64,000 nt of DNA from Bacteroidales bacterium. Lineage in GTDB: Bacteria > Bacteroidota > Bacteroidia > Bacteroidales > WCHB1-69. Positions 1 through 64,000 of the stretch are shown here, piece by piece. The DNA lies in contig JBGUPL010000014.1 of the NCBI GenBank assembly GCA_045130275.1, forward strand, positions 15,743-79,742, in the 5' to 3' direction. How positions within the stretch are numbered: position 1 is the stretch's first letter; every line of letters starts with the position of its first letter. Made by a program: the position numbers and the translations under genes. Under the pieces are notes generated by a model. It ran no database searches and was not told where the DNA came from. It worked only from the letters and a program-made list of their open reading frames with translations.

Positions 1-1446
1 TACGGTATCGACATGTCGTCGGTGCGGCTGCTCAACCGATTGGCCAAGGAGAAGCAAGTGGTTCTCATCCATTTGGGGAACCCATACGCTCTCAACTACT
101 TCGATTCGTTGACCAACTATCGCGCCGTCATCGACGCCTACCAGTTCACGCCCTCCACCGTGGCGGCTGCCATGAAAGCCTGCTTCGGACAGATTGTCTG
201 TGAGGGCACGCTGCCGGTCAGCATCAACGAGTACCCCGCCGGCAGTGGCATCCTGATGAGCAAATCCGTCGAGAATTTCTCCGTCTTGCCTGACAATATC
301 ACGCAACAGCTCGACAAGATGCTGCAGGACGGCATCCAGAACCACATTTACCCGGGCTGCGAAGTCATCGCCCTGCATCACGGGCAGCCAGTCTATCACA
401 AGGCTTTCGGCTATCTCGACTACAACCGGCAGGACAAGGTGACCCCGCAAACGATGTACGATGTGGCTTCGTTGACTAAGGTGGCGGCTACTACGCTGGC
501 TGTCATGAAGTTGTATGATAATCACGAAATTCGCCTCACCGATAGAATCGGGAAATACCTGCCCTATTTGGCTGGTACGGACAAAGCGAGCCTCACACTC
601 GAGGAGTTGTTGACGCATACTTCCGGTATGCCGGCATTCATCCCGTTTTACAAATCCATACAAGGGGACGAACGCTATCTTCGCTCCTACAAAACAGAAC
701 ATTTCCAAATCCAGGTGGCGGACAACCTTTTCTTGCGCAACGACTATCCGGACACTATTCGCTACAAGGTGGCACATTGCAAACTTAAGGAGAAAAAGTA
801 CGAATATAGCGACCTTAACTTCCTGTTGCTCAAAGATATGGTGGAAAATGTCACGATGTTGCCAATCGAGCAGTTCCTGGCTGAGAGTTATTATCAACCC
901 ATGGGGCTGGCACACACATCTTTCATGCCGTTGCAGCATGGCTTTGCCAAGCAGGAGATTGCCCCGACGGAAAAAGATTTGCTGTTCCGCAAGCAGCTGG
1001 TGCATGGCTACGTGCATGACCAGACCTCTGCGCTGATGCGCGGAAATGCTGGCAACGCGGGTTTGTTCTCCACGGCGGAGGAGCTCGCCGCCATCTTCCT
1101 TATGCTGCAGAACGGCGGTGTCTATGAAGGAACGCGCTATCTGTCAGAGAGCACTGTGGCGGAGTTTACCAAGATGCACTATCTACACGGGTGTCAGGTA
1201 CGTGGTTTCGGTTTCCATACTCCAAAAGCAACCGGAACGTCCTCCATTGTGCCCGCCGCCGCTTCCACCCGCACTTTTGGCCACCAAGGCTTCACCGGCA
1301 CGGTGGTCTGGTGCGATCCTGAAGAGGAACTCATTTTCGTCTTCCTCTCCAACCGCGTCTGCCCTGACGCAGAGCCTAACAAACTAGCTAAAAGCGGAAT
1401 ACGGCTGAAGGTGCATGAGCTGATCTATCAAGGGGTGGGGAGGTAG
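1..1446 (+). CDS. Beta-lactamase-family serine hydrolase domain fused to the C-terminal end of a glycoside-hydrolase-family-3 (NagZ-like) domain; 5' end is outside the window
   Basis: The reading frame is open from base 1 (listed ORF 13..1446). It has the S-x-x-K nucleophile motif (ASLTKV), YSDLNF, and a HQGFTGT box typical of class-C/esterase-VIII-like hydrolases. Stop TAG is at 1444-1446. Confidence 0.7.
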   Translation, partial: YGIDMSSVRLLNRLAKEKQVVLIHLGNPYALNYFDSLTNYRAVIDAYQFTPSTVAAAMKACFGQIVCEGTLPVSINEYPAGSGILMSKSVENFSVLPDNITQQLDKMLQDGIQNHIYPGCEVIALHHGQPVYHKAFGYLDYNRQDKVTPQTMYDVASLTKVAATTLAVMKLYDNHEIRLTDRIGKYLPYLAGTDKASLTLEELLTHTSGMPAFIPFYKSIQGDERYLRSYKTEHFQIQVADNLFLRNDYPDTIRYKVAHCKLKEKKYEYSDLNFLLLKDMVENVTMLPIEQFLAESYYQPMGLAHTSFMPLQHGFAKQEIAPTEKDLLFRKQLVHGYVHDQTSALMRGNAGNAGLFSTAEELAAIFLMLQNGGVYEGTRYLSESTVAEFTKMHYLHGCQVRGFGFHTPKATGTSSIVPAAASTRTFGHQGFTGTVVWCDPEEELIFVFLSNRVCPDAEPNKLAKSGIRLKVHELIYQGVGR

Positions 1447-1454
1447 GCTTTAAC

Positions 1455-1510
1455 GGTTAATGGTTAAAGGTTAATGGTTAATGGTTAAAGGTTAATGGTT
1501 AAAGGTTAAT
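1455..1510 (+). repeat. Tandem heptamer array (GGTTAAW)x8, 9 nt after the stop of the upstream gene
   Basis: Direct reading: GGTTAAT GGTTAAA GGTTAAT GGTTAAT GGTTAAA GGTTAAT GGTTAAA GGTTAAT. Every unit contains TAA. Confidence 0.95.
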
Positions 1511-1515
1511 GATGA

Positions 1516-2241
1516 ATGAATGAAATGATGAAGATAATGAATCCGATTCTATTGCATATTGAGACGGCTACGGATGTATGTTCTGTGGCATTGTCGCAGG
1601 GCGCGGAGGTCATCGGGTTGAAAGAGGAAGCCGGTGGCAACAACCACGCCAAACACCTCCTGCCGTTTGTGGATGAGGTGTTGAAGCAAGGCGGCTGCAC
1701 TGTCAGTGACCTCAATGGGGTGGCAGTGAGCATCGGACCCGGTTCCTATACAGGATTGCGCATTGGGGTTTCCACCGCGAAAGGCATCGCCTACACCGCC
1801 GGCATCCCCGTGATGGCTATCAGTACGTTGGAGAGTATCGCGCAGGGAGCCAAGCAGTTATGGCGAGAGTCGAACGAAGGGGCAGTCCAGTTTGTCCCAA
1901 TGATCGATGCCCGCCGCATGGAGGTCTTCACCACCCGTTTTGACTTCGACATGAATCTGTTGGAGGAGATTTCTTCCAAAATTGTGGACGAGAACACCTT
2001 TGCGGAGTTACTTTCGGAGCAGAAAGTCCTGTTTTGCGGCAACGGAATGCCCAAATGCCGCGAGTTGCTCTCCATTTGCCCCAACGCCCGCTTTGTGGAC
2101 ACTCCTGTCTCAGCCAAAAATATGCTCCCCGCTGCCTTGAAGAAGTGGCAAAATAATGATTTTGAGAATGTTGCATATTTTGAACCATTTTATCTGAAGG
2201 AATATGTGGCGGCCAAACCAGTGGTGAAGGGATTGAAATAA
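1516..2241 (+). CDS. tsaB: tRNA N6-threonylcarbamoyladenosine biosynthesis protein TsaB (YeaZ family)
   Basis: ILLHIETATDVCSVAL N-terminus and GPGSYTGLRIGVSTAKGIA motif. Several in-frame ATGs (1516, 1525, 1528, 1537) make the true start uncertain; 1537 (MNPILL...) is plausible. Confidence 0.85.
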   Translation: MNEMMKIMNPILLHIETATDVCSVALSQGAEVIGLKEEAGGNNHAKHLLPFVDEVLKQGGCTVSDLNGVAVSIGPGSYTGLRIGVSTAKGIAYTAGIPVMAISTLESIAQGAKQLWRESNEGAVQFVPMIDARRMEVFTTRFDFDMNLLEEISSKIVDENTFAELLSEQKVLFCGNGMPKCRELLSICPNARFVDTPVSAKNMLPAALKKWQNNDFENVAYFEPFYLKEYVAAKPVVKGLK

Positions 2242-2242
2242 A

Positions 2243-2274
2243 GGTTAGAAGGTTAGAGGGTTAAATGGTTAGAA
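2243..2274 (+). repeat. Tandem octamer array (GGTTAGAA/GGTTAGAG/GGTTAAAT/GGTTAGAA), 2 nt after the tsaB stop
   Basis: Direct reading. Each unit contains TAG or TAA. Inverted CTAACC / TTAAC copies follow at 2284-2296. Confidence 0.9.
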
Positions 2275-2312
2275 GATAACCCCCTAACCTCTTAACAAAT
2301 AAATCTTTCAAG

Positions 2313-3167
2313 ATGGAAGTACACGAACCGATAAAACGAGACCGGAACCTGAACATCACGGTCATTGCCGACGACTCCCGCGTCGGAAGGGTCGCGGTGG
2401 ACCATGGTGTGATGCTGGCTGAGGTGTTCCAAGCCTCGCTGACGGTCATGGCAAACTTCGGGTTCGGGTTCGGACTGCCCGAATCCCGCCATATCCCCGA
2501 CGATAGTAGCTATTTGAAGGAAATCCGAGATATGGTTTCGGGGACGAAAAACAGTCAGGTTGTCACGGATTACATTTTCCCTGAAACCCTGTTCAAGTAT
2601 GCGGAGGAGCATAACACGGCCATGTTTGTCATCGGGGTGGCCTATTTTCCGGAAGATCGTGCGGAGTGTTTTTTTACTGCGAAGAAAGCGCTCAAGTTCA
2701 TCCGCCAGTCGCGATTTCCCGTGATGACCGTTACGGCGTATCTTGAAAGTGTCACCGACTACAAAAACATCCTGCTTACCTTGGACATCGAGCGCCAGAA
2801 CAAAGAAAAGGCATTATGGGCGGGCTATTTCAGTCGGTTCTACGGATCTGTCATCCATATTCTCTATCCGAAATACAAAGACGAGGGGTTGGTCAAGTTA
2901 GTGCGCGACAACGTGGATTTCGTGGAGAAGCTATACGATAATCTGGAAATATCATACGATAAGTACCAAGTGCCATCGCAAAACCACTTGGATGCCTATG
3001 CCTTGACGGATACACACGAGTCCGGTGCCTTGGTCATCATGATGACGCGTTATTACACGCTCGCCGATCTGCTGACGGGTCCCCGCGAGCGCAAAATCAT
3101 CGGAAAGACAGGGATGCCGGTGCTGTGCATCAACCAGCGGGACGATCTTTACGTGCTTTGTACGTAG
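2313..3167 (+). CDS. Hypothetical protein, possibly two universal-stress-protein-like (adenine-nucleotide alpha-hydrolase) domains
   Basis: 284-aa ORF in a same-strand gene run. Two halves each begin with a short hydrophobic strand (NITVIADDS..., NILLTLDIE...) as in tandem USP domains. No firm motif was recognised. Confidence 0.4.
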   Translation: MEVHEPIKRDRNLNITVIADDSRVGRVAVDHGVMLAEVFQASLTVMANFGFGFGLPESRHIPDDSSYLKEIRDMVSGTKNSQVVTDYIFPETLFKYAEEHNTAMFVIGVAYFPEDRAECFFTAKKALKFIRQSRFPVMTVTAYLESVTDYKNILLTLDIERQNKEKALWAGYFSRFYGSVIHILYPKYKDEGLVKLVRDNVDFVEKLYDNLEISYDKYQVPSQNHLDAYALTDTHESGALVIMMTRYYTLADLLTGPRERKIIGKTGMPVLCINQRDDLYVLCT

Positions 3168-3171
3168 TCGG

Positions 3172-3203
3172 TTTAGGAGTTTAGAAGTTTAGGGGTTTAG
3201 GTT
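3172..3203 (+). repeat. Tandem octamer array (GTTTAGGA GTTTAGAA GTTTAGGG GTTTAGGT), 5 nt after a stop codon
   Basis: Direct reading. Each unit contains TAG. Confidence 0.9.
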
Positions 3204-3218
3204 GTCAATGTTTTTTAT

Positions 3219-3226
3219 ATCTTTGC
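3219..3226 (+). promoter_or_regulatory. Bacteroidota sigma-A -7 box (TATCTTTG)
   Basis: Matches the TAnnTTTG consensus, 25 nt upstream of ATG 3251. Confidence 0.5.
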
Positions 3227-3250
3227 GGTCTAATTGAATCGATTGAAAAA

Positions 3251-4261
3251 ATGGCGAAATTAGCAGTTGTCATACTCAATTGGAACGGGAGGAAGTTCTT
3301 GGAGCAGTTTCTGCCGACGTTGCTGAAGACGCTGCCGGATTATGCGGAGGCGGTGGTTTGCGACAATGCTTCCAGTGATGACTCCGTGTCGTTCATGCGG
3401 GAGCGTTTCCCGCAAGTGCGTTTGCTCCAGAATGAGCGTAACGAGGGTTTTGCGAGAGGCTACAACCTTGCTCTGCAGCAGGTTGAGGCCACTTACTACT
3501 GTCTGCTTAATTCCGACATTGAGGTGACGGAGGGTTGGATTGAACCGGTGATCGAGCAGATGGACGCGAACGAGAAAATCGCCGCGGTTCAGCCCAAGCT
3601 GCTCTCCTATTCCCGCCGCGATGAGTTCGAGTATGCCGGCGCGAGCGGCGGTTTTATTGACAAGTACGGCTATCCTTTCTGCCGTGGCCGGGTGTTCTCA
3701 AATGTGGAAAAGGATCACGGTCAATACGACACGGTGGAGGACATTTTCTGGGCGACCGGCGCTGCTATGTTCGTGCGCAGCGATGTTTACCACACTATGG
3801 GCGGTCTTGATGATGACTTTTTCGCCCACATGGAGGAGATTGACTTTTGCTGGCGCATCAAGAACATGGGTTTCAAGATCAAGGTGAACCCAGCTTCTGT
3901 GGTTTATCATATCGGCGGCGGTACGCTTCCGAAAAACAACCCGATGAAGACGTTCCTGAACTTTCGGAACAGCCTCTATCTTCTTATCAAAAATTTGCCG
4001 GATGACCGTCTTGCCAAAACATTGATACTTAGATTTTTCCTGGATCAAGTGGCGGCATTTTCCTTTCTCGCGCAAGGACATTTCAGGGATTTCACGGCGG
4101 TGTACAAGGCGATATTCACATTTGCCCGTACATATAAGCATTATTATGCCAAACGGAACACCTTGCCGAAGCTTGCGTTCCAGGACTGTTATCCTGAATC
4201 TGTCGTGAAGTTGCATTATTTGAAACACAAGAAAGTTTTTGACGGAAAGTCGTTCTCATAA
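3251..4261 (+). CDS. Glycosyltransferase family 2 (rhamnosyltransferase-like)
   Basis: VVILNWNGRKFLEQFLPTL...CDNASSDDS N-terminal GT-A signature and DDDFFAHMEEIDFCWR (DxD region). A TATCTTTG box lies 25 nt upstream. Confidence 0.85.
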   Translation: MAKLAVVILNWNGRKFLEQFLPTLLKTLPDYAEAVVCDNASSDDSVSFMRERFPQVRLLQNERNEGFARGYNLALQQVEATYYCLLNSDIEVTEGWIEPVIEQMDANEKIAAVQPKLLSYSRRDEFEYAGASGGFIDKYGYPFCRGRVFSNVEKDHGQYDTVEDIFWATGAAMFVRSDVYHTMGGLDDDFFAHMEEIDFCWRIKNMGFKIKVNPASVVYHIGGGTLPKNNPMKTFLNFRNSLYLLIKNLPDDRLAKTLILRFFLDQVAAFSFLAQGHFRDFTAVYKAIFTFARTYKHYYAKRNTLPKLAFQDCYPESVVKLHYLKHKKVFDGKSFS

Positions 4262-4272
4262 TACTGTCTAAG

Positions 4273-5061
4273 ATGGAAATTTTTGCCCAGTTTTACCACT
4301 ACCTGTTGCCTGTGATGACCGTCTTGGGTGTCTTGGTGTTTATCACATTACAGTTTGTGACACCCGCTTACGGTATGACCTTCAACAACCGCTGGGGTGT
4401 GTCGGTGCGCAGCAATTTGGGTTGGTTCATGATGGAGTGCCCGGTGTTTTTCACTATGCTGGTGCTCTATTTCATTTCTTTGGGACTTAATGTGAAGCCG
4501 TTTAATGTGGTGACCTGTGTGATGTTCATCTTTTTCGAGTTCCACTATTTCCAGCGCTCGTTCATATTCCCGCTGCTGATGAAGGGACAGAGCAAGATGC
4601 CGTTGTCAATCATCATCACCGGTGCGACGTTCAACACGTTCAACGCCATCATGCAGGGCGGCTGGCTCTTCTTTTTCTCGCCAGCGGATGCCTATCCCAT
4701 TAGCTGGTTCTGGTCGCCGCAGTTTATATTCGGCACGGCCTTGTTTCTGTTTGGTATGGTGGTCAATCTGCATTCCGACCGGGTGATCCGCGACTTGCGC
4801 AGCGACGTCACCGACAACAACTACTACATCCCTCACGGCTGGATGTTCCGCAAGATCAGTTCCGCCAATTATTTCGGGGAGATTTTGGAGTGGGCCGGTT
4901 TCGCCATTCTTACGTGGTCGGTGTCCGGCGCGGTGTTCCTGCTGTGGTGTATGGCCAACATCATCCCCCGCTCCAAGGCCGTATATGCACGCTACACCCA
5001 ATTCTTCGGCGAAGATTTCACATCCCTGAATCGGTATAAGATTTTCCCGTATATTTATTAG
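4273..5061 (+). CDS. 3-oxo-5-alpha-steroid 4-dehydrogenase (steroid 5-alpha-reductase / DUF1295-like) family membrane protein
   Basis: Multi-TM ORF with the C-terminal family signature YYIPHGWMFRKISSANYFGEILEWAGFAILTWS. Confidence 0.8.
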   Translation: MEIFAQFYHYLLPVMTVLGVLVFITLQFVTPAYGMTFNNRWGVSVRSNLGWFMMECPVFFTMLVLYFISLGLNVKPFNVVTCVMFIFFEFHYFQRSFIFPLLMKGQSKMPLSIIITGATFNTFNAIMQGGWLFFFSPADAYPISWFWSPQFIFGTALFLFGMVVNLHSDRVIRDLRSDVTDNNYYIPHGWMFRKISSANYFGEILEWAGFAILTWSVSGAVFLLWCMANIIPRSKAVYARYTQFFGEDFTSLNRYKIFPYIY

Positions 5062-5156
5062 CTATTAGCTATTAGCCTTTAGCCAATAGCTAATAGCCAA
5101 CAGCCAACAGCCAACAGCCAACAGCCAATAGCCAATAGCCAATAGCCAACAGCCAA
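5059..5156 (+). repeat. Tandem heptamer array, 14 units (TAGCTAT x2, TAGCCTT, TAGCCAA, TAGCTAA, TAGCCAA, CAGCCAA x4, TAGCCAA x3, CAGCCAA)
   Basis: Direct reading. The first unit's TAG (5059-5061) is the stop codon of the 4273..5061 gene. Nine units carry TAG. Confidence 0.95.
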
Positions 5157-5229
5157 CATACACAATAAAATTAAAAATCCGCTGTTTATAAGTAATTTGC
5201 AAGACAATGCATCAACTTGGTGAAAGTTG

Positions 5230-5237
5230 TATCTTTG
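5230..5237 (+). promoter_or_regulatory. -7 box TATCTTTG upstream of the TPR-porin-lipoprotein operon
   Basis: Matches TAnnTTTG, 36 nt upstream of ATG 5273. Confidence 0.5.
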
Positions 5238-5272
5238 TTCGTTTGTAAAATAGGTTATAATCAGTGAACTAT

Positions 5273-8200
5273 ATGAGAATATTCAAGTTTGTACTGCTGT
5301 TTATGGCAGCAGGTTTGTTTGCCGTCGAGTCTGCCGTGGCTCAGCGGACGGAGAATTTCAAGTCACCTTTGTATGAGTACCAAACGGCGGTGGATCTGTT
5401 TAACAAAGAGAAGTACGGTTCTGCGCAGCAGTATTTCAAGTATGTATATGAGAGCACTGAAGACAAGCAGCACGACCTGAAAACCAATTCGTTGTTCTAC
5501 CAGGGTGTGTGCGCCGCCAAACTCGACAACCAGGATGCCGGCTATCTGCTACAGACCTTCATCGACCGATATCCGGTGCACACCTCCGTGCCGGAAGCCC
5601 GTTTCTACCTCGGACGTTTTTATTTTGCACGGAAGAACTATAAGAAAGCAATCGCGCAGTTTGAAGAGATTTACGAATCGGAAATCCAGCCTGAAAACGT
5701 GCAGGAGTATCATTTCAAAAAGGGTTATTCTTATTTTATGACGTCGGATTACGACAACGCCAAGATGATGTTCCGGAAAGCGCGGGAGGAAGAAGGCCCT
5801 TATAAAGAACGCAGCACCTATTATCTTGCTTTCATGGCTTATCAGTCTGAACAATATGATGCCGCATTGGAAGATTTTCTCCAACTGAAAGATAACCCTG
5901 AGTTTAAGGAAGAAGTGCCTTATTTCCTTACCCAGATCTATTTCAAGGAAGGCGAGTATGAGAAAGTGTTGCAAGTCGCGCCGGAAGTCAGCACGCCGAA
6001 AGACAAAAACCAGTCTCAGGTGGTGCGCTGCGTGGCTCTGTCTCAATACAACCTCAACCAGTATGAGGAAGCCGCAGAGAACTTTGACAAATTGAAGAAC
6101 AACGATCAGGTGACGATGGACCGGAACGACTGGTTCGCGATGGGTTTCACGAACTACCGCGTGCGGAAGTACAATGAGGCCATTCCCGACTTTTCCCGTG
6201 CGGCCAACGACAAGCAACCCGATGCGATGACCCAGCAGTGTTATTTCCTCATCGCCGACTGCTATATGAAGACCGGTCAGCGCACCCTTGCAGCGCAAAG
6301 TTTCAAAGAGGCTTCCAAATATGATTTCGATCCCGCCGTGAAGGAAGAGGCGATGTTCAATTATGCCAAACTGCAGTGCGAGACCTCTACCAGTCCTTTC
6401 AACAACGGTATTGAAGCTTTGCAGGAATACCTCAACCAATACCCTTATGCAAAACACAGTGAGGAGGCCGCTGACTATCTGTCGCGGATTTATCTCTCCA
6501 CCAAGAACTACCAGGCAGCCATTTCCTCTATCGAAAAACTCAAGACAAAGAGCCCTGCCATCCTGAAGGCCTATCAACGTTGCACATACAACCGCGCCCT
6601 CGAGTTGATCAACAACAAGAACAACAAAGATGCCATCGCGCTGTTAAACAAGACGATAGGTTCTCCCTCAGAGAAGAAAACCCATCTGGATGCCCTCTAT
6701 TGGAAAGCGGAAGCGCAGTATCGCAACGAGCAGTACAAGGACGCTTACTATTCTTTCCAAACTTATCAGAACGCTGCTGGCGCATCTTCCAATGAATATT
6801 ATGTAAATTCCTTCTACTCACTTGGTTACGCGGCATTGAAAATGAAACGCTACAAGGATGCCGGAAACTATTTCAAGACGTATTTGAATAAAACAAAGAA
6901 AACAGAAGATATTGATATTCAGGCGGATGCATCTGCCCGTTTGGCCGATTGCTATTTCATGCAACTCGACCTCCCGAACGCTATTAAATACTACGACCAG
7001 TGCGAGCGTCTTGGACAGTCGAACGCAGACTATGCCGTATATCAGCTGGCCAAGTGCTATGGTTACCAGAAAAACAACAATAAGAAAATTCAAACCTTGG
7101 AAAGATTGTTAAACAACTATCCTTCAACTAGTTATAAAGATGATGCAGAGTTTGACCTGGCGGTGACCTACCATACGCAAAACGATTACACGAGTGCCAT
7201 CTCAGCGTATAAGTCCTTCATCAAAAATCATCCGAAGAGCCAGTACATCCGTCAGGCACACACCCGATTGGCGCAGGCGTACCTGAACAGCGACAACCCG
7301 CAGATGGCCATCTCGACCTACAAATACGTGGTGGAAACCTATCCTGGATCGCAAGAGGCTAAAGATGCGCTTGCCAACTTGGAAACCATCTACACGGAGA
7401 ACGGCAACACCAGCGAGTTCTTCGACTATGTGCGTTCCAAAAACATGAACATCTCTGCCGACCGTCAAGACTCCATCGCTTTCAAAGCTGCCGAGACCAA
7501 ATACAACCGCGGCGATTGCGAGTCCTCCATCGCTGCTTGTCAGGATTATATCCGTCAGTTCCCGAACGGTTCGTTTGTGGCCAAGGCCCATTTCTTCAAA
7601 GGCGAATGCGAGTACGGTATGAGACGCTATGATGACGCATTGGCTGATTATGAGGCTATTATCAAAAACTACAAGACAGAGTACAATGTCACAGCATTGC
7701 ACAAGGCCGCTTCTATATTATATAATGACAAGAAGTATGCAAAAGCGTTGACCTACTTCAACAAGCTGATGGAGAACACCACGGCGGAAGAGGAGATAAT
7801 CTATGCAAACAACGGAGCCATGCGCTGTGCCTACTTCTTGAAAGAGTACCGGTCGGCGCTGACGAGCGCGGAGAACATCATCCGTGCCAACCAGCCTGAT
7901 CAGGATTTGCTGTCGGAGGCATTGCTGATTGCCGGTAATTCGGCCATGGCGCTCAATGAAGTTTCTTCTGCGAAAGGCTATTACAGCCAGCTGATGCCGA
8001 AGGGCAGCAACGACTTGTGCGCCGAAGCTGCTTACCATTTGGCTGACATCGCCCTCAACTATGACAAGAATCTTGACGACTGCGAGGCGCGCATCAAGGC
8101 CATTCTCGGTAGCGATTACTCCTCCGAATATTGGTATGCCCGCACATTCATCCTCTACGGCGACCTCTACAGAGCCAAAGGCAATTATTTCCAAGCCCGT

Positions 8201-8296
8201 CACACTTACCAGAGCATTGTGGACAATTACGGTGGTGCGGATCTGGTGAAGATGGCACAAGATAAAATCGCTGAAATCGACGCACTTGAAAATTAA
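5273..8296 (+). CDS. Large secreted tetratricopeptide-repeat protein
   Basis: Signal-peptide-like N-terminus (MRIFKFVLLFMAAGLFAVESAVAQ). Dozens of TPR-like Y/F-rich helical repeats follow (YFxxAxxYxxxxxYxxAxxxF pattern) along ~1000 aa. The listed ORF starts at GTG 5264; ATG 5273 is preferred. Confidence 0.8.
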   Translation: MRIFKFVLLFMAAGLFAVESAVAQRTENFKSPLYEYQTAVDLFNKEKYGSAQQYFKYVYESTEDKQHDLKTNSLFYQGVCAAKLDNQDAGYLLQTFIDRYPVHTSVPEARFYLGRFYFARKNYKKAIAQFEEIYESEIQPENVQEYHFKKGYSYFMTSDYDNAKMMFRKAREEEGPYKERSTYYLAFMAYQSEQYDAALEDFLQLKDNPEFKEEVPYFLTQIYFKEGEYEKVLQVAPEVSTPKDKNQSQVVRCVALSQYNLNQYEEAAENFDKLKNNDQVTMDRNDWFAMGFTNYRVRKYNEAIPDFSRAANDKQPDAMTQQCYFLIADCYMKTGQRTLAAQSFKEASKYDFDPAVKEEAMFNYAKLQCETSTSPFNNGIEALQEYLNQYPYAKHSEEAADYLSRIYLSTKNYQAAISSIEKLKTKSPAILKAYQRCTYNRALELINNKNNKDAIALLNKTIGSPSEKKTHLDALYWKAEAQYRNEQYKDAYYSFQTYQNAAGASSNEYYVNSFYSLGYAALKMKRYKDAGNYFKTYLNKTKKTEDIDIQADASARLADCYFMQLDLPNAIKYYDQCERLGQSNADYAVYQLAKCYGYQKNNNKKIQTLERLLNNYPSTSYKDDAEFDLAVTYHTQNDYTSAISAYKSFIKNHPKSQYIRQAHTRLAQAYLNSDNPQMAISTYKYVVETYPGSQEAKDALANLETIYTENGNTSEFFDYVRSKNMNISADRQDSIAFKAAETKYNRGDCESSIAACQDYIRQFPNGSFVAKAHFFKGECEYGMRRYDDALADYEAIIKNYKTEYNVTALHKAASILYNDKKYAKALTYFNKLMENTTAEEEIIYANNGAMRCAYFLKEYRSALTSAENIIRANQPDQDLLSEALLIAGNSAMALNEVSSAKGYYSQLMPKGSNDLCAEAAYHLADIALNYDKNLDDCEARIKAILGSDYSSEYWYARTFILYGDLYRAKGNYFQARHTYQSIVDNYGGADLVKMAQDKIAEIDALEN

Positions 8297-8364
8297 CCCA
8301 CTAACCTATTAACCCACTAACCTTCTAACCTTTTAACCATTTAACCATTTAACCTTAAAACCAT
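8293..8364 (+). repeat. Tandem octamer array, about 9 units (TTAACCCA CTAACCTA TTAACCCA CTAACCTT CTAACCTT TTAACCAT TTAACCAT TTAACCTT AAAACCAT)
   Basis: Direct reading. The TAA of the first unit (8294-8296) is the stop codon of the TPR gene. The unit core is the reverse complement of the GGTTAA/GGTTAG arrays at 1455 and 2243. Confidence 0.9.
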
Positions 8365-8367
8365 AAT

Positions 8368-10311
8368 ATGAAAAAAATAGCAATTCCAGTAATAATAGCA
8401 ATAATGCTGTCGGCTATCGGTTCAAGCGCGCAGGTGGTGGATTCCGCCCAGCTTTTGATCAAATATGTGCCGAAGTTGGCCAATTCCAACAAAATTAATC
8501 AGCAGGCGGTGCTGAAAGATACCGTGGTGAGCGAACAGATGGAGTTCAACTATGTGATCGCGCCGACCAAGCCGGAGCTGAGTTTCGAACCGGGCGAAAT
8601 GCAGGTGGGTAAGCTCAACCCGGAGGTGAAGGAACGCTATTACCGCAACTACCTGAAACTTGGATTCGGATACCCTATCACGCCCTTGGCGGAATTGTCG
8701 ATGCACAACTGCCAAAATCCGAAGTATTCCTACGGCTTGAATTTCCACCATTTCTCGTCCTGGGCGGAACCGATCGGGAAGGTGCAGAAAAAGTTCGCCT
8801 ACGCGCCCACGAGCGACACGCGTGTGAACCTGTTTTTCAACCGGATTTTCAAAAACCACACTTTTTACTCCTCTGTCGGCTACAACCACGAACTAGCCAA
8901 CTTGTACGGCTACTCTACAGATTGGGTGTGTCCGGAACTCTATCGGAATCCTGAACAGTACTACAGCAAAGAGTATAGGGATAGCATTAAGAATAATTTC
9001 AACCATGTACGTGCGGAGGTCGGTCTCCGCTCTAACTACACAGCTGATGAGAAAAGACTGAAAGAAGATGTGCGTGTGAACTACGATTTCATCCACACCA
9101 GTTGGAAAAACATGGAACACGGGGTCGGGCTGCATGGCATGCTGGCCTATGATGCCAAGTTCCTGAAAATTTCTGGCTACCAGCATTATCAATTGGATTT
9201 GGGCTTGGACTATTTCAACAATGTCTGGAGCGACAGCATTCCAATGGGAACGGACAGCAGTCTCCTGAAGCGCCGTGCCGAGAATAGTCTCATGTTCGAG
9301 TTCAAGCCGACCATGAGTTTCAGTATCCGCGAATACCACCTGATGCTGGGTGTCGGGGTGCCGGTGCTGAACCAGTACAACAAGACACAATGTCCGATCT
9401 ACCCGGTTGCCGAGTTGCAGATGGGGCTCATCCGCGAAGTGCTGAACCTCTATGTCGGGGTGGACGGCCGAAGCGAATACACTTCGCTGAAAAAACTGCT
9501 GTACGAGAATCCCTATGTAAAGCCGAACCTGGACACCCTGCGCTTCATGAAATCGCAGATCAGTATATACGGTGGCGTGAAGGGCAAAATCACGTCCAAA
9601 CTGAACTATCATGTCGCCGCCCGCTACTCTTATTGCCGTGACCTGCCGTTTTTCATGCTCGACACGGCCAGTCTGCTGAAAAACCAGTTTGATGTGGTGT
9701 ATGCAAAGAAGGGTACGGAGCTAGACGTGACTGCCAACTTGAGTTGGGAGGCCATCAATCATTTGTATTTGAATCTGATGGGCCGCTACCACGATTTCTA
9801 TTTCCTCGAAGACTACGATTGGTTTAACTCTGACCAGATTACTGGTGGAAAACCGCTCTACATCCCGCGCTGGGAGATCGGTTTCGAGGGCAAATACATC
9901 CTGAAGAACCGCTATATCTTCACTGCCAATGCAAAAGTGGGCTTCAACCGCTGGGTGGTGGTGCCGAGAAGTATGCCGGTGGTGGATGAGCATGGTTTGA
10001 TGGAATTGGATGACAACGGCAATGTTGTCCATCGGATGAGTTACTCGGTGGAGAACGATATTCGCCATTCCCAAAGCGGTGAGTCAGCAACGGCTATGCC
10101 GGTGCTGAACTTTGGTATCGGATTTGAATATCTGATTACCAAGCAGTTCACTGCGTTTGCAAACATCAACAATATTGGTTGCCAGTACGCCACAAACTAT
10201 TACGGATTCAATAATTTCGGAATTAACGCCATCGTGGGTATCACCTATTCGTTTGGCAATGAGGCGATTAAGCCGTTGAAGAAAAAATCCATCGCGGAAA
10301 AAGCAATATAA
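8368..10311 (+). CDS. Outer-membrane beta-barrel protein (putative porin family)
   Basis: Signal peptide (MKKIAIPVIIAIMLSAIGSSAQ) and alternating aromatic/hydrophilic beta-strand pattern throughout. Terminal-strand-like ...NAIVGITYSF sits near the C-terminus. Confidence 0.6.
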   Translation: MKKIAIPVIIAIMLSAIGSSAQVVDSAQLLIKYVPKLANSNKINQQAVLKDTVVSEQMEFNYVIAPTKPELSFEPGEMQVGKLNPEVKERYYRNYLKLGFGYPITPLAELSMHNCQNPKYSYGLNFHHFSSWAEPIGKVQKKFAYAPTSDTRVNLFFNRIFKNHTFYSSVGYNHELANLYGYSTDWVCPELYRNPEQYYSKEYRDSIKNNFNHVRAEVGLRSNYTADEKRLKEDVRVNYDFIHTSWKNMEHGVGLHGMLAYDAKFLKISGYQHYQLDLGLDYFNNVWSDSIPMGTDSSLLKRRAENSLMFEFKPTMSFSIREYHLMLGVGVPVLNQYNKTQCPIYPVAELQMGLIREVLNLYVGVDGRSEYTSLKKLLYENPYVKPNLDTLRFMKSQISIYGGVKGKITSKLNYHVAARYSYCRDLPFFMLDTASLLKNQFDVVYAKKGTELDVTANLSWEAINHLYLNLMGRYHDFYFLEDYDWFNSDQITGGKPLYIPRWEIGFEGKYILKNRYIFTANAKVGFNRWVVVPRSMPVVDEHGLMELDDNGNVVHRMSYSVENDIRHSQSGESATAMPVLNFGIGFEYLITKQFTAFANINNIGCQYATNYYGFNNFGINAIVGITYSFGNEAIKPLKKKSIAEKAI

Positions 10312-10733
10312 TGAAACGAAACCTGTTTCTTACCATCCTGTTGATGCTGGTGGTCATTTCCTCCTGCGACAACATGAATCATCCGACCATTCCCTATCGG
10401 AAGGTGGATTTCACGATTTACCCGAATGACGTAATATATTATAGGCTAAACACTTACGGCGGATATGAGTATTTCACCGGCGGAATTGGCGGAATAATTG
10501 TTTTTCGCTTGGATGAATGGACATTCAAGGCATACGACCGTTCCTGCTCATACGACTGGGAGGAGACCGGTTCGTGGATCTGGATGCATCCGAGCGGTAT
10601 CATGCTGGTGGACTCTCTATGCGGTTCGGTTTACAATATCCTCGACGGGACTGTTATTTCCGGCCCTGCGCGTTGGCCGTTGCGGGAATATCATACCCGT
10701 TATGACGGAGTGAGACTCCGCGTTTACAATTAA
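10311..10733 (+). CDS. Small lipoprotein with a degenerate Rieske-like pattern
   Basis: Lipobox VVISSC. The start ATG overlaps the upstream stop by 1 nt (TAATG). GGIIVFR...AYDRSCSY...SLCGSVY resembles Rieske C-x-H...C-x-x-H spacing but lacks the His ligands. Confidence 0.5.
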   Translation: MKRNLFLTILLMLVVISSCDNMNHPTIPYRKVDFTIYPNDVIYYRLNTYGGYEYFTGGIGGIIVFRLDEWTFKAYDRSCSYDWEETGSWIWMHPSGIMLVDSLCGSVYNILDGTVISGPARWPLREYHTRYDGVRLRVYN

Positions 10734-10945
10734 TATCGATTCTCAGCATAAGTTGTTTCACGGTCATCGGACTGATGGCTGGTGAACCGTTGTGCCCTTT
10801 TGCCATTGGCTATATTATATCCTATGACCAATTGCAGGATTATGTAATAAGTGGTATAAATTAGTATTATAGTATATATAATAATACAAGGAGCGATTTT
10901 TTTTGAACAAATATTTTTTAGTCCAATCCGTATTGAAAAATTTTA

Positions 10946-10953
10946 TATTTTTG
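10946..10953 (+). promoter_or_regulatory. -7 box TATTTTTG upstream of the barrel / CTD-cargo / PorV-like operon
   Basis: Matches TAnnTTTG inside a 268-nt AT-rich gap, 49 nt upstream of ATG 11002. Confidence 0.45.
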
Positions 10954-11001
10954 CAAGCTTATTATAGAGTGGATAAAAAGTTTTATGTTTAATATAAATT
11001 A

Positions 11002-14000
11002 ATGGCTATGATTAAAAAATTACTCGCAACTTTAGGAGTAATCATCCTTTTCACAAGTGCGGCATTCTCACAGAGCCAGATTAAAGGTAAAGTGACAGAC
11101 CAGACGAATGCACCGTTGGGCTTCACCAGGGTGTTGCTGAAGGTCGGCGACCGTGTTGTAAACATGGCGCAAGCCGATGCGAATGGTGATTACGCAATGT
11201 TCAACATCGAGGCCGGAACATACGATTTGGTGGCCGATGCTGTGATGGTCAACAAGACGATGACAAAGTCTAACATCACGGTGGCTTCCAACCAGGTCGT
11301 GTTCGAGAACTTCGTGATTGACCTTACGAATGATGTCGCGGAAGTCGTGATTGAGTGGGAACCGCCGGTGTTCTCACAAGATAACACGACATCATCCAAC
11401 CGTATGTCTGGTGAGAGTATCCGTACGACTCCCGGTCGTTCTGTGACAAGCGCTCTTGCCAACTTGGAGGGTGTCTCCTCTGTGGATGGTGCTATGACCA
11501 GTGTCCGTGGTAACCGTTCCGATGGTCAGCAGACTATCGTCGATGGTGTGCGTGTCCGTGGTGGTAGCGGTGTCTCCATGTCTTCCATTGAGGAAGTGCA
11601 GTTGATCCAGGGTGGTGTCCCCGCCGAATATGGTGACGGTACCTCCTTCACGGTGATCACCACCAAACAGGCGCCGAAGGAATTCCACGGTTCAGTTGAG
11701 CTGCGTGGATCCGTTGACGGTTACAACAACTTCCTTGCTGCTGTTTCCGTGACCGGTCCCCTGTTGAAAGGTAAAGGAAGAAACGATCCTACGCGTATCG
11801 GTTTCCTCTTCAGCGGTGAGGTCGCTTACACTCATGATGGTTCTCCCGCACGTGGTGGCACGTGGGTGGCCAACGATGATGTTCGCGAAAGCATTATCGC
11901 TAACCCGCTTCGTTACAGTAACACCGAGTTCGGTGTCCAGTACCAGGAAGCATGCTATCTGACTAGCGAGTCCTTCCACAAGGAGCGTGTGAGAAAGAAC
12001 GCCGGCTCCTGGAGTTATCTCGGCCAGTTGAAACTCGACTTTATGTTGGGAAAGAGACATAATGCCAGACTCTCCGTCAGCGGTTCTTATGAATATGGCA
12101 TAGGCAAATCCTGGGGTTCCACCTCTGCGCTGTTCAACGGCGACAACAACCCCATTTCCTCTTCCAGCCTCGCCCGTGTGAGCGCTCGTTTCAACCACCG
12201 TGTTGTGAACGACACCACTGGTTCGGCTGTCCTGAAGAACTTGATGTATGACATTAATGCTTCTTACACCCATACCGGTGGTCTCTCTTATGCTGCTCAC
12301 CACAAAGACCGTCTTTTTGATTATGGTTATGTGGGTCAGTTCACCACCAACAAGGCAAGAGGTTATTCTTACGTCGATGAGTTCAAACTCAATGACACGA
12401 CCATCTACTACGGTGCCAGAGTTTTCAATGGCTGGTACGATTCCTTGGTCACTTTCCGTGTTAACCCGGATCACAACGTCAACCCCATTTTGTCTAACTA
12501 TACTTTGAACTTCATTGATAAATTCCCGACCGAGGTCATCAATGAGTACTTTGGTACGACCATTCCTTACGACCTGAACATTTATCAACAATTTGGTGCG
12601 TTGAGAAATGGTGACAGCCCTGATCTGATCTATTCTATGTACTATTCTCCTGGTACTGTGATGAGTAGCTACAGCAAATCTTCTATGGATCAGATTGGTT
12701 TGAAGGCCAGCATTTCCATGAACATTAAGGACCACGAGTTGAAGTTCGGTTATGATTTCGAGAAACTGACCTATCGAGGCTACGGTATCGCCCCCATCAC
12801 GTTGTGGACGCTGATGCGTAACGAAGCAAACTCCCATATTGCCGAGTTGGATGTGGACAACCCCATTATCTATGATGATGGTGATCAATTCATCGTTGAT
12901 TACAACCGTTTGATCAAATTGGAAGACCAAAGTGTTTTTGACAGAAACCTGCGTACTCATCTCGGTTTGAACCCCGATGGTGACGATTGGATCGACATCG
13001 ACAATTTGTCACCGAACACGTTCAGCGTTGACATGTTCTCCGCTGAAGAGCTGCTTCTGGGTAACTCTGCTGGTTCCAGCCCGCTGGTCAGCTACTACGG
13101 TTATGACTACACTGGTAAGAAATATAACAAAAAGACTACCATCGAAGACTTCTTCAACAATGTGGACAAAGCCACCGGCCAAAAGACCTACAATATCGGT
13201 GCTTATGAGCCTATCTACATGGCGTTCTACATTCAAGATAAGTTTGCCATCAACTCTTTGTTGTTCAACGTTGGTTTGCGTGTTGACCGTTTCGACGCCA
13301 ACCAGTCTGTGTTGAAAGACCCCTATCTGTTCCGTGAGGCCTATACGGTGGGCGATCTGTTGCAAATCAATGACAAACTGCAGTTTGTCGGCAACGCCCA
13401 GGATGATTGGGTTGTGTATTATTCTGGAACGGATGTTTACATGAGCGAGGCTGATATCCAAGGCGGCGAGTTCAACAAGCAGTCTATCGTTGGTTATCGT
13501 CAAGGCGACACATGGTATAACGCAGCCGGTAACTTGGTGAGCGATCCTGAAGGCGAGCTCTCCCTGTATGTGAATGGTCCTATCCTCAAAAACGAGATCG
13601 ACCAGATTAACTCCATCACCAAGGTGGAAGCTGGCGCTTTCACGGATTACAAGGCACAATGGTCTGTGATGCCTCGTATCTCCTTCTCCTTCCCCGTGAA
13701 TGACAACTCTTTGTTCTATGCGCACTACAACATCATCACTTCCCGTCCGACGAACCTGCAGATCTCCCCGGTGGATTATCTGTTCATTTCAAAGCGCAAC
13801 TCTGCCGGCGACATCATCAACAACCCGAATATGAAGCCGCAACAGAGTATCGACTACGAAATCGGTTTCCGTCAGAAGATTGGTGCCAAGTCCGCTATCA
13901 GTATCAGTGCTTACTATTCTGAGAAACGTAACCAGATTCAGGCTTACCGTTTCTCCGGTGCATATCCGAACACCTATTATTCCTATCAGAACATCGACTT

Positions 14001-14793
14001 CGGTACTGTGCAAGGTTTCACATTCTCCTACAGAATGAACAGAACCCGCAACATGACGTTGTCCGCCAACTATACGCTGCAATTCGCCAAGGGTACCGGT
14101 TCAAGCACGACTTCCCAGCTCTCCATTTTGGCAGCCGGTCAGCCTAACTTGAGAACCCTGACGAACTTGAGCTTCGACCAGCGTCATAGAATCGGTGTGA
14201 ACTTCGACTATCGTTTCCAAGATGGTATCGACTATAAGGAGAATGGCGGTCCTATCACCGAGAAGATCATCACTGCTGCCGACGGTACGCAAACTGTCAA
14301 GGAAATCCAATGGTTGGCCAACACAGGTTTCTCACTCCTGTTCTCCGCCGCCTCCGGTACTCCTTACACTCGTTCCAGCACACCGTACTCCAACATCGTG
14401 AGCGGTACCACTTCCACCCTTTCCGGTTCTATCAACGGTTCCAACCTGCCGTGGCAGTATCAATGTGACCTCCGTATTGACAAGTCCTTCATGTTCAACT
14501 TCAACAAGAACAAGAAAGACGAGAACGGAAAGACCAAGGCCGCCAAGATGGGTTACCTGACTATTTACCTGGATATCCAGAACCTCTTCAACTTCAAGAA
14601 CGTGATTTCTGTGTATGACTACACGGGTAACGCTGACGACGACGGTTACCTCTCCGCCGCCGCTTATCAACAGCAAATCAACTCTCAGGTCTATGTACCC
14701 TCCTACATCAACTACTATTTGATGAGAGTCCAGAACCCGTATAACTACAGTCGCCCGTTCCGTGCAAGCTTAGGTATTCAATTCGGCTTTTAA
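11002..14793 (+). CDS. Giant TonB-dependent-receptor-like outer-membrane protein (carboxypeptidase-regulatory-like domain + plug + long barrel)
   Basis: Signal peptide. CarboxypepD_reg-like segment QIKGKVTD...ANGDYAMFNIEAGTYDL (about 11080-11316). Plug motif SVRGNRSDGQQTIVDGVRV...EVQLIQGGVPAEYGD (about 11383-11676). C-terminal beta-signal ...SLGIQFGF. No SusD-like gene follows. Confidence 0.8.
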   Translation: MAMIKKLLATLGVIILFTSAAFSQSQIKGKVTDQTNAPLGFTRVLLKVGDRVVNMAQADANGDYAMFNIEAGTYDLVADAVMVNKTMTKSNITVASNQVVFENFVIDLTNDVAEVVIEWEPPVFSQDNTTSSNRMSGESIRTTPGRSVTSALANLEGVSSVDGAMTSVRGNRSDGQQTIVDGVRVRGGSGVSMSSIEEVQLIQGGVPAEYGDGTSFTVITTKQAPKEFHGSVELRGSVDGYNNFLAAVSVTGPLLKGKGRNDPTRIGFLFSGEVAYTHDGSPARGGTWVANDDVRESIIANPLRYSNTEFGVQYQEACYLTSESFHKERVRKNAGSWSYLGQLKLDFMLGKRHNARLSVSGSYEYGIGKSWGSTSALFNGDNNPISSSSLARVSARFNHRVVNDTTGSAVLKNLMYDINASYTHTGGLSYAAHHKDRLFDYGYVGQFTTNKARGYSYVDEFKLNDTTIYYGARVFNGWYDSLVTFRVNPDHNVNPILSNYTLNFIDKFPTEVINEYFGTTIPYDLNIYQQFGALRNGDSPDLIYSMYYSPGTVMSSYSKSSMDQIGLKASISMNIKDHELKFGYDFEKLTYRGYGIAPITLWTLMRNEANSHIAELDVDNPIIYDDGDQFIVDYNRLIKLEDQSVFDRNLRTHLGLNPDGDDWIDIDNLSPNTFSVDMFSAEELLLGNSAGSSPLVSYYGYDYTGKKYNKKTTIEDFFNNVDKATGQKTYNIGAYEPIYMAFYIQDKFAINSLLFNVGLRVDRFDANQSVLKDPYLFREAYTVGDLLQINDKLQFVGNAQDDWVVYYSGTDVYMSEADIQGGEFNKQSIVGYRQGDTWYNAAGNLVSDPEGELSLYVNGPILKNEIDQINSITKVEAGAFTDYKAQWSVMPRISFSFPVNDNSLFYAHYNIITSRPTNLQISPVDYLFISKRNSAGDIINNPNMKPQQSIDYEIGFRQKIGAKSAISISAYYSEKRNQIQAYRFSGAYPNTYYSYQNIDFGTVQGFTFSYRMNRTRNMTLSANYTLQFAKGTGSSTTSQLSILAAGQPNLRTLTNLSFDQRHRIGVNFDYRFQDGIDYKENGGPITEKIITAADGTQTVKEIQWLANTGFSLLFSAASGTPYTRSSTPYSNIVSGTTSTLSGSINGSNLPWQYQCDLRIDKSFMFNFNKNKKDENGKTKAAKMGYLTIYLDIQNLFNFKNVISVYDYTGNADDDGYLSAAAYQQQINSQVYVPSYINYYLMRVQNPYNYSRPFRASLGIQFGF

Positions 14794-14817
14794 TCAATAG
14801 AAAAAATATTAGGATAT

Positions 14818-17800
14818 ATGAAAAATATTAAACAAATTTTCTGCTTGACTCTTCTTATGGTGTTTGTGCTGTCTGGCACATTACGCGCCGAAAAATTAAA
14901 AGGAGAGAGAAGATCTTCCTCACCGAAAGCGGAGTCTGCCACCTGTCTTCCTGCAGCAGGGTCCAACGAGCTGACGGTGAACAATGTACGCGCCTATATT
15001 GAGACGGGTGGTACTATGTGGTTCAAGGAAGTCTCCGAATATGAGGTTCCGAGAGGTTCCGGTAAGACTTCAATGTTCTGTGCCGCTCTTTGGATCGGCG
15101 GTCATGACGCCAATGGCCAGTTGAAATTGGCTGCTGTGCGTTTCAGACAAGTCGGTGACGACTATTGGCCTGGCCCGTTGAAAACCACCGGTGCCAGTAC
15201 GACACAGTCCATGTGTATCAAATTCGATAAGCATTTCAAGATTTCCCGTGCGGAGGTTGACCAGCATATTTCTGGTTACAACACCACCGGTTATGTTATG
15301 CCCGCCAGCATCGCCAACTGGCCTGCCCATGGTGATGAAGGTTACTCCTATTATCTCGCTCCTTTCAAGGATGTGAACGAGAATGGCGTGTATGATCCTG
15401 AAAACGGTGACTATCCGTACTATGACATCAATAATGACTTGTGCCCTTGGACAGAAGACAATATCGCTCTCGCTGCCCAACACGCACTTCCCAGAACTCC
15501 TGAGGACATTATGTACTATGGACAAGATTGGCACAATTCCAACGGTATGATCTATGCTGACCATGTGCTTAAAGGCGATGAAACCCTTTTCTGGATTTTC
15601 AATGATAACGCCGGTCCTCACACGGAGTCTCAAGGTAACCCCATCGGTCTGGAAATCCGTGGACAGTGCTTCGGCTTCTCCACGAATGACGAACTGAACA
15701 ACATGACGTTCTACTCCTATGAGATTATCAACCGTTCTACCTACACCTTGACGGACACTTATTTCTCCCAGTGGGTTGACCCGGATCTGGGTTATGCTTA
15801 CGATGACTATGTGGGTTGCGATGTGGGTCGTGGTTTGGGTTACTGCTATAACGGCTCCAATGTCGATGGTAGCGGTCAAAACTGGGCTTACGGCGACCAA
15901 CCCCCTGCAGTAGGTGTTGACTTCTTCCAGGGACCTTATATGGATGCCGATGGCCGTGATAACCCGAAATTCTATGCCGACAGCGCTTCCGAGATTGGCT
16001 ATTGTGACAGATTTCTCAACAGCATTTACGAGCTTGACCAGATGGCCATCAATGGCGTGAACTTCGGCGATAGCATTGTCGATAACGAGCGTTTCGGTAT
16101 GAGACGGTTTGTCTATCACAACAATAACGAGAGTGTCACGGGTGACCCGAGAATCGCAGTCGAGTACTACAACATGCTGCGCGGTATCTGGAGAGATAAC
16201 TCCAAAATGCGTTATGGTGGCAATGCCCACACTTCTAACGGCGGTAATGGTCCTGAGTGCGACTTCATGTTCCCTGCTTTGACGGATGTCTGTAACTGGG
16301 GTACCAGTGGCATTGATCCTGTTCCCACTCAGTATGGTGCTGACGGATGGACGGAAGCCAATGTCGGTAACGCTGCTTACGACCGTCGTTTCATGCAGTC
16401 TGCTGGTCCCTTCACGTTGAAACCCGGTGCTGTGAACTACATCACTGTCGGTATTCCGTGGGCACGCGCTGCACAAGGTGGTGCCCAGGCTTCTGTGGAA
16501 CTCCTGAAACGTGCCGATGACAAGTGTCAGTCTTTGTTCGAGAACTGCTTCAAGACCCTGGATGGTCCTGACGCTCCCGATGTGACGATCCGCGAGCTGG
16601 AGAACGAGCTTATCATTTATCTCTCCAACAACGATCCTCAGAAGAACAATTACCACGAGACTTATATTGAGATGGATCCTCAGATCCCGAGAACACTGGC
16701 TACCACTTCTTATGTCAATCAAGTGGATTCTATTTTCACTTACACTGCTGATGGTCAGCCCGACACGATTGTGAATGTTTATCCTGTTCCCGTTGAGGAA
16801 TTGGATACGCTTACACACGAGCAACGTTCTTACAAGTTTGAAGGTTATCAGATTTATCAATTGGCAAATGCTTCTGTGAGTGTCACCGATTTGGGTGATG
16901 CCAGCAAGGCTCTCCTCGTCGCCCAGTGCGATGTCGAGAATGATGCCTCTCAGTTGATCAACTGGGTCTATAATGACGCACTCGGCACCTCTGTCGCAAC
17001 GGAGATGGTCAACGGCGGTAACGAGGGTATTTCCCACTCCTTCAGAATCACCGAGGACAAATTTGCCACCGGTACCAACAAGAAACTTGTCAACCACAAA
17101 GAATACTATTTCTTGGTTCTCGCTTACGGTTACAATGAGTACAAGAAGTTCAGTTTGGACGCCGACCATATGGATGGCCAACAGACTCCTTACCTTGCCG
17201 GTCGTAGAAATATCAAGACGACGGTGGGTATTCCTCACAAACCCGTTGAGCAGATTATGAATTCCCAATACGGTGATGTGCCTATGATCACCCGTATTGA
17301 GGGACAAGGCAATGGTGGTATGTTCCTTGATCTTACCGATGAGTCTCGCGAACTGATCCTTGCCAACAATGTTTATAACAATGTCCAATACAAGAACAAC
17401 TTCGGTCCGTTGAACATTCAGGTGGTTGACCCGTTGATGGTCAAGCCCTTCAACTACTATGTCAAGTTCTTGGAAAATAACATCAGCAGCGATGTCAACG
17501 ACAGCACGATGTGGCAATTGATCATTTCTGATGAACATTCCGATAGAGAACTTATTGACAATGGTATCTACACTATTGGCGACAATGGTGATACCATTCC
17601 TACCCGTGTGACTACTGCAGCTATGCCGATCAGCATGACGAATGAGCAGCTCTTCTTGGATTTGGGTATTGCCATCTCCATCAAGAATTACAAATTCAAG
17701 GTTTATCAGCGTAATCTGGATGAACACATTATGAAGAATGGTGGTTATAACTACCAAAATACGACAACGTTCGCACAGCCTGATGTTCTTGGATCAGAAA

Positions 17801-19548
17801 TTACCTTCGGTGGTGAAATTCCGTGGTTGACCGGTCTGGTTGACAACGAGGGTGATTATCCTGCCAACTGGATCCGTGCTGGTCAACAGACGGCTTCCAA
17901 CTATTGGGTGTGTAACTCCGTTCAGGAAGGTTCCTCTTGCGACTATATGAAGTATCGTGCAGAAGACTTCCATAATGTGTTCCATTTCGACAATGGCGAG
18001 AAGGCGGATGACACTCGTGGTTTCATGGATCCCAACCAGCAGTTTGAAGGTATGGTCGGTGGTACGTGGGCTCCTTATGTTATGTCTTCCCCGTTTGATG
18101 GCGGTCCTAAGGCCAAATTAATCGTGAAGGATATTACCAGCAGCACGGTTTCCCCGAATCCTGATCACTATCCTATGACCGAGGCTCTGATCAACAATAT
18201 CAGCAATACTGCTGGTTATAACCAAACTTTGACGAACCTCTATTCTGTGGATATCGTCCTCACTCCCGACAAGAGCCTGTGGACCAGAGCTCTCGTCTTG
18301 GAGTCTGGTTCCGGTACACCGAACACCGCTAGCCCCACTGTGTCGCAGGAGTTCAACGGTCAGACGTATAAAAACATCCGTCATGAACCTAAGAAATGCC
18401 CGTCAGTGGATAAGGAAGGTAATCCTGACAATTCTGGTACCACCGGTTTCGGTTGGTTCCCGGGTTACGCCATCAACGTGGAAACGGGTGAGCGTTTGAA
18501 CATTATGTTCGCTGAAAACTCCGAGGACCCCTACAATAATGGTAACGATATGATTTTCAACCCCACCAATGTCTATGCGTTTGCTAAGGATATTTTGGCA
18601 GACACTATGCTGTTGGATGAGGACGGTCAACCTGTTCCGATGACAGAGGGTGTGTACAACGCTATGAGAGATGCCTACGGCATGAGAATGGGTGAGCCTT
18701 TGAATGGTGGTCGTCACTATGTGTATGTGGTTGGAAGTTCCGGTAACACCGCCAGCCTGTATTACCGTTATGCATCCAGAACCAGAAACTACAATGACCA
18801 AGGCAAGACCGTTTCTATCAGCGGTTTCACCCATGGTGGTACTTTCCAAGATGCGAATGGTAACTATTATCCGTATTATGAGTGCGGTCCTTACGATCAA
18901 TGTGCATGGCTTTCTGCTAAGTTCAATACTTTGACCGAAACCACATACGGTAATAAGGCTCGTATGGCTAAAAAGATGCAGATTTTCAACAACGTCATGT
19001 GGACGAGCATCCCGATGCCGACCCAGATGTACGAAGATCAGTGGCTTTCTTCTGATGCCACCATCAAGTTGCGTGTTTCCCGTCCGTACATGAGATATTC
19101 TTCCCGTTGGTATGATGAGCCGTCACAGTCTCAGAATGCCAGCCTGAACAACGGTTTCCCGATGTATGAGTTCACCACGATGAACCTCGTTCCCGAAAAG
19201 GTTGAACAAGTTGCAGATGTGGACGAGCTCCTCCAGGATATCAATATTGTACCGAATCCTTACTATGGATTCTCCAACTATGAGCACGGCGCTTTGGAGA
19301 CGTATGTGCGTATTGTCAATCTTCCTGCCAAGTGTACCATTTCCATCTACACGGTGAACGGTACTTTGATCAGAACGCTTACGCACGGTTCTTCTTCCGA
19401 CTCCTACGTGCAGTGGGATCTCAAGAACCACGCCAACATTCCGATCGCCAGCGGTGTATATCTCATCTATGTCAATGCACCGGGTATCGGCGAACGTACG
19501 TTGAAATTCTTCTGCAATATGCGTCCTACAGACTTGAATGGTTTCTAA
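14818..19548 (+). CDS. 1576-aa secreted protein of unknown function with a T9SS C-terminal sorting domain
   Basis: Signal peptide (LTLLMVFVLSGTLRA). The last ~90 aa (about 19285-19548) read IVPNPYYGF...VRIVNLPAKCTISIYTVNGTLIRTL...WDLKNHANIPIASGVYLIYV, matching the T9SS type-A / FlgD-Ig-like CTD pattern. It lies 24 nt after the upstream stop. Confidence 0.75.
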   Translation: MKNIKQIFCLTLLMVFVLSGTLRAEKLKGERRSSSPKAESATCLPAAGSNELTVNNVRAYIETGGTMWFKEVSEYEVPRGSGKTSMFCAALWIGGHDANGQLKLAAVRFRQVGDDYWPGPLKTTGASTTQSMCIKFDKHFKISRAEVDQHISGYNTTGYVMPASIANWPAHGDEGYSYYLAPFKDVNENGVYDPENGDYPYYDINNDLCPWTEDNIALAAQHALPRTPEDIMYYGQDWHNSNGMIYADHVLKGDETLFWIFNDNAGPHTESQGNPIGLEIRGQCFGFSTNDELNNMTFYSYEIINRSTYTLTDTYFSQWVDPDLGYAYDDYVGCDVGRGLGYCYNGSNVDGSGQNWAYGDQPPAVGVDFFQGPYMDADGRDNPKFYADSASEIGYCDRFLNSIYELDQMAINGVNFGDSIVDNERFGMRRFVYHNNNESVTGDPRIAVEYYNMLRGIWRDNSKMRYGGNAHTSNGGNGPECDFMFPALTDVCNWGTSGIDPVPTQYGADGWTEANVGNAAYDRRFMQSAGPFTLKPGAVNYITVGIPWARAAQGGAQASVELLKRADDKCQSLFENCFKTLDGPDAPDVTIRELENELIIYLSNNDPQKNNYHETYIEMDPQIPRTLATTSYVNQVDSIFTYTADGQPDTIVNVYPVPVEELDTLTHEQRSYKFEGYQIYQLANASVSVTDLGDASKALLVAQCDVENDASQLINWVYNDALGTSVATEMVNGGNEGISHSFRITEDKFATGTNKKLVNHKEYYFLVLAYGYNEYKKFSLDADHMDGQQTPYLAGRRNIKTTVGIPHKPVEQIMNSQYGDVPMITRIEGQGNGGMFLDLTDESRELILANNVYNNVQYKNNFGPLNIQVVDPLMVKPFNYYVKFLENNISSDVNDSTMWQLIISDEHSDRELIDNGIYTIGDNGDTIPTRVTTAAMPISMTNEQLFLDLGIAISIKNYKFKVYQRNLDEHIMKNGGYNYQNTTTFAQPDVLGSEITFGGEIPWLTGLVDNEGDYPANWIRAGQQTASNYWVCNSVQEGSSCDYMKYRAEDFHNVFHFDNGEKADDTRGFMDPNQQFEGMVGGTWAPYVMSSPFDGGPKAKLIVKDITSSTVSPNPDHYPMTEALINNISNTAGYNQTLTNLYSVDIVLTPDKSLWTRALVLESGSGTPNTASPTVSQEFNGQTYKNIRHEPKKCPSVDKEGNPDNSGTTGFGWFPGYAINVETGERLNIMFAENSEDPYNNGNDMIFNPTNVYAFAKDILADTMLLDEDGQPVPMTEGVYNAMRDAYGMRMGEPLNGGRHYVYVVGSSGNTASLYYRYASRTRNYNDQGKTVSISGFTHGGTFQDANGNYYPYYECGPYDQCAWLSAKFNTLTETTYGNKARMAKKMQIFNNVMWTSIPMPTQMYEDQWLSSDATIKLRVSRPYMRYSSRWYDEPSQSQNASLNNGFPMYEFTTMNLVPEKVEQVADVDELLQDINIVPNPYYGFSNYEHGALETYVRIVNLPAKCTISIYTVNGTLIRTLTHGSSSDSYVQWDLKNHANIPIASGVYLIYVNAPGIGERTLKFFCNMRPTDLNGF

Positions 19549-19575
19549 AATTATTAATCTTAAAAATCAGAGAAT

Positions 19576-20760
19576 ATGAAAAATCTATATAAATCATTAA
19601 TAATTTGCACAATTATCGCTCTCATATCTGCAAGTGCCTCTACGGCATTTGCAGGTAACAGAGACCGTTCCGGTCAGGCAGGTGCATCCCATCTGTTGAT
19701 TGATCCTTGGGCTCGTACTAGTGGTATGGCAGGCGCCGGTGTCGCCGAAATCCGCGGCCTCGAATCTGTCTTCTCCAATGTTGCTGGTTTGACATCAGTA
19801 CGCAAGACTGAGCTGGCTTTCAACAGAACGCAATACCTTGTGGGTTCCGGTTGCGGTATCAGCCTCAACTCCATTGCCATCGCCCAGAAGCTCGGTAAAA
19901 AGAAAGACTTCGGCGTGATTTCCGTTTCTTTCTTCGCACAAAGCTTTGGCAATATCTCCATTACCACGACCGAACAGCCGGAAGGCGGCTTGGGAACATT
20001 CAGCCCCACGCTTTCTTACATTGGTTTGCATTATGCGAAGTCCTTCAACAACTTCATCAAGGGTGGTGTTTCAATCAAGATCATCAATGAGCGTATTTCT
20101 GACTCCAAGGCCACGGGTTTCGCAATCGATGCCGGTGTCCAGTATGTGACGGGCAAGTTTGAAAACTTCAAAATCGGTGTCACCTTGAAGAACATCGGTA
20201 CGCCTATGCATTATACTGGCGATGGTCTTTCCATCCGCGCTCGTATCCCCAGTCAACAGCATGAACAGACACTTGAGATGCGTTCCGCAGAGTTCGAAAT
20301 GCCTTCTCTGTTGTCTATCGGTGTTTCTTACGACCTTTTGTTCTTCGGTGGTGAATACGCTGAATTTACAAAGGATGAACTCGCTGAAGAGGGTCTTACC
20401 CGTGACGACGCTGAGCACAGACTCACCTTTGCAGGTACCTTCACGGCAAATTCCTATACCAGAGACGTCTTCGCCATCGGTTTGGAATATGGTTTCAGAA
20501 ACATCTTTATGATTCGTGCCGGTTACGGTCTTGAAAACATTGGTAAGGGTGCAAGATCCTCTGAGAATGAGACTGCTGCTATTCTGCTCAACAGCGATTC
20601 ATTCTTCACGGGTCCCGCCGTGGGTGCTTCGATTCTCATTCCTTTCACCAAGGAACGCAAGAATCATGCCATCGGTCCCCGTATGTATCTTGACTATGCC
20701 TACAGATTCACCAACCATTGGAGAGGCAACCACTACATTGGCATCAAGGTGGCTTTGTAA
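19576..20760 (+). CDS. PorV/PorQ-family outer-membrane barrel (T9SS-associated)
   Basis: Signal peptide, then GASHLLIDPWARTSGMAGAGVAEIRGLESVFSNVAGL, the N-terminal signature shared by PorV/PorQ (FadL-like) barrels. Amphipathic beta-strands run to the C-terminus. It lies 27 nt after the cargo gene. Confidence 0.7.
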   Translation: MKNLYKSLIICTIIALISASASTAFAGNRDRSGQAGASHLLIDPWARTSGMAGAGVAEIRGLESVFSNVAGLTSVRKTELAFNRTQYLVGSGCGISLNSIAIAQKLGKKKDFGVISVSFFAQSFGNISITTTEQPEGGLGTFSPTLSYIGLHYAKSFNNFIKGGVSIKIINERISDSKATGFAIDAGVQYVTGKFENFKIGVTLKNIGTPMHYTGDGLSIRARIPSQQHEQTLEMRSAEFEMPSLLSIGVSYDLLFFGGEYAEFTKDELAEEGLTRDDAEHRLTFAGTFTANSYTRDVFAIGLEYGFRNIFMIRAGYGLENIGKGARSSENETAAILLNSDSFFTGPAVGASILIPFTKERKNHAIGPRMYLDYAYRFTNHWRGNHYIGIKVAL

Positions 20761-20790
20761 TAGACTATTATTTTATTGTATATAACTTAA

Positions 20791-20823
20791 ATAGAAGAGA
20801 CTGATAAAGTCTCTTCTATTTTG
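20791..20823 (+). terminator. Rho-independent terminator after the PorV-like gene
   Basis: 12-bp perfect stem ATAGAAGAGACT / AGTCTCTTCTAT with loop GATAA, followed by TTTTG. Confidence 0.8.
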
Positions 20824-20843
20824 TGTAAATTTAGAACCTGAAT

Positions 20844-21317
20844 ATGGAAGATGTAAAGTATTATACTCAAGAGGGACTCGATGCCCTCAAACGTGAGTTG
20901 AACCAGTTGGAAGCTGTGGAACGCCCCAAAATATCACAAGCCATTGCTGAGGCAAGAGACAAGGGCGACCTTTCTGAGAACGCTGAATATGATGCCGCTA
21001 AAGAGGCTCAAGGCATGCTCGAGCTGAAGATCGCCAACCTCAAAAATCTGATTGCCAAAGCGCGTGTTTTGGATGAGTCAAAGATAGATGTCTCCAAAGT
21101 GTTGATATATTCTATCGTGAAGATTAAGAATATGAAAAACGGTATGGAGATGACCTACACGATTGTCCCCGAGTCCGAGTCCGATCTCAAGGGCGGCAAA
21201 ATTTCTGTTTCCAGCCCGATCGCGAAAGCCCTCATTGGCCATTCCAAGGAGGATGTGGTTAGTGTCCAGGCCCCGGCAGGTGTGATGGAATTTCAAATTT
21301 TAGATATTTCACGTTAA
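20844..21317 (+). CDS. greA: Transcription elongation factor GreA
   Basis: Full-length match to the GreA pattern: YTQEGLDALKRELNQLE...AIAEARDKGDLSENAEYDAAKEAQ. Confidence 0.95.
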   Translation: MEDVKYYTQEGLDALKRELNQLEAVERPKISQAIAEARDKGDLSENAEYDAAKEAQGMLELKIANLKNLIAKARVLDESKIDVSKVLIYSIVKIKNMKNGMEMTYTIVPESESDLKGGKISVSSPIAKALIGHSKEDVVSVQAPAGVMEFQILDISR

Positions 21318-21327
21318 TTTTATTATC

Positions 21328-21726
21328 ATGGAAGAGACCATTTTCACTAAAATCGTCAAAGGAGAAATCCCTTGTTATAAAATTGCGGAGGATGAGCGCT
21401 TTTTCGCATTCCTTGACATTTCCCCGTTGGCAAAAGGTCACACCCTTGTCATCACAAAATTGCAGAATGACTATATTTTCGATCTTGATGATGATATGTT
21501 GGGTGATATGATGATCTTTGCCAAAAAAGTGGCAAAGGCCATGAAACAGGTGCTGCCTTGCCAGCGTATTGGCGTGGCTGTGATCGGCATTGACGTGCCG
21601 CATAACCACATCCACCTTGTCCCGATCAACGGGGTGGGGGACCTTGATTTCAAGGCACCGCGTGTACAACTCACCAAAGAGGAGTTCGCCGAAATCGCCG
21701 CCAAAATTTCCGCAGCCGTTCAATAA
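21328..21726 (+). CDS. HIT-family (histidine triad) nucleotide hydrolase
   Basis: IFTKIVKGEIPCYKI N-terminus and histidine triad HNHIHLVP. Confidence 0.9.
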   Translation: MEETIFTKIVKGEIPCYKIAEDERFFAFLDISPLAKGHTLVITKLQNDYIFDLDDDMLGDMMIFAKKVAKAMKQVLPCQRIGVAVIGIDVPHNHIHLVPINGVGDLDFKAPRVQLTKEEFAEIAAKISAAVQ

Positions 21727-21740
21727 ACCCTATAGAGTTC

Positions 21741-21772
21741 AGGTGGCGCATACGTGTGCCACCTTTTTTTTG
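21741..21772 (+). terminator. Rho-independent terminator after greA-HIT
   Basis: Stem AGGTGGCGCA / TGTGCCACCT (one G-U) with loop TACG, followed by T8. Confidence 0.8.
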
Positions 21773-21779
21773 TTTTGCG

Positions 21780-24700
21780 ATGAAAAAGATTTTGACATTC
21801 AGTTTCCTGTTTTGCCTGATTCTGTCTGTACAGGCTCAACGCTTTACATCCTTCTCCAAAGACCCCTCAAAAACGGTGGAGGAGATGAAGGAGTTTTATG
21901 CAACCGTGCCAAAAGACCGTCAAAAGGAAGCCAAGGAGATCTTGGACGAGTTTGAATTAATGTGGACGACGCTCATGGATGCGGGAAATCAATCCGTGTT
22001 TATTGATGCGGCCAACAAGATGGTAAAGAAAAAGCATCGTCCGATTCCCCATTTCCAAAGCTTTATTCATACTTATAACGTCTTTTTGCAAAGTCAGTAT
22101 GCCAGCGAACACGATACCTGGCATAAGATCCTGGACTATCATATCGCACAAAGCTCCACTTTCTTCCAAGGGAAAATGGAACTGTATGAACACTTTTTCA
22201 AAGACAATATTCTGAACGAAGGCGATAATGTGAAATGGGTGGCCATGGGCTTTTCCGACCATTTGGGATTTGCCGAAGAACCGTACTTCGATTTCAACGA
22301 CATTGACCTTTGGGGTTACTCAGCGAAAGACAGTTTGATTGTGAGCGGCGTAAATGGTCGTTATTTTCCCGACAAGTTGCAGTTCAAGGCCAACGGGGGA
22401 GTTGTCTCATGGGATCGGGCCGGATTGGATGCCAATGTGAAGGCTGTTTTGAAAACGTATGACATTGACTTGCGATTCCCGCGCGTGGTGGCGGAGGATG
22501 CGCTGTTCTACTATCCGAAGTTGTTCGCGCAACCGATTGTCGGACGTTTGGAAGAGAAGGCGATGCTGCCTACTTCCGAGGAGAAAGCCACCTACCCCCG
22601 GTTCACTAGTAACGAGGTTACGCTGCCTGTCAAGAATTTGTACAAGGATGTGGACTATATGGGCGGTTTCGAGATGCGGGGTGCCTCCATCTACGGCACT
22701 GGTCATGGCGATACGTTGGCAAAAGTCACCATTTACAACGAGGGTGAAGTGATTATCACCGCCCAATCGCGTAGCTTCCTTATTCGCCCGGCAAACCTCC
22801 TTTCCGAGGATGCGAAGGTTTCGGTATATATCGAATCCGATTCCATTTATCACCCGGCAGCCAATTTCAAGTACGACAATGAGAAGAAAAGTCTGCTCAT
22901 TTCCCGTCCCAAACAGGGCGTCGGGAGGTCCCCGTTTTTCAACTCCTATCATAAGCTGGATATGTATGTGGAATCGTTACAGTGGGTTACCAGCGAAAAA
23001 CGGATTGAGTTGAAACCAATTGTGGGCAATACCAGCGAGCAGGCGGCTTACTTTGAATCGCAGAATTATTATGAAGAGGCGGTTATGCACGAGGTGGCCG
23101 GTTATAATACCGTCAACCCGCTTTATACCCTATGGCAGCTTTTCAACAGTGCCGGTTATGAGAATCTGACAATCGAAGACGTGATTCGATGGTTCAACAA
23201 ACCGCCGTTGGATATCAAGGCGATGATGATTGATTTTGCGGCCCGTGGTTTTATAGAATATGATGTCAATCACAATCAGATCCGCTACCGCAGCAAAATC
23301 GCCCAATATCTTAACAATCAAGTCAAAAAGAAAGATTATGACTATATAAAACTGGAATCCAAGACACACTATGCCTCTTTGGATTTGTTAACGAATGACC
23401 TCAAAATTACCGGATGCGAATTTTTCGTGCTCAGTGATCCGCAAATTGTCAACGTTTATCCGATGAATGAACTGGTCACCGTGAAAAAGAACCGTAATAT
23501 GGTCTTTTCCGGTCGCGTGATAGGCGGTTTGTTTGATTTTGTGACCCATAATTGTGCTTTTGATTATGACCGTTTTCTTGTGGATATGGATATCATTGAC
23601 ACATTGATTATGTATGTGGAGGACAAAAACGGGCCGATGGATATGTACGGTGACTATAAGTTACAACGCGTGCGCAGTGAAATTCAGGAGCTTTCCGGCG
23701 TTTTGTATATTGACGTGCCAGGCAATAAGAGTGGTATGACGGACTACCCTGACTATCCGATTTTCGAAGCGCGCAAGGGTGGCAAGGTCTTCTACGACCA
23801 ACCGTATGTCCTGGGTGGCGTTTATGATCGAAACAAATTCTATTACGCTGTGAACCAGTTCCGAATTGTCAACCTGGACAACTTTGTCATCGATTCAATG
23901 AAGTTCAGTGGCGCGTTGGTCTCCGGTGGTATCTTCCCGGACATTGCCGAGCCGTTGAAGGTGCAGTCTGACTTTTCCCTTGGTTTTGTACATAACACGC
24001 CTGGTTTGCCGATGTATGGCAACAAAGGGGGTTATCAAGGCCGTATTAGTTTAAGTAACAGAGGTTTGCGAGGAAAAGGCAATATTGATTACATCACTTC
24101 GCATACCTATTCCGACAGTTTGGTCTTTTACATAGATTCCACCAACGGTGCCGCCAACACGCACCGTGTTGATGAGCAGATGGCGGGCACGGAATTCCCG
24201 CCGGCTTCCGTGGACGAAGCTTATCTGCATTGGGAACCATATGAGGATCAGATGTTTATCCATACATTGCAAAATCCGATGGATCTCTTCACAGAGGCGA
24301 CGCTGACGGGTAATTCCAAGATTACACCGAGCGGAATGTACGGAACGGGCATCGTGAAGTTCAACAGGGCCGATATTTCTTCGCGGCTGTTCTTCTTCAA
24401 ACACCACGAGATTCTGGCTGACACCGCCGATCTACGGATTTACGATATCAGCGGCGGCAAAGACGTCGCCTTCTCCACCGACAACTACAATTCCCATATT
24501 GACTTTAAGACGCGGAAAGGTCATTTCAAAGCTAACGGAGAGGCTTCGGTTGTCTATTTTGTGCAGAATGAGATCAAGGCTAAATCTTCGGAGTTTGAAT
24601 GGGATCCGATTGACTCCACCATTTTGCGGTTCAAGTGGGACGATCCGTACAAAGACACGGATATCGACAATACTCCCATCAAAGAACTTGTGGATATGCA

Positions 24701-26252
24701 GAGTGTTGGCAATGAATTGTATGCTGTGGCACCAGAGACGAATTATCAGTTTACAGCCGTGAATGCAGAATTTGATTTTGCCAAGAATATTATCAATGCC
24801 CACGGGGTCCGTTACATCAACGTGGGCGATGCCGCTATCACGCCCTACCACGGCGATGTCACTATCCGCAAAAAAGCTGTCATGGATGTTTTGGAGAAAT
24901 CGCGAATTCTCGCCGGGCGGGAGAACAAATACCACGAGCTTTATAACTGTACCACACGTGTGCAGAGCGCTACTAGATTCTACGCCAATGGTTATTACGA
25001 TTATGTGGATGCCGAGCAGCGCGTCCAGACACTCTATTTCGACACCGTCTATTTCATGAAGGAAACTTTTGGAGAGGCGAAAATCCCGTTGGAGAAAGAT
25101 TTTCACTTCAGTGACCAGTTCGCCTTCGATGGGCGTGCCGAACTTCACAGCACCAACCCGTTCCTCTCCTATTTTGGCGGTGTGGAAATCCTCCACGGCT
25201 GTGATTCTGTCAAGCACTCCCGCATGAAGATTCTGCAACAGGTGGACCCGAACAACATTATGCTTCAAGTCCATGACCGTACCAAAGATATGGATGAACG
25301 GAAAGTGGTCGTGGCCATTGCGTCCAGTAACAAGACCGGACGCATTTATACCGCCTTTGGTGTTGCTAAGGACGAATTCAATGATGCGGAATACATCAAC
25401 GTGTTCGGATACATCACATACGACAAGGAGACTCGCGAATTCAAGGCAGCTTCCAAGGAGAAGCTGATGGATCCGAGTGTCCCAGGAAACATCATCGTAT
25501 TGAACACGGATAACTGCGAGGCGCATGGTAGCGGTACCATTGATATGGGTGCCAAGCTTGGTCGTGTTAATTTTGTCACCAATGGTACTATTGTGAATTA
25601 TATGCTTGCTGATTCAGCCGAGATGCACCTTACCACCTCCATTGACTTCTTCTTCAATGACAAGTCGATGGACTTGATGAACAAAGCCTTGGACAATGCC
25701 ACGTTGGATTTTGTGGATGTATCTGATGATGAGGCGTTTGACGTTGCGTTGTACAATATTTTGGGTAAGGCTGAGTACGACCGATACCAGCACAATGTGG
25801 CTCTCGGACAGAACCGCCGTCTGCCAGAGGCATTGCAGGTCAAGTTTTTGTTCTCCAATATTGATTTTGAGTGGGACAAAGAGCAGTCCACTTTCAAGTC
25901 ACAAACGAAACTGCCGTTGATTGTTTGCGGTGCCAAACAGACCTATAAGTTGGTGCCGGGCCGTATTGTCATAGAAAAACGAGGTTCCCGTAACCGTCTG
26001 TATTTGTACTTCGAGTTTGACAACCAGTTCTACTACTTCCAGTTCGACAACAATGCCGTGTCTGCTTTCTCTTCCGACAAAGCCTTCAACGACGCAATTA
26101 CCAGTGTCAAGCCCAAGAACCGTTTCCAGGCGCCTGATCAGGCGAAGGGGCTTCCGTCATTCACCTACAAGTTAGGTAATAGAAGTTTGAAGAACAAATT
26201 TGTGAAGAAGTATTTTGTGGATATAGAGGAAGAACCTGAAACGGAAGATTAA
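21780..26252 (+). CDS. Large (about 1490 aa) secreted protein of unknown function
   Basis: Signal peptide MKKILTFSFLFCLILSVQAQ. The listed start 21756 lies inside the upstream terminator hairpin, so ATG 21780 is preferred. There is no CTD and no motif I recognise. The tail is acidic (IEEEPETED). Confidence 0.65.
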   Translation: MKKILTFSFLFCLILSVQAQRFTSFSKDPSKTVEEMKEFYATVPKDRQKEAKEILDEFELMWTTLMDAGNQSVFIDAANKMVKKKHRPIPHFQSFIHTYNVFLQSQYASEHDTWHKILDYHIAQSSTFFQGKMELYEHFFKDNILNEGDNVKWVAMGFSDHLGFAEEPYFDFNDIDLWGYSAKDSLIVSGVNGRYFPDKLQFKANGGVVSWDRAGLDANVKAVLKTYDIDLRFPRVVAEDALFYYPKLFAQPIVGRLEEKAMLPTSEEKATYPRFTSNEVTLPVKNLYKDVDYMGGFEMRGASIYGTGHGDTLAKVTIYNEGEVIITAQSRSFLIRPANLLSEDAKVSVYIESDSIYHPAANFKYDNEKKSLLISRPKQGVGRSPFFNSYHKLDMYVESLQWVTSEKRIELKPIVGNTSEQAAYFESQNYYEEAVMHEVAGYNTVNPLYTLWQLFNSAGYENLTIEDVIRWFNKPPLDIKAMMIDFAARGFIEYDVNHNQIRYRSKIAQYLNNQVKKKDYDYIKLESKTHYASLDLLTNDLKITGCEFFVLSDPQIVNVYPMNELVTVKKNRNMVFSGRVIGGLFDFVTHNCAFDYDRFLVDMDIIDTLIMYVEDKNGPMDMYGDYKLQRVRSEIQELSGVLYIDVPGNKSGMTDYPDYPIFEARKGGKVFYDQPYVLGGVYDRNKFYYAVNQFRIVNLDNFVIDSMKFSGALVSGGIFPDIAEPLKVQSDFSLGFVHNTPGLPMYGNKGGYQGRISLSNRGLRGKGNIDYITSHTYSDSLVFYIDSTNGAANTHRVDEQMAGTEFPPASVDEAYLHWEPYEDQMFIHTLQNPMDLFTEATLTGNSKITPSGMYGTGIVKFNRADISSRLFFFKHHEILADTADLRIYDISGGKDVAFSTDNYNSHIDFKTRKGHFKANGEASVVYFVQNEIKAKSSEFEWDPIDSTILRFKWDDPYKDTDIDNTPIKELVDMQSVGNELYAVAPETNYQFTAVNAEFDFAKNIINAHGVRYINVGDAAITPYHGDVTIRKKAVMDVLEKSRILAGRENKYHELYNCTTRVQSATRFYANGYYDYVDAEQRVQTLYFDTVYFMKETFGEAKIPLEKDFHFSDQFAFDGRAELHSTNPFLSYFGGVEILHGCDSVKHSRMKILQQVDPNNIMLQVHDRTKDMDERKVVVAIASSNKTGRIYTAFGVAKDEFNDAEYINVFGYITYDKETREFKAASKEKLMDPSVPGNIIVLNTDNCEAHGSGTIDMGAKLGRVNFVTNGTIVNYMLADSAEMHLTTSIDFFFNDKSMDLMNKALDNATLDFVDVSDDEAFDVALYNILGKAEYDRYQHNVALGQNRRLPEALQVKFLFSNIDFEWDKEQSTFKSQTKLPLIVCGAKQTYKLVPGRIVIEKRGSRNRLYLYFEFDNQFYYFQFDNNAVSAFSSDKAFNDAITSVKPKNRFQAPDQAKGLPSFTYKLGNRSLKNKFVKKYFVDIEEEPETED

Positions 26253-26253
26253 A

Positions 26254-27273
26254 ATGGAGAGTATTTGGATAGCGGGACCGTGCGCGGCTGAGACGCGCGA
26301 ACAGGTGTTGGAAACGGCGGCACAGCTTGTCGAACAGTCCCGCTATGCCTCGATACCATTGCATTTCTTTCGGACAGGAGCTTGGAAAGTCCGCAGTGCA
26401 CCTGATAGTTTTATGGGGGCAGGTGAAGAGTCTTTACCTTGGCTTGAAGAGGTTCAGAAAACATGGCGACTGCCTGTTTGTGTGGAAGTCATGAACGCAA
26501 GGCAAGTGGAAAGTTGCGCCAAACATGGCATACGTGCCGTGTGGGTGGGGGCCCGCACTGGTGTCAACCCAACAGAGGTTCAACAGATTGCCGATGCCGT
26601 GCGTCATACCGACTTTACGGTCATGGTAAAGAATCCGATGATTCCAGACCTGAAACTGTGGATGGGCAATATAGAACGTTTTCAGAATGCCGACATCCGT
26701 CAAGTGATGGCCATCCATAGAGGATTTTCCGATGCGAATGAGAATATTTACCGCAATTCTCCAATGTGGCACATTCCCATTGAGTTGAAGGTTGAGATGC
26801 CCGATTTGCCAATCCTTTGTGATCCTTCGCATATCAGCGGACGGGTTCGTTGGATTCCGGAGATAGCGCAAATTGCGATGAACTACGGTTTCAACGGGCT
26901 GATGACGGAGTGTCACGTCCACCCTGAACAGGCTTTGTCTGACTCGGAGCAGCAGATGACCCCTGCCGAATGGGTACAGATGATTGCGGGTTTGGACTTG
27001 CGCACGGATACACCTGACCTCGCGCTCGTCAAACAACGTGCTAATTTGGAAAACATTGATAATCAGCTAAGTGAGCTTCTGTATCAGCGTATGATGGTGG
27101 CGGACGAAATAGCGGATATCAAACGGGAAAACCATATCGCCGTTGTGCAGCCTCAACAGTGGCAACAAGTGGTGAAGCGATATGCAAAACATCCCGAAGA
27201 CTCTGCATATCAGGATTTCATAGCAAAGTTTTTGGAATTGCTTCACCAAGCGTCTATTAAACGCCAGCAGTAA
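26254..27273 (+). CDS. Bifunctional 3-deoxy-7-phosphoheptulonate (DAHP) synthase / chorismate mutase type II
   Basis: AGPCAAETREQVLETA (class I-beta DAHPS/KDO8PS fold) and CDPSHISGR. The C-terminal ~90 aa show a chorismate-mutase helix pattern (LENIDNQLSELLYQRMMVADEIADIKREN). Confidence 0.85.
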   Translation: MESIWIAGPCAAETREQVLETAAQLVEQSRYASIPLHFFRTGAWKVRSAPDSFMGAGEESLPWLEEVQKTWRLPVCVEVMNARQVESCAKHGIRAVWVGARTGVNPTEVQQIADAVRHTDFTVMVKNPMIPDLKLWMGNIERFQNADIRQVMAIHRGFSDANENIYRNSPMWHIPIELKVEMPDLPILCDPSHISGRVRWIPEIAQIAMNYGFNGLMTECHVHPEQALSDSEQQMTPAEWVQMIAGLDLRTDTPDLALVKQRANLENIDNQLSELLYQRMMVADEIADIKRENHIAVVQPQQWQQVVKRYAKHPEDSAYQDFIAKFLELLHQASIKRQQ

Positions 27274-27284
27274 ACATTTTTTGG

Positions 27285-28883
27285 CTATTCGCTTTTGCTT
27301 ATAACTTCTTTCGCTTTCAGAATTACTTTGTCGGTTTGGTTGACGACTGGGTAGAAGGCTTCGTCTCCGTAAAGGTTGCGCCCAATAAGAGCTTTTAACC
27401 AAACTTTCAATTCTTTGGAAGCAGTGGGAGTCATATTCGAGATTTTTTTCTTGCTGCTTTTTTCGTAATAATTCACGAGTTGTTGTAATATGTCATCTGT
27501 GACCGTCATGCCGGAGACAAACGCTTTTGCATCTGGGAACTGATTTCGCAAGGCGGATTTATGATTGTTGGCATAGTTGAAAGCGAATTGGATCAAGGCG
27601 GAAGAGTTGGCAATGTCATAATAGGCATTCATATTATCTCCCCGGTCTATAGGCACAAAATAATCCGGCATGATACCACCGCCACCATAGACAGTACGTC
27701 CTTTCAGCGTATGGTAAACCTTACTGGAATCCAAATGGATACTGTCAGCGCTATCCATCTCGCCGTTGAGGAGTCGTTTGTAGAGGTCCTCATAATAGGC
27801 GTCCGTGCCATTGTTGTATTCGCGTTGGATGCAACGTCCGCTGGGGGTGTGGTAGCGGGAGGTTGTCAGGCGGATGGAAGATTTGTCTGACAGGTCAAAT
27901 TGTCGTTGTACCAATCCTTTGCCAAATGAACGCCGTCCCACAATGTAGCCACGATCGTTGTCTTGGATGGCACCGGCAACGATTTCGCTGGCCGAAGCAC
28001 TGAAGTCATCGATCAGAATCACCACTTTTCCTTCCTCGAAGTCGCCCTGCCGGGTGGCAAAAACAACCTCGGGACGCACTTTGGAGCCTTCAATGGAAAC
28101 AATTTCCCGGTTTTTGGGAAGGAACTCATCGCAAACACTGATGGCGGCATCCAGAAATCCGCCAGTGTTGGAACGCAAATCCACAATCAAGGAGGTCATG
28201 CCTTTCTGTTTCAGTTTTCGGATGGCATTGTTGAATTCCTTGGCCGTGGTGTTTCCAAATTCGTTCAGCTTGATGTAGCCGGTATGGGCATCCATCATAT
28301 ATGCGACATCTACTGTATAAGTCGGAATCACGCCGCGGGTGATTTCATAGGTGTATTTCTCTTTGAATCCCGGACGCATAATGCCGACCTTCACTTTTGA
28401 ACCTTTCTTGCCTCGCAACAGTTTGAAAGCCTGTTCGTTTTTAATACCGATAATGGATTTTCCATCCACTTCAACCATACGATCCCCCGCCATCAATCCC
28501 GCTTTCTCAGAAGGACCGCCTGAAATAACTGACACCACCATCAGGGTGTCGTTCATGATGTTGAATTGAATCCCGATACCTTCAAATGAACCTTCCAATG
28601 TTTCCATCAAGGTTTTGTTGTCTTCAGCAGTGGAATAGGTGGAGTGCGGGTCAAGACCTTGTAGCATAGCGTTGATGGCCAACCCATAAATGGAATCCAC
28701 ATTAACCGAATCCACATAAAACCGATCGATATACCCCATCACTTCGCTCATTTTCTGCAACTGAGCGTTACCTTTTCGGCTCAAACGATTAGGATTAACA
28801 CGCAATGCGATGGAAAATCCTGCCAAAAAAGCAACCAGAATCCATAAAATGAGTAAGCATCCGTTATGTCTATTCTCGTTCAT
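27285..28883 (-). CDS. S41-family C-terminal processing peptidase (Ctp/Prc-like)
   Basis: PDZ segment (VISGGPSEKAGLMAGDRMVEVDG). Catalytic region LIVDLRSNTGGFLDAA ... LIDDFSASASEIVAGAIQDNDRG. Confidence 0.9.
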   Translation of the reverse strand: MNENRHNGCLLILWILVAFLAGFSIALRVNPNRLSRKGNAQLQKMSEVMGYIDRFYVDSVNVDSIYGLAINAMLQGLDPHSTYSTAEDNKTLMETLEGSFEGIGIQFNIMNDTLMVVSVISGGPSEKAGLMAGDRMVEVDGKSIIGIKNEQAFKLLRGKKGSKVKVGIMRPGFKEKYTYEITRGVIPTYTVDVAYMMDAHTGYIKLNEFGNTTAKEFNNAIRKLKQKGMTSLIVDLRSNTGGFLDAAISVCDEFLPKNREIVSIEGSKVRPEVVFATRQGDFEEGKVVILIDDFSASASEIVAGAIQDNDRGYIVGRRSFGKGLVQRQFDLSDKSSIRLTTSRYHTPSGRCIQREYNNGTDAYYEDLYKRLLNGEMDSADSIHLDSSKVYHTLKGRTVYGGGGIMPDYFVPIDRGDNMNAYYDIANSSALIQFAFNYANNHKSALRNQFPDAKAFVSGMTVTDDILQQLVNYYEKSSKKKISNMTPTASKELKVWLKALIGRNLYGDEAFYPVVNQTDKVILKAKEVISKSE

Positions 28884-28907
28884 TGTAAAGGCAAATAATT
28901 CAGGCCC

Positions 28908-28915
28908 GCAAAGAT
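28908..28915 (-). promoter_or_regulatory. -7 box TATCTTTG (minus strand) upstream of the S41 peptidase gene
   Basis: The plus strand reads caaagata; it lies 25 nt upstream of the ATG at 28883. Confidence 0.45.
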
Positions 28916-28953
28916 AGCATTTCCGTTGATATATGAGAGAGCCTATTCGTTAA

Positions 28954-30426
28954 TTACTCCATCTTGACATTCATTTTTTGGACTGTCAAGAATTCACGGG
29001 AAGAGAGACGGACGTTGATGTTGGCGGGTTTACCGTTGGGGCGCACCGCTTTCAGTCCATCGACCACTACGCTGTTGATGTAATCCACGGGTTTCTTAAG
29101 CTCGCGGGTCGCGCCGGAGGGGTAATATAGGTTGAGGGTGCCGACCGTAGCGGGCGCCACTATCGTCATATTGGTGACTCGCAGGTTGGGCCAGCATTTT
29201 GTCGCTAACTCCGGACGCGTATTGGCGGCCATGTCTAGCAGCATCACATTGACCAAGGAGTGGTAGCGTGGCGTGACCTCGAAGACGCAGTCGCGCATCT
29301 CAATGTCGAAGGGGGTGTAGGCGTTGTAGCTGGAGCGGATGCGCACCGGGATGCAGTCGATGAAGCGGCACGAGTCGAAGGTGACGGTGCCGTACATCGA
29401 GGAGAACTGGGTTTGCCGCTGGCGCAGAGTGCAACGTTGCAGCAGGACATCGCGGCCGTAGCAGTGGATGTCGAAACGGTTGATGTCGCAATCGCGCAAT
29501 GTGGTGTTTGACAGGTAGTTGGTGCCGAATACGCCCCAGTTTCCATCGGCGGTCACCCGTTCAAAAGTGGTGTTCCAGAGATTGTTGAGGGAGAAGGCGT
29601 ATCCGTAGTCGCGTGAAATGCCGTAACCCGAGTAGGTGCCGTCAACCGTTACGTCGCGGAAGGTGACGCCTACAGAGTTGGTCACCCCGAAGACACCATC
29701 AGCGATCATTCGGCTCTTGGGCGTGGTCACGTGCACGTCCTCAATCAACACGTTGCACTGTCCGCTCACATTCAGGCAGTAGGTCTTGAACTGTGACTGC
29801 TCGGTGCGGAACAGGTTGAGGCCACGGAAAACTTTAAGTTTCGTATTGACATTCACGACAGCAGCTTGCAGCTTGGTGGAGTCGGTGTTCCACGGCGCGA
29901 TGGGGCTGTTGGCGGCGATGCCGTTGTGCAACAACAGGATGTCGTGACGGTGAATGACATATCCATAGCCGAGACGTTCAGTCCACGGTTTCATATCATT
30001 GAGTATAAGTAGTTTGTCACCGTTGGCTAATTGCGGCACACTGCGGAAGTCCCCGTCATCGACCAATGCCTTGTCCAAAGCCACTGGTTTTGATGGGCTT
30101 TCCAAGGAAAACAGGGTTCCGTGTCTAGTATTGTTGGTGACATAGAGAACGAGGCCGCCGAAGTCGGTGTACGGGCCGAGCGGAATGGTTTGGAAGTCGG
30201 GCGGCAGCTCGATATCCAAAGTGTCAATGCCGGCATAACTTACCTCCACCCCCATGAAGTTGGCTTCCACATGGGTGTTGTAGAGGATGCGATAGCGTTC
30301 TATGCCGTCTTTCGCATCGCGAAGCCCTAAGTCAAGCGGGGAAATCTGCGCCATGGCGGTGGAGAAAAGGAGTTCGAGCGCGGCAAACAAGGCTGCAGCG
30401 AGTAGGATTTGTGTCCGATGATTCAT
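28954..30426 (-). CDS. Secreted protein with right-handed parallel beta-helix repeats (possible glycanase/lyase)
   Basis: Signal peptide. Repeated ~22-aa turns rich in N/D/T/V (NVLIEDVHVTT..., VTFRDVTVDG..., TTFERVTADG..., TTLRDCDINR..., VLLQRCTLRQ...). Visibly GC-rich. Confidence 0.5.
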   Translation of the reverse strand: MNHRTQILLAAALFAALELLFSTAMAQISPLDLGLRDAKDGIERYRILYNTHVEANFMGVEVSYAGIDTLDIELPPDFQTIPLGPYTDFGGLVLYVTNNTRHGTLFSLESPSKPVALDKALVDDGDFRSVPQLANGDKLLILNDMKPWTERLGYGYVIHRHDILLLHNGIAANSPIAPWNTDSTKLQAAVVNVNTKLKVFRGLNLFRTEQSQFKTYCLNVSGQCNVLIEDVHVTTPKSRMIADGVFGVTNSVGVTFRDVTVDGTYSGYGISRDYGYAFSLNNLWNTTFERVTADGNWGVFGTNYLSNTTLRDCDINRFDIHCYGRDVLLQRCTLRQRQTQFSSMYGTVTFDSCRFIDCIPVRIRSSYNAYTPFDIEMRDCVFEVTPRYHSLVNVMLLDMAANTRPELATKCWPNLRVTNMTIVAPATVGTLNLYYPSGATRELKKPVDYINSVVVDGLKAVRPNGKPANINVRLSSREFLTVQKMNVKME

Positions 30427-30514
30427 AAACGGCGATAATCATAGTGGTTGATAAAAGCATATCGGACGGCAAAGGTACACAAATTTCGGATATGTGTTAT
30501 CATCGTAAAATTGT

Positions 30515-30522
30515 TATTTTTG
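30515..30522 (+). promoter_or_regulatory. -7 box TATTTTTG upstream of GH97 paralog 1
   Basis: Matches TAnnTTTG, 34 nt upstream of ATG 30556. Confidence 0.45.
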
Positions 30523-30555
30523 CATCTTCTACATTGAATGATAATCCTTTTCATT

Positions 30556-32934
30556 ATGAAAAAATTATACATCCTCATTCTGTTTTGCGTGTCACTACTC
30601 ACGCAGATATCTTATGCCCAAGACAATCCGAAAGCATCCGCGGGGCTGGCCGATGCAATCACATTGCAAAGCCCTGACGGGAATTTGGAGTTGCGGTTCA
30701 AATTGGTGGACGGGTGTCCGCAATATACGCTCGACCGTGCCGGGAAGCCTGTAGTGCTGCCCTCACGGATGGGCTTCACCCTCATCGGGCGCAAAAGCCT
30801 CGACCATGACTTCGCCCTAACGAATTCACAGACAAGTATTTTCGACGAGACGTGGGAGCCGGTGTGGGGCGAGGAGTCTTCTGTTCGCAACCACTACCAC
30901 GAGCTGCTCGTCACGTTGGAGCAGCACGGTGCCCTCGACTGGCAAGGCAAGGTGATTCCCCGGGCCACCGTCATGCAGATCCGCTTCCGCCTTTACGATG
31001 ACGGTTTGGCGTTCCGTTACGAATTCCCGTACGAGAACGCACTGACTTACTTCAAGATAGAGGAAGAACTAACCGAGTTCGCCATGGCTGGTGACCACAC
31101 CGCTTGGTGGATTCCCGGCGACTACGACACGCAGGAGTACAACTATACCGAGTCGAAATTGTCGGAGATTCCCGTTAGGGCGGAGGAGATGCACCGTACC
31201 TACGATGGCATCTGGAGCGTATTCTCCAACTCCGCCGTGCAGACCGCCTTGCAGATGAAAACCACTGACGGACTGTATCTTAATATCCATGAGGCGGCTG
31301 CCCTCAACTTCCCGACCATGCACCTGCTGATCGACACGGCGGGTCTTGTGTTCCGTGCCGCGCTCACGCCCGATGCAGAAGGGGTGAAGGGTCGGCTCCA
31401 AGCTCCGTGCCACACTCCATGGCGCACCGTGATGGTCTGCGAGAAGGCCACCGACGTGCTCGCCTCGCGCCTGATTCTCAACCTCAACGAACCTTGCGCC
31501 ATCGAGGATGTCTCCTGGATTCATCCGGTAAAGTACATGGGCGTTTGGTGGGAGATGATTACTGGCAAAAGTTCGTGGAATTACACCGATGACTTCCGTT
31601 CTGTGCGGCTGCCCGGCGACGAGGGCGAGGGCGTCACGGACTACGCGAGTGCCAAGCCCAACGGTCACCACGGTGCCAACAACGCCAATGTGCGCCGCTT
31701 TATCGACTTTGCGGCCGCCAACGGCTTCGATGCCATCCTCATCGAGGGGTGGAACATCGGCTGGGAGGACTGGGTCGGAAACCAGAAATACTACGTGTTC
31801 GACTTCGTCACCCCGTATCCCGATTTCGACCTGCCTGCGCTGAACAAATATGCCCACGAGAAGGGCATACGGCTGATTATGCACCACGAAACATCTTCTT
31901 CCACAGCGAATTACGAGCGTTGGATGGAGAAAGCTTACAGTCTGATGAACCAATACGGCTATGACGCAGTGAAGAGTGGCTATGTGGGCGACATTCTGCC
32001 GTACGGCGAGAACCATTTCAGCCAGCCGATCAACAACCATTACCACTACGCGGTGACCGAGGCGGCTCGGCACCACATTATGGTCGATGCTCATGAGGCC
32101 GTGCGCCCAACGGGCTTGTGCCGTACTTGGCCCAACATGATCGGCAACGAAAGCGCGATGGGCACTGAGTTCAAGGGCAAAATCCACCCGGGGCACACCA
32201 CCATCCTGCCCTTCACGCGGTTGCAGGGCGGCCCGATGGACTACACTCCCGGCATCTTCCAGACCGACATCGGCAAGTTCGTCAGTTGGCAGCAGGGCAA
32301 CCGGATGTGCCACACAATATGCAATCAATTAGGACTTTACGTCACCTTCTACTCACCGTTGCAGATGGCTGCCGACCTTCCCGAGCATTACGAGCCCTTC
32401 ATGGACGCCTTCCAGTTCATCAAGGACGTGGCGGTGGACTGGGACAAGAGCCTCTACTTGGAGGCCGAGCCTGGTGCGTACATCGTGACGGCACGCCACC
32501 CGAAGATTTCGTCGTTGAACAAGGCCGCCGACGGGGTAGGGGAGTTGTCCGACGGCAAGAAAGGGATGATTTCTGGCGCGACACGGTTCGTCTATGCCAT
32601 TCCCGATTCTGTAGAGACGTGCCATGGCGCGTCACTACAATCCCGTAATCCCCGCGATGTCTGGTACGTGGGCGGCATCACTGATGAGAATGCCCGCGAT
32701 ATCTCGGTGAAACTAGATTTCCTGAAACCCGGCGTCAAATACGAGGCCACCATCTATGCCGATGCCCCCGATGCTTGCGGTTTACCTGACAATTCACCCA
32801 TCACTAATCACAATTCACCGAAATACAACCCGCAGGCATACACGATCACCAAGAAAAAAGTCACGGCCAAAAGCGTGTTGAAGCTGCGGATGGCTCCGTG
32901 CGGAGGATTTGCGGTTTCGCTGCGGGAAATATGA
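30556..32934 (+). CDS. Glycoside hydrolase family 97 (SusB-like alpha-glucosidase/alpha-galactosidase), paralog 1
   Basis: Signal peptide MKKLYILILF. GH97 signatures: [58 protein letters not shown]-type catalytic region, [10 protein letters not shown]. The listed start 30538 is trimmed to ATG 30556. Confidence 0.85.
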   Translation: MKKLYILILFCVSLLTQISYAQDNPKASAGLADAITLQSPDGNLELRFKLVDGCPQYTLDRAGKPVVLPSRMGFTLIGRKSLDHDFALTNSQTSIFDETWEPVWGEESSVRNHYHELLVTLEQHGALDWQGKVIPRATVMQIRFRLYDDGLAFRYEFPYENALTYFKIEEELTEFAMAGDHTAWWIPGDYDTQEYNYTESKLSEIPVRAEEMHRTYDGIWSVFSNSAVQTALQMKTTDGLYLNIHEAAALNFPTMHLLIDTAGLVFRAALTPDAEGVKGRLQAPCHTPWRTVMVCEKATDVLASRLILNLNEPCAIEDVSWIHPVKYMGVWWEMITGKSSWNYTDDFRSVRLPGDEGEGVTDYASAKPNGHHGANNANVRRFIDFAAANGFDAILIEGWNIGWEDWVGNQKYYVFDFVTPYPDFDLPALNKYAHEKGIRLIMHHETSSSTANYERWMEKAYSLMNQYGYDAVKSGYVGDILPYGENHFSQPINNHYHYAVTEAARHHIMVDAHEAVRPTGLCRTWPNMIGNESAMGTEFKGKIHPGHTTILPFTRLQGGPMDYTPGIFQTDIGKFVSWQQGNRMCHTICNQLGLYVTFYSPLQMAADLPEHYEPFMDAFQFIKDVAVDWDKSLYLEAEPGAYIVTARHPKISSLNKAADGVGELSDGKKGMISGATRFVYAIPDSVETCHGASLQSRNPRDVWYVGGITDENARDISVKLDFLKPGVKYEATIYADAPDACGLPDNSPITNHNSPKYNPQAYTITKKKVTAKSVLKLRMAPCGGFAVSLREI
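32610..32639. repeat. 30-nt imperfect palindrome TGTAGAGACGTGCCATGGCGCGTCACTACA inside GH97 paralog 1
   Basis: 14-nt arms with two mismatches (one would be a G-U pair in RNA) around a central CCATGG. It lies in frame (SVETCHGASLQ). Confidence 0.85.
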
Positions 32935-35349
<2,415 letters not shown>

Positions 35350-35406
35350 CGATCCTGATCCTCCCGAAGAGCGATGTTCAATGGTAGAGCGGCAAAGCCG
35401 AAACCA

Positions 35407-37005
35407 TTATTCAGAAGGGATGGTGCTTGTGAAAAAATGCTCGGCGTCAGGGTGAAGAACGCTGTCAGAAAGTGTGCATACTGAAATCTCACCGTTCCCA
35501 GCCAAACGTTGTAAACGAGGAAGGATGTATTGTGCTTCATCGAAATTACGGCGATATATTTCATCTTCCACAAGAATGTAATCATAATCAAAAGTCAAGG
35601 CATGCTCAACCACCTCGGGTTTGTTTCGCATGACGGCATACCCTTCTCTATCCATCATGACAAAGGGAAGGTTTTGAGGATAAGCGAAAAGTGTCAAGAA
35701 ACGGAGCTCCCGGGAACCGAATCCGTTATCTTCGAGCATTTGGTTGGCTTTACTATAGCGCATGGCGGTTTGATAAGCATCCAATTCCGATGACCTGCGG
35801 ACGATCTGCATGTGAAGAGCTTCTGCAGTCATAAAGCCCGTGAGCACCAATACGACGGCAAGGATTGGAATATTGACCCATCGCGTTGTAGGATTGGGCA
35901 GTAGAGTTAAGAGACCGATCAGCAGCATTATTATTGGCAGGAAAAAACTGTCTAAAAAGTAGTAATCATGATGATAATATTGTTGCGACATGGCAATGGC
36001 AAAAAGTATCTCGCCAAATAACCAAATGGCCAATAACCACCAGAGGGACAGACGATTGGAAGTGTTAGGCGTTTTTCGCCATTTGAAAACAGAAGTGACG
36101 ATAACCCCGATGGCAACGACTACATAGAGCCAGTGCTGTATTCTTTGGTAATAATGGAATCGCCATAAGTCATGAATACCTTGCAGAACGATTTTTGCAT
36201 CATCCCACGATTTGACAGGCAGCAGACTTCCGAGGAAAAGCGACCCGTATTGTTCCCGCAGATGCATACTCCAAAACCACCACGAAGCAAACAATAGCGC
36301 ACCGGCGAAAAAAGGCAGCCACGAAGATTTCAAGCTGGTCTCGTGGCGTAGAATCCGCAGTGTCTGAAAGCAAGCAACCGCAATCCAAAGCACGGCGAAA
36401 GAGGTTCTGACCATCGCGGAGAGGGTGAGAAACAAAAGACTGACATAAAGAGTCCAGTTTTTGTTGTCACGGAGGTGGAGAACATAAAATAGAAGACCGC
36501 ACATCGCAAATGTCAAGGCGGGCAGCGTTGGGAGGAATGAAGAGCTGTAATAGGCGAAAGAGGGGGCGGTGGCGGTAACGACAGACACGAGCAATGATTT
36601 GGATCTCGAACGGGTAAGCACATAGGCCATCAGATACAATGCCCACAAACCGATAATGGCGATCACCAGTGTCAAGCTACGGAACACCCATGGCTGGTGG
36701 CTTTTTGTGAGGCCCATCAGCAGGGAAGCGCACCAATGATGAAGGGGAAAATCGCATGCGGTGACCAGTGATTCGGGATCTTCAAAACCATATTGTTGCT
36801 TGTTGTAAATGAGCGTTTGTGGATGGAAGAGGTCGTACCCGTTGTGCTGAAAACCGAGTGCCAAAGAGTAGTTGTCCGCCTGAGCCCAGGCGTGAACATA
36901 AGCAGGGGGTTCGTTGAGGTATTTTACACCAATAATGAAAGATACAACCGCAACAACAAGTAACGGAAGAATATGCCTTGATAGTCGTTGTAATGTTTTT
37001 TTCAT
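35407..37005 (-). CDS. Polytopic membrane protein, ArnT/PMT (GT-C, family 39/83-like) glycosyltransferase candidate
   Basis: About 12 predicted TM helices and a soluble C-terminal ~110 aa. The size and N-terminal loop (AWAQADNYSLALGFQ) resemble GT-C enzymes. The start ATG directly abuts the upstream stop (TAGATG). Confidence 0.4.
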   Translation of the reverse strand: MKKTLQRLSRHILPLLVVAVVSFIIGVKYLNEPPAYVHAWAQADNYSLALGFQHNGYDLFHPQTLIYNKQQYGFEDPESLVTACDFPLHHWCASLLMGLTKSHQPWVFRSLTLVIAIIGLWALYLMAYVLTRSRSKSLLVSVVTATAPSFAYYSSSFLPTLPALTFAMCGLLFYVLHLRDNKNWTLYVSLLFLTLSAMVRTSFAVLWIAVACFQTLRILRHETSLKSSWLPFFAGALLFASWWFWSMHLREQYGSLFLGSLLPVKSWDDAKIVLQGIHDLWRFHYYQRIQHWLYVVVAIGVIVTSVFKWRKTPNTSNRLSLWWLLAIWLFGEILFAIAMSQQYYHHDYYFLDSFFLPIIMLLIGLLTLLPNPTTRWVNIPILAVVLVLTGFMTAEALHMQIVRRSSELDAYQTAMRYSKANQMLEDNGFGSRELRFLTLFAYPQNLPFVMMDREGYAVMRNKPEVVEHALTFDYDYILVEDEIYRRNFDEAQYILPRLQRLAGNGEISVCTLSDSVLHPDAEHFFTSTIPSE

Positions 37006-39699
37006 CTATAGCGTGTCGCCAGTTTCATTTTCGCCTTCTTGAACCTTTTTCTCCAGTTCCATTTTACCGAAACGTAGTGTGATGCCGGCTGATACATAAC
37101 GGCTGTTCAGCATCCAGTTGGTGCTGTTGTTCAGGAAGTAAGGATTCGTGTTGACCGAACCGGAACCGTATCGGCCACCCCAGTTGAAGATGTCCTGCAC
37201 ATTGACGAAAATCGACAACTTACGTTTGAAAAGGTCGCTACGGAGACCGAAATTCAAGGCGTAACGGGCTTTGCGCTCGCTCATCAGACTGATTGTCGGG
37301 GAATTGTAGAAGCCGGAAGCGGTGAACTGCAGCCAATCGAAAGCCTTGGCCCAGAAGTTCAGTCGCACGCTCCATGACCACTTGTCGCGTCCGTCGGTCT
37401 GATGTACACCATCGCGGTCATACTCCATCTTATAACCGTAATCATAGACATTGGCGTAGAGTCGCAGGTTGACGAAACCGGTCGGACGGTAGGTGGCGTT
37501 CAGCGATGCGCCGTAACGCCAAGAGGTCCCCATGTTGTATGGTACGGAGTAACTGACGACCCGGTCGAGGTATTGGTCGAACTCGGAGTCAGTCAGCGAA
37601 CTGATTTCGTTGGTGCTCAACCGTCCGTAAACCTCCACTCCGACGTTGCCGAAACGGTTGAAATACTTCTGCCAGCCCGCTTCCAGGTTGTGCGTGAATC
37701 CGCTTCTCAGTCCCTTCGGGTTGCTCGAAGAGTAACGCCCGAAAGGATTGCCTGTGGAGTAGTTGTTGTCGCCGTAACGGCGGAAATGGCTCAAGTCTTC
37801 CTCGTCAGGGTGCGACATACGCATGGAGTAGTTAAGTTTGATATTGTGCATACTCTTGGTGCGGTATGTGAGGTGGATGGAGGGGCGCAACGAGAAGAAA
37901 ATAGGTGCGCCTTCATCGGCGAAAGGCATGTCGCTGATGTACTCGTAGGCATCGCGCAACATACCCACACCCAAGCCAGTGCTGAGAGTGAAACCGCCCC
38001 AGCGGTGCGTCCAGTTCACATCGGCGTTGACATTCGTCGAACCGCCGTTGAAATGGTATGCACGCAAGGTGTCCACTATTTCTCCGTCAAGGTCGTTGTA
38101 GCGGCGATAATCGTTGCTCATTTGGAAATGACTGGTGCGCATACCGTAGCTCATCTCGCCGTTTTCACTGTATGGCCGGTTGTAACGGGCGTCGAAGTCT
38201 GCACCGTAGCGGAAGCTGCGTGTGAGCAAGTAGCGGTGCTCGTCAAGGTCGTAGTATGTATCGTAGAAACGGTTGTACCACTGTTCGCTGGCATTGTGCG
38301 AGAACCGACCGTTCAGGCCGAGCCGCAGATTGTGTCCTTTGTTGTCGAACTTCTTGGTGTAATCCACCCCGGCGTGGGTCATCACAGACCACCCCTGGGT
38401 TTTGCTGAGTGTGGTGTCAATATATTCTTTAGAGAACGGTGGCATTGAATCTAAGTAGAAATAGGTCTGGTCACGCGAGATGATGTACCGGGAATTGTTG
38501 TTGTTGTAAAATCCACCCGCATCAAAAGAGATCTCACTGGTGGAGTCAATCTCGTAGTTGACCCCGAGGAAAAAGTTGGCGGAACCACTGCGGTTCGTGT
38601 CATGTTGCAAAATGGAGCTTGACCAGGTGGTGTCATATCCACCCTCGTTGCCCACGGCGTCGCGTCGCTGATAGGACTGTGATTCCGTTGCGTTGCGGCG
38701 AGAACTATAACGTCCTGATACAAATAGATTTACGCTTAATTTCTCCTTCGTCCACATATAGCTGACCCACGGAGACACAAACGGTTGGTTGGAACCGTTG
38801 ATGCCGAAACTGACGAACTGGTTGCTCTTGACGTGTGCGGAGGTGACGATGTTGATGACCGCCTCGGCATCGGTGGCGTATTTGGCCGACGGGTTGGTAA
38901 TAGCCTCGATACGCTCAAGTGCGTTGGCGGGAAGCGTCTGCAGGTAGGTCTTGAGATTCTCTTCGGTGAGTTTGGAGGGTTTGTCATTGATCCAGATTTC
39001 CACGCTTGACACACCGCGCAAGGTGATGTTGCCCTCCACATCGACCTCCACGCCGGGCGCGTTCTGCAGCGCGTCTTCGGTGGTGCCGGTCTGGATGGAA
39101 GCATCCTCGCTGACATTATAGACGAGCTTCTCCCCATCCATGGCGTAGATGGGCTTTTCCGTCTTGATGGTCACTTCACCCAAAGAAGTGGAGATGGGCA
39201 TAAGCTTCACGGTACCCAGATTGGTGTTGTTCTCCACGGTGAACGGGATGATGCGTGGGGTGTAGTTGAAGAACCAAACACGGAGCAGGCATTTGCCTTG
39301 AGGCACACCGTCAATTTCGAAATAGCCGTTGTTATTGGCGGAGGTGCCTTTGATGATCATGGAATCCTCCGCGTCAAGGACTGCCACGTTGGCATAGGCC
39401 AGGGGCGTTCCTGCAATGGAGTCGCGCAGCAAGCCCACCACTTTGAAGGTGGCACCCTCGCGCACCTTTTTTTTCTGCTTCACTTGTGGGTTCTGCTGTG
39501 GCATTTGCTGATTCCAGCCGCCACGATCGCCTCCCATCGGAGGCCTTCCGCCCGGATAACCACCACCCGGAGGCCGTCCGCCGGGATATCCGCCGCCCGG
39601 GGGCTGCGCCATGACGCATAAGGCCGATAGCGACAGTATCGCGATCATTGTGATAAACTTGAAAATAGTTATTCTTCTAGAAAAATCAGCAAAGTTCAT
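37006..39699 (-). CDS. Outer-membrane beta-barrel family protein with carboxypeptidase-regulatory-like domain and Gly/Pro-rich N-terminal repeats
   Basis: Signal peptide. (PPGGGYPGGR)x2-like repeat. CarboxypepD_reg-like segment (FKVVGLLRDSIAGTPLAYANVAVLD...NNGYFEIDGVPQGKCLL). Plug-like TLRGVSSVEIWINDKP. Long barrel. Confidence 0.7.
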   Translation of the reverse strand: MNFADFSRRITIFKFITMIAILSLSALCVMAQPPGGGYPGGRPPGGGYPGGRPPMGGDRGGWNQQMPQQNPQVKQKKKVREGATFKVVGLLRDSIAGTPLAYANVAVLDAEDSMIIKGTSANNNGYFEIDGVPQGKCLLRVWFFNYTPRIIPFTVENNTNLGTVKLMPISTSLGEVTIKTEKPIYAMDGEKLVYNVSEDASIQTGTTEDALQNAPGVEVDVEGNITLRGVSSVEIWINDKPSKLTEENLKTYLQTLPANALERIEAITNPSAKYATDAEAVINIVTSAHVKSNQFVSFGINGSNQPFVSPWVSYMWTKEKLSVNLFVSGRYSSRRNATESQSYQRRDAVGNEGGYDTTWSSSILQHDTNRSGSANFFLGVNYEIDSTSEISFDAGGFYNNNNSRYIISRDQTYFYLDSMPPFSKEYIDTTLSKTQGWSVMTHAGVDYTKKFDNKGHNLRLGLNGRFSHNASEQWYNRFYDTYYDLDEHRYLLTRSFRYGADFDARYNRPYSENGEMSYGMRTSHFQMSNDYRRYNDLDGEIVDTLRAYHFNGGSTNVNADVNWTHRWGGFTLSTGLGVGMLRDAYEYISDMPFADEGAPIFFSLRPSIHLTYRTKSMHNIKLNYSMRMSHPDEEDLSHFRRYGDNNYSTGNPFGRYSSSNPKGLRSGFTHNLEAGWQKYFNRFGNVGVEVYGRLSTNEISSLTDSEFDQYLDRVVSYSVPYNMGTSWRYGASLNATYRPTGFVNLRLYANVYDYGYKMEYDRDGVHQTDGRDKWSWSVRLNFWAKAFDWLQFTASGFYNSPTISLMSERKARYALNFGLRSDLFKRKLSIFVNVQDIFNWGGRYGSGSVNTNPYFLNNSTNWMLNSRYVSAGITLRFGKMELEKKVQEGENETGDTL

Positions 39700-39795
39700 T
39701 CTAATAAATTTTTAAGCCGCGAAGATACGTTTTTTTTGAAAACCCCGTAGTCTTTTCAACAAGATTGGAATATATTCACTAATCGCAAAAAAATG

Positions 39796-39803
39796 TATCT
39801 TTG
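39796..39803 (+). promoter_or_regulatory. -7 box TATCTTTG upstream of the DUF1015 operon
   Basis: Matches TAnnTTTG, 65 nt upstream of ATG 39868. Confidence 0.45.
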
Positions 39804-39867
39804 CCGTTGATTTTAAAATGTAGAATTATTAAACTTATTCAATTATTTACCAATAAATCAAATAGAT

Positions 39868-41133
39868 ATGTCAGTTATTAAACCCTTTAGAGGATTTCGT
39901 CCCCCGAAAGAAATCGTTGAAAAATTAGCTTCCCGTCCTTATGACGTGTTGAACTCCGAAGAGGCCCGCAAAGAATGCGAAGGCAACCCTTACAGCCTGC
40001 TGCATGTGACCAAGGCGGAAATTGACCTTCCAGAAGGCACCGATGAGCACTCCCTTGAGGTGTATCTTCAGGTCGTGAAGAATTACAACAGCTTCAAAGA
40101 TTACGGTTGGTTGGTGCAGGACAAGGAGGAAAAATTATACATCTATGCCCAAAGCATGAACCCGACGGCTGCGGACGCGAAATGGCAATATGGCATCGTG
40201 GCTTGCGCTTACAGTGAGGATTATGTCAACAAAATCATCAAGAAACACGAGCTCACCCGCAAGGACAAAGAAGAGGACCGTATGAAACACGTCCGTATCA
40301 CCAATGCCAACGTGGAGCCGGTGTTCTTCGCTTATCCCGCCGTCGCCCGCATTGATGAGATCGTGGCTTCCGTGACCGCCAAGGAGCCTGTCTATGACTT
40401 CGTTGCCAAGGAAGACGGCTTCGGCCACCGTTTCTGGGTCATCGACGACCGTGCCCTCATCGACGAACTGGTGGAACTGTTCGCCACCAAGGTGCCCGCC
40501 ATGTATATCGCCGACGGTCACCACCGCAGCGCCGCTGCCGCTCTCGTGGGTCAAGAGAAGAAAGAGCACAACCCGAACCACACCGGCAAGGAGGAGTACA
40601 ACTACTTCATGACGGTTATTTTCCCCGACAACCAGCTCAACATCATCGACTACAACCGCGTGGTGAAAGATCTCAACGGTCTGACCAAGGAGCAGTTCCT
40701 CAACGCAGTTGCCGAAACCTATACGGTCGAAGATATGGGCACGGAGATCTACAAACCCGGCAAGTTGCATGAGTTCAGCATGTATTTGGACGGTCATTGG
40801 TACAAGATGAACGCCAAGCCCGGCACGTTCAACGACAGCGACCCCATCGGGGTGTTGGATGTTACGATCCTCAGCAACCTTGTGCTTGACAAAATTCTGG
40901 GTATCAAGGATTTGCGCACCGATAAGCGCATCGATTTCGTAGGTGGTATCCGTGGTTTGGGTGAACTGAAACGCCGCGTTGACAGCGGGGAAATGAAAGT
41001 GGCTTTCGCCCTCTACCCTGTTTCCATGCAGCAGATCATTGACATCGCGGACACGGGCAACATCATGCCCCCGAAGACCACTTGGTTCGAGCCGAAACTG
41101 CGCTCAGGACTCGTTATTCACGAATTAGCATAA
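39868..41133 (+). CDS. DUF1015 family protein
   Basis: Characteristic N-terminus MSVIKPFRGFRP...RPYDVL and internal ADGHHR motif. Confidence 0.85.
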   Translation: MSVIKPFRGFRPPKEIVEKLASRPYDVLNSEEARKECEGNPYSLLHVTKAEIDLPEGTDEHSLEVYLQVVKNYNSFKDYGWLVQDKEEKLYIYAQSMNPTAADAKWQYGIVACAYSEDYVNKIIKKHELTRKDKEEDRMKHVRITNANVEPVFFAYPAVARIDEIVASVTAKEPVYDFVAKEDGFGHRFWVIDDRALIDELVELFATKVPAMYIADGHHRSAAAALVGQEKKEHNPNHTGKEEYNYFMTVIFPDNQLNIIDYNRVVKDLNGLTKEQFLNAVAETYTVEDMGTEIYKPGKLHEFSMYLDGHWYKMNAKPGTFNDSDPIGVLDVTILSNLVLDKILGIKDLRTDKRIDFVGGIRGLGELKRRVDSGEMKVAFALYPVSMQQIIDIADTGNIMPPKTTWFEPKLRSGLVIHELA

Positions 41134-41135
41134 TC

Positions 41136-42065
41136 ATGTTTAAAGTTCCCGTTTTACTCATACTATATAATAGAATAGAGGAAACGCACGACGTATTTCA
41201 AGTTTTACGCACAGTGCAACCCACTCAGTTGTATGTGGCGGGCGATGCGGCCAACTCTGGTTCACTGTTGGACCAGATGCGCACTTATCAGACTCGCGCC
41301 GTCATCCAACCCGAGTGGCCATGCCAGTTGCACACCTTGTGGCAGGACAATCATCTGGGCAAATCCCAGATGATTGTCACCGCCATGAAGTGGTTTTTTG
41401 AGCAAGAGGAGGAGGGAATTATCCTCTTTGAGGATACCATCCCCGGTTACGACTTCTTCCCGTATTGCGAGCAATTGCTTGAAAAATACCGCAATGACAA
41501 GCAAATCTTCAGCATTGGAGGCTTTTATTGGCGGCACAGAAGCCGGATAAGGTATAAAAAGCGGATGAAGAAAAGCGAATCCTCCTACTTCTTCTCGGCA
41601 TACGCCTCCACATGGGGCTTCGCCACATGGAAGAACCGTTGGACGGACTTCTCCCTTTCGATGGACCAGTACAACAAAGAGGGCTTTGAGAAGATGATTG
41701 ATCCTTACATGAAACAGAACAAACAGAAACTTTTCTGGATGAATCGGTTCAATGCGCTCAAAAAGTATAATGCCACATACTGGGACTACCAGTACAATTT
41801 CCATATTTGGTCTCATCAGGCACTCAGCATCACGCCTTATTTGAACCTCGTGACCAACGTGGGGTTTCGCAAACAAGCCAAGCGTAAGATCCGCAGGATG
41901 AAACGCAATGCCTATCCTATTATGCCGTTGGTGCATCCCGAGGAAGTCCGTCAAGATTATTCCGAAGACCGCTATATGTTCAGGCACATCTTCAACGGTG
42001 CCTTGTTCACGCTGTTCAAGGATTGGCTTAACGACTTGGTTTCCAATAATAAAACGGAGAATTGA
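41136..42065 (+). CDS. Nucleotide-diphospho-sugar transferase-like protein (GT-A fold candidate)
   Basis: VPVLLILYNRIEETHDVFQVLRTVQPTQLYVAGDAA resembles GT-A N-termini. ATG 41136 follows the DUF1015 stop by 2 nt; the listed start 41082 overlaps the upstream gene. Confidence 0.5.
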   Translation: MFKVPVLLILYNRIEETHDVFQVLRTVQPTQLYVAGDAANSGSLLDQMRTYQTRAVIQPEWPCQLHTLWQDNHLGKSQMIVTAMKWFFEQEEEGIILFEDTIPGYDFFPYCEQLLEKYRNDKQIFSIGGFYWRHRSRIRYKKRMKKSESSYFFSAYASTWGFATWKNRWTDFSLSMDQYNKEGFEKMIDPYMKQNKQKLFWMNRFNALKKYNATYWDYQYNFHIWSHQALSITPYLNLVTNVGFRKQAKRKIRRMKRNAYPIMPLVHPEEVRQDYSEDRYMFRHIFNGALFTLFKDWLNDLVSNNKTEN

Positions 42066-42069
42066 TTCG

Positions 42070-42945
42070 ATGGATAAAAAATTGACCTTCAAGATTGTGT
42101 TTCAAGAGGTGAGGAGTTATTTCTTCATCTTTTTGGGTTTGGCTATGTTCACTTTCGGATGGTCAGCTTTTTTGACGCCCTACGAAGTGTCCGGTGGCGG
42201 TGTGGCGGGTGCGGCCTCCATCCTCTATTTCGCCACGAAGACCATCCCCATCGGTGTCACCACGTTCGTGCTCAACGCCATTTTGATCGCCATAGCTTGG
42301 AAGGTCTTGGGTACCAAATTTTGTGTCAACTCGTTGATTTGCACGGTGGTGATGAGCGGTTTTTTCTCCATATTCCAGCCGCTTTTCCCGAAACCGATAA
42401 TCGAAGATATGTTCATGAGCGTCATAATCGGCTCGGCCATATCAGCCTACGGCATCGGCATGGCGATCAACTGGGGCGGCAACACCGGCGGCGTGGACAT
42501 TATAGCCCTCATGATCGGGAAATACCGCAATATCTCCTACGGTCGGGTCAGTTTGTTTTCCAACATTCTCATCGTGGGTGCATCCTATTTTGTGCTGCAC
42601 GACGTGCAGAGACTCGTTTACAGCTTCGTCGTGCTGTTGGTCTCCATCATTATCTCTGACTTGGTAATCGATGGATACCGGCAAACGTACCAGTTTATGG
42701 TCTTTTCTCAGAAAAATGATGAAATCGCCAAGAAAATCAACACGAACCTGCACCGCGGTGCCTCGTTCCTGAAAGGATACGGCTCTTATAATCATCAGGA
42801 GAGTGATGTGCTTCTTATTGTGGCACATAAGACCGACAAACGTTCCATCACTCGCATTATCAAGGAGATAGATCCCAACGCGTTCATTACCATTACGAAG
42901 ACGGCCAGCGTTTTCGGCAAGAATTTCGACAATATCAAGATATGA
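42070..42945 (+). CDS. YitT-family membrane protein (DUF2179 C-terminal domain)
   Basis: GGVAGAASILYF and GGNTGGVDIIALMI motifs in the TM part. C-terminal DUF2179-like VLLIVAHKTDKRSITRIIKEIDPNAFITITKTASVFG. Start trimmed from 41908 to ATG 42070. Confidence 0.8.
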   Translation: MDKKLTFKIVFQEVRSYFFIFLGLAMFTFGWSAFLTPYEVSGGGVAGAASILYFATKTIPIGVTTFVLNAILIAIAWKVLGTKFCVNSLICTVVMSGFFSIFQPLFPKPIIEDMFMSVIIGSAISAYGIGMAINWGGNTGGVDIIALMIGKYRNISYGRVSLFSNILIVGASYFVLHDVQRLVYSFVVLLVSIIISDLVIDGYRQTYQFMVFSQKNDEIAKKINTNLHRGASFLKGYGSYNHQESDVLLIVAHKTDKRSITRIIKEIDPNAFITITKTASVFGKNFDNIKI

Positions 42946-43721
42946 CGTCAATTTTCGAGCCCGTTTCAGCGCGGGTGAACGCTAAAATCAATATCGGCCT
43001 CCAGATTGTTCGAAAACGGCCGGATGGCTACCACGATTTGCAAACCGTTTTTTATCCTACGGATTTTTTCACCGATATCCTGCGCATAGCCCCTTCGTCT
43101 GAGGAGGTGCTTTTCCGGGTAGAGAGTCGGGAAGACTTGGGTAATCCAAACAACAATTTGTGTGTCAAGGCATTCAGACTTCTACAACATGATTTCGGAA
43201 TCTCGGGCGTGGAGATTTCCTTGCATAAAGGTATTCCTACAGGTGCTGGCTTGGGAGGAGGCTCCGCCGATGCTGCGTTCACGCTCAGGATGCTCGCCGA
43301 TGCGTTCCAATTGCCTGTTACTGAGGCCAAAATGCATGAATATGCTTTGCAGTTGGGCAGCGATGTGCCATTTTTCCTCCATAACCGCCCGATGTATGCC
43401 ACTGGTCGCGGCGAGGTGCTGACACCCGTCGATGTGGATTTGTCTTCATATCGGTTAAAAATCGTTAAACCGGACATCCATGTTTCCACGAAAGAGGCGT
43501 ATGCCGGTATCCTTCCGAAAACGCCCAATGTATTCTTACCTAATGTTTTACAACAAAATATAGAAACTTGGGAAGGCCTAGTGGCCAATGATTTCGAAAC
43601 GTCTGTTTTTTTGAAATACCCGGAATTAAGAGAAATTAAGGCATCGCTTTACCGCGAGGGCGCACTCTATGCCTCTATGTCAGGAAGCGGTTCCGCAGTG
43701 TTTGGCGTTTTCCCGTCCTGA
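42942..43721 (+). CDS. ispE: 4-(cytidine 5'-diphospho)-2-C-methyl-D-erythritol kinase
   Basis: AKINIGLQIVRKRPDGYHDLQTVF and GHMP-kinase motif GIPTGAGLGGGSADAA. 4-nt overlap with the upstream stop. Confidence 0.9.
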   Translation: MTSIFEPVSARVNAKINIGLQIVRKRPDGYHDLQTVFYPTDFFTDILRIAPSSEEVLFRVESREDLGNPNNNLCVKAFRLLQHDFGISGVEISLHKGIPTGAGLGGGSADAAFTLRMLADAFQLPVTEAKMHEYALQLGSDVPFFLHNRPMYATGRGEVLTPVDVDLSSYRLKIVKPDIHVSTKEAYAGILPKTPNVFLPNVLQQNIETWEGLVANDFETSVFLKYPELREIKASLYREGALYASMSGSGSAVFGVFPS

Positions 43722-44170
43722 TCGTTTTGTTTTTTGCGGTTCAGGTTCAAGAATCTGGCTTTCTTTTTATAGACAAAGATGCTGTTCAACACGTAATTCA
43801 CCAAACCTACTGGAACCGCCATGATTGTGAGGTTGAGGTAGTTGTTCTGGCTACCGAGATGCTCCAGCAGCGCAATGCCGCCTATGTTGAGAAGATAGGT
43901 GAACCCAGTGACTGCTAAAAATCTGAATAACAGTTTGTTGTCTTTGTTTTTGAACACCAGGATGCCATACGTTTTGAAGTTGAAGAGGATGCTTACGATG
44001 GTTGCAATGAAGTTGGAGACCACGTAGGCGTGGTTGAGTTTGAGCAGGTGCTCAAATACAAAAAGAAAAACATAATTGATGAACAGTCCGAACGCGGTGT
44101 TCAGAATGGCAACCAGTACGAAGCGGATGAACTGAGGTTCAAAATAGCGGTGTAAAAAGTTCCTAATCAC
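43667..44170 (-). CDS. GtrA-family membrane protein
   Basis: Four TM helices and N-terminal FIRFVLVAILNTAFGLFINYVF typical of the GtrA family. The 3' end overlaps the ispE 3' end by 55 nt (convergent). Confidence 0.7.
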   Translation of the reverse strand: MIRNFLHRYFEPQFIRFVLVAILNTAFGLFINYVFLFVFEHLLKLNHAYVVSNFIATIVSILFNFKTYGILVFKNKDNKLLFRFLAVTGFTYLLNIGGIALLEHLGSQNNYLNLTIMAVPVGLVNYVLNSIFVYKKKARFLNLNRKKQNDQDGKTPNTAEPLPDIEA

Positions 44171-44232
44171 AATTCAACATTAAGGCGGCAAAAATAAAAA
44201 AATAAAGCATACGCACGATATGGAAAAAAGAG

Positions 44233-44240
44233 TATATTTG
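44233..44240 (+). promoter_or_regulatory. -7 box TATATTTG upstream of yceD-rpmF
   Basis: Matches TAnnTTTG, 20 nt upstream of ATG 44260. Confidence 0.45.
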
Positions 44241-44259
44241 CACCCCTAAATTTATTGCA

Positions 44260-44814
44260 ATGGAAGAGAGACAATTGCGCAGTCAATTTAAGATTAGAAT
44301 CTCAGGCATTGAACTCGGAAAGCATTGTTTTTCAATAGATTGTGATAAAGAGTTCTTTGACCTGGCAGGTATTGAACAACTACTGGACGGCCGTTTGGTT
44401 TTGCGGATTGAAATGGAGAAATCTGAGAAAATGGTCGATTTCCAGTGCCACTTCGAAGGAGAAGTGGTGGCGGAATGCGACCGTTGCCTCGCCCCGGTGA
44501 CCCTGCCGATGAACTTCGACGAAAGACTGATCGTGAAGCTGGTGTCCGAAAATTACCACTCCGAGGAGGAACAGGAAGACGAGATTTGGATGATGGACGA
44601 GAACACCTACGAGATCGATCTCTTTCACTTCGTGTACGAGTCCATTGTGCTCGCGCTGCCCATCCGCATTGTTCATGAAGATGACGCAGACGGCAACCCC
44701 ACCTGCGACCCAGAGGTGATGCGCCGACTTGATGAGATGAATGCCGAAAATGTTGAAAATGAGCAAGAAACGGATCCCCGCTGGGATGCCCTTAAAAATA
44801 TAAAACTGGATTAA
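44260..44814 (+). CDS. yceD: YceD (DUF177) family protein
   Basis: CDRCLAPVTLPM zinc-ribbon-like motif. Acidic C-terminus. Conserved position immediately upstream of rpmF. Confidence 0.8.
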   Translation: MEERQLRSQFKIRISGIELGKHCFSIDCDKEFFDLAGIEQLLDGRLVLRIEMEKSEKMVDFQCHFEGEVVAECDRCLAPVTLPMNFDERLIVKLVSENYHSEEEQEDEIWMMDENTYEIDLFHFVYESIVLALPIRIVHEDDADGNPTCDPEVMRRLDEMNAENVENEQETDPRWDALKNIKLD

Positions 44815-44836
44815 TAACAATAAAAAATAAATAGAT

Positions 44837-45025
44837 ATGCCACATCCGAAAAGAAGACACTCTGCTATCAGAAGAGATAAGAGAAGAGCCAACGATTTCA
44901 TCACCGCTCCCCAGCTGACCACGTGCAGCCACTGCGGTGCCCCGATCCTCACCCATCGCGTATGCCCTGAGTGCGGTTACTATAGAGGCAAACAAGCCAT
45001 CGAAATCGGCAACACGGCTGAATAA
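44837..45025 (+). CDS. rpmF: 50S ribosomal protein L32
   Basis: MPHPKRRHSAIRRDKRRAN... and C-x2-C ... C-x2-C zinc knuckle (CSHCG...CPECG). Confidence 0.95.
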   Translation: MPHPKRRHSAIRRDKRRANDFITAPQLTTCSHCGAPILTHRVCPECGYYRGKQAIEIGNTAE

Positions 45026-45058
45026 GCGTCCCTGTGATGCTTTTCTGATTTATGAATG

Positions 45059-45087
45059 GATGACACGAGCAATTGTGTCATCTTTTT
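45059..45087 (+). terminator. Rho-independent terminator after rpmF
   Basis: Stem GATGACAC / GTGTCATC with an 8-nt loop, followed by TTTTT. Confidence 0.7.
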
Positions 45088-45101
45088 GAGTTTATAGCAT
45101 T

Positions 45102-45680
45102 ATGGAAATAGTATTTGCCACTCATAACTTGCATAAAACCGAGGAAGTGCGGGCCATTCTCGGTTCCCGATACCACATCCTCAATCTGCCCGAACTGGGC
45201 TGTCCCGACATCCCGGAAACCGCTGACACGCTGAAAGGCAATGCCTTGCAAAAAGTACAGTATGTCGTGGACCATTATCATCGTAACTGTTTCGCCGACG
45301 ACACAGGACTGGAGGTCGAAGCGCTCGGAAACCAACCAGGAGTCTATTCCGCCCGTTATGCCGGCGAAGGGTGCTCCTATCAAGACAACGTCCGCAAACT
45401 GCTGGCAGAGATGCAGGGCAAAACCAATCGCAAAGCTTGTTTCAAGACGGTGGTTGCCCTTGTCATGGACGGGAAAGAATACTTTTTCGAAGGCCGTGTG
45501 GATGGCATCATCCTCCCCGAACAGCGCGGCACTGATGGCTTCGGTTACGACCCCGTCTTCCTCCCCGACGGCTACGACCAAACCTTCGCAGAAATGGATG
45601 CCGCCACCAAGAACAGCATCAGCCACCGCGGCCGCGCCATACGAAAACTTGCCGCGTTTCTTTTGGATTGCGGCAAGTGA
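45102..45680 (+). CDS. rdgB: Non-canonical purine NTP pyrophosphatase (dITP/XTP pyrophosphatase, RdgB/HAM1 family)
   Basis: IVFATHNLHKTEE, DDTGLEVEAL, FGYDPVFLPDGYDQTFAEM, SHRGRA motifs. Confidence 0.9.
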   Translation: MEIVFATHNLHKTEEVRAILGSRYHILNLPELGCPDIPETADTLKGNALQKVQYVVDHYHRNCFADDTGLEVEALGNQPGVYSARYAGEGCSYQDNVRKLLAEMQGKTNRKACFKTVVALVMDGKEYFFEGRVDGIILPEQRGTDGFGYDPVFLPDGYDQTFAEMDAATKNSISHRGRAIRKLAAFLLDCGK

Positions 45681-45768
45681 TTTTATTTCGGAAATTGAAG
45701 CGGAAAAACGGAAAATGCGGAAACAAACAACGGAAAACTATTCTGTCCCAAATCCTTCCCCTACCCTC

Positions 45769-45800
45769 CACTGTTCACTGTTCACTGTTCACTGTTCACT
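45769..45800 (-). repeat. Tandem heptamer array (GTGAACA on the minus strand, about 4.5 units) encoding the purN C-terminus and stop
   Basis: Plus strand reads CACTGTT x4 + CACT. The minus strand reads gtg aac agt gaa cag tga = VNSEQ*. Each unit contains TGA. Confidence 0.9.
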
Positions 45801-46357
45801 AAAACATCATTAATCACCAACGGGAAGTACCTGTGCTCCAGCTGGTGGATTTTCGTCTCGACACTCTCCAACGTGTCGTTGGGTTCTGCATGGAACGCGA
45901 ACTGGTTGATGATCTTGCCCGTATCTACCCCCTCATCCACATAATGGATGGTGATGCCGAAGACCTTCACCCCGTAATTATACGCGTCGGCGATGCCGTG
46001 CGCACCAGGGAAGGAGGGAAGCAGCGCAGGGTGTAAGTTGATGATGCGCATCGGATAAGCCTCTAACAGCGTCTTGCCGATGATGCGCATGTAACCGGCC
46101 AGCACGATGTAATCCACTTGGCGTTTGCGAAGTTCGTCTAAAACGGCTTGTTCGTAAGCGGCTTTGCCGGCATAGTCCTTCGCACAAAAAGTGAACGCGT
46201 CAATGCCGGCGGCACTGGCGCGTTCCACTGCTTTGCTTGAAGGATTGTCGGATACCAGAAGGGCAATTTCGGCTTTCAGGGTCTGCTGCTTCACGGCCTC
46301 GATGATGGCTTGGAAATTGGACCCGAAACCGCTGGCAAAAACGGCAATCTTCTTCAT
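45782..46357 (-). CDS. purN: Phosphoribosylglycinamide formyltransferase
   Basis: IAVFASGFGSNFQAII, INLHPALLPSFPGAHG, GVTIHYVDEGVDTG-type motifs. The last five codons and the stop are encoded by a heptamer array. Confidence 0.9.
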   Translation of the reverse strand: MKKIAVFASGFGSNFQAIIEAVKQQTLKAEIALLVSDNPSSKAVERASAAGIDAFTFCAKDYAGKAAYEQAVLDELRKRQVDYIVLAGYMRIIGKTLLEAYPMRIINLHPALLPSFPGAHGIADAYNYGVKVFGITIHYVDEGVDTGKIINQFAFHAEPNDTLESVETKIHQLEHRYFPLVINDVLVNSEQ

Positions 46358-46363
46358 AACGAA

Positions 46364-46861
46364 TTAGTTACCTTTCGGACACTTGTCACCTTCTTTCTTG
46401 CATCCATGTCCTTCTCCTTTGGGGCATCCAGGCTTGTCACCTTTGCAGCAAGGTTTGCCTTCGCCTTTTTTGCATCCACCGCAGCAGCCCATTTCGTCGA
46501 AAGCGGCTTTGCGGTCATCGAGAGAAAGTTTGTCCCAGTTGAGCATAGCGGCCTCGAATTTGGCTTTTTTCTCTTCCTGGGCCTTTTTCATGGCCTGCAT
46601 TTCATCGTATTTGGCTTTACGCTGGTCGAGCAACTCAGCCTTGCGCTCGTCGGTGATGTTTTCCCAGTTCTGCCAATCCTCGGCAGCTTTCTTGCAGGCT
46701 TCCATCTCGGCCTTCTGCTCCTCGGTCATCTCCTTGCAGCAGGGTTTGTCCTGAGCTTGCATTTCGGTGCACTCAGCCGCTTTTTCGGCGGGCTTGTTGT
46801 TGTTGCAGGCGATGAAAGTCATGCAGCATAAGGCTGCCATCATGATAAAAAGTTTCTTCAT
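46364..46861 (-). CDS. Cysteine-rich lipoprotein with metallothionein-like C-terminal tail
   Basis: Lipobox MTFIAC. Lys/Glu-rich helical middle. The tail GCCGGCKKGEGKPCCKGDKPGCPKGEGHGCKKEGDKCPKGN has 9 Cys in ~40 aa. It ends 6 nt before the purN start. Confidence 0.6.
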   Translation of the reverse strand: MKKLFIMMAALCCMTFIACNNNKPAEKAAECTEMQAQDKPCCKEMTEEQKAEMEACKKAAEDWQNWENITDERKAELLDQRKAKYDEMQAMKKAQEEKKAKFEAAMLNWDKLSLDDRKAAFDEMGCCGGCKKGEGKPCCKGDKPGCPKGEGHGCKKEGDKCPKGN

Positions 46862-47001
46862 TTTTTTTCGATTTTGATTTGATAAAGATGATTAGTTATT
46901 CGGTGCGAAAGTACATTTTTTTCAATCATCGGTTTGTTTAAAAATCTTAAAATTTCATTGCGCAATCCAGCCCTGGTGACGGAGTCGCTGTTTCAGAGCT
47001 G

Positions 47002-47862
47002 TTAACGAAATTTCCGGTGATTGAGGAAACGGTTCTCTTTCTCAATTTCCAACATTCGTGCCCGAGTCTTCTCCGAGAAGAACGCATCGGATAATTTTTC
47101 CTCCAAATAACTGATAGCCATATCGTTAGGGTGGCATAAATCTTTGGAGTAAAAACGATAGTCGCGCAAATCGTCCATCAGGTATTCGTATGCGGGAAAA
47201 TAATAGGAAAACTCGTTGTCCACCAATTTTTCAATAGCCAGAAGGAGCACGGATTTGCTCAAGGAGTTCTCATGCGCCCCGTCTCCTAAGTGGCGGACGG
47301 GACTGACTGTGAAGATAACTTTCATTTCGGGGCACGATTCTTTCAAAAGTTCAAGGGTGCTGCTCCATTGATTGACTATTTTCTTGATGTCCAGCCGAAT
47401 TCTATCAAATTGGTGGTTCGGGATTTTATGGCAGTTGGATACGATCAGATCCCGTGGGATGAACTTGTAGCAAAAAGCCGTTCCGAAGGTGATGAACAGA
47501 TAACGAGTCGCCAGTAAGTGATTTGAGCTCGTTTCCAAAGATTCGTCGATGTTGGATTCGAATTCCTCGTAATTTTCTTTTGAAAAGCGGCCGTGATGGG
47601 CGAAACTGACCCAAAGGTCGCGGTATTTGTAAAAATAACGATTCTTGTCGAAAAGGTCGGGTTGAAGCATGAATCGCAATGCCCGATCTATGGAGATTGG
47701 GTTGAAAAGCACTCCAAAAGGGTTTGAACACACATTGAAACGGTGTGTGTCGAAGTAATGCCCCATGTTGTCGGAAAAACAGGAGCCTACTAACATTACA
47801 GGGTCGGTTTCTTCGATCTGGAATGGGTATTCTGGGGTTGGAATTATGGTTCTGAACTGCAT
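47002..47862 (-). CDS. GSCFA-domain protein (SGNH-like hydrolase family)
   Basis: N-terminal MLVGSCFSDNMG corresponds to the GSCFA signature that names the family. Size and position are typical. Confidence 0.75.
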   Translation of the reverse strand: MQFRTIIPTPEYPFQIEETDPVMLVGSCFSDNMGHYFDTHRFNVCSNPFGVLFNPISIDRALRFMLQPDLFDKNRYFYKYRDLWVSFAHHGRFSKENYEEFESNIDESLETSSNHLLATRYLFITFGTAFCYKFIPRDLIVSNCHKIPNHQFDRIRLDIKKIVNQWSSTLELLKESCPEMKVIFTVSPVRHLGDGAHENSLSKSVLLLAIEKLVDNEFSYYFPAYEYLMDDLRDYRFYSKDLCHPNDMAISYLEEKLSDAFFSEKTRARMLEIEKENRFLNHRKFR

Positions 47863-47868
47863 ATATTC

Positions 47869-50244
47869 TTATTTAGGTATCAATAATTTTGCGAATTTGA
47901 GGACAAGGGTTTTGCTGCCGACGGTATCGAAAAGGACAATGGCACGCGTGTCAGGGCCCTCTCCGGATACGGAATCCACAATGCCGAATCCGAATTTGGT
48001 GTGGTAAACCCGGATGCCCGGCCGTATGGCTTCGGGCGAAGCAGGAGTCCCGATCTGTTCAAGTTGTACGTCACTTTTTGTTTTCATCATAGGTTGGGAT
48101 GGACTTGAAGCCGTTTTTTTGATTTCTCGGTTGTAACTACTTGAAGATGAACTTGATCCAGAGTTAAAACGGAATAATCCCTTTGGCGATGAAGAGGAAC
48201 GCAAGCCGAAACTTCCGAACCCTTCTGAAGCCTTTTGGGTCACTTTCAAAAAACGGGTGGGAATCTCTTCCACAAAGCGGCTGTCTTCGCAGGGCCGGCG
48301 CTGCCCGTACTGCAGACGAGACATCGCCATGGTGAGAAACACCTCTTTCCTTGCCCGTGTGAGCGCCACGTAGAACAACCGTCGCTCCTCTTCCATATCA
48401 TGGCGCGAATCCAAACTTAAGGATGACGGGAAGAGGTTCTCCTCCATGCCGGAGACAAATACGTAGTCGAACTCCAGACCTTTGGCCGAATGGATGGTCA
48501 TCAGGCGAACGACATTGTCTTCCGTGCCGTCTTCTTTTTTGTTCAAGTCTTTGTCGTCTAACAAGGAAACGGATTGCATGTATTGGTCCAAAGATGGGAA
48601 GTAAGTTTCCAGCATCTCTCCGGTCTCCTCGTTGAGGATATTGTCGGGCTCCCGTTCGGTAAAGCTCTTCATGGCGTTGAGCAACTCGTTGACGTTTTCC
48701 ACTCGCTCTTTTTCTTCGATGTTCTCCTGCAGTGCTTGAGCGACCCCGGATTTGCTGACGATCTGCATACCGATTTCGTGGGCGTCCAATTTCGTCAACT
48801 GTGCGGAAAAGCCCTTGATCAGGGCGGCGAAATCCCGCAGTTTGGCCATGATGCCGCTGTTGAGCCCTGTGTTGTACTGTTCGGTTTTTTCCACAACATC
48901 CCACATGGGAACACGGGCTTCTTGGGCAGTCGCCGCGATGCGGGCCACGGTGGTGTCCCCGATGCCACGCATAGGGAAGTTGATGACCCGGCGCAGCGAT
49001 TCCTCGTCATAGTGGTTGATGACCAGCCGGAAATATGCCAACAAAGTCTTGATTTCCTTCCGGTTGTAGAAGGATATGCTGCCGAATATCTTATAGGGGA
49101 TGTGGCGTTTCACCATTGCCTCCTCCAATGCGCGGGATTGCGTGTTGGTGCGGTAGAGTATGGCAAACTGGCGGTTCTCGACATGATCCCTCATTTGTAT
49201 CTCGAAGATTTTGTTGGCGATTTCCTGCGCCTCGTCGAATTCGGAAGAAGCCCGTATCACCTCGATCTTTGACCCTTCCGAGTTCTCCGTCCAAACCTCT
49301 TTCGGCATCCTGTCCTTGTTGTGTTTGATCACGGCGTTGGCCGCGTTGACGATGTTTTGGGTGGATCGGTAGTTCTGCTCAAGTTTGAAGATACGGGTGC
49401 CGGGGTAGTCACGTTTGAAATTGAGGATGTTTTGTATGTCTGCCCCCCTAAATCCATAGATGCTTTGCGCATCGTCGCCCACCACGCAAATGTTTTGGTT
49501 CAACGCGGATAATCTTTTGATAATCAGATATTGGGCGTAGTTGGTGTCTTGGTACTCGTCGATGAGGATGTAATTGTATCGGTTTTGGTACTTGTACAGG
49601 GCTTCCGGCGAATCACGAAGAAGGACGTTCATGAAATAGAGAAGGTCGTCGAAGTCCATGGCATTGGCATTGTGCAGCCGGTTGTTGTATTTCGCGAAGA
49701 TCTCCGCGATCATGGGCTTGTTGGACATCCTGTCGGCCGCCGCTATGTCCGGGTTCTCCGCGTACTCTTGTGCCGACAGCAGGCTGGATTTGGCCATGGA
49801 AATACGGCTCAGTACAAATCCGGGGGTGTACTGCTTGGGATCGAGCCCCATCTCTTTGATGATGCTTTTGATCAGGGATTTCGAGTCATCCGTGTCATAT
49901 ATGGTGATGTTGTTGCTGAACCCGATTTTTTCGGCTTCGGCACGAAGGATGCGGTAGAAAACGGAGTGGAATGTCCCCATGGTGACCGCTTTGGCCAATT
50001 CGCCGCCAACCAGCTGGATGATACGGTCGCGCATTTCCGCCGCGGCCTTGTTGGTGAATGTCAAGGCCAAAATCCGGTACGGGCTGATGTTCCTCACGGC
50101 CAGCATATACGCAATGCGGTAAGTCAGCACACGCGTTTTTCCCGATCCTGCACCTGCCAAAACCATAACCGGACCATCCGTTTGCGTCACGGCAACCCTC
50201 TGCTGTTCGTTTAGTTCTGATAAGATTCTCTCTTCTGCGTTCAT
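47869..50244 (-). CDS. ATP-dependent DNA helicase, UvrD/PcrA/Rep family
   Basis: Walker A AGAGSGKTRVLTYR, DEYQDTN (motif II), TIHSAKGLEFDYVF, VALTRAR motifs. C-terminal UvrD_C_2-like tail. Confidence 0.9.
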   Translation of the reverse strand: MNAEERILSELNEQQRVAVTQTDGPVMVLAGAGSGKTRVLTYRIAYMLAVRNISPYRILALTFTNKAAAEMRDRIIQLVGGELAKAVTMGTFHSVFYRILRAEAEKIGFSNNITIYDTDDSKSLIKSIIKEMGLDPKQYTPGFVLSRISMAKSSLLSAQEYAENPDIAAADRMSNKPMIAEIFAKYNNRLHNANAMDFDDLLYFMNVLLRDSPEALYKYQNRYNYILIDEYQDTNYAQYLIIKRLSALNQNICVVGDDAQSIYGFRGADIQNILNFKRDYPGTRIFKLEQNYRSTQNIVNAANAVIKHNKDRMPKEVWTENSEGSKIEVIRASSEFDEAQEIANKIFEIQMRDHVENRQFAILYRTNTQSRALEEAMVKRHIPYKIFGSISFYNRKEIKTLLAYFRLVINHYDEESLRRVINFPMRGIGDTTVARIAATAQEARVPMWDVVEKTEQYNTGLNSGIMAKLRDFAALIKGFSAQLTKLDAHEIGMQIVSKSGVAQALQENIEEKERVENVNELLNAMKSFTEREPDNILNEETGEMLETYFPSLDQYMQSVSLLDDKDLNKKEDGTEDNVVRLMTIHSAKGLEFDYVFVSGMEENLFPSSLSLDSRHDMEEERRLFYVALTRARKEVFLTMAMSRLQYGQRRPCEDSRFVEEIPTRFLKVTQKASEGFGSFGLRSSSSPKGLFRFNSGSSSSSSSYNREIKKTASSPSQPMMKTKSDVQLEQIGTPASPEAIRPGIRVYHTKFGFGIVDSVSGEGPDTRAIVLFDTVGSKTLVLKFAKLLIPK

Positions 50245-50314
50245 TTTGTTTTGATAAGTCGGTTGATTATATAATTTAGATTAAATTGTTAAAATATTCC
50301 TATAAAAAAATTAT

Positions 50315-50332
50315 TTCAAAATTAATTTTGAA
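50315..50332. promoter_or_regulatory. Perfect 18-bp palindrome TTCAAAATTAATTTTGAA carrying TAATTTTG on both strands (candidate divergent promoter core)
   Basis: The sequence is its own reverse complement. The minus-strand copy lies ~73 nt upstream of the helicase ATG (50244). Confidence 0.4.
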
Positions 50333-50345
50333 AAGAAATATTTTG

Positions 50346-50353
50346 TATCTTTG
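50346..50353 (+). promoter_or_regulatory. Orphan -7 box TATCTTTG with no downstream ORF
   Basis: Matches TAnnTTTG. The next plus-strand coding gene is more than 1 kb away; the box is followed by the structured 50360-50472 region. Confidence 0.4.
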
Positions 50354-50359
50354 CCTCGT

Positions 50360-50472
50360 CGAAAGCAATGACAAAGGGCTGCCGGTAAGTCCCACCTATT
50401 TTACACATTATTATTAAATCCCACCTGTTATTTGGCAATTACTCAAAAAATCCGGCGGCCCTTTTCTATTTT
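50360..50472 (+). ncRNA. Candidate small RNA (unclassified)
   Basis: It sits downstream of the orphan TATCTTTG box. An 11-bp long-range stem AGGGCTGCCGG (50375-50385) / CCGGCGGCCCT (50452-50462, one G-U) is followed by TTTTCTATTTT. Two TCCCACCT motifs lie in the enclosed AT-rich loop (50390-50397, 50419-50426). There is no ORF. Confidence 0.25.
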
Positions 50473-51023
50473 GAAAGCTGGTGGATCACGGTTTCCACTT
50501 GGCGATAGAGGTCTTCGAAATCGCCGTTGTTGAGGAAAACATGGTCAGCCATTTGCATGCATCGACTGAGGTTCTGATGGTTGGGGTCGTCGGAGGACAT
50601 TTCGCGCGCTTCGTTTTCGATGAAGGTTTCGTAGCTTATGTGATCGGTTTCGGATCCGCGCCCCACGATGCGTTCATAGCGGATTTTAGGGTCGGCGTCA
50701 ACGGCGAAGAGCAGAAAATCCTCGTGTTGGCGAAGCGATTCAACCTCCCCTGGGGTGCGCACGCTTTCGATGATGGCGTTTTCCCCGTTTTCGGCGGCCT
50801 GCAGATAGAGCTGGTCGGTGATGTATGACGGGGAATGGTTGGCACGCAAATCGTTGGCCACCACCACAAAGGTGTCGCGGTTCAGTTCCATGCCTCGGCG
50901 AAGGGCCTCTTCGATGAGGTACCCCCGAACGGAGTAGTGCTTGTACCCGTAATGTTCTATCAGATAATCAACGATGGTGCCTTTGCCGGCCCCCAAAGTT
51001 CCTGTTATGCCTATGATCTTCAT
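50466..51023 (-). CDS. P-loop nucleoside/nucleotide kinase-like protein (dephospho-CoA kinase / dNMP kinase-like)
   Basis: MKIIGITGTLGAGKGT Walker A at the extreme N-terminus and ~185 aa length. No more specific motif was recognised. Confidence 0.55.
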   Translation of the reverse strand: MKIIGITGTLGAGKGTIVDYLIEHYGYKHYSVRGYLIEEALRRGMELNRDTFVVVANDLRANHSPSYITDQLYLQAAENGENAIIESVRTPGEVESLRQHEDFLLFAVDADPKIRYERIVGRGSETDHISYETFIENEAREMSSDDPNHQNLSRCMQMADHVFLNNGDFEDLYRQVETVIHQLSK

Positions 51024-51128
51024 ATCGCAAGTTGTTCAATCGTCAAATAAAAATACATCTCAATTATACTGAAAAATAATTGAGCATTAGAAGGTTCGTG
51101 CGAGGAAATCCTCGCTTTCTTGAATCTG

Positions 51129-51136
51129 CAAAGATA
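51129..51136 (-). promoter_or_regulatory. -7 box TATCTTTG (minus strand) upstream of the P-loop kinase-like gene
   Basis: The plus strand reads caaagata. It lies ~105 nt upstream of the ATG at 51023, implying a structured leader (hairpins gcgagg-attt-cctcgc and ctcaattat...ataattgag). Confidence 0.4.
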
Positions 51137-51423
51137 CAAAATCATCGGGAAAATCCACCATGGGTCTGTTTTTTTGGAAATCCTTCTTTCTCAGCTGTTC
51201 CTGCGTGGTTTAATGGGTTTACCGCGGTAGAATCGCGAGACTCTTGGATGTTTTTCACAAAAAGGACTTGCTCGGCTCCTTATATTGATGATATTTTATT
51301 GAAAATCAGCTATTTATAATGCTATTTTCTTGTAATTAGTTGTAGGACAGGGCGTCTGGATTACAATTAATTGTCGTTTGAACAATATTTTTGAATGTGT
51401 GACGTTTGTATTCAAAAAAAGCG

Positions 51424-51431
51424 TATTTTTG
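51424..51431 (+). promoter_or_regulatory. -7 box TATTTTTG upstream of tonB
   Basis: Matches TAnnTTTG, 45 nt upstream of ATG 51476. Confidence 0.45.
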
Positions 51432-51475
51432 CTGACCGAATTAAAATGTGTTTATAACGTTAAAAACAAATCAAT

Positions 51476-52165
51476 ATGATTGCAAAGAAAACAGACAAAG
51501 GAAACTTGGAAAACAAGCGGGGCTTGTTTCTTCTTGTCGGATTTGCTGTGGTTTTAGGTCTTGTTTACGCCGGTTTCGAACTTTTTGCCAGCGAGGATAA
51601 GGCGCCCGCATTTGAGATGTTGGATGACGATTTCGTCACTGTTGTGGACGATGACGTGATCGCTACCGACCAAACCCCTCCCCCTCCGCAAGAGCAGCCT
51701 CAGCAAACCCAAGAAGTTGTGCTGAACATCGTGGAAAACAATATCAAAGTCAATACCGACCTTACTTTTGACGTCGAGTTCAATGAGGATGAGGCAATTG
51801 TTGATTTTGGCGACGAGGAAGTTGATATTGTGGACGAGGAGACTTCAGAAGAACCTCCCGTGCAATGGTCTGAGGAGATGCCTGAGTTCCCGGGCGGTCC
51901 GGAAGCTCTGCAAGCTTTCCTGAAACGCGAAATCCAGTATCCCGAGATGGCCAGAAACAACGGTATCACCGGTACTGTTCTGGTTGAGTTCGTGGTTGAA
52001 AAGGACGGCCGCGTCAGCAATGCGAAAGTTAAAGTCCCCTTGTTCCCTGATTGCGACAAGGAGGCCGTGCGCGGTGTCATGGCAATGCCGAAATGGAAAC
52101 CCGGAAAGAACATGGGCAAACCCGTCCGCTGCTTCTTCCAGGTCCCCGTCACCTTTACCATGTAA
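51476..52165 (+). CDS. tonB: Energy transducer TonB
   Basis: N-terminal TM anchor and Pro/Glu/Gln-rich spacer (TPPPPQEQPQQTQE). C-terminal TonB domain PEFPGGPEALQAFLKREIQYPEMARNNGITGTVLVEFVVEKDGRV. Confidence 0.8.
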   Translation: MIAKKTDKGNLENKRGLFLLVGFAVVLGLVYAGFELFASEDKAPAFEMLDDDFVTVVDDDVIATDQTPPPPQEQPQQTQEVVLNIVENNIKVNTDLTFDVEFNEDEAIVDFGDEEVDIVDEETSEEPPVQWSEEMPEFPGGPEALQAFLKREIQYPEMARNNGITGTVLVEFVVEKDGRVSNAKVKVPLFPDCDKEAVRGVMAMPKWKPGKNMGKPVRCFFQVPVTFTM

Positions 52166-52185
52166 TGTTGTTATTACGCTAACGA

Positions 52186-52226
52186 AAAAGAGGGAAGTCC
52201 ATTCGGATTTCCCTCTTTTCGTTTTT
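52186..52226. terminator. Bidirectional terminator between tonB and the convergent hypothetical gene
   Basis: Stem AAAAGAGGGAA / TTCCCTCTTTT, flanked by an A-run and a T-run. Confidence 0.7.
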
Positions 52227-52245
52227 GTGTGCGGCAGACAAGCTG

Positions 52246-52641
52246 TCAATATTTCCGTTTCAGAATCTCCGACCAAACAACCCCCTTGAATACTTCCTCT
52301 TCGTCCAAGGAGAGGCTGAGGTGAGGCTGCTCGGTCTTTTGTGCTGTAGTTGCCGCAGTCTCCGTGGCGGCGTTTTGGACGAAAGCCTGCTCGAAGTCGC
52401 GTTCGCTCATTGTTTCGTATGAGAAATATTCATTGTCCGTTGTCGTTTCAGCTTGCGGCATCACCCGTTTTTTTTTCGTTTTAGGCTGTACGGTCTCCCC
52501 CTCATCGGGCTCGATCGTAATCGGCCGCGCCATGCCCTTTTTCGTCTGCCGTTGCGGCTCATCCTTTTTCATGTTTTTCACAAATGACACGGCAACCGTG
52601 CCTGCGATGAGCAAAATGTATAATAACGTGTCAAAGTCCAT
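52246..52641 (-). CDS. Hypothetical membrane-anchored protein
   Basis: Single N-terminal TM helix (LLYILLIAGTVAVSF) followed by a charged, low-complexity region. It starts 5 nt after the yihY-like stop. Confidence 0.4.
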   Translation of the reverse strand: MDFDTLLYILLIAGTVAVSFVKNMKKDEPQRQTKKGMARPITIEPDEGETVQPKTKKKRVMPQAETTTDNEYFSYETMSERDFEQAFVQNAATETAATTAQKTEQPHLSLSLDEEEVFKGVVWSEILKRKY

Positions 52642-52646
52642 ATTGA

Positions 52647-53663
52647 TTACTTTTTATGATCCTTATTGGTCTGTAAATCTTTGTTTCCCTTTTCAATCTG
52701 GTCACTGAGTTTGTTGTTCTCGCTTTTGGCTTTAGCAATGCTGACGTTGAGGTCGTAGCAAATAAGGAATGCGGCAGCACTCCAGTTGATCCACAGCAGA
52801 ATGGCGAAAATAGCTCCCAATGAGCCATATATGAGGTTGTAGTTGTCAAAATTGGAGAAGTAGAGGTTCAGAATCCACATAAGCACCACCAGTAGGATGG
52901 TGCAGGTAGAGGACCCGGCGGAAAAGAAACGGTAGTCACCCCGCTTGACAGGGGCGAAGTAGTAGAAAATGCTGATCAAGAAATAAACAGCCGCGTACAC
53001 TAACAGCCATTTCAGGAAATGGACAGCGAAAGAGTAGAGCTGCGGGTTGTTGACAAAATGGGTGTGGACGTACCGCACCGCCAATGACGACAAGATGAAA
53101 AACGCTGCAACAGCCACAATGATAAGGAATGTCAAGAACATCAAGCCGGCACTTAACGCGATTTGGTTCAAAATGTTACGTTTCTCCTCTGTGTAGTATG
53201 AGGAAGTCATGGCCACGAGGATGCCGTTTATGCAGACAATGGTGAAATAAATACCGATAACCAGCATGAATGACGACAAAGTCCCGTTTTGGCGCATCAC
53301 GACATCCGTGATCATTCCTTCGACTGCCGGCCAAACGTAAGGCGGTACGATCGATTCCAATAACGAGATGATAGTGGTTTGGAAGGTCTCCCCGAAAAAG
53401 GCGATGGCAGAAAACAGAGCGATGATCATCGGGATGATGGCCACGAACACTCGGTAGGTGATGGCGGCAGCCCGCTGGAATACAACTCCTTTACTCAACG
53501 ACTGACCGAAGAACCGCATCACATCGTACAAGGGTACTTTCATCAGTCCTGGAAGCGAAATCTCTTTTGATCTGGTCACAAGTTTACCCAATCCGGGTAT
53601 CCTTTCCATATCGCTGCGCCACTGTCGAAGCTTCAGAGAGATATATCGTATCAGTCGCTTCAT
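52647..53663 (-). CDS. YihY/BrkB (virulence factor BrkB / former RNase BN) family membrane protein
   Basis: RAAAITYRVFVAIIPMIIALFS motif and six TM helices typical of the YihY family. Confidence 0.8.
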   Translation of the reverse strand: MKRLIRYISLKLRQWRSDMERIPGLGKLVTRSKEISLPGLMKVPLYDVMRFFGQSLSKGVVFQRAAAITYRVFVAIIPMIIALFSAIAFFGETFQTTIISLLESIVPPYVWPAVEGMITDVVMRQNGTLSSFMLVIGIYFTIVCINGILVAMTSSYYTEEKRNILNQIALSAGLMFLTFLIIVAVAAFFILSSLAVRYVHTHFVNNPQLYSFAVHFLKWLLVYAAVYFLISIFYYFAPVKRGDYRFFSAGSSTCTILLVVLMWILNLYFSNFDNYNLIYGSLGAIFAILLWINWSAAAFLICYDLNVSIAKAKSENNKLSDQIEKGNKDLQTNKDHKK

Positions 53664-53689
53664 AAAGTATTTTGTAGAAGTAATTAGTT

Positions 53690-54538
53690 TTATACCAGTG
53701 ATTTAAGGCTCATATCCAGACTTTTGATCTGGTGGGTGAAGGCGCCGACTGAGATGAAATCGACACCCGTGACAGCGTAGTCGTGAAGCGTTTCGCGAAC
53801 GATACCGCCTGAGGCTTCGGTTTCCATACGGTGATCAACCAGTTTCACGCCTTCGCGGATCATATCCGGAGTGAAATTGTCGAACATGATTCGCTGGACG
53901 CCCCCGTGTTCGAGTACGCGTTGCACATCGTCCAAACTACGTGTCTCAATTTCGATATTTAACTGTAAATTATTGTCCTTCAGATATTTATTTGCAGCGT
54001 CAATAGCCTTCTCAATACCACCGGCAAAGTCGATGTGGTTGTCTTTCAGCATCATCATGTCATAGAGCCCGAAACGGTGATTTTGCGCGCCGCCGACCGT
54101 CACCGCATATTTTTCGAAGATTCGCATATTGGGGGTGGTCTTGCGTGTATCGAGCAGAATGACGTCGGTATCTTTCACTAAATCAACGTATTCTCGAGTT
54201 GTTGTGGCGATACCGCTCATGCGTTGCATGAAGTTGAGAAGCGTTCTTTCGGCGGTAAGCATGTTCCGTGAAGAACCGTGCAGAGTGAACGCGATATCGC
54301 CCTTGCGCACGGCAGTTCCGTCAGGAAGCAAAAGGTTCATTTGGATGTTGTCATCGACTTGACGCAGCACTTCGCGTGCCACGTCCACACCGGCCAGTAT
54401 GCCATCTTGTTTGACAAGCAGTTTCATGTCGCCTTGCGCCTCAGCCGGGATGCATGAGAGCGATGAGTGGTCGCCGTTGCCGATATCTTCTCGTAACGTC
54501 AACGCTATTAATTCTTTAACTTTGTCTGTGATAATCAT
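53690..54538 (-). CDS. nadC: Nicotinate-nucleotide pyrophosphorylase (carboxylating)
   Basis: LLDTRKTTPNMRIFEKYAVTVGGAQNHRFGLYDMMMLKDNHI is the canonical QPRTase core. SGG...ISVGA at the C-terminus. Confidence 0.9.
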   Translation of the reverse strand: MIITDKVKELIALTLREDIGNGDHSSLSCIPAEAQGDMKLLVKQDGILAGVDVAREVLRQVDDNIQMNLLLPDGTAVRKGDIAFTLHGSSRNMLTAERTLLNFMQRMSGIATTTREYVDLVKDTDVILLDTRKTTPNMRIFEKYAVTVGGAQNHRFGLYDMMMLKDNHIDFAGGIEKAIDAANKYLKDNNLQLNIEIETRSLDDVQRVLEHGGVQRIMFDNFTPDMIREGVKLVDHRMETEASGGIVRETLHDYAVTGVDFISVGAFTHQIKSLDMSLKSLV

Positions 54539-55050
54539 TTTTTTACTATTATTTCGGGGGTGGTGATGGTGTCGCTGTGGTGAAGGGCGCGGTCAACGAG
54601 CCAACAGGTAAGTCTCACCGTGTCATACGGAGAGTAAGGGTTGTTGATGTAAGTGAGAATGGTCAGTTTGCCTTCAATAGATTCGGGAACATTGTCGCTA
54701 AAGTGCGGCAATCTGGCGTGTAGTGGGGTTGGCAGATCGATTTTTGTCCACTCACCATGTTGTTTTTCATAAAAATCGATAAATAAGTTGTAATAGTAAG
54801 GGGAGTCCACGGCAAAAATGGGATTATTGTCTGTGCCATCCAATCCAATATCGCCGTCACCGTCTTGAAAATATAGGGTTAACTCTGCCTGGCTGTCGGA
54901 GCCTGCGCCGTTGTCAACCTTTTCGAGCGATAGAAATTCGATATGGGGGACGATGGAGTACTTTGTTTCATGACGGCAACAGGTTAATGCGACCGTAAGC
55001 ACGCAAATGGCAAATCCAGAAAAGCAATATTTCACCCAACGAGGCATCAT
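54535..55050 (-). CDS. Hypothetical lipoprotein
   Basis: Signal/lipobox-like VALTCC. ATGA-type 4-nt overlap with the nadC start suggests co-translation. No known motif. Confidence 0.45.
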   Translation of the reverse strand: MMPRWVKYCFSGFAICVLTVALTCCRHETKYSIVPHIEFLSLEKVDNGAGSDSQAELTLYFQDGDGDIGLDGTDNNPIFAVDSPYYYNLFIDFYEKQHGEWTKIDLPTPLHARLPHFSDNVPESIEGKLTILTYINNPYSPYDTVRLTCWLVDRALHHSDTITTPEIIVKK

Positions 55051-55224
55051 TCATAAAATTATCAGCCTGCAAAAATAATGAAATATTTGTCTTGTTCGGC
55101 ACATATCCTTTTAAAATAGTGTAAAGATGCGGTTTTCAGAGAAATAAACAGAAGTCGGTTCGGCGTGGTGAGCGAAACCGTATGGTTGTTTTCCGGCAGA
55201 GCTGGTCTTGCTCAACCCGAAACG

Positions 55225-55258
55225 AAGGTGTCGCGCAAGAGCGTTGAGGCGACACCTT
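55225..55258 (-). terminator. Hairpin downstream of the 55339..55848 lipoprotein gene
   Basis: 10-bp perfect stem AAGGTGTCGC / GCGACACCTT with a 14-nt loop. The tail is only weakly U-rich on the minus strand. Confidence 0.45.
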
Positions 55259-55338
55259 GTTCATCCGGGTCCTCAATGTGTTGTGTCCTGTTGTTCGTTA
55301 CAATTTGGATACATCCAACGGGTGGTCTGACCAAATGA

Positions 55339-55848
55339 TCAATCGTTGGTGTAAGCTGGTGTAGTGCTGAAGAACAATCCCGTGAATGTAAACTGTTGCG
55401 TGGAGTTGTCGCGGTACACCACTTGTTCCGGAATGTTCAGGTACATGCGGTTGTTGTTCTCGTCGGTGAAATTCAACGAACGATCCGGAATCGCAAAAAA
55501 GTGCCCTGAAGTGAGACCGAAAGTATCCGTTGTGGTGGCGGTAATGTCAACTCCAATCGTGTCGATGTGAACAGAAGTCGCCACCCGGCAGTATCGGCCA
55601 TGGCGCATACAATCTTTATGGACTAAATGTCCTAAAATCATGACGCATCCATCACAATCTTTTCCGTCATGTCCTATTTCTGTGGTTAGCAAATAATTGC
55701 CTGCTGTTTTGCCTTCTGAAGTCAGTTCAATGAGCCGATCTGGCGGAAAGGTGCAGGTCATTTCAGTTTCTTTTTTCTGGCAAGAAGTCAGAACAAGGAG
55801 CATGGCCACTACCATAACTCCAAACCAATTGTTTACTCTCATAAGCAT
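55339..55848 (-). CDS. Hypothetical lipoprotein
   Basis: Lipobox LVLTSC. 169-aa ORF followed by a hairpin (55225-55258). No known motif. Confidence 0.4.
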   Translation of the reverse strand: MLMRVNNWFGVMVVAMLLVLTSCQKKETEMTCTFPPDRLIELTSEGKTAGNYLLTTEIGHDGKDCDGCVMILGHLVHKDCMRHGRYCRVATSVHIDTIGVDITATTTDTFGLTSGHFFAIPDRSLNFTDENNNRMYLNIPEQVVYRDNSTQQFTFTGLFFSTTPAYTND

Positions 55849-56276
55849 AATGAATTTTTACCACAAAAGTATAAAAGATTCCCGTAGAAACTCCATTTTG
55901 TCAGCGCGATGGGGACGAAAACGGTCGGATTAATGACGAAATGATGAAATTTCTAAGATGCTGACATAATAAAATCAGAAGCTTAAGCATGTTTTTTTGT
56001 CCTTGTATATATTTGATAAACAGGTGTTTATAAGGTTTGCTCAAGCCGATTATGTCGATTTTTTATTTTGTCAGAACAAATTGGTTGATTTATTGAAAAT
56101 GCACCCCGAAATGTGACGAAAATATGAAATATGGTGATCGATGACAATTTAAATCATGCTTCAGTATGCTGTTTTTTTAATATGTTTCGAAGAAAATCAG
56201 GTTCTCATTACAATATTGCTACGTTCTACAAGGCATTCTATTGCCACAGGATAAGCGGAGATCACCGTTTCACGAC

Positions 56277-56390
56277 CTACCTCACCGCAACGACATTCCC
56301 TTCCGCCACGGCCTTGACGAGATAGACGCCGGGCGCTAAGGGGGAGAGGTCGATTTGGGTTTGCGCGGATGAACCATTTGCGTCCGTCTG
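56277..56390 (-). pseudogene. Orphan 3'-terminal remnant of a T9SS cargo gene (last two strands of a C-terminal sorting domain)
   Basis: The minus-strand translation ...TQIDLSPLAPGVYLVKAVAEGNVVAVR* matches the end of type-A T9SS CTDs. Upstream of it the frame runs only through a hairpin and a 9-mer array, with no protein body. Confidence 0.35.
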
Positions 56391-56393
56391 TAG

Positions 56394-56413
56394 GGGCGAA
56401 TGATTATTCGCCC
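56394..56413. repeat. REP-like perfect hairpin GGGCGAAT-gatt-ATTCGCCC preceded by CTGTAG
   Basis: 8-bp perfect inverted repeat with a 4-nt loop. The CTGTAGGGGCG prefix resembles the CTGTAGAGACG / CTGTAGAAACG palindromes inside the GH97 genes. Confidence 0.85.
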
Positions 56414-56468
56414 AATTCACCCAATTCGCCCAATTCACCCAATTCGCAAAATTCGCAAAATTCGCCGA
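56406..56468 (+). repeat. Tandem 9-mer array (ATTCGCCCA ATTCACCCA ATTCGCCCA ATTCACCCA ATTCGCAAA ATTCGCAAA ATTCGCCGA)
   Basis: Direct reading. The first unit is the right arm of the 56394-56413 hairpin. Confidence 0.9.
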
Positions 56469-56499
56469 CAAAAAAGGCGCCGCAACTGCGACGCCTTTT
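56469..56499 (-). terminator. Terminator after the permease-HMA operon (bidirectional shape)
   Basis: GGCGCCGC-aact-GCGACGCC stem (one C-A mismatch), flanked by A7 and T4. On the minus strand the stem is followed by TTTTTTG. Confidence 0.6.
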
Positions 56500-56550
56500 C
56501 CATATCATTGCGATATTGGTTTTCTTTTTGGCATATGCCACTCTTATGAT

Positions 56551-57795
56551 TTATTCCTTCACACCCTTAAACTCGAAGCCCGCCTGCTCAACGGCTTTGC
56601 GCACCTCGTCGGCAGAGGCGGTGCCGGTGACGACGAGGGTGTTGGCTGCAGGGGTGGCCTCGCAGGTTGCGACGCCTTTCACTTTGCCGACCGACTGCTC
56701 ACAGGCGGCTTTACAATGGTTGCAGTGCATGCCCTCAACGGTATAGACCACCGTGTCGGTTGCTGTTTCTTGTTTCTTGAATTTGCTGAAGAATTTCATA
56801 CTCAATGCAATTATGATGAACAATACTAATAATGCCGAACAGATGATTTGAAAGACGCTGGGCGAGGCGACCTCCGAGGAACAACAGGCGCTGTGCATAC
56901 CGCATCCTTCGGACATACCTATAGCGTTGATGCCCAGTGCGTTAATTAGCAACCCGAAGAGGATGGAAAAGCCCACGATGGTGAGAAGGTAGATCCACGT
57001 GAAACGCCTGCCCATCGACTTGCGCACCACGAGGATGGAGGCGATGTTGACCGCAGGACCGGCCATCAGCATCACCAGCGCGGCTCCGGGCGAGAGGCCT
57101 TTCATCATCAATGCCGCCGCCACGGGGATGCTGCCGGTGGAGCAGATGTACATCGGCACCGCCACCACGAGGATGACCAGCATCTGCAATAAAGGCTGCT
57201 TGCCGAAGGAGAGGAAGAACTCGTCGGGAACGGCCACATTGATGAGGGCGGCCACCAGCAGACCGATGGCCAAGCGCAGGCCGATGTCCTGAATCATATC
57301 AAAGTAGGCGTACTTGAAAACGCGCCAGAGGCGGTTGCCGCTTTCCACCTTGCAGGTCGTTTCGGTAGCGTATGTTTTTCCGTCAGCTTTCACCAAACGA
57401 TTTACGAGAAAACCGCCACAGACACCGGTGACTAATGCGGCCACGGGACGCGTAATAGCAAAGCCCAAACCCATCAGCGAGAAGGTGGCCAGGATGGAGT
57501 CGATGCCCGTCTGCGGCGTGGCGATGAGGAATGAGGCCACAGCTCCTTTCGATGCGCCCTCGTTCTTCAGCCCCACAGCGGTGGGGATGACACCGCACGA
57601 GCAGAGCGGCAGCGGCACACCTAAAAGGGCGGCCCACAGCACCGACAGTTTGTTGTCGCGCGAGAGATATTTTGCGTAAAACGTTTTCGGCACAAACACA
57701 TGCAGTATCCCCGCGATAAGGAAACCCAACAACAGATAGGGACTCATCGCATTGATGACTGCCAGCAGCGCGTTGAAAAATTCTCCAATTGTCAT
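56551..57795 (-). CDS. ArsP/DUF318-type permease (SO_0444-like metal efflux family) fused to a C-terminal heavy-metal-associated (HMA) domain
   Basis: Polytopic permease with paired Cys (PLCSCGVIP). The C-terminal ~65 aa, VVYTVEGMHCNHCKAACEQSVGKVKGV..., carry the GMxCxxC HMA motif. Confidence 0.8.
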   Translation of the reverse strand: MTIGEFFNALLAVINAMSPYLLLGFLIAGILHVFVPKTFYAKYLSRDNKLSVLWAALLGVPLPLCSCGVIPTAVGLKNEGASKGAVASFLIATPQTGIDSILATFSLMGLGFAITRPVAALVTGVCGGFLVNRLVKADGKTYATETTCKVESGNRLWRVFKYAYFDMIQDIGLRLAIGLLVAALINVAVPDEFFLSFGKQPLLQMLVILVVAVPMYICSTGSIPVAAALMMKGLSPGAALVMLMAGPAVNIASILVVRKSMGRRFTWIYLLTIVGFSILFGLLINALGINAIGMSEGCGMHSACCSSEVASPSVFQIICSALLVLFIIIALSMKFFSKFKKQETATDTVVYTVEGMHCNHCKAACEQSVGKVKGVATCEATPAANTLVVTGTASADEVRKAVEQAGFEFKGVKE

Positions 57796-57804
57796 ACTTA
57801 ATAC

Positions 57805-58581
57805 TTATTTCAGTAACTCCTTGATGCGTTTCTTGTCGCAGGCGGTCATGCAGCGCATGCATTTCATCACAGTGTGGGTGGAGGCACGTTCCTGATTGTC
57901 GGGATTGTTACGATATTCGTGGCAGCGGTCGGTATCGTAGCCATCGTCGGTGAGTGCGCCGCAGGGACAGGCGTCGAGGCAGGCGCGGCATCCATCGCAG
58001 AGATCGCAGGTGACGTCGGGATAGCGGTAGTCGCCGCCCATCAGCGGTGCGTCGGTGAGCAGCAGACCGATGGTGTGCCATGCGCCGTATTCGCCGGCGA
58101 GGAACCGCTGACTGCGCCCCACCACGCCTTTGCGCGAGGCGGCCATCATATGTGACAGCTTGGCATCGGGCAGTGGCGAGGGCGGTATTAGGGCGGTATT
58201 GTAGCCTTGGAACTCTATCTTCTCACGGAAGCCCATGAGGTATCCTAAGGTGATGAGCTCGGCACAAGACGAGATGCGGTCGCCACGATTGCCGGGAGCC
58301 GCCTGCTCGGCAAAGAGGAACGGCTCGGCAATGGTCTGCCCGAGGAGAATGGCGGCGTGAGGCTCGATGCCATAACCGTCGAATAGGGCTTTCTCTTCCG
58401 CTGGCAACAAGTCGATGTCGATGATGCAGAAAATCGGGATATGCTCGGAGAAGGCCGACTCCTGCAGGAGGAAGGAGAGCTTGCGACGCTCCTGTGCCTC
58501 GGGGTCTTTGGCTAAGTAGGATTCGGGAATCTGCGCCTCCACATCCTGGCGGCTGCGGGGTTCGCCCCATTTCTTCTTCAT
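57805..58581 (-). CDS. 4Fe-4S double-cluster protein, epoxyqueuosine-reductase (QueG)/reductive-dehalogenase-like, paralog B
   Basis: CDLCDGCRACLDACP (C-x2-C-x2-C-x3-CP) and a second Cys cluster KCMRCMTAC. ATG 58579-58581 overlaps the upstream stop in an ATGA. A longer listed start (58608) is less likely. Confidence 0.55.
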   Translation of the reverse strand: MKKKWGEPRSRQDVEAQIPESYLAKDPEAQERRKLSFLLQESAFSEHIPIFCIIDIDLLPAEEKALFDGYGIEPHAAILLGQTIAEPFLFAEQAAPGNRGDRISSCAELITLGYLMGFREKIEFQGYNTALIPPSPLPDAKLSHMMAASRKGVVGRSQRFLAGEYGAWHTIGLLLTDAPLMGGDYRYPDVTCDLCDGCRACLDACPCGALTDDGYDTDRCHEYRNNPDNQERASTHTVMKCMRCMTACDKKRIKELLK

Positions 58582-59315
58582 GGCCGCACCTCCTTTCCGT
58601 CCTTCCATTTCACCTTCCCTTGCGGACAGACGCGCAGGCAGCGGTCGCAGTCCTGTTTCACGAAGTCGCTATAATAGTCCATGTTGGGTTTCACATTGAT
58701 GATGGCCTCGCACTGCCGCTGGTGGAAGTAGTAGTCGCCGAGGATGGCGCCGCTCATGCAGACCTTCTGGCAGGCGGTGCAGCGTCCGCAACGGACGGGC
58801 ACCTCCTTGATGGTGGTCACTAACGGCGCGTCGGTCATCAGGTAGGTCATATTGATGCGCGGTCCGTACTTCTCAGTGACGAGCACGTTGCTCTTGCCGA
58901 TGTAGCCCATTCCGCAGCTGGCAGCGGCATCGGCGAAACGGATGCCGGTGTCGAAGAGGGCACCGCCGTAGGCATCACCGCCGAAGTAGAGATAGCCCTC
59001 CTGCCGCAAGAAGCGTTTCACTGTCCACACGCGGCGGTCGAGTTCCAGCAGGGCGTAGGAGTAGAACTTGCCGCTCTTGCCGTTCTGCACCCATCCGCGG
59101 GTGAAGGGGTCGGCCAGCCCCACGGCGAACATCAGCACAGCCTTGGCCGTCGGCCACAATTCCTTGGGTCGCCGTCCGGGACGCGCCTTCTCGTTGAGCG
59201 GTCCCACATCTGCAATGCCGAAGAGGTCCCAGTCCTCATCGTCCACCAGCTTCAGCAGCCGGTCGGTCAGCGCTTGGTCCTGTGTCCACGGGTGAGGATA
59301 TTTTGTGGCATCCAT
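58578..59315 (-). CDS. 4Fe-4S double-cluster protein, QueG/reductive-dehalogenase-like, paralog A
   Basis: RCGRCTACQKVC and CDRCLRVCPQG ferredoxin-type motifs. The N-terminal domain is collinear with paralog B (GY..IG.SN/L..., LLTDAPL / LMTDAPL). Confidence 0.55.
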   Translation of the reverse strand: MDATKYPHPWTQDQALTDRLLKLVDDEDWDLFGIADVGPLNEKARPGRRPKELWPTAKAVLMFAVGLADPFTRGWVQNGKSGKFYSYALLELDRRVWTVKRFLRQEGYLYFGGDAYGGALFDTGIRFADAAASCGMGYIGKSNVLVTEKYGPRINMTYLMTDAPLVTTIKEVPVRCGRCTACQKVCMSGAILGDYYFHQRQCEAIINVKPNMDYYSDFVKQDCDRCLRVCPQGKVKWKDGKEVRP

Positions 59316-59389
59316 AGTGTTTATTATCGTCTCGAAAGAATTCGCAAAGGTACGATTTTTTCATCCTGACTTTCTATCAAAATTTTTTG

Positions 59390-59397
59390 TATTTTTG
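59390..59397 (+). promoter_or_regulatory. -7 box TATTTTTG upstream of the DUF4143 ATPase gene
   Basis: Matches TAnnTTTG, 60 nt upstream of ATG 59457. Confidence 0.45.
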
Positions 59398-59413
59398 CTG
59401 CGGATTTTCTTGA

Positions 59414-59438
59414 ATATCCGCAATAGCGTTGCGGATAT
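59414..59438. promoter_or_regulatory. Perfect 10-bp inverted repeat ATATCCGCAA-tagcg-TTGCGGATAT in the ATPase leader (operator or leader hairpin)
   Basis: Direct reading. A third GCGGAT copy at 59400-59405 can also pair with ATCCGC at 59416-59421. Confidence 0.5.
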
Positions 59439-59456
59439 TATAAATTTTTATCGGTT

Positions 59457-60596
59457 ATGATTCAGCGTTATTGTCCATTATCAAGCCAATTGAAAGGAAG
59501 TGTCTTCCTCTTTGGAGCCCGTCAAACTGGGAAAAGTACCTTTTTGGAGACTGTTTTCCACGATTCGATCTATTATGATCTGTTAGACAGTGTGGTTCGT
59601 CGACGGTTTCAGCGACATCCGGAATTACTCTATGAGATGCATAAAGATGATCGGGAAGGTACTATTGTGGTCATTGATGAAATCCCTGAGATTCCTGAAT
59701 TGTTGAATGAAGTTCATCGTCTAATCCAGAAGAGGAACCTCCGATTTGTTTTATGTGGTAGCAGTGCCCGAAAGTTGAAACGAAAAGGGTACAACACATT
59801 GGGTGGACGTGCCCGTCCGTGGTATTTTTATCCTTTTGTCAGTCCCGAACTTCCCGATCTGGATTTGGATAAAGCTTTGCTATATGGGCTTTTACCGTCA
59901 CACTATTTAAGCCAAAACCCACACGAGCTATTAGCTGGTTACATTGATGTTTATTTGAAAGAGGAGATAAAAGAGGAGGCTTTGGTGCGTAACTTGGACG
60001 GATTTCAACGTTTTCTTGAGGCGGCGGCTCTTACAAACGGTGAGATGGTGAATTTCACGAACATAGCCAGCGATTGCGAGGTGAGTGCCAATACAGTGAA
60101 GGGTTATTTCAGCATTCTTGAGGACACGCTTATCGGATATATGATTCCCGCATATACGAAAGTGATGAAACGCAGGGTTGTGCAGGCTCCCAAATTCTAT
60201 TTTTTTGACGTAGGCGTTTACAATTATTTGCTGCATCGCACCTCGTTGGCACCGGAGACACCCGAATACGGACACTGTTTCGAGCATTTCATCATGCAGG
60301 AAATCATAGCCTATATCGGTTACAGCCACAATGAAAAGAAATTGAGCTATTGGCGGACCTATAATGGCAAGGAAATTGATGCGGTCATTGGTGCGGCCGA
60401 AATCGGTATAGAGGTGAAATCCACTTCCGAGATAAAAACCAAGCACATTTCCAATTTCAAGGAGTTCAGGGAGGAGTTTCCGGACAGCAGGTGCATTGTT
60501 GTTTCAAAAGACAGATTCAACCGTAGAATTGAAGAAGTTGAGTCTCTTTATGTTTTTGATTTTCTCCGTATGCTCTGGGCGGGGGAGCTGTTCTGA
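59457..60596 (+). CDS. AAA-family ATPase with DUF4143 C-terminal domain
   Basis: Walker A GARQTGKST and Walker B VVIDEIPE. The C-terminal half has the restriction-endonuclease-like DUF4143 pattern (YWRTYNGKEIDAVI...IEVKS). Confidence 0.8.
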   Translation: MIQRYCPLSSQLKGSVFLFGARQTGKSTFLETVFHDSIYYDLLDSVVRRRFQRHPELLYEMHKDDREGTIVVIDEIPEIPELLNEVHRLIQKRNLRFVLCGSSARKLKRKGYNTLGGRARPWYFYPFVSPELPDLDLDKALLYGLLPSHYLSQNPHELLAGYIDVYLKEEIKEEALVRNLDGFQRFLEAAALTNGEMVNFTNIASDCEVSANTVKGYFSILEDTLIGYMIPAYTKVMKRRVVQAPKFYFFDVGVYNYLLHRTSLAPETPEYGHCFEHFIMQEIIAYIGYSHNEKKLSYWRTYNGKEIDAVIGAAEIGIEVKSTSEIKTKHISNFKEFREEFPDSRCIVVSKDRFNRRIEEVESLYVFDFLRMLWAGELF

Positions 60597-60620
60597 CGGT
60601 GCGAATGTACATATCAAATC

Positions 60621-60655
60621 AAAAAAAGGCACCCGTTTCCGAGTGCCTTTCTCTT
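60621..60655. terminator. Bidirectional terminator between the ATPase gene and the hydrogenase operon
   Basis: Stem AAAGGCAC / GTGCCTTT with a 10-nt loop, an A7 run upstream and a TTTCTCTT tail. Confidence 0.65.
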
Positions 60656-60675
60656 ATCATACGATCCAAGGATTA

Positions 60676-61167
60676 TTACTCCTTTTCTCTGTATTCTTGA
60701 ACGATGTTCTTGACGTTCGCGGGGGCCAGACGACCATAGACCTTGCCGTCCACGAGGCAGACGGGAGCCAGACCGCAGGCGCCGACGCAACGCAGGGAGG
60801 TGAGGGAGAAGAGACCGGCTTTGTCCGTTTCGCCGGGCATGATACCCAGTTCTTTCTCGAACGCATCCAGAATTTTCTCGGCACCGCGCACGTAGCAGGC
60901 CGTACCCATACACACGGAAACCGGATATTTACCCTTCGGTTGCATGGTGAAGAAAGAGTAGAAGGAGACAACGCCATAGACCTTTGCGGTCGGGATGTGC
61001 AGTCTCTCTGCAATCAACTCTTGAGCCTCAGCAGGAAGGTAACCCAGGTAGTCCTGTGTCTGGTGCAGAACGTTAATCAATTCGCCAGGAGCATTATTGA
61101 ATCTGTCGCAGATCTCAATAATCTTGTCGCTGACTTCCTTTTTCATTTTGATAATTATCTTATCCAT
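60676..61167 (-). CDS. NuoE-like [2Fe-2S] thioredoxin-fold subunit of NAD(P)-linked [FeFe] hydrogenase (HydC/HndA-like)
   Basis: CMGTACYVRG ... LRCVGACGLAPV four-Cys [2Fe-2S] pattern of the NuoE family. Confidence 0.85.
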   Translation of the reverse strand: MDKIIIKMKKEVSDKIIEICDRFNNAPGELINVLHQTQDYLGYLPAEAQELIAERLHIPTAKVYGVVSFYSFFTMQPKGKYPVSVCMGTACYVRGAEKILDAFEKELGIMPGETDKAGLFSLTSLRCVGACGLAPVCLVDGKVYGRLAPANVKNIVQEYREKE

Positions 61168-61207
61168 AATGGTGTTTTTTTAATTATTGATGATTACTGA
61201 AACAGAA

Positions 61208-63004
61208 TTATTTGTTCAAATCCACTTCAACGGTCGTTTGTCTGTCGAAATAATGGGTATGCAACAGTTCATGCGATTTGTGGCCGCACGGTTCGCCCAG
61301 ATATTCCTTGTAGATAGCTTGGATGGACGGGTTCTCGTGGGATTTACGAATCGGCATGTTCTTATCAGCTTGATAGATAGCTTCCCAACGGGCTTTGATG
61401 ATGTCGCCGTTGCCGTGGTGCAGAGGTTGACCACCGCCGTCGATACAACCGCCAGGGCAAGCCATGATTTCAATAGCGTGGAAATTGCACTTGCCAGCCT
61501 TGATGTCCTCTAACAGCTTACGGGCGTTCTTCAAACCGTGGGCGATACCGATGTTGAGCGGCAGACCGTCAACGTCGATGGTGGCGCTACGCACGCCTTC
61601 CAGACCGCGGAGTTCCTCGAAGTCGATCTTCGGGAGAGGTTTCTTGGTGATCACCTCGTAAGCGGTACGGACTGCAGCCTCGATCACGCCGCCGGTGGTA
61701 CCGAAGATGACAGCAGCACCGGTGGATTCGCCGAGCGGGCTATCGAATTCTTCGTCCGGAAGTTTCGTGAAATCGATGTTGGCTTGTTTGATGAGGGCAG
61801 CCAGCTCGCGGGTGGAGATGGAGAAATCGACATCGGGATTGCCGTTCACCTTGAATTCGTCGCGGGAGCACTCGTATTTCTTGGCCAAGCAAGGCATCAC
61901 GGAAACGCAGACCATGTCTTCGCGTTTGCAGTTGATCTTCTCGGCGAAATAGCTCTTCGCGATGGCACCGAACATCTGTTGAGGAGATTTTGCGGTGGAA
62001 GGCAGATCTCTCATTTCCGGGAACTGGTGCTCGAAGAAGTTCACCCATGCCGGGCAGCAAGAGGTGAGGATCGGAAGCGGAACGCTCTTATCACCACCGA
62101 GATATTTGGTCAGACGGCCGATGAGCTCGGTACCTTCTTCCATAATCGTCAAGTCAGCACTCCAGTCAGTGTCGAACACATAGTCGAAACCGAGGGCCTT
62201 GAGGGCGGCGGTGAGCTTGCCGGTCACGATGGAACCGGGCTTCATGCCGAATTCCTCACCGAGAGCCACACGCACGGCGGGAGCCACTTGGACAACCGTC
62301 TTCTTGGTAGGATCCACGATGGCGCGGATGACCTTTGCGGTGTTATCGACTTCGGTAAGAGCGCCCACAGGACAAACGGCCACGCACTGTCCGCAGAACG
62401 TACACGGAGAGTGGTCGAGGTGCTGGTTGAAGGCGGTGGAGACGACTGCCGGGAAGCCGCGCTCGATAGCGGAGAGGGCACCCACGGTCTGCATCTCGTT
62501 ACACATCATTTCGCAACGACGGCACATGACGCACTTGTTCATGTCGCGGATGATAGAGGGAGAAACCTCAATCTGGTAGCTGGACTGAGCGTGGTCGGGA
62601 CCGACGAACGGGTTGCTGCGGATGCCGAAGCGGATGGCGAGCGCTTGGAGTTCGCACTTTCCGCTCTTGGCGCATTGCAGACAGTCATTCGGGTGGTCGG
62701 AGAGCATGAGCTCGAGCACCGTGCGGCGGGCGTTGATCACGCGCATCGAGTTGGTGCGAACCACCATGTCGGGCATACATTCGGTGACGCAGGCGGGGGC
62801 CAGGTTTCTGCGGCCTTCAACCTCCACGACACAGAGACGGCATCCACCAGGTCTGTTGTGGACATCCATGCCCTTGAATTCAAAGTGGCAAAGGGTGGGG
62901 ATGGAGATACCCATCTGCTTTGCGGCGTTAAGAATCGTAGTACCTTTCGGCACTTCAATTTCTCTATTGTCTATTTTTAATTTGATTGTATCCATATTGT
63001 TCAC
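61208..63004 (-). CDS. hydA: [FeFe] hydrogenase catalytic subunit (HydA/HndD-like)
   Basis: N-terminal 2Fe-2S and 4Fe-4S ferredoxin modules. H-cluster motifs TSCCPAW, MPCLAKKYE, EIMACPGGCIDGGGQP. Confidence 0.92.
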   Translation of the reverse strand: MNNMDTIKLKIDNREIEVPKGTTILNAAKQMGISIPTLCHFEFKGMDVHNRPGGCRLCVVEVEGRRNLAPACVTECMPDMVVRTNSMRVINARRTVLELMLSDHPNDCLQCAKSGKCELQALAIRFGIRSNPFVGPDHAQSSYQIEVSPSIIRDMNKCVMCRRCEMMCNEMQTVGALSAIERGFPAVVSTAFNQHLDHSPCTFCGQCVAVCPVGALTEVDNTAKVIRAIVDPTKKTVVQVAPAVRVALGEEFGMKPGSIVTGKLTAALKALGFDYVFDTDWSADLTIMEEGTELIGRLTKYLGGDKSVPLPILTSCCPAWVNFFEHQFPEMRDLPSTAKSPQQMFGAIAKSYFAEKINCKREDMVCVSVMPCLAKKYECSRDEFKVNGNPDVDFSISTRELAALIKQANIDFTKLPDEEFDSPLGESTGAAVIFGTTGGVIEAAVRTAYEVITKKPLPKIDFEELRGLEGVRSATIDVDGLPLNIGIAHGLKNARKLLEDIKAGKCNFHAIEIMACPGGCIDGGGQPLHHGNGDIIKARWEAIYQADKNMPIRKSHENPSIQAIYKEYLGEPCGHKSHELLHTHYFDRQTTVEVDLNK

Positions 63005-63010
63005 CTTTCA

Positions 63011-64000
63011 CTAAATAATACTAATTGCACCGAATTTACATTTCTCAATACATGTACCGCACTTGATACAGAGCTCTTGGTTGATTTCGTGAGGCATCTT
63101 GACCGTGCCCTTGATGGCTCCGACGGGACAGTTGCGGGCGCAAGCCGTACAACCTTTACACTTGTCAGCGTCGATGACATACTGTTTGAGGGCCTTGCAC
63201 TGTCCGGCAGGACATTTCTTTTCGGTCACGTGAGCCACGTACTCATCCCAGAAGTTGTCGATGGTGGACAAAACGGGGTTCGGGGAGGTCTGACCCAGAC
63301 CGCAGAGGGCGGTGTCTTTGATGACCTTGCTGAGGTTCTTCAGCAGGGCGAGGTCTTCCATGGTGCCGTTACCCTTGGTAATGCGGCCAAGGATTTCGCT
63401 CAGACGCTTGTTACCGATACGGCACGGGGTGCACTTACCGCAGGATTCCTCCACGGTGAAGTCGAGGTAGAACTTGGCGACGGAGACCATACAGGAGGTC
63501 TCGTCCATGACGATCATACCGCCGGAGCCCATCATGGAGCCGGCAGCCACGAGGTTGTCGTAGTCGATCGGGGTGTCGAGGAACTTCTCGGTCAAGCAGC
63601 CGCCGGAAGGACCGCCGGTTTGCACGGCTTTGAACTTCTTGCCGCCCTTGATGCCACCGCCGATTTCGTAGATGACCTCACGAAGGGTGATACCCATAGG
63701 CACTTCGATCAAACCGACGTTGTTGATTTGGCCGGCCAATGCGAACACTTTCGTGCCTTTGGATTTCTCCGTGCCGATGGAGGAGAACCACTCCCAACCC
63801 TTGTTGATGATGACGGGGATGTTGGCGTAGGTCTCGACGTTGTTCACGTTGGAGGGTTTCTTCATGTAACCCGAAACGGCCGGGAACGGGGGTTTGAAGG
63901 TGGGCTCACCGCGCTGGCCTTCCATGGAGTGGATCAGAGCGGTTTCCTCACCGCAAACGAATGCGCCGGCACCGTAGCGGAGGATGATGTCGAAATCGAA
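63011..64000 (-). CDS. NuoF-like flavoprotein subunit of [FeFe] hydrogenase (HydB/HndC-like); 5' end is outside the window
   Basis: The frame is open to base 64000 ([13 protein letters not shown] at the edge). [17 protein letters not shown] (N3 cluster), and two C-terminal ferredoxin motifs [12 protein letters not shown] / [11 protein letters not shown]. Confidence 0.9.

Follow-up and report, generated by a model that had tools for sequence, protein, structure and literature searches.

We found that the short-period tandem arrays which follow genes in a 64-kb stretch of DNA (the whole stretch analysed, hereafter the window) are probably long simple-sequence repeats (LSSRs) which formed in place, vary by whole units, are confined to spacers and include a short subset which has been co-opted. 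The pattern is real, but most of it is familiar, since the heptamer LSSR class has already been described in other bacteria.

Tandem arrays in the window

The source of the window is an uncultured ruminant-gut bacterium, with Bacteroidales-like genes, promoter motifs and relatives. The coordinates, units and copy numbers of the six arrays listed in the initial annotation were all borne out by Tandem Repeats Finder (TRF) and direct reading, as was their setting at gene 3' ends, with stop distances confirmed at all six; two further arrays, at 45698 and 56406, had not been listed (Table 1). It was also correct that the TTAACC of array 5 is the reverse complement of GGTTAA. A strict detector called 5 arrays in the window, compared with none in 19 of 20 second-order Markov simulations and 1 in the other. 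Within the first 8.4 kb, all five spacers of ≥ 30 nt carried an array, vs 2/20 other spacers (P ~ 0.0004).

Table 1 Tandem arrays and their nearest gene features in the window.
Feature	Position	Strand	Unit	Nearest feature	Basis
Array 1	1450-1511	+	GGTTAAW x8-9, period 7, 8 units from 1455	Onset 3-8 nt past TAG (1444-1446) of GH3/beta-lactamase-like gene 1; fills gap to tsaB (ATG 1516 or 1537)	TRF and direct reading
Array 2, left arm	2241-2275	+	GGTTAGAA-type x4, period 8	First base is final A of tsaB stop (TAA 2239-2241)	TRF and direct reading
Array 2, right arm	2276-2295	+	Inverted CTAACCYC copies	Pairs with left arm to form a hairpin	Predicted fold
Array 3	3171-3201	+	GTTTAGGA-type x4, period 8	Begins 3 nt past gene 3 stop (TAG 3165-3167)	TRF and direct reading
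Array 4	5056-5158	+	TAGCYAW/CAGCCAA, ~14 units from 5059, period 7	First unit contains stop of steroid-reductase-like gene (TAG 5059-5061)	TRF and direct reading
Array 5	8292-8364	+	TTAACCNN x9, period 8	Between TPR gene and gene 7 (ATG 8368); TPR gene stop (TAA 8294-8296) inside first unit, within TTAACC	TRF and direct reading
Array 6	45769-45800	-	CACTGTT by TRF; (GTGAACA)x4.6 on purN sense strand	Contains stop (TGA 45782-45784) and last 4-5 codons (..VNSEQ*) of purN (minus strand)	TRF
Degenerate 8-mer array	45698-45723	+	CGGAAAAN x3	Begins 18 nt past Ham1/RdgB stop (45678-45680)	TRF, score 36
9-mer array	56406-56466	+	ATTCRCCCA / ATTCGCAAA, ~6.5 units	Outgrowth of right arm of hairpin TAGGGGCGAATGATTATTCGCCC (56391-56413)	TRF

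The arrays differed in composition and predicted structure. Array 1 was predicted to fold as RNA at -18 kcal/mol through TTAA self-pairing, and the hairpin of array 2 at -21 kcal/mol (z -6.3), or -37 kcal/mol in the closely related strain L001. Array 4 grades internally from three copies of TATTAGC to (Y)AGCCAA, and its 5' portion holds an inverted pair which is predicted to be hairpin-capable. No structure was predicted for arrays 3 and 5, the latter having no G on its plus strand, and little or none for array 6. The minus strand of the 9-mer array matches a G3-tract quadruplex motif; no other array in the window fits this motif, having GG at most. A Bacteroidetes-type -7 box (TATCTTTG, 3218-3225) lies shortly downstream of array 3, and RNA contigs from three runs start at 3233-3248.

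Placement and unit content among relatives

We examined the period spectrum in 926 kb of sequence from relatives together with the window. Outside called ORFs, 102 arrays had period 7, 27 had period 14, 9 had period 21 and 21 had period 8, whereas inside called ORFs multiples of 3 (12, 15, 21, 9 and 24) dominated and period 7 occurred 10 times. Genes would not tolerate periods other than multiples of 3, which leaves spacers as the only places where such arrays survive. Arrays abut stops at about twice the uniform expectation: in co-directional spacers 44 of 109 began ≤ 10 nt from the upstream stop (21 expected under uniform placement), and divergent spacers were depleted of arrays. Of 587 unique 3' ends, 7.8%, 7.2% and 5.3% repeated the gene's own stop at +7, +14 and +21, respectively, with a background of about 2.5%. 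Beside stops the G-rich strand was the sense strand (29:8 and 40:12), and before starts the C-rich strand was. Array density in four clades was 2.0, 0.57, 3.9 and 1.3 per 10 kb; two of these clades have equal GC content, yet density depended on lineage.

Units were highly diverse, with 51 distinct heptamers in 74 arrays, and the words GTTA and GGTT were enriched 3.6-fold. TAA, TAG and TGA were enriched about 2-fold on both strands alike, and units with a stop on neither strand made up 9% vs 42% expected. Among arrays which do not overlap a stop, stop presence per unit on the sense and antisense strands was 12/11, 22/28, 17/21 and 36/31, and counts of TAA vs TTA were 13 vs 12 and 36 vs 31. A search of genome and viral collections for four tandem copies of GGTTANN found these to be widespread in Cyanobacteria, Bacteroidota and viral contigs; among the matches listed (at least 120 genome loci), about 30 were from Cyanobacteria and about 50 from Bacteroidota, judging by record titles.

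Copy-number change, turnover and conservation

The suggestion in the initial annotation that these are slippage-prone VNTRs agreed well with the comparison of copy number across strains, where whole-unit differences were found. Strain L001, with a four-fold-site identity to the window of 0.97, differs at arrays 1, 2, 4 and 5 only by whole-unit indels: array 1 has about 10 units, the arm of array 2 is 24 nt longer, and arrays 4 and 5 have 4 units each (-70 nt and -40 nt relative to the window). Run X2 shows a 16-nt insertion at the right arm of array 2, and both X2 and X5 show 8-nt gaps in array 5. Array 3 is kept in L001, L127 and L128, in which four-fold identity around the locus still stands at 0.85.

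The same slots are occupied differently in other relatives. At tsaB, L128 carries (AGTTAGY)n in place of array 2, and in L127 the spacer is absent, with the TGA overlapping the next ATG, which argues against a required role for the arrays. After the steroid-reductase-like gene, relatives carry arrays of YAGGCAA, TAGAATG, TGACGTR or CTGAAAA, or else hairpins rich in GC. Overall this slot is filled by one of five or more unrelated heptamers or by a hairpin, or is empty; its flanks, the C-terminus ..YIY* and a downstream promoter block, are conserved. TAATTGA, AGTTAGY or other arrays occupy the array 5 slot. In close relatives each replacement heptamer begins at the stop codon, and related units reappear in adjoining slots of a single genome. 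The hairpin element at the base of the 9-mer array was also found in array slots of L133 and L144. Where L130, L131 and L134 have TGACGT after the stop, L147 and L150 have an amplified (TGACGTR)n array; this, together with the 9-mer array as an amplified hairpin arm, indicates origin in place.

Some short arrays were conserved over much greater distances. In the spacer that separates the TPR gene from gene 7, (TAATTGA)4-5 was 71-92% identical among five lineages (81-92% in 9/10 pairs; 71-75% in pairs with L130), with the variant unit TAATGGA also preserved, while four-fold sites of the flanking genes were just 0.28-0.58 identical (Fisher tests on four pairs: p = 2e-10 to 3e-7 in three of them, p = 0.04 in the other). 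In L141 and L149 the first unit of this array provides the stop of the TPR gene. (GGTTATT)4, immediately past a stop, was preserved in four lineages, in two of which the four-fold identity of its flanks was measured (0.44-0.73). Because (TAATTGA)4-5 is more conserved than synonymous sites, a subset of arrays appears, from these sequence comparisons, to be under selection, and this conserved array is contrary to the prediction of pure neutrality.

Known repeats and possible explanations

Phase-variable contingency loci of Haemophilus, Neisseria and others hold repeats in reading frames or between promoter elements and switch genes on or off. As in those loci, copy number here probably changes through slippage; however, the arrays lie past stop codons or upstream of a promoter, and their copy number alters neither reading frame nor promoter-box spacing. 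Cyanobacterial STRR heptamers have the units CCCCAGT, TTGGTCA and CAACAGT, none of which is tandem in the window. These are likewise tandem heptanucleotides in non-coding DNA, and Cyanobacteria are also rich in GGTTANN arrays, but the units and the phylum differ.

The initial annotation knew of no described element with this placement rule, but heptamer precedents exist. Rehm et al. 2015 (PMC4692102), who also mention the cyanobacterial STRR heptamers, found that heptameric repeats favour positions between aligned ORFs. The Xanthomonas GGGAATC and Nostoc GGGGAYT repeats described there resemble our arrays in being tandem and strongly intergenic, favouring co-directional gaps with divergent gaps rare, lying ≤ 50 bp from or overlapping a stop with the G-rich strand as sense, and in their frequent inverted pairs and common short arrays of about four units. 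Their units differ in having quadruplex-forming G3-4 tracts and one dominant unit per genome, whereas ours are AT-rich, very diverse and include octamers. Direct repeats of TAACTGA, described from Beggiatoaceae, Cyanobacteria and five Bacteroidetes, can overlap stop codons of upstream genes (MacGregor 2015, PMC4679880) and are also intergenic heptamers with stops in all frames; contigs likewise break at these arrays, close relatives lack repeats at the locus, and in Gramella, Aequorivita and Elizabethkingia long arrays lie beside arrays of other heptamers. Unlike our arrays, they have a single unit and are mostly directed towards, and immediately 5' of, start codons, and the window holds no tandem copies of TAACTGA. 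The LSSRs of Mrazek et al. 2007, as related in PMC4679880, share with ours units of 5-11 nt with heptamers commonest, sporadic, lineage-specific occurrence and the exclusion from coding regions of units which are not multiples of 3, and polymerase slippage was proposed as their cause; the genomes given in that account as richest in 5-11 nt repeats are Burkholderia, Cyanobacteria, Actinobacteria and Xanthomonas, and gut Bacteroidales are not in its list.

The arrays could instead be selected RNA or ssDNA binding platforms, bound head to tail by a protein with domains of about 7 nt, such as a cold-shock domain, S1 or other OB-fold or RRM protein, which would keep the spacer unstructured or tune coupling, stability or termination. 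The binding platform proposed in the initial annotation gains some support from the one array conserved past synonymous saturation, with its copy number held at 4-5, and the preservation of (GGTTATT)4, the strand rule (also seen by Rehm et al. 2015, PMC4692102), related units in several slots per genome and the lack of predicted structure in arrays 3 and 5 point the same way. B. subtilis CspB is reported to prefer the heptanucleotide GTCTTTG/T (PMC1904285), and MacGregor suggested S1, Csp or CsrA for the TAACTGA repeats (PMC4679880). We nevertheless consider this rather unlikely, given the diversity of units, the unrelated units, hairpin or missing spacer at one slot in sister lineages, the variation of long arrays among near-identical strains and the want of a common fold. 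It is very unlikely that the arrays are transcription terminators or insulators substituting for the GC-rich hairpin terminators in sister lineages' slots. In the slots after the steroid-reductase-like gene and gene 8, relatives do have hairpins, some with T runs, where the window or L127 has arrays, array-bearing spacers have no canonical terminator, the inverted pairs of arrays 2 and 4 have predicted folds of -21 to -37 kcal/mol, array 4 (C-rich, G-poor) and array 5 (G-free) resemble Rho-loading sites, and transcript starts and stops at repeats exceeded controls in Rehm et al. 2015 (PMC4692102). However, the sense strands of arrays 1-3 are rich in G and poor in C, whereas a Rho site would be the reverse, arrays 3, 5 and 6 are predicted to fold little or not at all, no array is followed by a U tract, and termination would be harmful at arrays 1, 2 and 5, which lie between genes without a recognisable promoter of their own; an RNA contig which begins at 5163, just beyond array 4 and upstream of the predicted promoter, and extends into the TPR gene argues weakly in the same direction.

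The all-frame fail-safe stop suggested in the initial annotation, which would release read-through or frameshifted ribosomes, fared poorly and is extremely unlikely. Periods of 7 and 8 do rotate a stop through three frames, gene stops recur at +7, +14 and +21, and the TPR gene stop comes from the first unit in L141 and L149; but the antisense strand is equally stop-enriched, arrays remote from 3' ends are equally stop-rich, and the L127 tsaB junction works without a spacer. The claim that every unit carries a stop stood for most units but not for CAGCCAA, repeated in array 4, which contains none. That the arrays are assembly artefacts, mobile-element fragments or a CRISPR array is scarcely credible. 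Short-read unitigs do end at arrays 1 and 4, and depth rises about 20-25-fold at these arrays and about 5-fold at array 5, because similar arrays sit at many other loci of the sample. However, ENA, Logan and JGI assemblies, made independently from different samples, show the same loci and flanks, and every array is shorter than one read. As first noted, the arrays are not CRISPRs, and their units are not separated by unique spacers; the units derive from local sequence, and Rfam returned no matches.

Under the preferred reading, the arrays are LSSRs, chiefly heptamers with some octamers, of the class found in Cyanobacteria, Xanthomonas, Burkholderia and Beggiatoaceae. Each would begin as a word of 7-8 nt at the site which is duplicated in tandem; the array would then gain and lose whole units, with slipped-strand mispairing during replication the most likely cause. 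Its spread would end at sequence under constraint, which is the stop codon on the upstream side and the promoter or start region on the other. As most units bear stops, the stop of the gene itself can be taken up into an array with the protein unharmed, so the stop would often look like the first unit. Long arrays would be hypervariable and dispensable, while short arrays of 4-5 units conserved past synonymous saturation have probably been put to some use, such as that of an intercistronic leader without structure or of a binding platform. The conserved array, the preserved (GGTTATT)4, the stop-rich units with their GTTA and GGTT words, the strand rule and the recurring units are not obviously predicted by simple slippage and purifying selection. 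Were the arrays binding platforms after all, the 7-nt period and the lineage-favoured units would reflect a protein and not the polymerase.

Tandem arrays at gene ends in the window

The six tandem arrays reported in the initial annotation were all recovered by Tandem Repeats Finder (TRF) and by direct reading, with TRF scores of 48-114, and two further arrays which had been missed were added (see table). A strict custom detector flagged five arrays in the window, three of which were octamers, compared to none in 19 of 20 second-order Markov simulations and one in the remaining simulation. The arrays were common to independent assemblies, which rules out assembly artefacts. A CRISPR array (~24-48-nt repeats with unique spacers) was likewise excluded, as the 7-9-nt units run head to tail without spacers.

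Coordinates of repeat arrays and other features in the window
Feature	Position	Strand	Sequence or unit	Remarks
Array 1	1450-1511	+	GGTTAAW x8 from 1455	
ATGA-rich run	1508-1541		AATGATGAATGAATGAAATGATGAAGATAATGAAT	After array 1; several in-frame ATGs for tsaB (1516 or 1537)
Array 2, left arm	2241-2275	+	GGTTAGAA-type x4 from 2243	
Array 2, inverted right arm	2276-2295			
Array 3	3171-3201	+	GTTTAGGA-type x4 from 3171	
Bacteroidetes-type -7 box	3218-3225		TATCTTTG	25 nt upstream of glycosyltransferase start codon
Array 4	5056-5158	+	YAGCCAA-type x14 from 5059	
Bacteroidetes-type -7 box	5230-5237		TATCTTTG	35 nt upstream of TPR start codon
Array 5	8292-8364	+	TTAACCNN x9 from 8293	
Inverted repeat	20789-20821			Perfect or near-perfect, 14-15 bp, in spacer after gene
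Period repeat	39538-39604		30-nt period, 2.2 copies	Within long minus-strand ORF 37006-39699; probably encodes a protein repeat, with no relation to the intergenic arrays
Degenerate 8-mer array	45698-45723			After Ham1/RdgB stop; missed in the initial annotation
Array 6	45769-45800	-	CACTGTT x4.6 from 45769	
Inverted repeat	52186-52219			Perfect or near-perfect, 14-15 bp, in spacer after gene
Palindromic element	56391-56413		TAGGGGCGAATGATTATTCGCCC	Single occurrence in window
9-mer array	56406-56466			Missed in the initial annotation
GC-rich hairpin	56473-56500			Separate hairpin after 9-mer array, flanked by A and T runs

The genes flanking the arrays of the first 8.4 kb are all on the + strand and encode a GH3/beta-lactamase-like hydrolase, TsaB, an unknown protein, a family-2 glycosyltransferase, a steroid-5-alpha-reductase-like membrane protein (hereafter reductase-like), a large TPR protein (ATG 5273) and two unknown proteins. 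All five spacers of ≥ 30 nt in this region contained an array, compared to 2 of the other 20 spacers (probability ~0.0004). The closeness to gene ends described initially was borne out: arrays began 0-8 nt after stop codons, and for three genes (the reductase-like gene, the TPR gene and purN) the stop codon lies inside a repeat unit. The tsaB array shares the last base of the tsaB stop codon.

The arrays share no common predicted RNA structure. Predicted folds were 0 kcal/mol for arrays 3 and 5, -18 kcal/mol for array 1 (via TTAA self-pairing) and ~-22 kcal/mol for the entire array 4, the 5' part of which is a predicted hairpin; array 2 with its inverted arm reached -21 kcal/mol in the window and -37 kcal/mol in L001, a metagenome contig of a near-identical strain. 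The hairpins of arrays 2 and 4 have no U tract, no canonical terminator was found in any array spacer, and terminator hits in the region were at chance level. The arrays thus lack the GC-rich stem-loop plus U tract of intrinsic terminators, in agreement with the initial view that they are not hairpin terminators. The inverted repeats at 20789-20821 and 52186-52219 look like ordinary hairpin terminators, which suggests that conventional terminators are in use in other parts of the genome. An Rfam search of the window gave no matches and hits from a sigma-70 promoter scan were at chance level. Metatranscriptome unitigs (Logan, low depth) were sparse and broken at repeats. RNA contigs of three runs start at 3233-3248, which supports a transcript start immediately beyond the promoter predicted after array 3 (3218-3225), and one RNA unitig ran from 5163, just beyond array 4, into the TPR gene, which argues weakly against efficient termination at array 4.

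Copy number and turnover among strains and relatives

L001, assembled from another sample, has the same genes as the window (four-fold-site identity 0.97), and the differences between the two are almost confined to the arrays. L001 has ~10 units in array 1 compared to 8 in the window, 4 units compared to 14 in array 4 (70 nt fewer) and 4 compared to 9 in array 5 (40 nt fewer), as well as an additional 24 nt in the inverted arm of array 2. Contigs from two further sequencing runs holding the locus showed a 16-nt insertion in array 2 (run X2) and 8-nt gaps in array 5 (runs X2 and X5). These whole-unit differences uphold the original suggestion of slippage-prone VNTRs and, together with the block-wise arrangement of variant units, lead us to infer slippage at replication as the probable generator. 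A 21-nt super-period (two helical turns) was considered and dropped, since the order of variant units is aperiodic and differs in L001.

According to run metadata, the runs in which the locus occurs are gut metagenomes of bovine, sheep and goat origin. Together with gene content and TAnnTTTG promoter motifs, these metadata describe an uncultured bacterium of the ruminant gut which resembles Bacteroidales. In three of the runs (X1, X2 and X5; window 1300-8500) contig depth rose ~20-25-fold over arrays 1 and 4 and ~5-fold over array 5, accompanied by many differing loose ends, indicating that the same units are present at many other loci in those rumen metagenomes.

A protein-guided scan of metagenome contigs gave 80 loci with 98-59% identity to the reductase-like protein. 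The slot after the conserved C-terminus of this protein (..YIY*) differed in content by lineage, and the heptamer arrays found there were mutually unrelated, each starting at the stop codon: TAGCYAW/CAGCCAA in the window, L127 and L128, YAGGCAA in L149, TAGAATG/CAGAATG in L146, TGACGTR in L147 and L150, and CTGAAAA-type units in L167-L170. Other relatives carried a GC-rich hairpin (L133, L136, L141, L144 and L155), and a group at ~80% identity had no spacer. The promoter block (TTG ... TATCTTTG) downstream of this slot, which includes the -7 box at 5230-5237, was conserved in all lineages of these relatives. The tsaB junction carries GGTTAGAA units in the window and AGTTAGY units in L128; in L127 there is no spacer, the TGA overlapping the next ATG, so the array is dispensable at that junction.

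After the reductase-like stop, L130, L131 and L134 have TGACGT once, and L147 and L150 have it in amplified form, indicating that these arrays grow from local sequence. The 9-mer array likewise arose by amplification of the right arm of the TAGGGGCGAATGATTATTCGCCC hairpin; very similar hairpins occupy array slots of L133 and L144. Neighbouring slots within a single genome also contain related units: a GGTTA core is common to arrays 1, 2 and 5 of the window, AGTTAGY is found in two slots of L128, and CAGCCAA and its complement in two slots of L127. It should also be noted that four-fold-site identity between the window and L127 (2313-10308) was 0.85 in gene 3 and 0.58-0.66 in neighbouring genes, a mosaic divergence which suggests recombination between lineages.

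Placement and relation to known repeat classes

A scan for GGTTANN x4 across 185,579 species genomes found at least 120 loci. Among the 120 matches listed, ~30 were from Cyanobacteria and ~50 from Bacteroidota (counted from record titles), many of the latter being rumen MAGs, with the remainder from Acidobacteriota, Planctomycetota, Chloroflexota and others. GGTTANN x4 arrays were also common in IMG/VR viral contigs (L207-L319 among the matches listed), including giant-virus bins, and one viral contig, L272, contained 24 matches.

As the initial annotation had proposed, placement relative to genes was non-random. Genes in the retrieved loci, including the GGTTANN genome loci, were identified with a longest-ORF heuristic, which gives exact stops but unreliable starts and a few unreliable "inside ORF" assignments. 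In co-directional spacers 44 of 109 arrays started ≤ 10 nt from the upstream stop, compared to 21 expected under uniform placement; in convergent spacers 30 of 37 arrays were ≤ 10 nt from a gene end; and divergent spacers at these loci were depleted in arrays. Among 587 unique 3' ends from relatives which were not selected by array content, the gene's own stop recurred at +7, +14 and +21 in 7.8%, 7.2% and 5.3% of cases, against a background of ~2.5%. Arrays ≤ 30 nt from stops had the G-rich strand as sense (29:8 and 40:12), a bias which is partly built in, since overlap with a TAG or TGA stop adds a G to the array. Just upstream of starts the C-rich strand was sense (22:6, GGTTANN-selected loci). 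The simplest explanation for this stop-hugging is growth in place, in which arrays would expand within bounds set by the stop codon upstream and the next promoter or start downstream.

The initial annotation had also raised an all-frame fail-safe stop as a possible role. Repeat units did contain a stop triplet on a given strand more often than AT-matched intergenic heptamers (64% vs 43%), only 9% had no stop on either strand (42% expected), and TAG, TAA and TGA were among the top five enriched of 32 strand-symmetric triplets. However, once stop-overlapping arrays were set aside the enrichment was equal on the antisense strand, which a sense-strand translational function does not predict, and the proposal fails on this point. 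A phase-variation contingency locus was rejected on placement: the repeats of such loci lie inside an ORF or between promoter elements, so that copy number switches expression, whereas the arrays here follow stop codons. The box spacing is unaffected by unit changes in array 3, which ends upstream of the -7 box, and the first three sense-strand units of array 6 already contain the purN stop (TGA 45782-45784), regardless of how many copies follow.

The repeat class is already known, and the arrays are a genuine example of heptamer/octamer simple-sequence repeats in a rumen Bacteroidales-like lineage. As in other long simple-sequence repeats (units of 5-11 nt), they show head-to-tail units in runs longer than expected by chance, heptamer dominance, whole-unit variation and sporadic, lineage-specific abundance. 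Outside called ORFs, TRF arrays in 926 kb of relatives plus the window had periods of 7 (n = 102), 14 (n = 27), 21 (n = 9) and 8 (n = 21), whereas periods in multiples of 3 predominated inside called ORFs; arrays per 10 kb were 2.0, 0.57, 3.9 and 1.3 by clade, sister clades being similar in GC content. Heptamers are the most common unit of prokaryotic long simple-sequence repeats (Mrazek 2007, as summarised in PMC4679880), and TAACTGA repeats (PMC4679880) and G-rich heptamers of Xanthomonas and Nostoc (PMC4692102) have been described. The placement rule, initially thought to be new, has been published for other phyla by Rehm et al. (PMC4692102), including stop-codon overlap, inverted pairs and a four-unit preference. 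Like those stop-proximal heptamers, the present repeats are enriched at stops, lie between co-directional ORFs and have the G-rich strand as sense; unlike them, arrays 1-6 do not fit the G-quadruplex motif (≥ 4 G3+ tracts) on either strand, and the 9-mer array at 56406 (minus strand) is the sole window array which fits a G3-tract quadruplex motif. No tandem copy of TAACTGA (MacGregor-type) or of the cyanobacterial STRR units CCCCAGT, TTGGTCA and CAACAGT was found in the window.

Conserved short arrays and possible function

Five relatives (L130, L133, L135, L141 and L149) share (TAATTGA)4-5, then GGAGAG, then ATG in the spacer between the TPR gene and gene 7, the gene which follows it. The 48 nt upstream of the gene 7 ATG were 81-92% identical in 9 of 10 pairs and 71-75% in pairs with L130, and a variant unit, TAATGGA, was retained, while four-fold sites of the two flanking genes were only 0.28-0.58 identical (TPR conservation being measured on the C-terminal 250 codons; Fisher tests: p = 2e-10 to 3e-7 in three pairs and 0.04 in a fourth). 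Among the same lineages, short spacers of the ordinary kind could not be aligned, and neither could the stop-proximal portions of other spacers. In L141 and L149 the first array unit supplies the stop of the TPR gene. Similarly, (GGTTATT)4 directly after the stop of another gene was kept in four lineages, with flanks at 0.44-0.73 four-fold-site identity in the two lineages measured. The consensus of a neutral array evolving in concert would be expected to drift as fast as neutral sites do, and the conserved short arrays therefore look to be under selection.

Heptamer arrays seem to be especially common in Bacteroidota and Cyanobacteria. Both groups make little use of Shine-Dalgarno sites. One functional account, which we consider unlikely, is that heptamer arrays form a selected intercistronic/3'-end class bound in register by a single-strand-binding fold (cold-shock domain or S1), each domain of which would cover ~7 nt. 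Favourite units would in that case evolve separately in each lineage, with long hypervariable arrays as raw material and conserved arrays of 4-5 units as the working form. A single-strand-binding protein that would bind the arrays in register is a reasonable hypothesis; the cold-shock protein CspB, for example, is described as preferring a heptanucleotide (PMC1904285).

In practice, the arrays break short-read assemblies of rumen Bacteroidales and shift annotated stop codons, and they could serve as markers in strain typing. The clade also offers a natural comparative series, in which one spacer is occupied by unrelated arrays, by a hairpin or not at all across sister lineages and one short array has been preserved beyond the time over which synonymous sites retain signal, so that the question of neutral versus functional arrays becomes testable at a defined locus.

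Follow-up and report, generated by a model that had tools for sequence, protein, structure and literature searches.

The window analysed here, a 64,000-nt stretch of Bacteroidales DNA, contains three consecutive ORFs on the + strand, separated by intergenic gaps of 24 and 27 nt. ORF1 (11002-14793) encodes a 1263-aa outer-membrane protein of the TonB-dependent-transporter type. ORF2 (14818-19548) encodes a 1576-aa protein consisting of a signal peptide, a body of around 1440 aa of unknown fold, a T9SS CTD and a short tail, and ORF3 (19576-20760) encodes a 394-aa 14-strand-type barrel of the PorV/PorQ family. The gap preceding ORF1 (268 nt, 10734-11001) has a G+C content of about 31%, compared with about 48% for the window, and includes a candidate Bacteroidota-type -7 promoter box on the + strand, TATTTTTG (TAnnTTTG, 10946-10953), located 48 nt before the ORF1 ATG. 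An earlier note on this DNA had recorded the three ORFs with their spacing, the AT-rich gap and the box, and all of them were confirmed. Many TAnnTTTG copies are located just upstream of genes of the window in the correct orientation, and 20 of 77 loci carry one 30-120 nt upstream of ORF1. This motif is plausible as a promoter element of ORF1, but weak evidence for one, because it appears in the window at its chance count (41 matches vs. 32 ± 5 expected, thus without enrichment) and its position, 54-61 nt before the ATG, is conserved in the closest relatives only.

Downstream of ORF3, a terminator-like hairpin followed by TTTTGTGT was detected on the + strand (20790-20827), with a stem of 13-14 bp, in which 20790-20802 pairs with 20808-20820, a 5-nt loop and a free energy of -20.5 kcal/mol (z = -5.4). 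A 12-bp-stem terminator had been described at 20791-20823; the stable hairpin is there, with a stem longer than described and slightly offset (20790-20820). A simple terminator scan of the window did not call it because its T-run is short. In nearly every related locus, a stable hairpin plus T-run, differing in sequence, was found at the same position. Such a conserved structure appears only after ORF3, before greA, and the gaps within the trio range from 24 to 30 nt; a single transcription unit is the best reading of this arrangement.

A survey of around 80 related genomes, all from uncultured Bacteroidia, showed the order ORF1-ORF2-ORF3-greA-HIT to be kept in essentially all of the 84 related loci, including those whose ORF2 identity is as low as about 40%. 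ORF1 was located directly 5' of 75 of the 79 ORF2-like genes, and ORF3 directly 3' of 78 out of 82, the exceptions being additional paralogues of ORF2 and a single split copy, which bears out the three-gene synteny envisaged in the earlier note. The extra paralogues carry the same C-terminal tail and have no barrel of their own, and locus L083 shows a tandem duplicate of ORF1; these duplications fit a shared platform whose surface partners can be exchanged, as in uptake systems. In addition to being co-inherited, the three genes diverge in step, with mutual Spearman coefficients of 0.91-0.95 vs. 0.86-0.90 with GreA or HIT. In L081, L083, and L084, T9SS cargo genes (Por_Secre_tail) are located close to the trio, so these genomes have a T9SS, and no T9SS genes were recognised among the window genes scanned. 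The bamA-skp-murI genes adjoin the trio in one clade only (L083 and L084, with bamA-skp). The regulator, hydrolase and inner-membrane transporter typical of uptake loci are absent at the trio, and the deep single-copy synteny with greA-HIT is more like that of core envelope machinery than that of a nutrient locus, both of which count against the uptake model proposed below.

Analysis of ORF1 with Pfam profiles (CarboxypepD_reg, Plug, TonB_dep_Rec_b-barrel) identified, all on the + strand, an N-terminal CarboxypepD_reg domain (aa 26-100, 11077-11301; E 1.2e-8, 35.6 bits vs. a cut-off of 32.3), a plug (aa 126-214, 11377-11643; 29.7 bits vs. a cut-off of 23.9), and a barrel segment matching PF00593 (aa 613-1078, 12838-14235), with around 350 aa from the plug to this segment lacking a family match and a C-terminal end reading ...GIQFGF. 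The regulatory-like fold and the plug first recognised in the translation are thereby backed by profile matches. An alignment of 20 orthologues showed the invariant plug motif SVRGNRSDGQ...IDGVRV and, between the N-terminal domain and the plug, a conserved LxxVEIxxYxxP(V/L)(F/I) strand (VAEVVIEWEPPVF in the window, aa 112-124, 11335-11373, + strand), which we take to resemble a SusC-type TonB box. In addition, the family profile matched the plugs of Cir, PfeA, and YncD in the PDB. Judged by these sequence features, ORF1 is of the complete TonB-dependent-transporter type. As for the giant barrel previously suggested, the several hundred extra residues are there; the protein is most simply a TonB-dependent transporter, and a larger barrel is not established. 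ORF1 reached none of the SusC/RagA family models and was not similar to the other CarboxypepD_reg/OMP_b-brl_3 barrel of the window.

The search with the ORF2 body yielded no match in Pfam, NCBIfam, PDB sequences, or PDB and BFVD folds. The family is large (2164 clusters at 50% identity, E<=1e-30), and none of the matching clusters bears a functional name. No repeats, Ig/cadherin-type arrays or enzyme motifs were found in ORF2. The model of its N-terminal half, mostly β-strands with some helices, was poor (pLDDT 58) and matched neither PorU nor any solved structure; this poor model and the lack of a recognisable binding or catalytic fold in the body count against the model proposed below. The identification of ORF2 as PorU, an option left open by the earlier note, was rejected, as neither Peptidase_C25 nor PorU is matched beyond the shared CTD; the locus is not a porU-porV pair.

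The CTD of ORF2 (aa ~1471-1567, 19228-19518, + strand) resembles those of PorZ and PorU in sequence and fold matches. The window copy matched the NCBIfam PorZ C-terminus with 36.6 bits (E 1.9e-9) and the PorU C-terminus with 17 bits; against TIGR04183 it reached 20.0 bits, 3 below the cut-off of 23, a shortfall that counts against the model. For the tails of 23 out of 23 orthologues, matches were obtained to the PorZ C-terminus, with 2.8e-12 as the best E, and to TIGR04183, with 1.5e-7. The predicted fold of the domain matched PorZ 5m11 in Foldseek (E 3.6e-4), as well as PorU 6za2 and the CTDs of NucA and RemZ. The T9SS CTD claimed in the earlier note is, on these profile matches and the predicted fold, real and closest to the CTDs of PorZ and PorU, the two known as retained: both are uncleaved, and PorZ is anchored on PorQ, forming a pair even without PorU or PorV (PMC10947112, PMC12365241). 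Type A CTDs contact PorV through a lysine (PMC10994853), of which the nearly invariant K1563 of ORF2 may be the counterpart. Beyond the CTD, ORF2 carries a family-specific tail, MRPTDLNGF (19519-19545, + strand), with pLDDT below 50 in the monomer model. Nearly all of around 45 orthologues end in the form (M/L)RxxD(L/F)xxF-stop, most of them as RPxDLNxF, the last residue being Phe in nearly all and Tyr in one.

Among distant orthologues, ORF2 is best conserved over aa 251-630, where many Asp, Asn, Arg, and aromatic residues are invariant and identity reaches 64%, compared with about 60% for GreA. Identity was 53% in the CTD, 64% in the tail, 30-37% along aa 901-1470, and, aa 251-630 apart, 30-48% elsewhere. 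The CTD and the tail exceed most of the body in conservation, a pattern which argues that the CTD is retained rather than being a disposable export signal.

ORF3 scored 132 bits against the NCBIfam PorV_fam model (cut-off 90), confirming its proposed membership of the PorV/PorQ family. In contrast, its scores fell far under the equivalog cut-offs (67 of 250 for PorV, 60 of 220 for PorQ, and 46 of 325 for PorV2), a pattern repeated in 20 orthologues. With the family profile, F. johnsoniae PorV 6h3i_F was matched at E 2.3e-11, and the FadL-family proteins TbuX and TodX gave weak matches. By these profile scores, ORF3 is a separate clade of the family and none of the named equivalogs. Since these organisms share their class with the model species, the distance to the equivalogs suggests an extra paralogue instead of a PorV or PorQ orthologue.

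Several known systems resemble parts of this arrangement. In the PorQ-PorZ and PorV-PorU pairs of the P. gingivalis T9SS attachment complex, as would be the case here if the CTD is retained, a T9SS-exported surface protein is CTD-anchored on a PorV/PorQ-family barrel (PMC10947112, PMC12365241, PMC10202324), and porU-porV shows the same gene order as ORF2-ORF3. However, the ORF2 body corresponds by sequence neither to the β-propellers of PorZ nor to the C25 peptidase of PorU, ORF2 has an additional conserved tail, ORF3 stays under the PorV/PorQ equivalog cut-offs, and the pair shares its operon with a TonB-dependent transporter. The latter association, in which a transporter bearing an N-terminal extension domain has a large co-transcribed surface partner, is that of the Bacteroidota SusC/SusD-type systems, RagAB, BtuB-BtuG, HmuR-HmuY, and IhtA-IhtB. 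IhtB is a T9SS cargo. It is a surface protein of P. gingivalis encoded beside its receptor IhtA (PMC12094164). Unlike SusC/SusD-type systems, the trio has no SusD-like or lipoprotein partner, as already noticed in the earlier note, and no linked enzymes or regulators, and it is deeply syntenic with housekeeping genes; unlike these and the Iht system, ORF2 would attach through its CTD and a PorV-family barrel instead of lipid or A-LPS. In SprF-SprB and PorP-PG1035, a large T9SS substrate is shuttled and anchored by a dedicated outer-membrane barrel whose gene adjoins its own (PMC12618676, PMC9143113). The likeness lies in the barrel gene beside that of a large T9SS-tailed protein, and the difference in their type B CTDs and PorP/SprF barrels, compared with a type A/PorZ-kind CTD and a PorV/PorQ-family barrel here. 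In the Bacteroidota BAM complex, the extracellular loops of BamG, a 14-strand FadL-superfamily barrel, keep a surface protein in place (PMC12578637, PMC12611786). ORF3 is likewise a 14-strand-type barrel with a proposed surface partner, and bamA adjoins the trio in one clade; however, BamG belongs to FadL/Toluene_X and has lipoprotein partners, whereas ORF3 passes the PorV_fam cut-off.

We propose, with about even confidence, that the trio is expressed as one transcription unit and forms a three-part complex in which ORF2, exported by the T9SS and held by its uncleaved CTD on ORF3, serves a TonB-energised ORF1. The CTD, together with the MRPxDLNxF tail, would stay on the extracellular loops of ORF3, which would be a private PorV/PorQ-family barrel docking ORF2 as PorQ docks PorZ. 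Cognate PorV-like barrels have been proposed in a review to shield CTDs from cleavage (PMC10202324). ORF1, with its plug and TonB-box-like strand, would transport inward in cooperation with the ORF2 body. The dedicated module put forward in the earlier note is supported by the outcome of the PorU, CTD-significance and synteny tests.

The trio could instead be T9SS secretion or attachment machinery, or another core envelope-biogenesis machine of these lineages, a reading that we find unlikely. ORF2-ORF3 would then be an analogue of PorZ-PorQ or PorU-PorV, for example a surface-glycolipid carrier or a non-homologous processing enzyme, as the best CTD matches, the porU-porV-like order and the strongly conserved, single-copy position beside housekeeping genes (and beside bamA-skp in L083 and L084) would allow; however, the ORF2 body shows no sequence relationship to PorU (C25) or PorZ and no fold match, with the caveat that its N-terminal half modelled poorly, ORF3 lies far under the equivalog cut-offs even though these organisms and the model species are of one class, ORF2 and ORF1 are duplicated in some genomes, and the adjacency to bamA is confined to one clade. 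ORF1 would be a partner like PorF (PG0534), a T9SS component of about 92 kDa that resembles a TonB receptor, is reportedly plug-less and has a C. hutchinsonii homologue that co-purifies with PorV (PMC5445135, PMC8564354), rather than a nutrient importer. By description, both are TonB-dependent-receptor-like outer-membrane barrels, PorF being functionally linked to the T9SS, but ORF1, at 1263 aa, keeps its plug complete and conserved and has a TonB-box-like strand as well.

A role of ORF2 as an abundant surface-layer protein or adhesin held on ORF3, with ORF1 merely co-transcribed or acting as a further anchor, is improbable. T9SS-delivered S-layer proteins (TfsA, TfsB) and adhesins (SprB) are known in Bacteroidota, and ORF2 is large, secreted, CTD-bearing, devoid of enzyme motifs and present in paralogues. 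Nevertheless, its identity over aa 251-630, above that of GreA, is unusual for such proteins and argues against a surface layer, repeats and Ig/cadherin-type arrays are missing, and the strict linkage to a complete transporter would be left without explanation. That common descent alone keeps the three genes adjacent, with independent functions, seems very improbable: greA and HIT, clearly unrelated in function, are equally syntenic, but the short gaps and the conserved terminator found after ORF3 only, the outer-membrane or surface nature of all three products and the known functional pairing of a CTD protein with a PorV-family barrel speak for a joint role. Least probable of all, ORF1 would work outward, exporting or releasing ORF2 or another protein with ORF3 as shuttle. 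The Myxococcus TonB-dependent transporter Oar has been reported to export or release the protease PopC. ORF1 shares with it, by layout alone, the CarboxypepD_reg domain, plug and long barrel, and the locus has no periplasmic or inner-membrane uptake components; however, the T9SS signal of ORF2 makes a second exporter unnecessary.

Returning to the proposed uptake complex, the trio probably represents an undescribed kind of outer-membrane complex, in which the body of ORF2, of around 1440 residues, would serve ORF1 at the surface as a partner, or lid, that binds or processes the ligand, the role taken by SusD-like or other lipoproteins in classical Bacteroidota systems.

The three genes lie on the forward strand at positions 11002–14793 (ORF1, the TonB-type barrel, 1263 aa), 14818–19548 (ORF2, the protein with a T9SS C-terminal domain, or CTD, 1576 aa), and 19576–20760 (ORF3, the PorV/PorQ-family barrel, 394 aa), exactly where the earlier note had placed them, with intergenic gaps of 24 nt between ORF1 and ORF2 and of 27 nt between ORF2 and ORF3. 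Upstream of ORF1, a 268-nt gap with about 31% G+C, versus about 48% for the window, contains the candidate promoter box TATTTTTG (TAnnTTTG, positions 10946–10953, forward strand). The box itself was found at the position proposed in that note, and many TAnnTTTG copies in the window are located directly 5' of genes in the correct orientation. However, no enrichment of this pattern was detected in the window (41 copies vs. 32 ± 5 in shuffled sequences), and its conservation, at 54–61 nt from the ORF1 start, was confined to the closest relatives. It is, thus, a plausible, putative promoter of ORF1. On the 3' side of ORF3, a hairpin with a 13–14-bp stem (positions 20790–20820, forward strand; −20.5 kcal/mol, z = −5.4) was overlooked by a simple terminator scan because its T-run is short. 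Nearly all related loci from other genomes have, at this same position in the spacer between ORF3 and the housekeeping gene greA, a stable hairpin with a T-run behind it, although of differing sequence. This gives good comparative support to the terminator that had been proposed to close the operon and, hence, to a three-gene transcription unit apart from greA.

Further genes were noted around this unit. At positions 21756–26252 (forward strand), an ORF of 1498 aa, with a signal peptide MKKILTFSFLFCLILSVQAQ when read from an internal ATG at ~21780, showed no match in Pfam or NCBIfam; a strong terminator-like hairpin (21741–21764) overlaps its listed GTG start, and, in contrast to greA and the housekeeping gene HIT, it does not follow the trio in any of the 80 related loci. 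On the other side, the region 5264–10733 (forward strand) encodes first a TPR protein of 1010 aa, which resembled PorW/SprE weakly (91 bits vs. a cut-off of 250), and then two ORFs of 647 and 140 aa without any family match, and these genes adjoin the trio in the closest relatives only. Two tandem GH97 glycoside hydrolase genes (798 and 803 aa) were located at 30538–35349 (forward strand), and the large subunit of an Fe-only hydrogenase together with a NADH-F-type iron–sulfur subunit at 61208–63925 (reverse strand), the latter being consistent with a strict anaerobe. No T9SS genes were recognised among the genes of the window that were scanned.

Pfam analysis of ORF1 revealed three domains, all above cut-off: CarboxypepD_reg (aa 26–100), Plug (aa 126–214; 29.7 bits, cut-off 23.9), and TonB_dep_Rec_b-barrel (aa 613–1078; 53.5 bits, cut-off 27). 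With a plug followed by a beta-barrel, ORF1 is predicted from its sequence to be a TonB-dependent transporter, and a profile built from 20 orthologues also matched PDB entries of Cir, PfeA, PqqU, and YncD over their plugs. The same 20 orthologues share a hydrophobic strand, LxxVEIxxYxxP(V/L)(F/I), located after the N-terminal domain and ahead of the plug (aa 112–124), which we take to be a putative TonB box resembling that of SusC-type proteins. The C-terminus of ORF1 reads ...GIQFGF. No family matched a stretch of about 350 residues that separates the plug from the barrel segment identified by Pfam, and the unusual length of ORF1 would most simply correspond to extra loops or to an inserted domain. 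No SusC/RagA family of NCBIfam matched ORF1 at E ≤ 0.01, and no SusD-like family was matched among the neighbouring genes scanned, as the earlier note had claimed; the adjacent genes are ORF2 and ORF3. The window encodes another barrel of this general type, an 897-aa protein with CarboxypepD_reg, Plug, and OMP_b-brl_3 domains (37006–39699, reverse strand). Kinship between both proteins was rejected, as no similarity was found. This second barrel could be a counterpart of PorF, a T9SS component of ~92 kDa described as a TonB-receptor-like barrel (PMC5445135, PMC8564354).

The assignment of ORF3 to the PorV/PorQ family, proposed initially from its N-terminal signature, was sustained by the NCBIfam family model NF033709, which it matched with 132.1 bits (cut-off 90) over aa 35–328 (model positions 2–287 of 326); 20 of 20 orthologues matched this model too (best E 1.5e-46). 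In contrast, its scores against the individual equivalogs were far below their cut-offs: 67.1 of 250 bits for PorV (NF033710), 59.9 of 220 for PorQ (NF033711), and 46.0 of 325 for PorV2 (NF052325), with the same pattern among the 20 orthologues (best E only ~1e-22). ORF3 is thus a distinct clade within the PorV/PorQ family. As to a putative FadL-like, 14-strand barrel, the family profile matched the solved PorV of F. johnsoniae (6h3i_F, E 2.3e-11) along its N-terminal half and, weakly, the FadL-type proteins TbuX and TodX along its C-terminal half. A search with the ORF3-family HMM detected no second PorV-family gene in 1.9 Mb of locus flanks, a sample of flanking regions rather than of whole genomes. 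We also considered BamG, a FadL-like protein with lipoprotein partners (PMC12578637, PMC12611786), and, therewith, a trio belonging to BAM; this was rejected, as ORF3 passes the PorV/PorQ family model and adjacency to bamA was found in a single clade.

Outside the CTD, ORF2 resembled no known domain or structure, in keeping with the initial reading that it carries no recognised catalytic or adhesin motif. Its body had no match in Pfam or NCBIfam, not even when five separate pieces were compared with Pfam at E ≤ 10; neither the single sequence nor the family profile matched PDB sequences, and Foldseek found no counterpart in the PDB or BFVD. AlphaFold models, limited by a shallow alignment of 23 sequences, were poor for the N-terminal half (pLDDT 58, with insignificant Foldseek matches) and fair for the C-terminal half (aa 801–1576; pLDDT 71, pTM 0.72), in which the CTD alone matched PDB or BFVD entries. 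Two known proteins with related C-termini were discarded. No Peptidase_C25 domain, the clan CD catalytic domain with a His/Cys dyad, was found by Pfam, the PorU model NF033707 matched the CTD only, the family profile did not find PorU in the PDB, and Foldseek aligned PorU with the CTD region alone; ORF2 is therefore distinct from PorU, and the trio is not an ordinary porU–porV pair. Identity with PorZ was rejected too, since its model NF052228 (cut-off 260 bits) matched just the CTD (model positions 668–740), and Pfam detected no beta-propeller, of which PorZ has two.

The CTD, the last ~100 residues of ORF2, had its best NCBIfam match in this PorZ C-terminus (36.6 bits, E 1.9e-9), followed by the sorting-domain model TIGR04183 (20.0 bits, E 4.8e-4, just below its cut-off of 23) and the PorU C-terminus (17 bits). 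The significance of this domain, which had been assigned from its pattern, is upheld by the orthologues: all 23 tails matched TIGR04183 at E ≤ 0.01 (best 1.5e-7) as well as PorZ, and 20 of them matched PorU. The model predicts the Ig-like beta-sandwich fold of solved CTDs, aligning with PorZ 5m11 (Foldseek E 3.6e-4, rmsd 2.6 over 73 columns) and also with PorU (6za2), FlgD, and the CTDs of NucA and RemZ, two substrates trapped in SprA complexes. BFVD proteins annotated with a "secretion system C-terminal sorting domain" were matched as well.

Conservation along ORF2 was uneven. In 19 orthologues with less than 50% overall identity, the best-conserved core (aa 251–630) was 64% identical, as was the nine-residue tail that follows the CTD; the CTD itself was 53% identical, compared with 45–48% at aa 31–250 and 631–900 and 30–37% at aa 901–1470. 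The motif (M/L)RxxD(L/F)xxF-stop, mostly RPxDLNxF, closes nearly all of ~45 orthologues (one of them ends in Y), and this tail was disordered in the monomer model. There is no reason why an export signal that is cleaved off should be the best-conserved portion, so the conservation of CTD and tail argues for their retention. Two CTDs are known to escape cleavage, that of PorU, which remains bound to PorV, and that of PorZ, which remains bound to PorQ (PMC10947112, PMC12365241, PMC10202324), and the nearly invariant K1563 of ORF2 may match the lysine through which type A CTDs contact PorV (PMC10994853).

A scan of species-representative genomes identified at least 502 with an ORF2 relative, from which 80 loci were kept, all of them from uncultured Bacteroidales, Lentimicrobiaceae, or Bacteroidota of rumen, gut, digesters, and sediments. 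The order ORF1–ORF2–ORF3–greA–HIT was found throughout by tblastn, while ORF2 identity fell from 81% to 41%. ORF1 was directly upstream in 75 of the 79 ORF2-like genes with enough flank, and ORF3 directly downstream in 78 of 82; the exceptions were one split copy and second copies of ORF2, paralogues that lack an ORF1 or ORF3 of their own (L050:16094–20038, L073:10001–14158, L076:10001–14179, and L078:1953–6110), the last three located between greA and HIT and with the same C-terminal tail, ...RPPDLNTF. The trio order was kept in the more distant loci L081, L083, and L084 (40–43% identity), which also have T9SS cargo genes nearby. In L083, two tandem ORF1-like transporter genes encoding 1228 and 1230 aa (2258–9969) precede the ORF2 orthologue, and in L084 and L083, the trio lies directly downstream of uppS–bamA–skp–skp–murI and a 2-hydroxyacid dehydrogenase gene (L084:1–6137, L083:1–2176), whereas none of the remaining loci showed this arrangement. 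This stretch is the bamA locus of Bacteroidota, which also encodes Skp-like proteins linked to T9SS (PMC12578637, PMC12611786).

The three proteins are co-inherited and diverge in step (Spearman 0.91–0.95 mutually vs. 0.86–0.90 with GreA or HIT), being ~40–47% identical where GreA is ~60%; that they are mere neighbours is less likely. The family is large: an exhaustive phmmer search with aa 1–1200 of ORF2 recovered 7055 clusters (50% identity) at E ≤ 1e-3, of which 2164 reached E ≤ 1e-30, and among the 150 clusters listed, most were of 1250–1700 aa, the shorter ones looking like fragments. All names encountered among relatives, which derive without exception from metagenome-assembled genomes, were either "hypothetical protein" or "T9SS type A sorting domain-containing protein", and no characterised or cultured member was found in protein, cluster, and literature searches. 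The central claim of the earlier note, a dedicated module of a TonB barrel, a T9SS protein, and a PorV-like barrel, was thus supported by three of the note's own four checks: ORF2 is not PorU, its CTD is significant, and the trio is syntenic.

How this module would work can be outlined as follows. ORF2 would be exported via Sec and then T9SS, and ORF3 would pick it up at the translocon in the way that PorQ is proposed to collect PorZ. ORF2 would stay docked on ORF3 via its uncleaved CTD and tail, and its body would take the place of a SusD-like lipoprotein and partner the TonB-energised ORF1 at the surface. While the operon anatomy, the domain identities, the conservation pattern, and the co-inheritance are shown by the data, we infer in this way the physical interactions of the trio, its T9SS dependence, CTD retention, and the direction and substrate of transport, and we regard this whole reading as about evenly balanced between being right and wrong. 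The main rival is that the trio itself belongs to the machinery for secretion, attachment, or envelope biogenesis, in favour of which are the PorZ/PorU-like CTD, an ORF2–ORF3 gene order like that of porU–porV, the core-genome behaviour of the trio, and, as a precedent, the T9SS component PorF, itself TonB-receptor-like, with a homologue that was co-purified with PorV (PMC5445135, PMC8564354). However, ORF1 has a complete plug and a TonB-box-like strand, whereas PorF is reported to lack one (PMC5445135, PMC8564354), ORF3 scores below the thresholds of the equivalogs, and both ORF1 and ORF2 are duplicated in some genomes. We consider such a role rather unlikely.

A surface layer or adhesin made of ORF2 is also less likely, given its high conservation and strict linkage to a transporter, as is an Oar-like export role for ORF1. 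Returning to the docked ORF2 as surface partner of ORF1, a broader and more tentative proposal, which we favour less than that reading, is that the trio represents an unrecognised, widespread class of outer-membrane machine of Bacteroidia. It would consist of a two-barrel platform, formed by a TonB-energised, 22-strand-type barrel (ORF1) and a PorV-like barrel of a third clade (ORF3), permanently holding the ~170-kDa, T9SS-delivered ORF2 of novel fold via its uncleaved CTD and conserved C-terminal tail, as an alternative to the SusCD design that needs no lipoprotein. Alternatively, because of its core-genome behaviour, the trio could serve an essential function of the envelope, powered at the cell surface by TonB.

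No description of such a trio was found in the literature. It would join two principles already known: that an uncleaved CTD is held by its cognate PorV-like barrel, and that a TonB-dependent transporter works with a partner at the surface. For this combination we found no description either. At its centre stands a large protein family of unknown fold. As the body of ORF2 has neither a Pfam or NCBIfam model nor a structural relative, this family constitutes a sizeable annotation blind spot, and its conserved tail and strict gene linkage lead to directly testable predictions. If the model is right, the protection and anchoring of an uncleaved CTD by a PorV-like barrel would reach past the PorZ–PorQ and PorU–PorV subunits and serve a working surface complex, not the secretion machinery alone; Bacteroidota would then have a second, lipoprotein-free way of supplying a TonB-dependent transporter with its partner at the surface.
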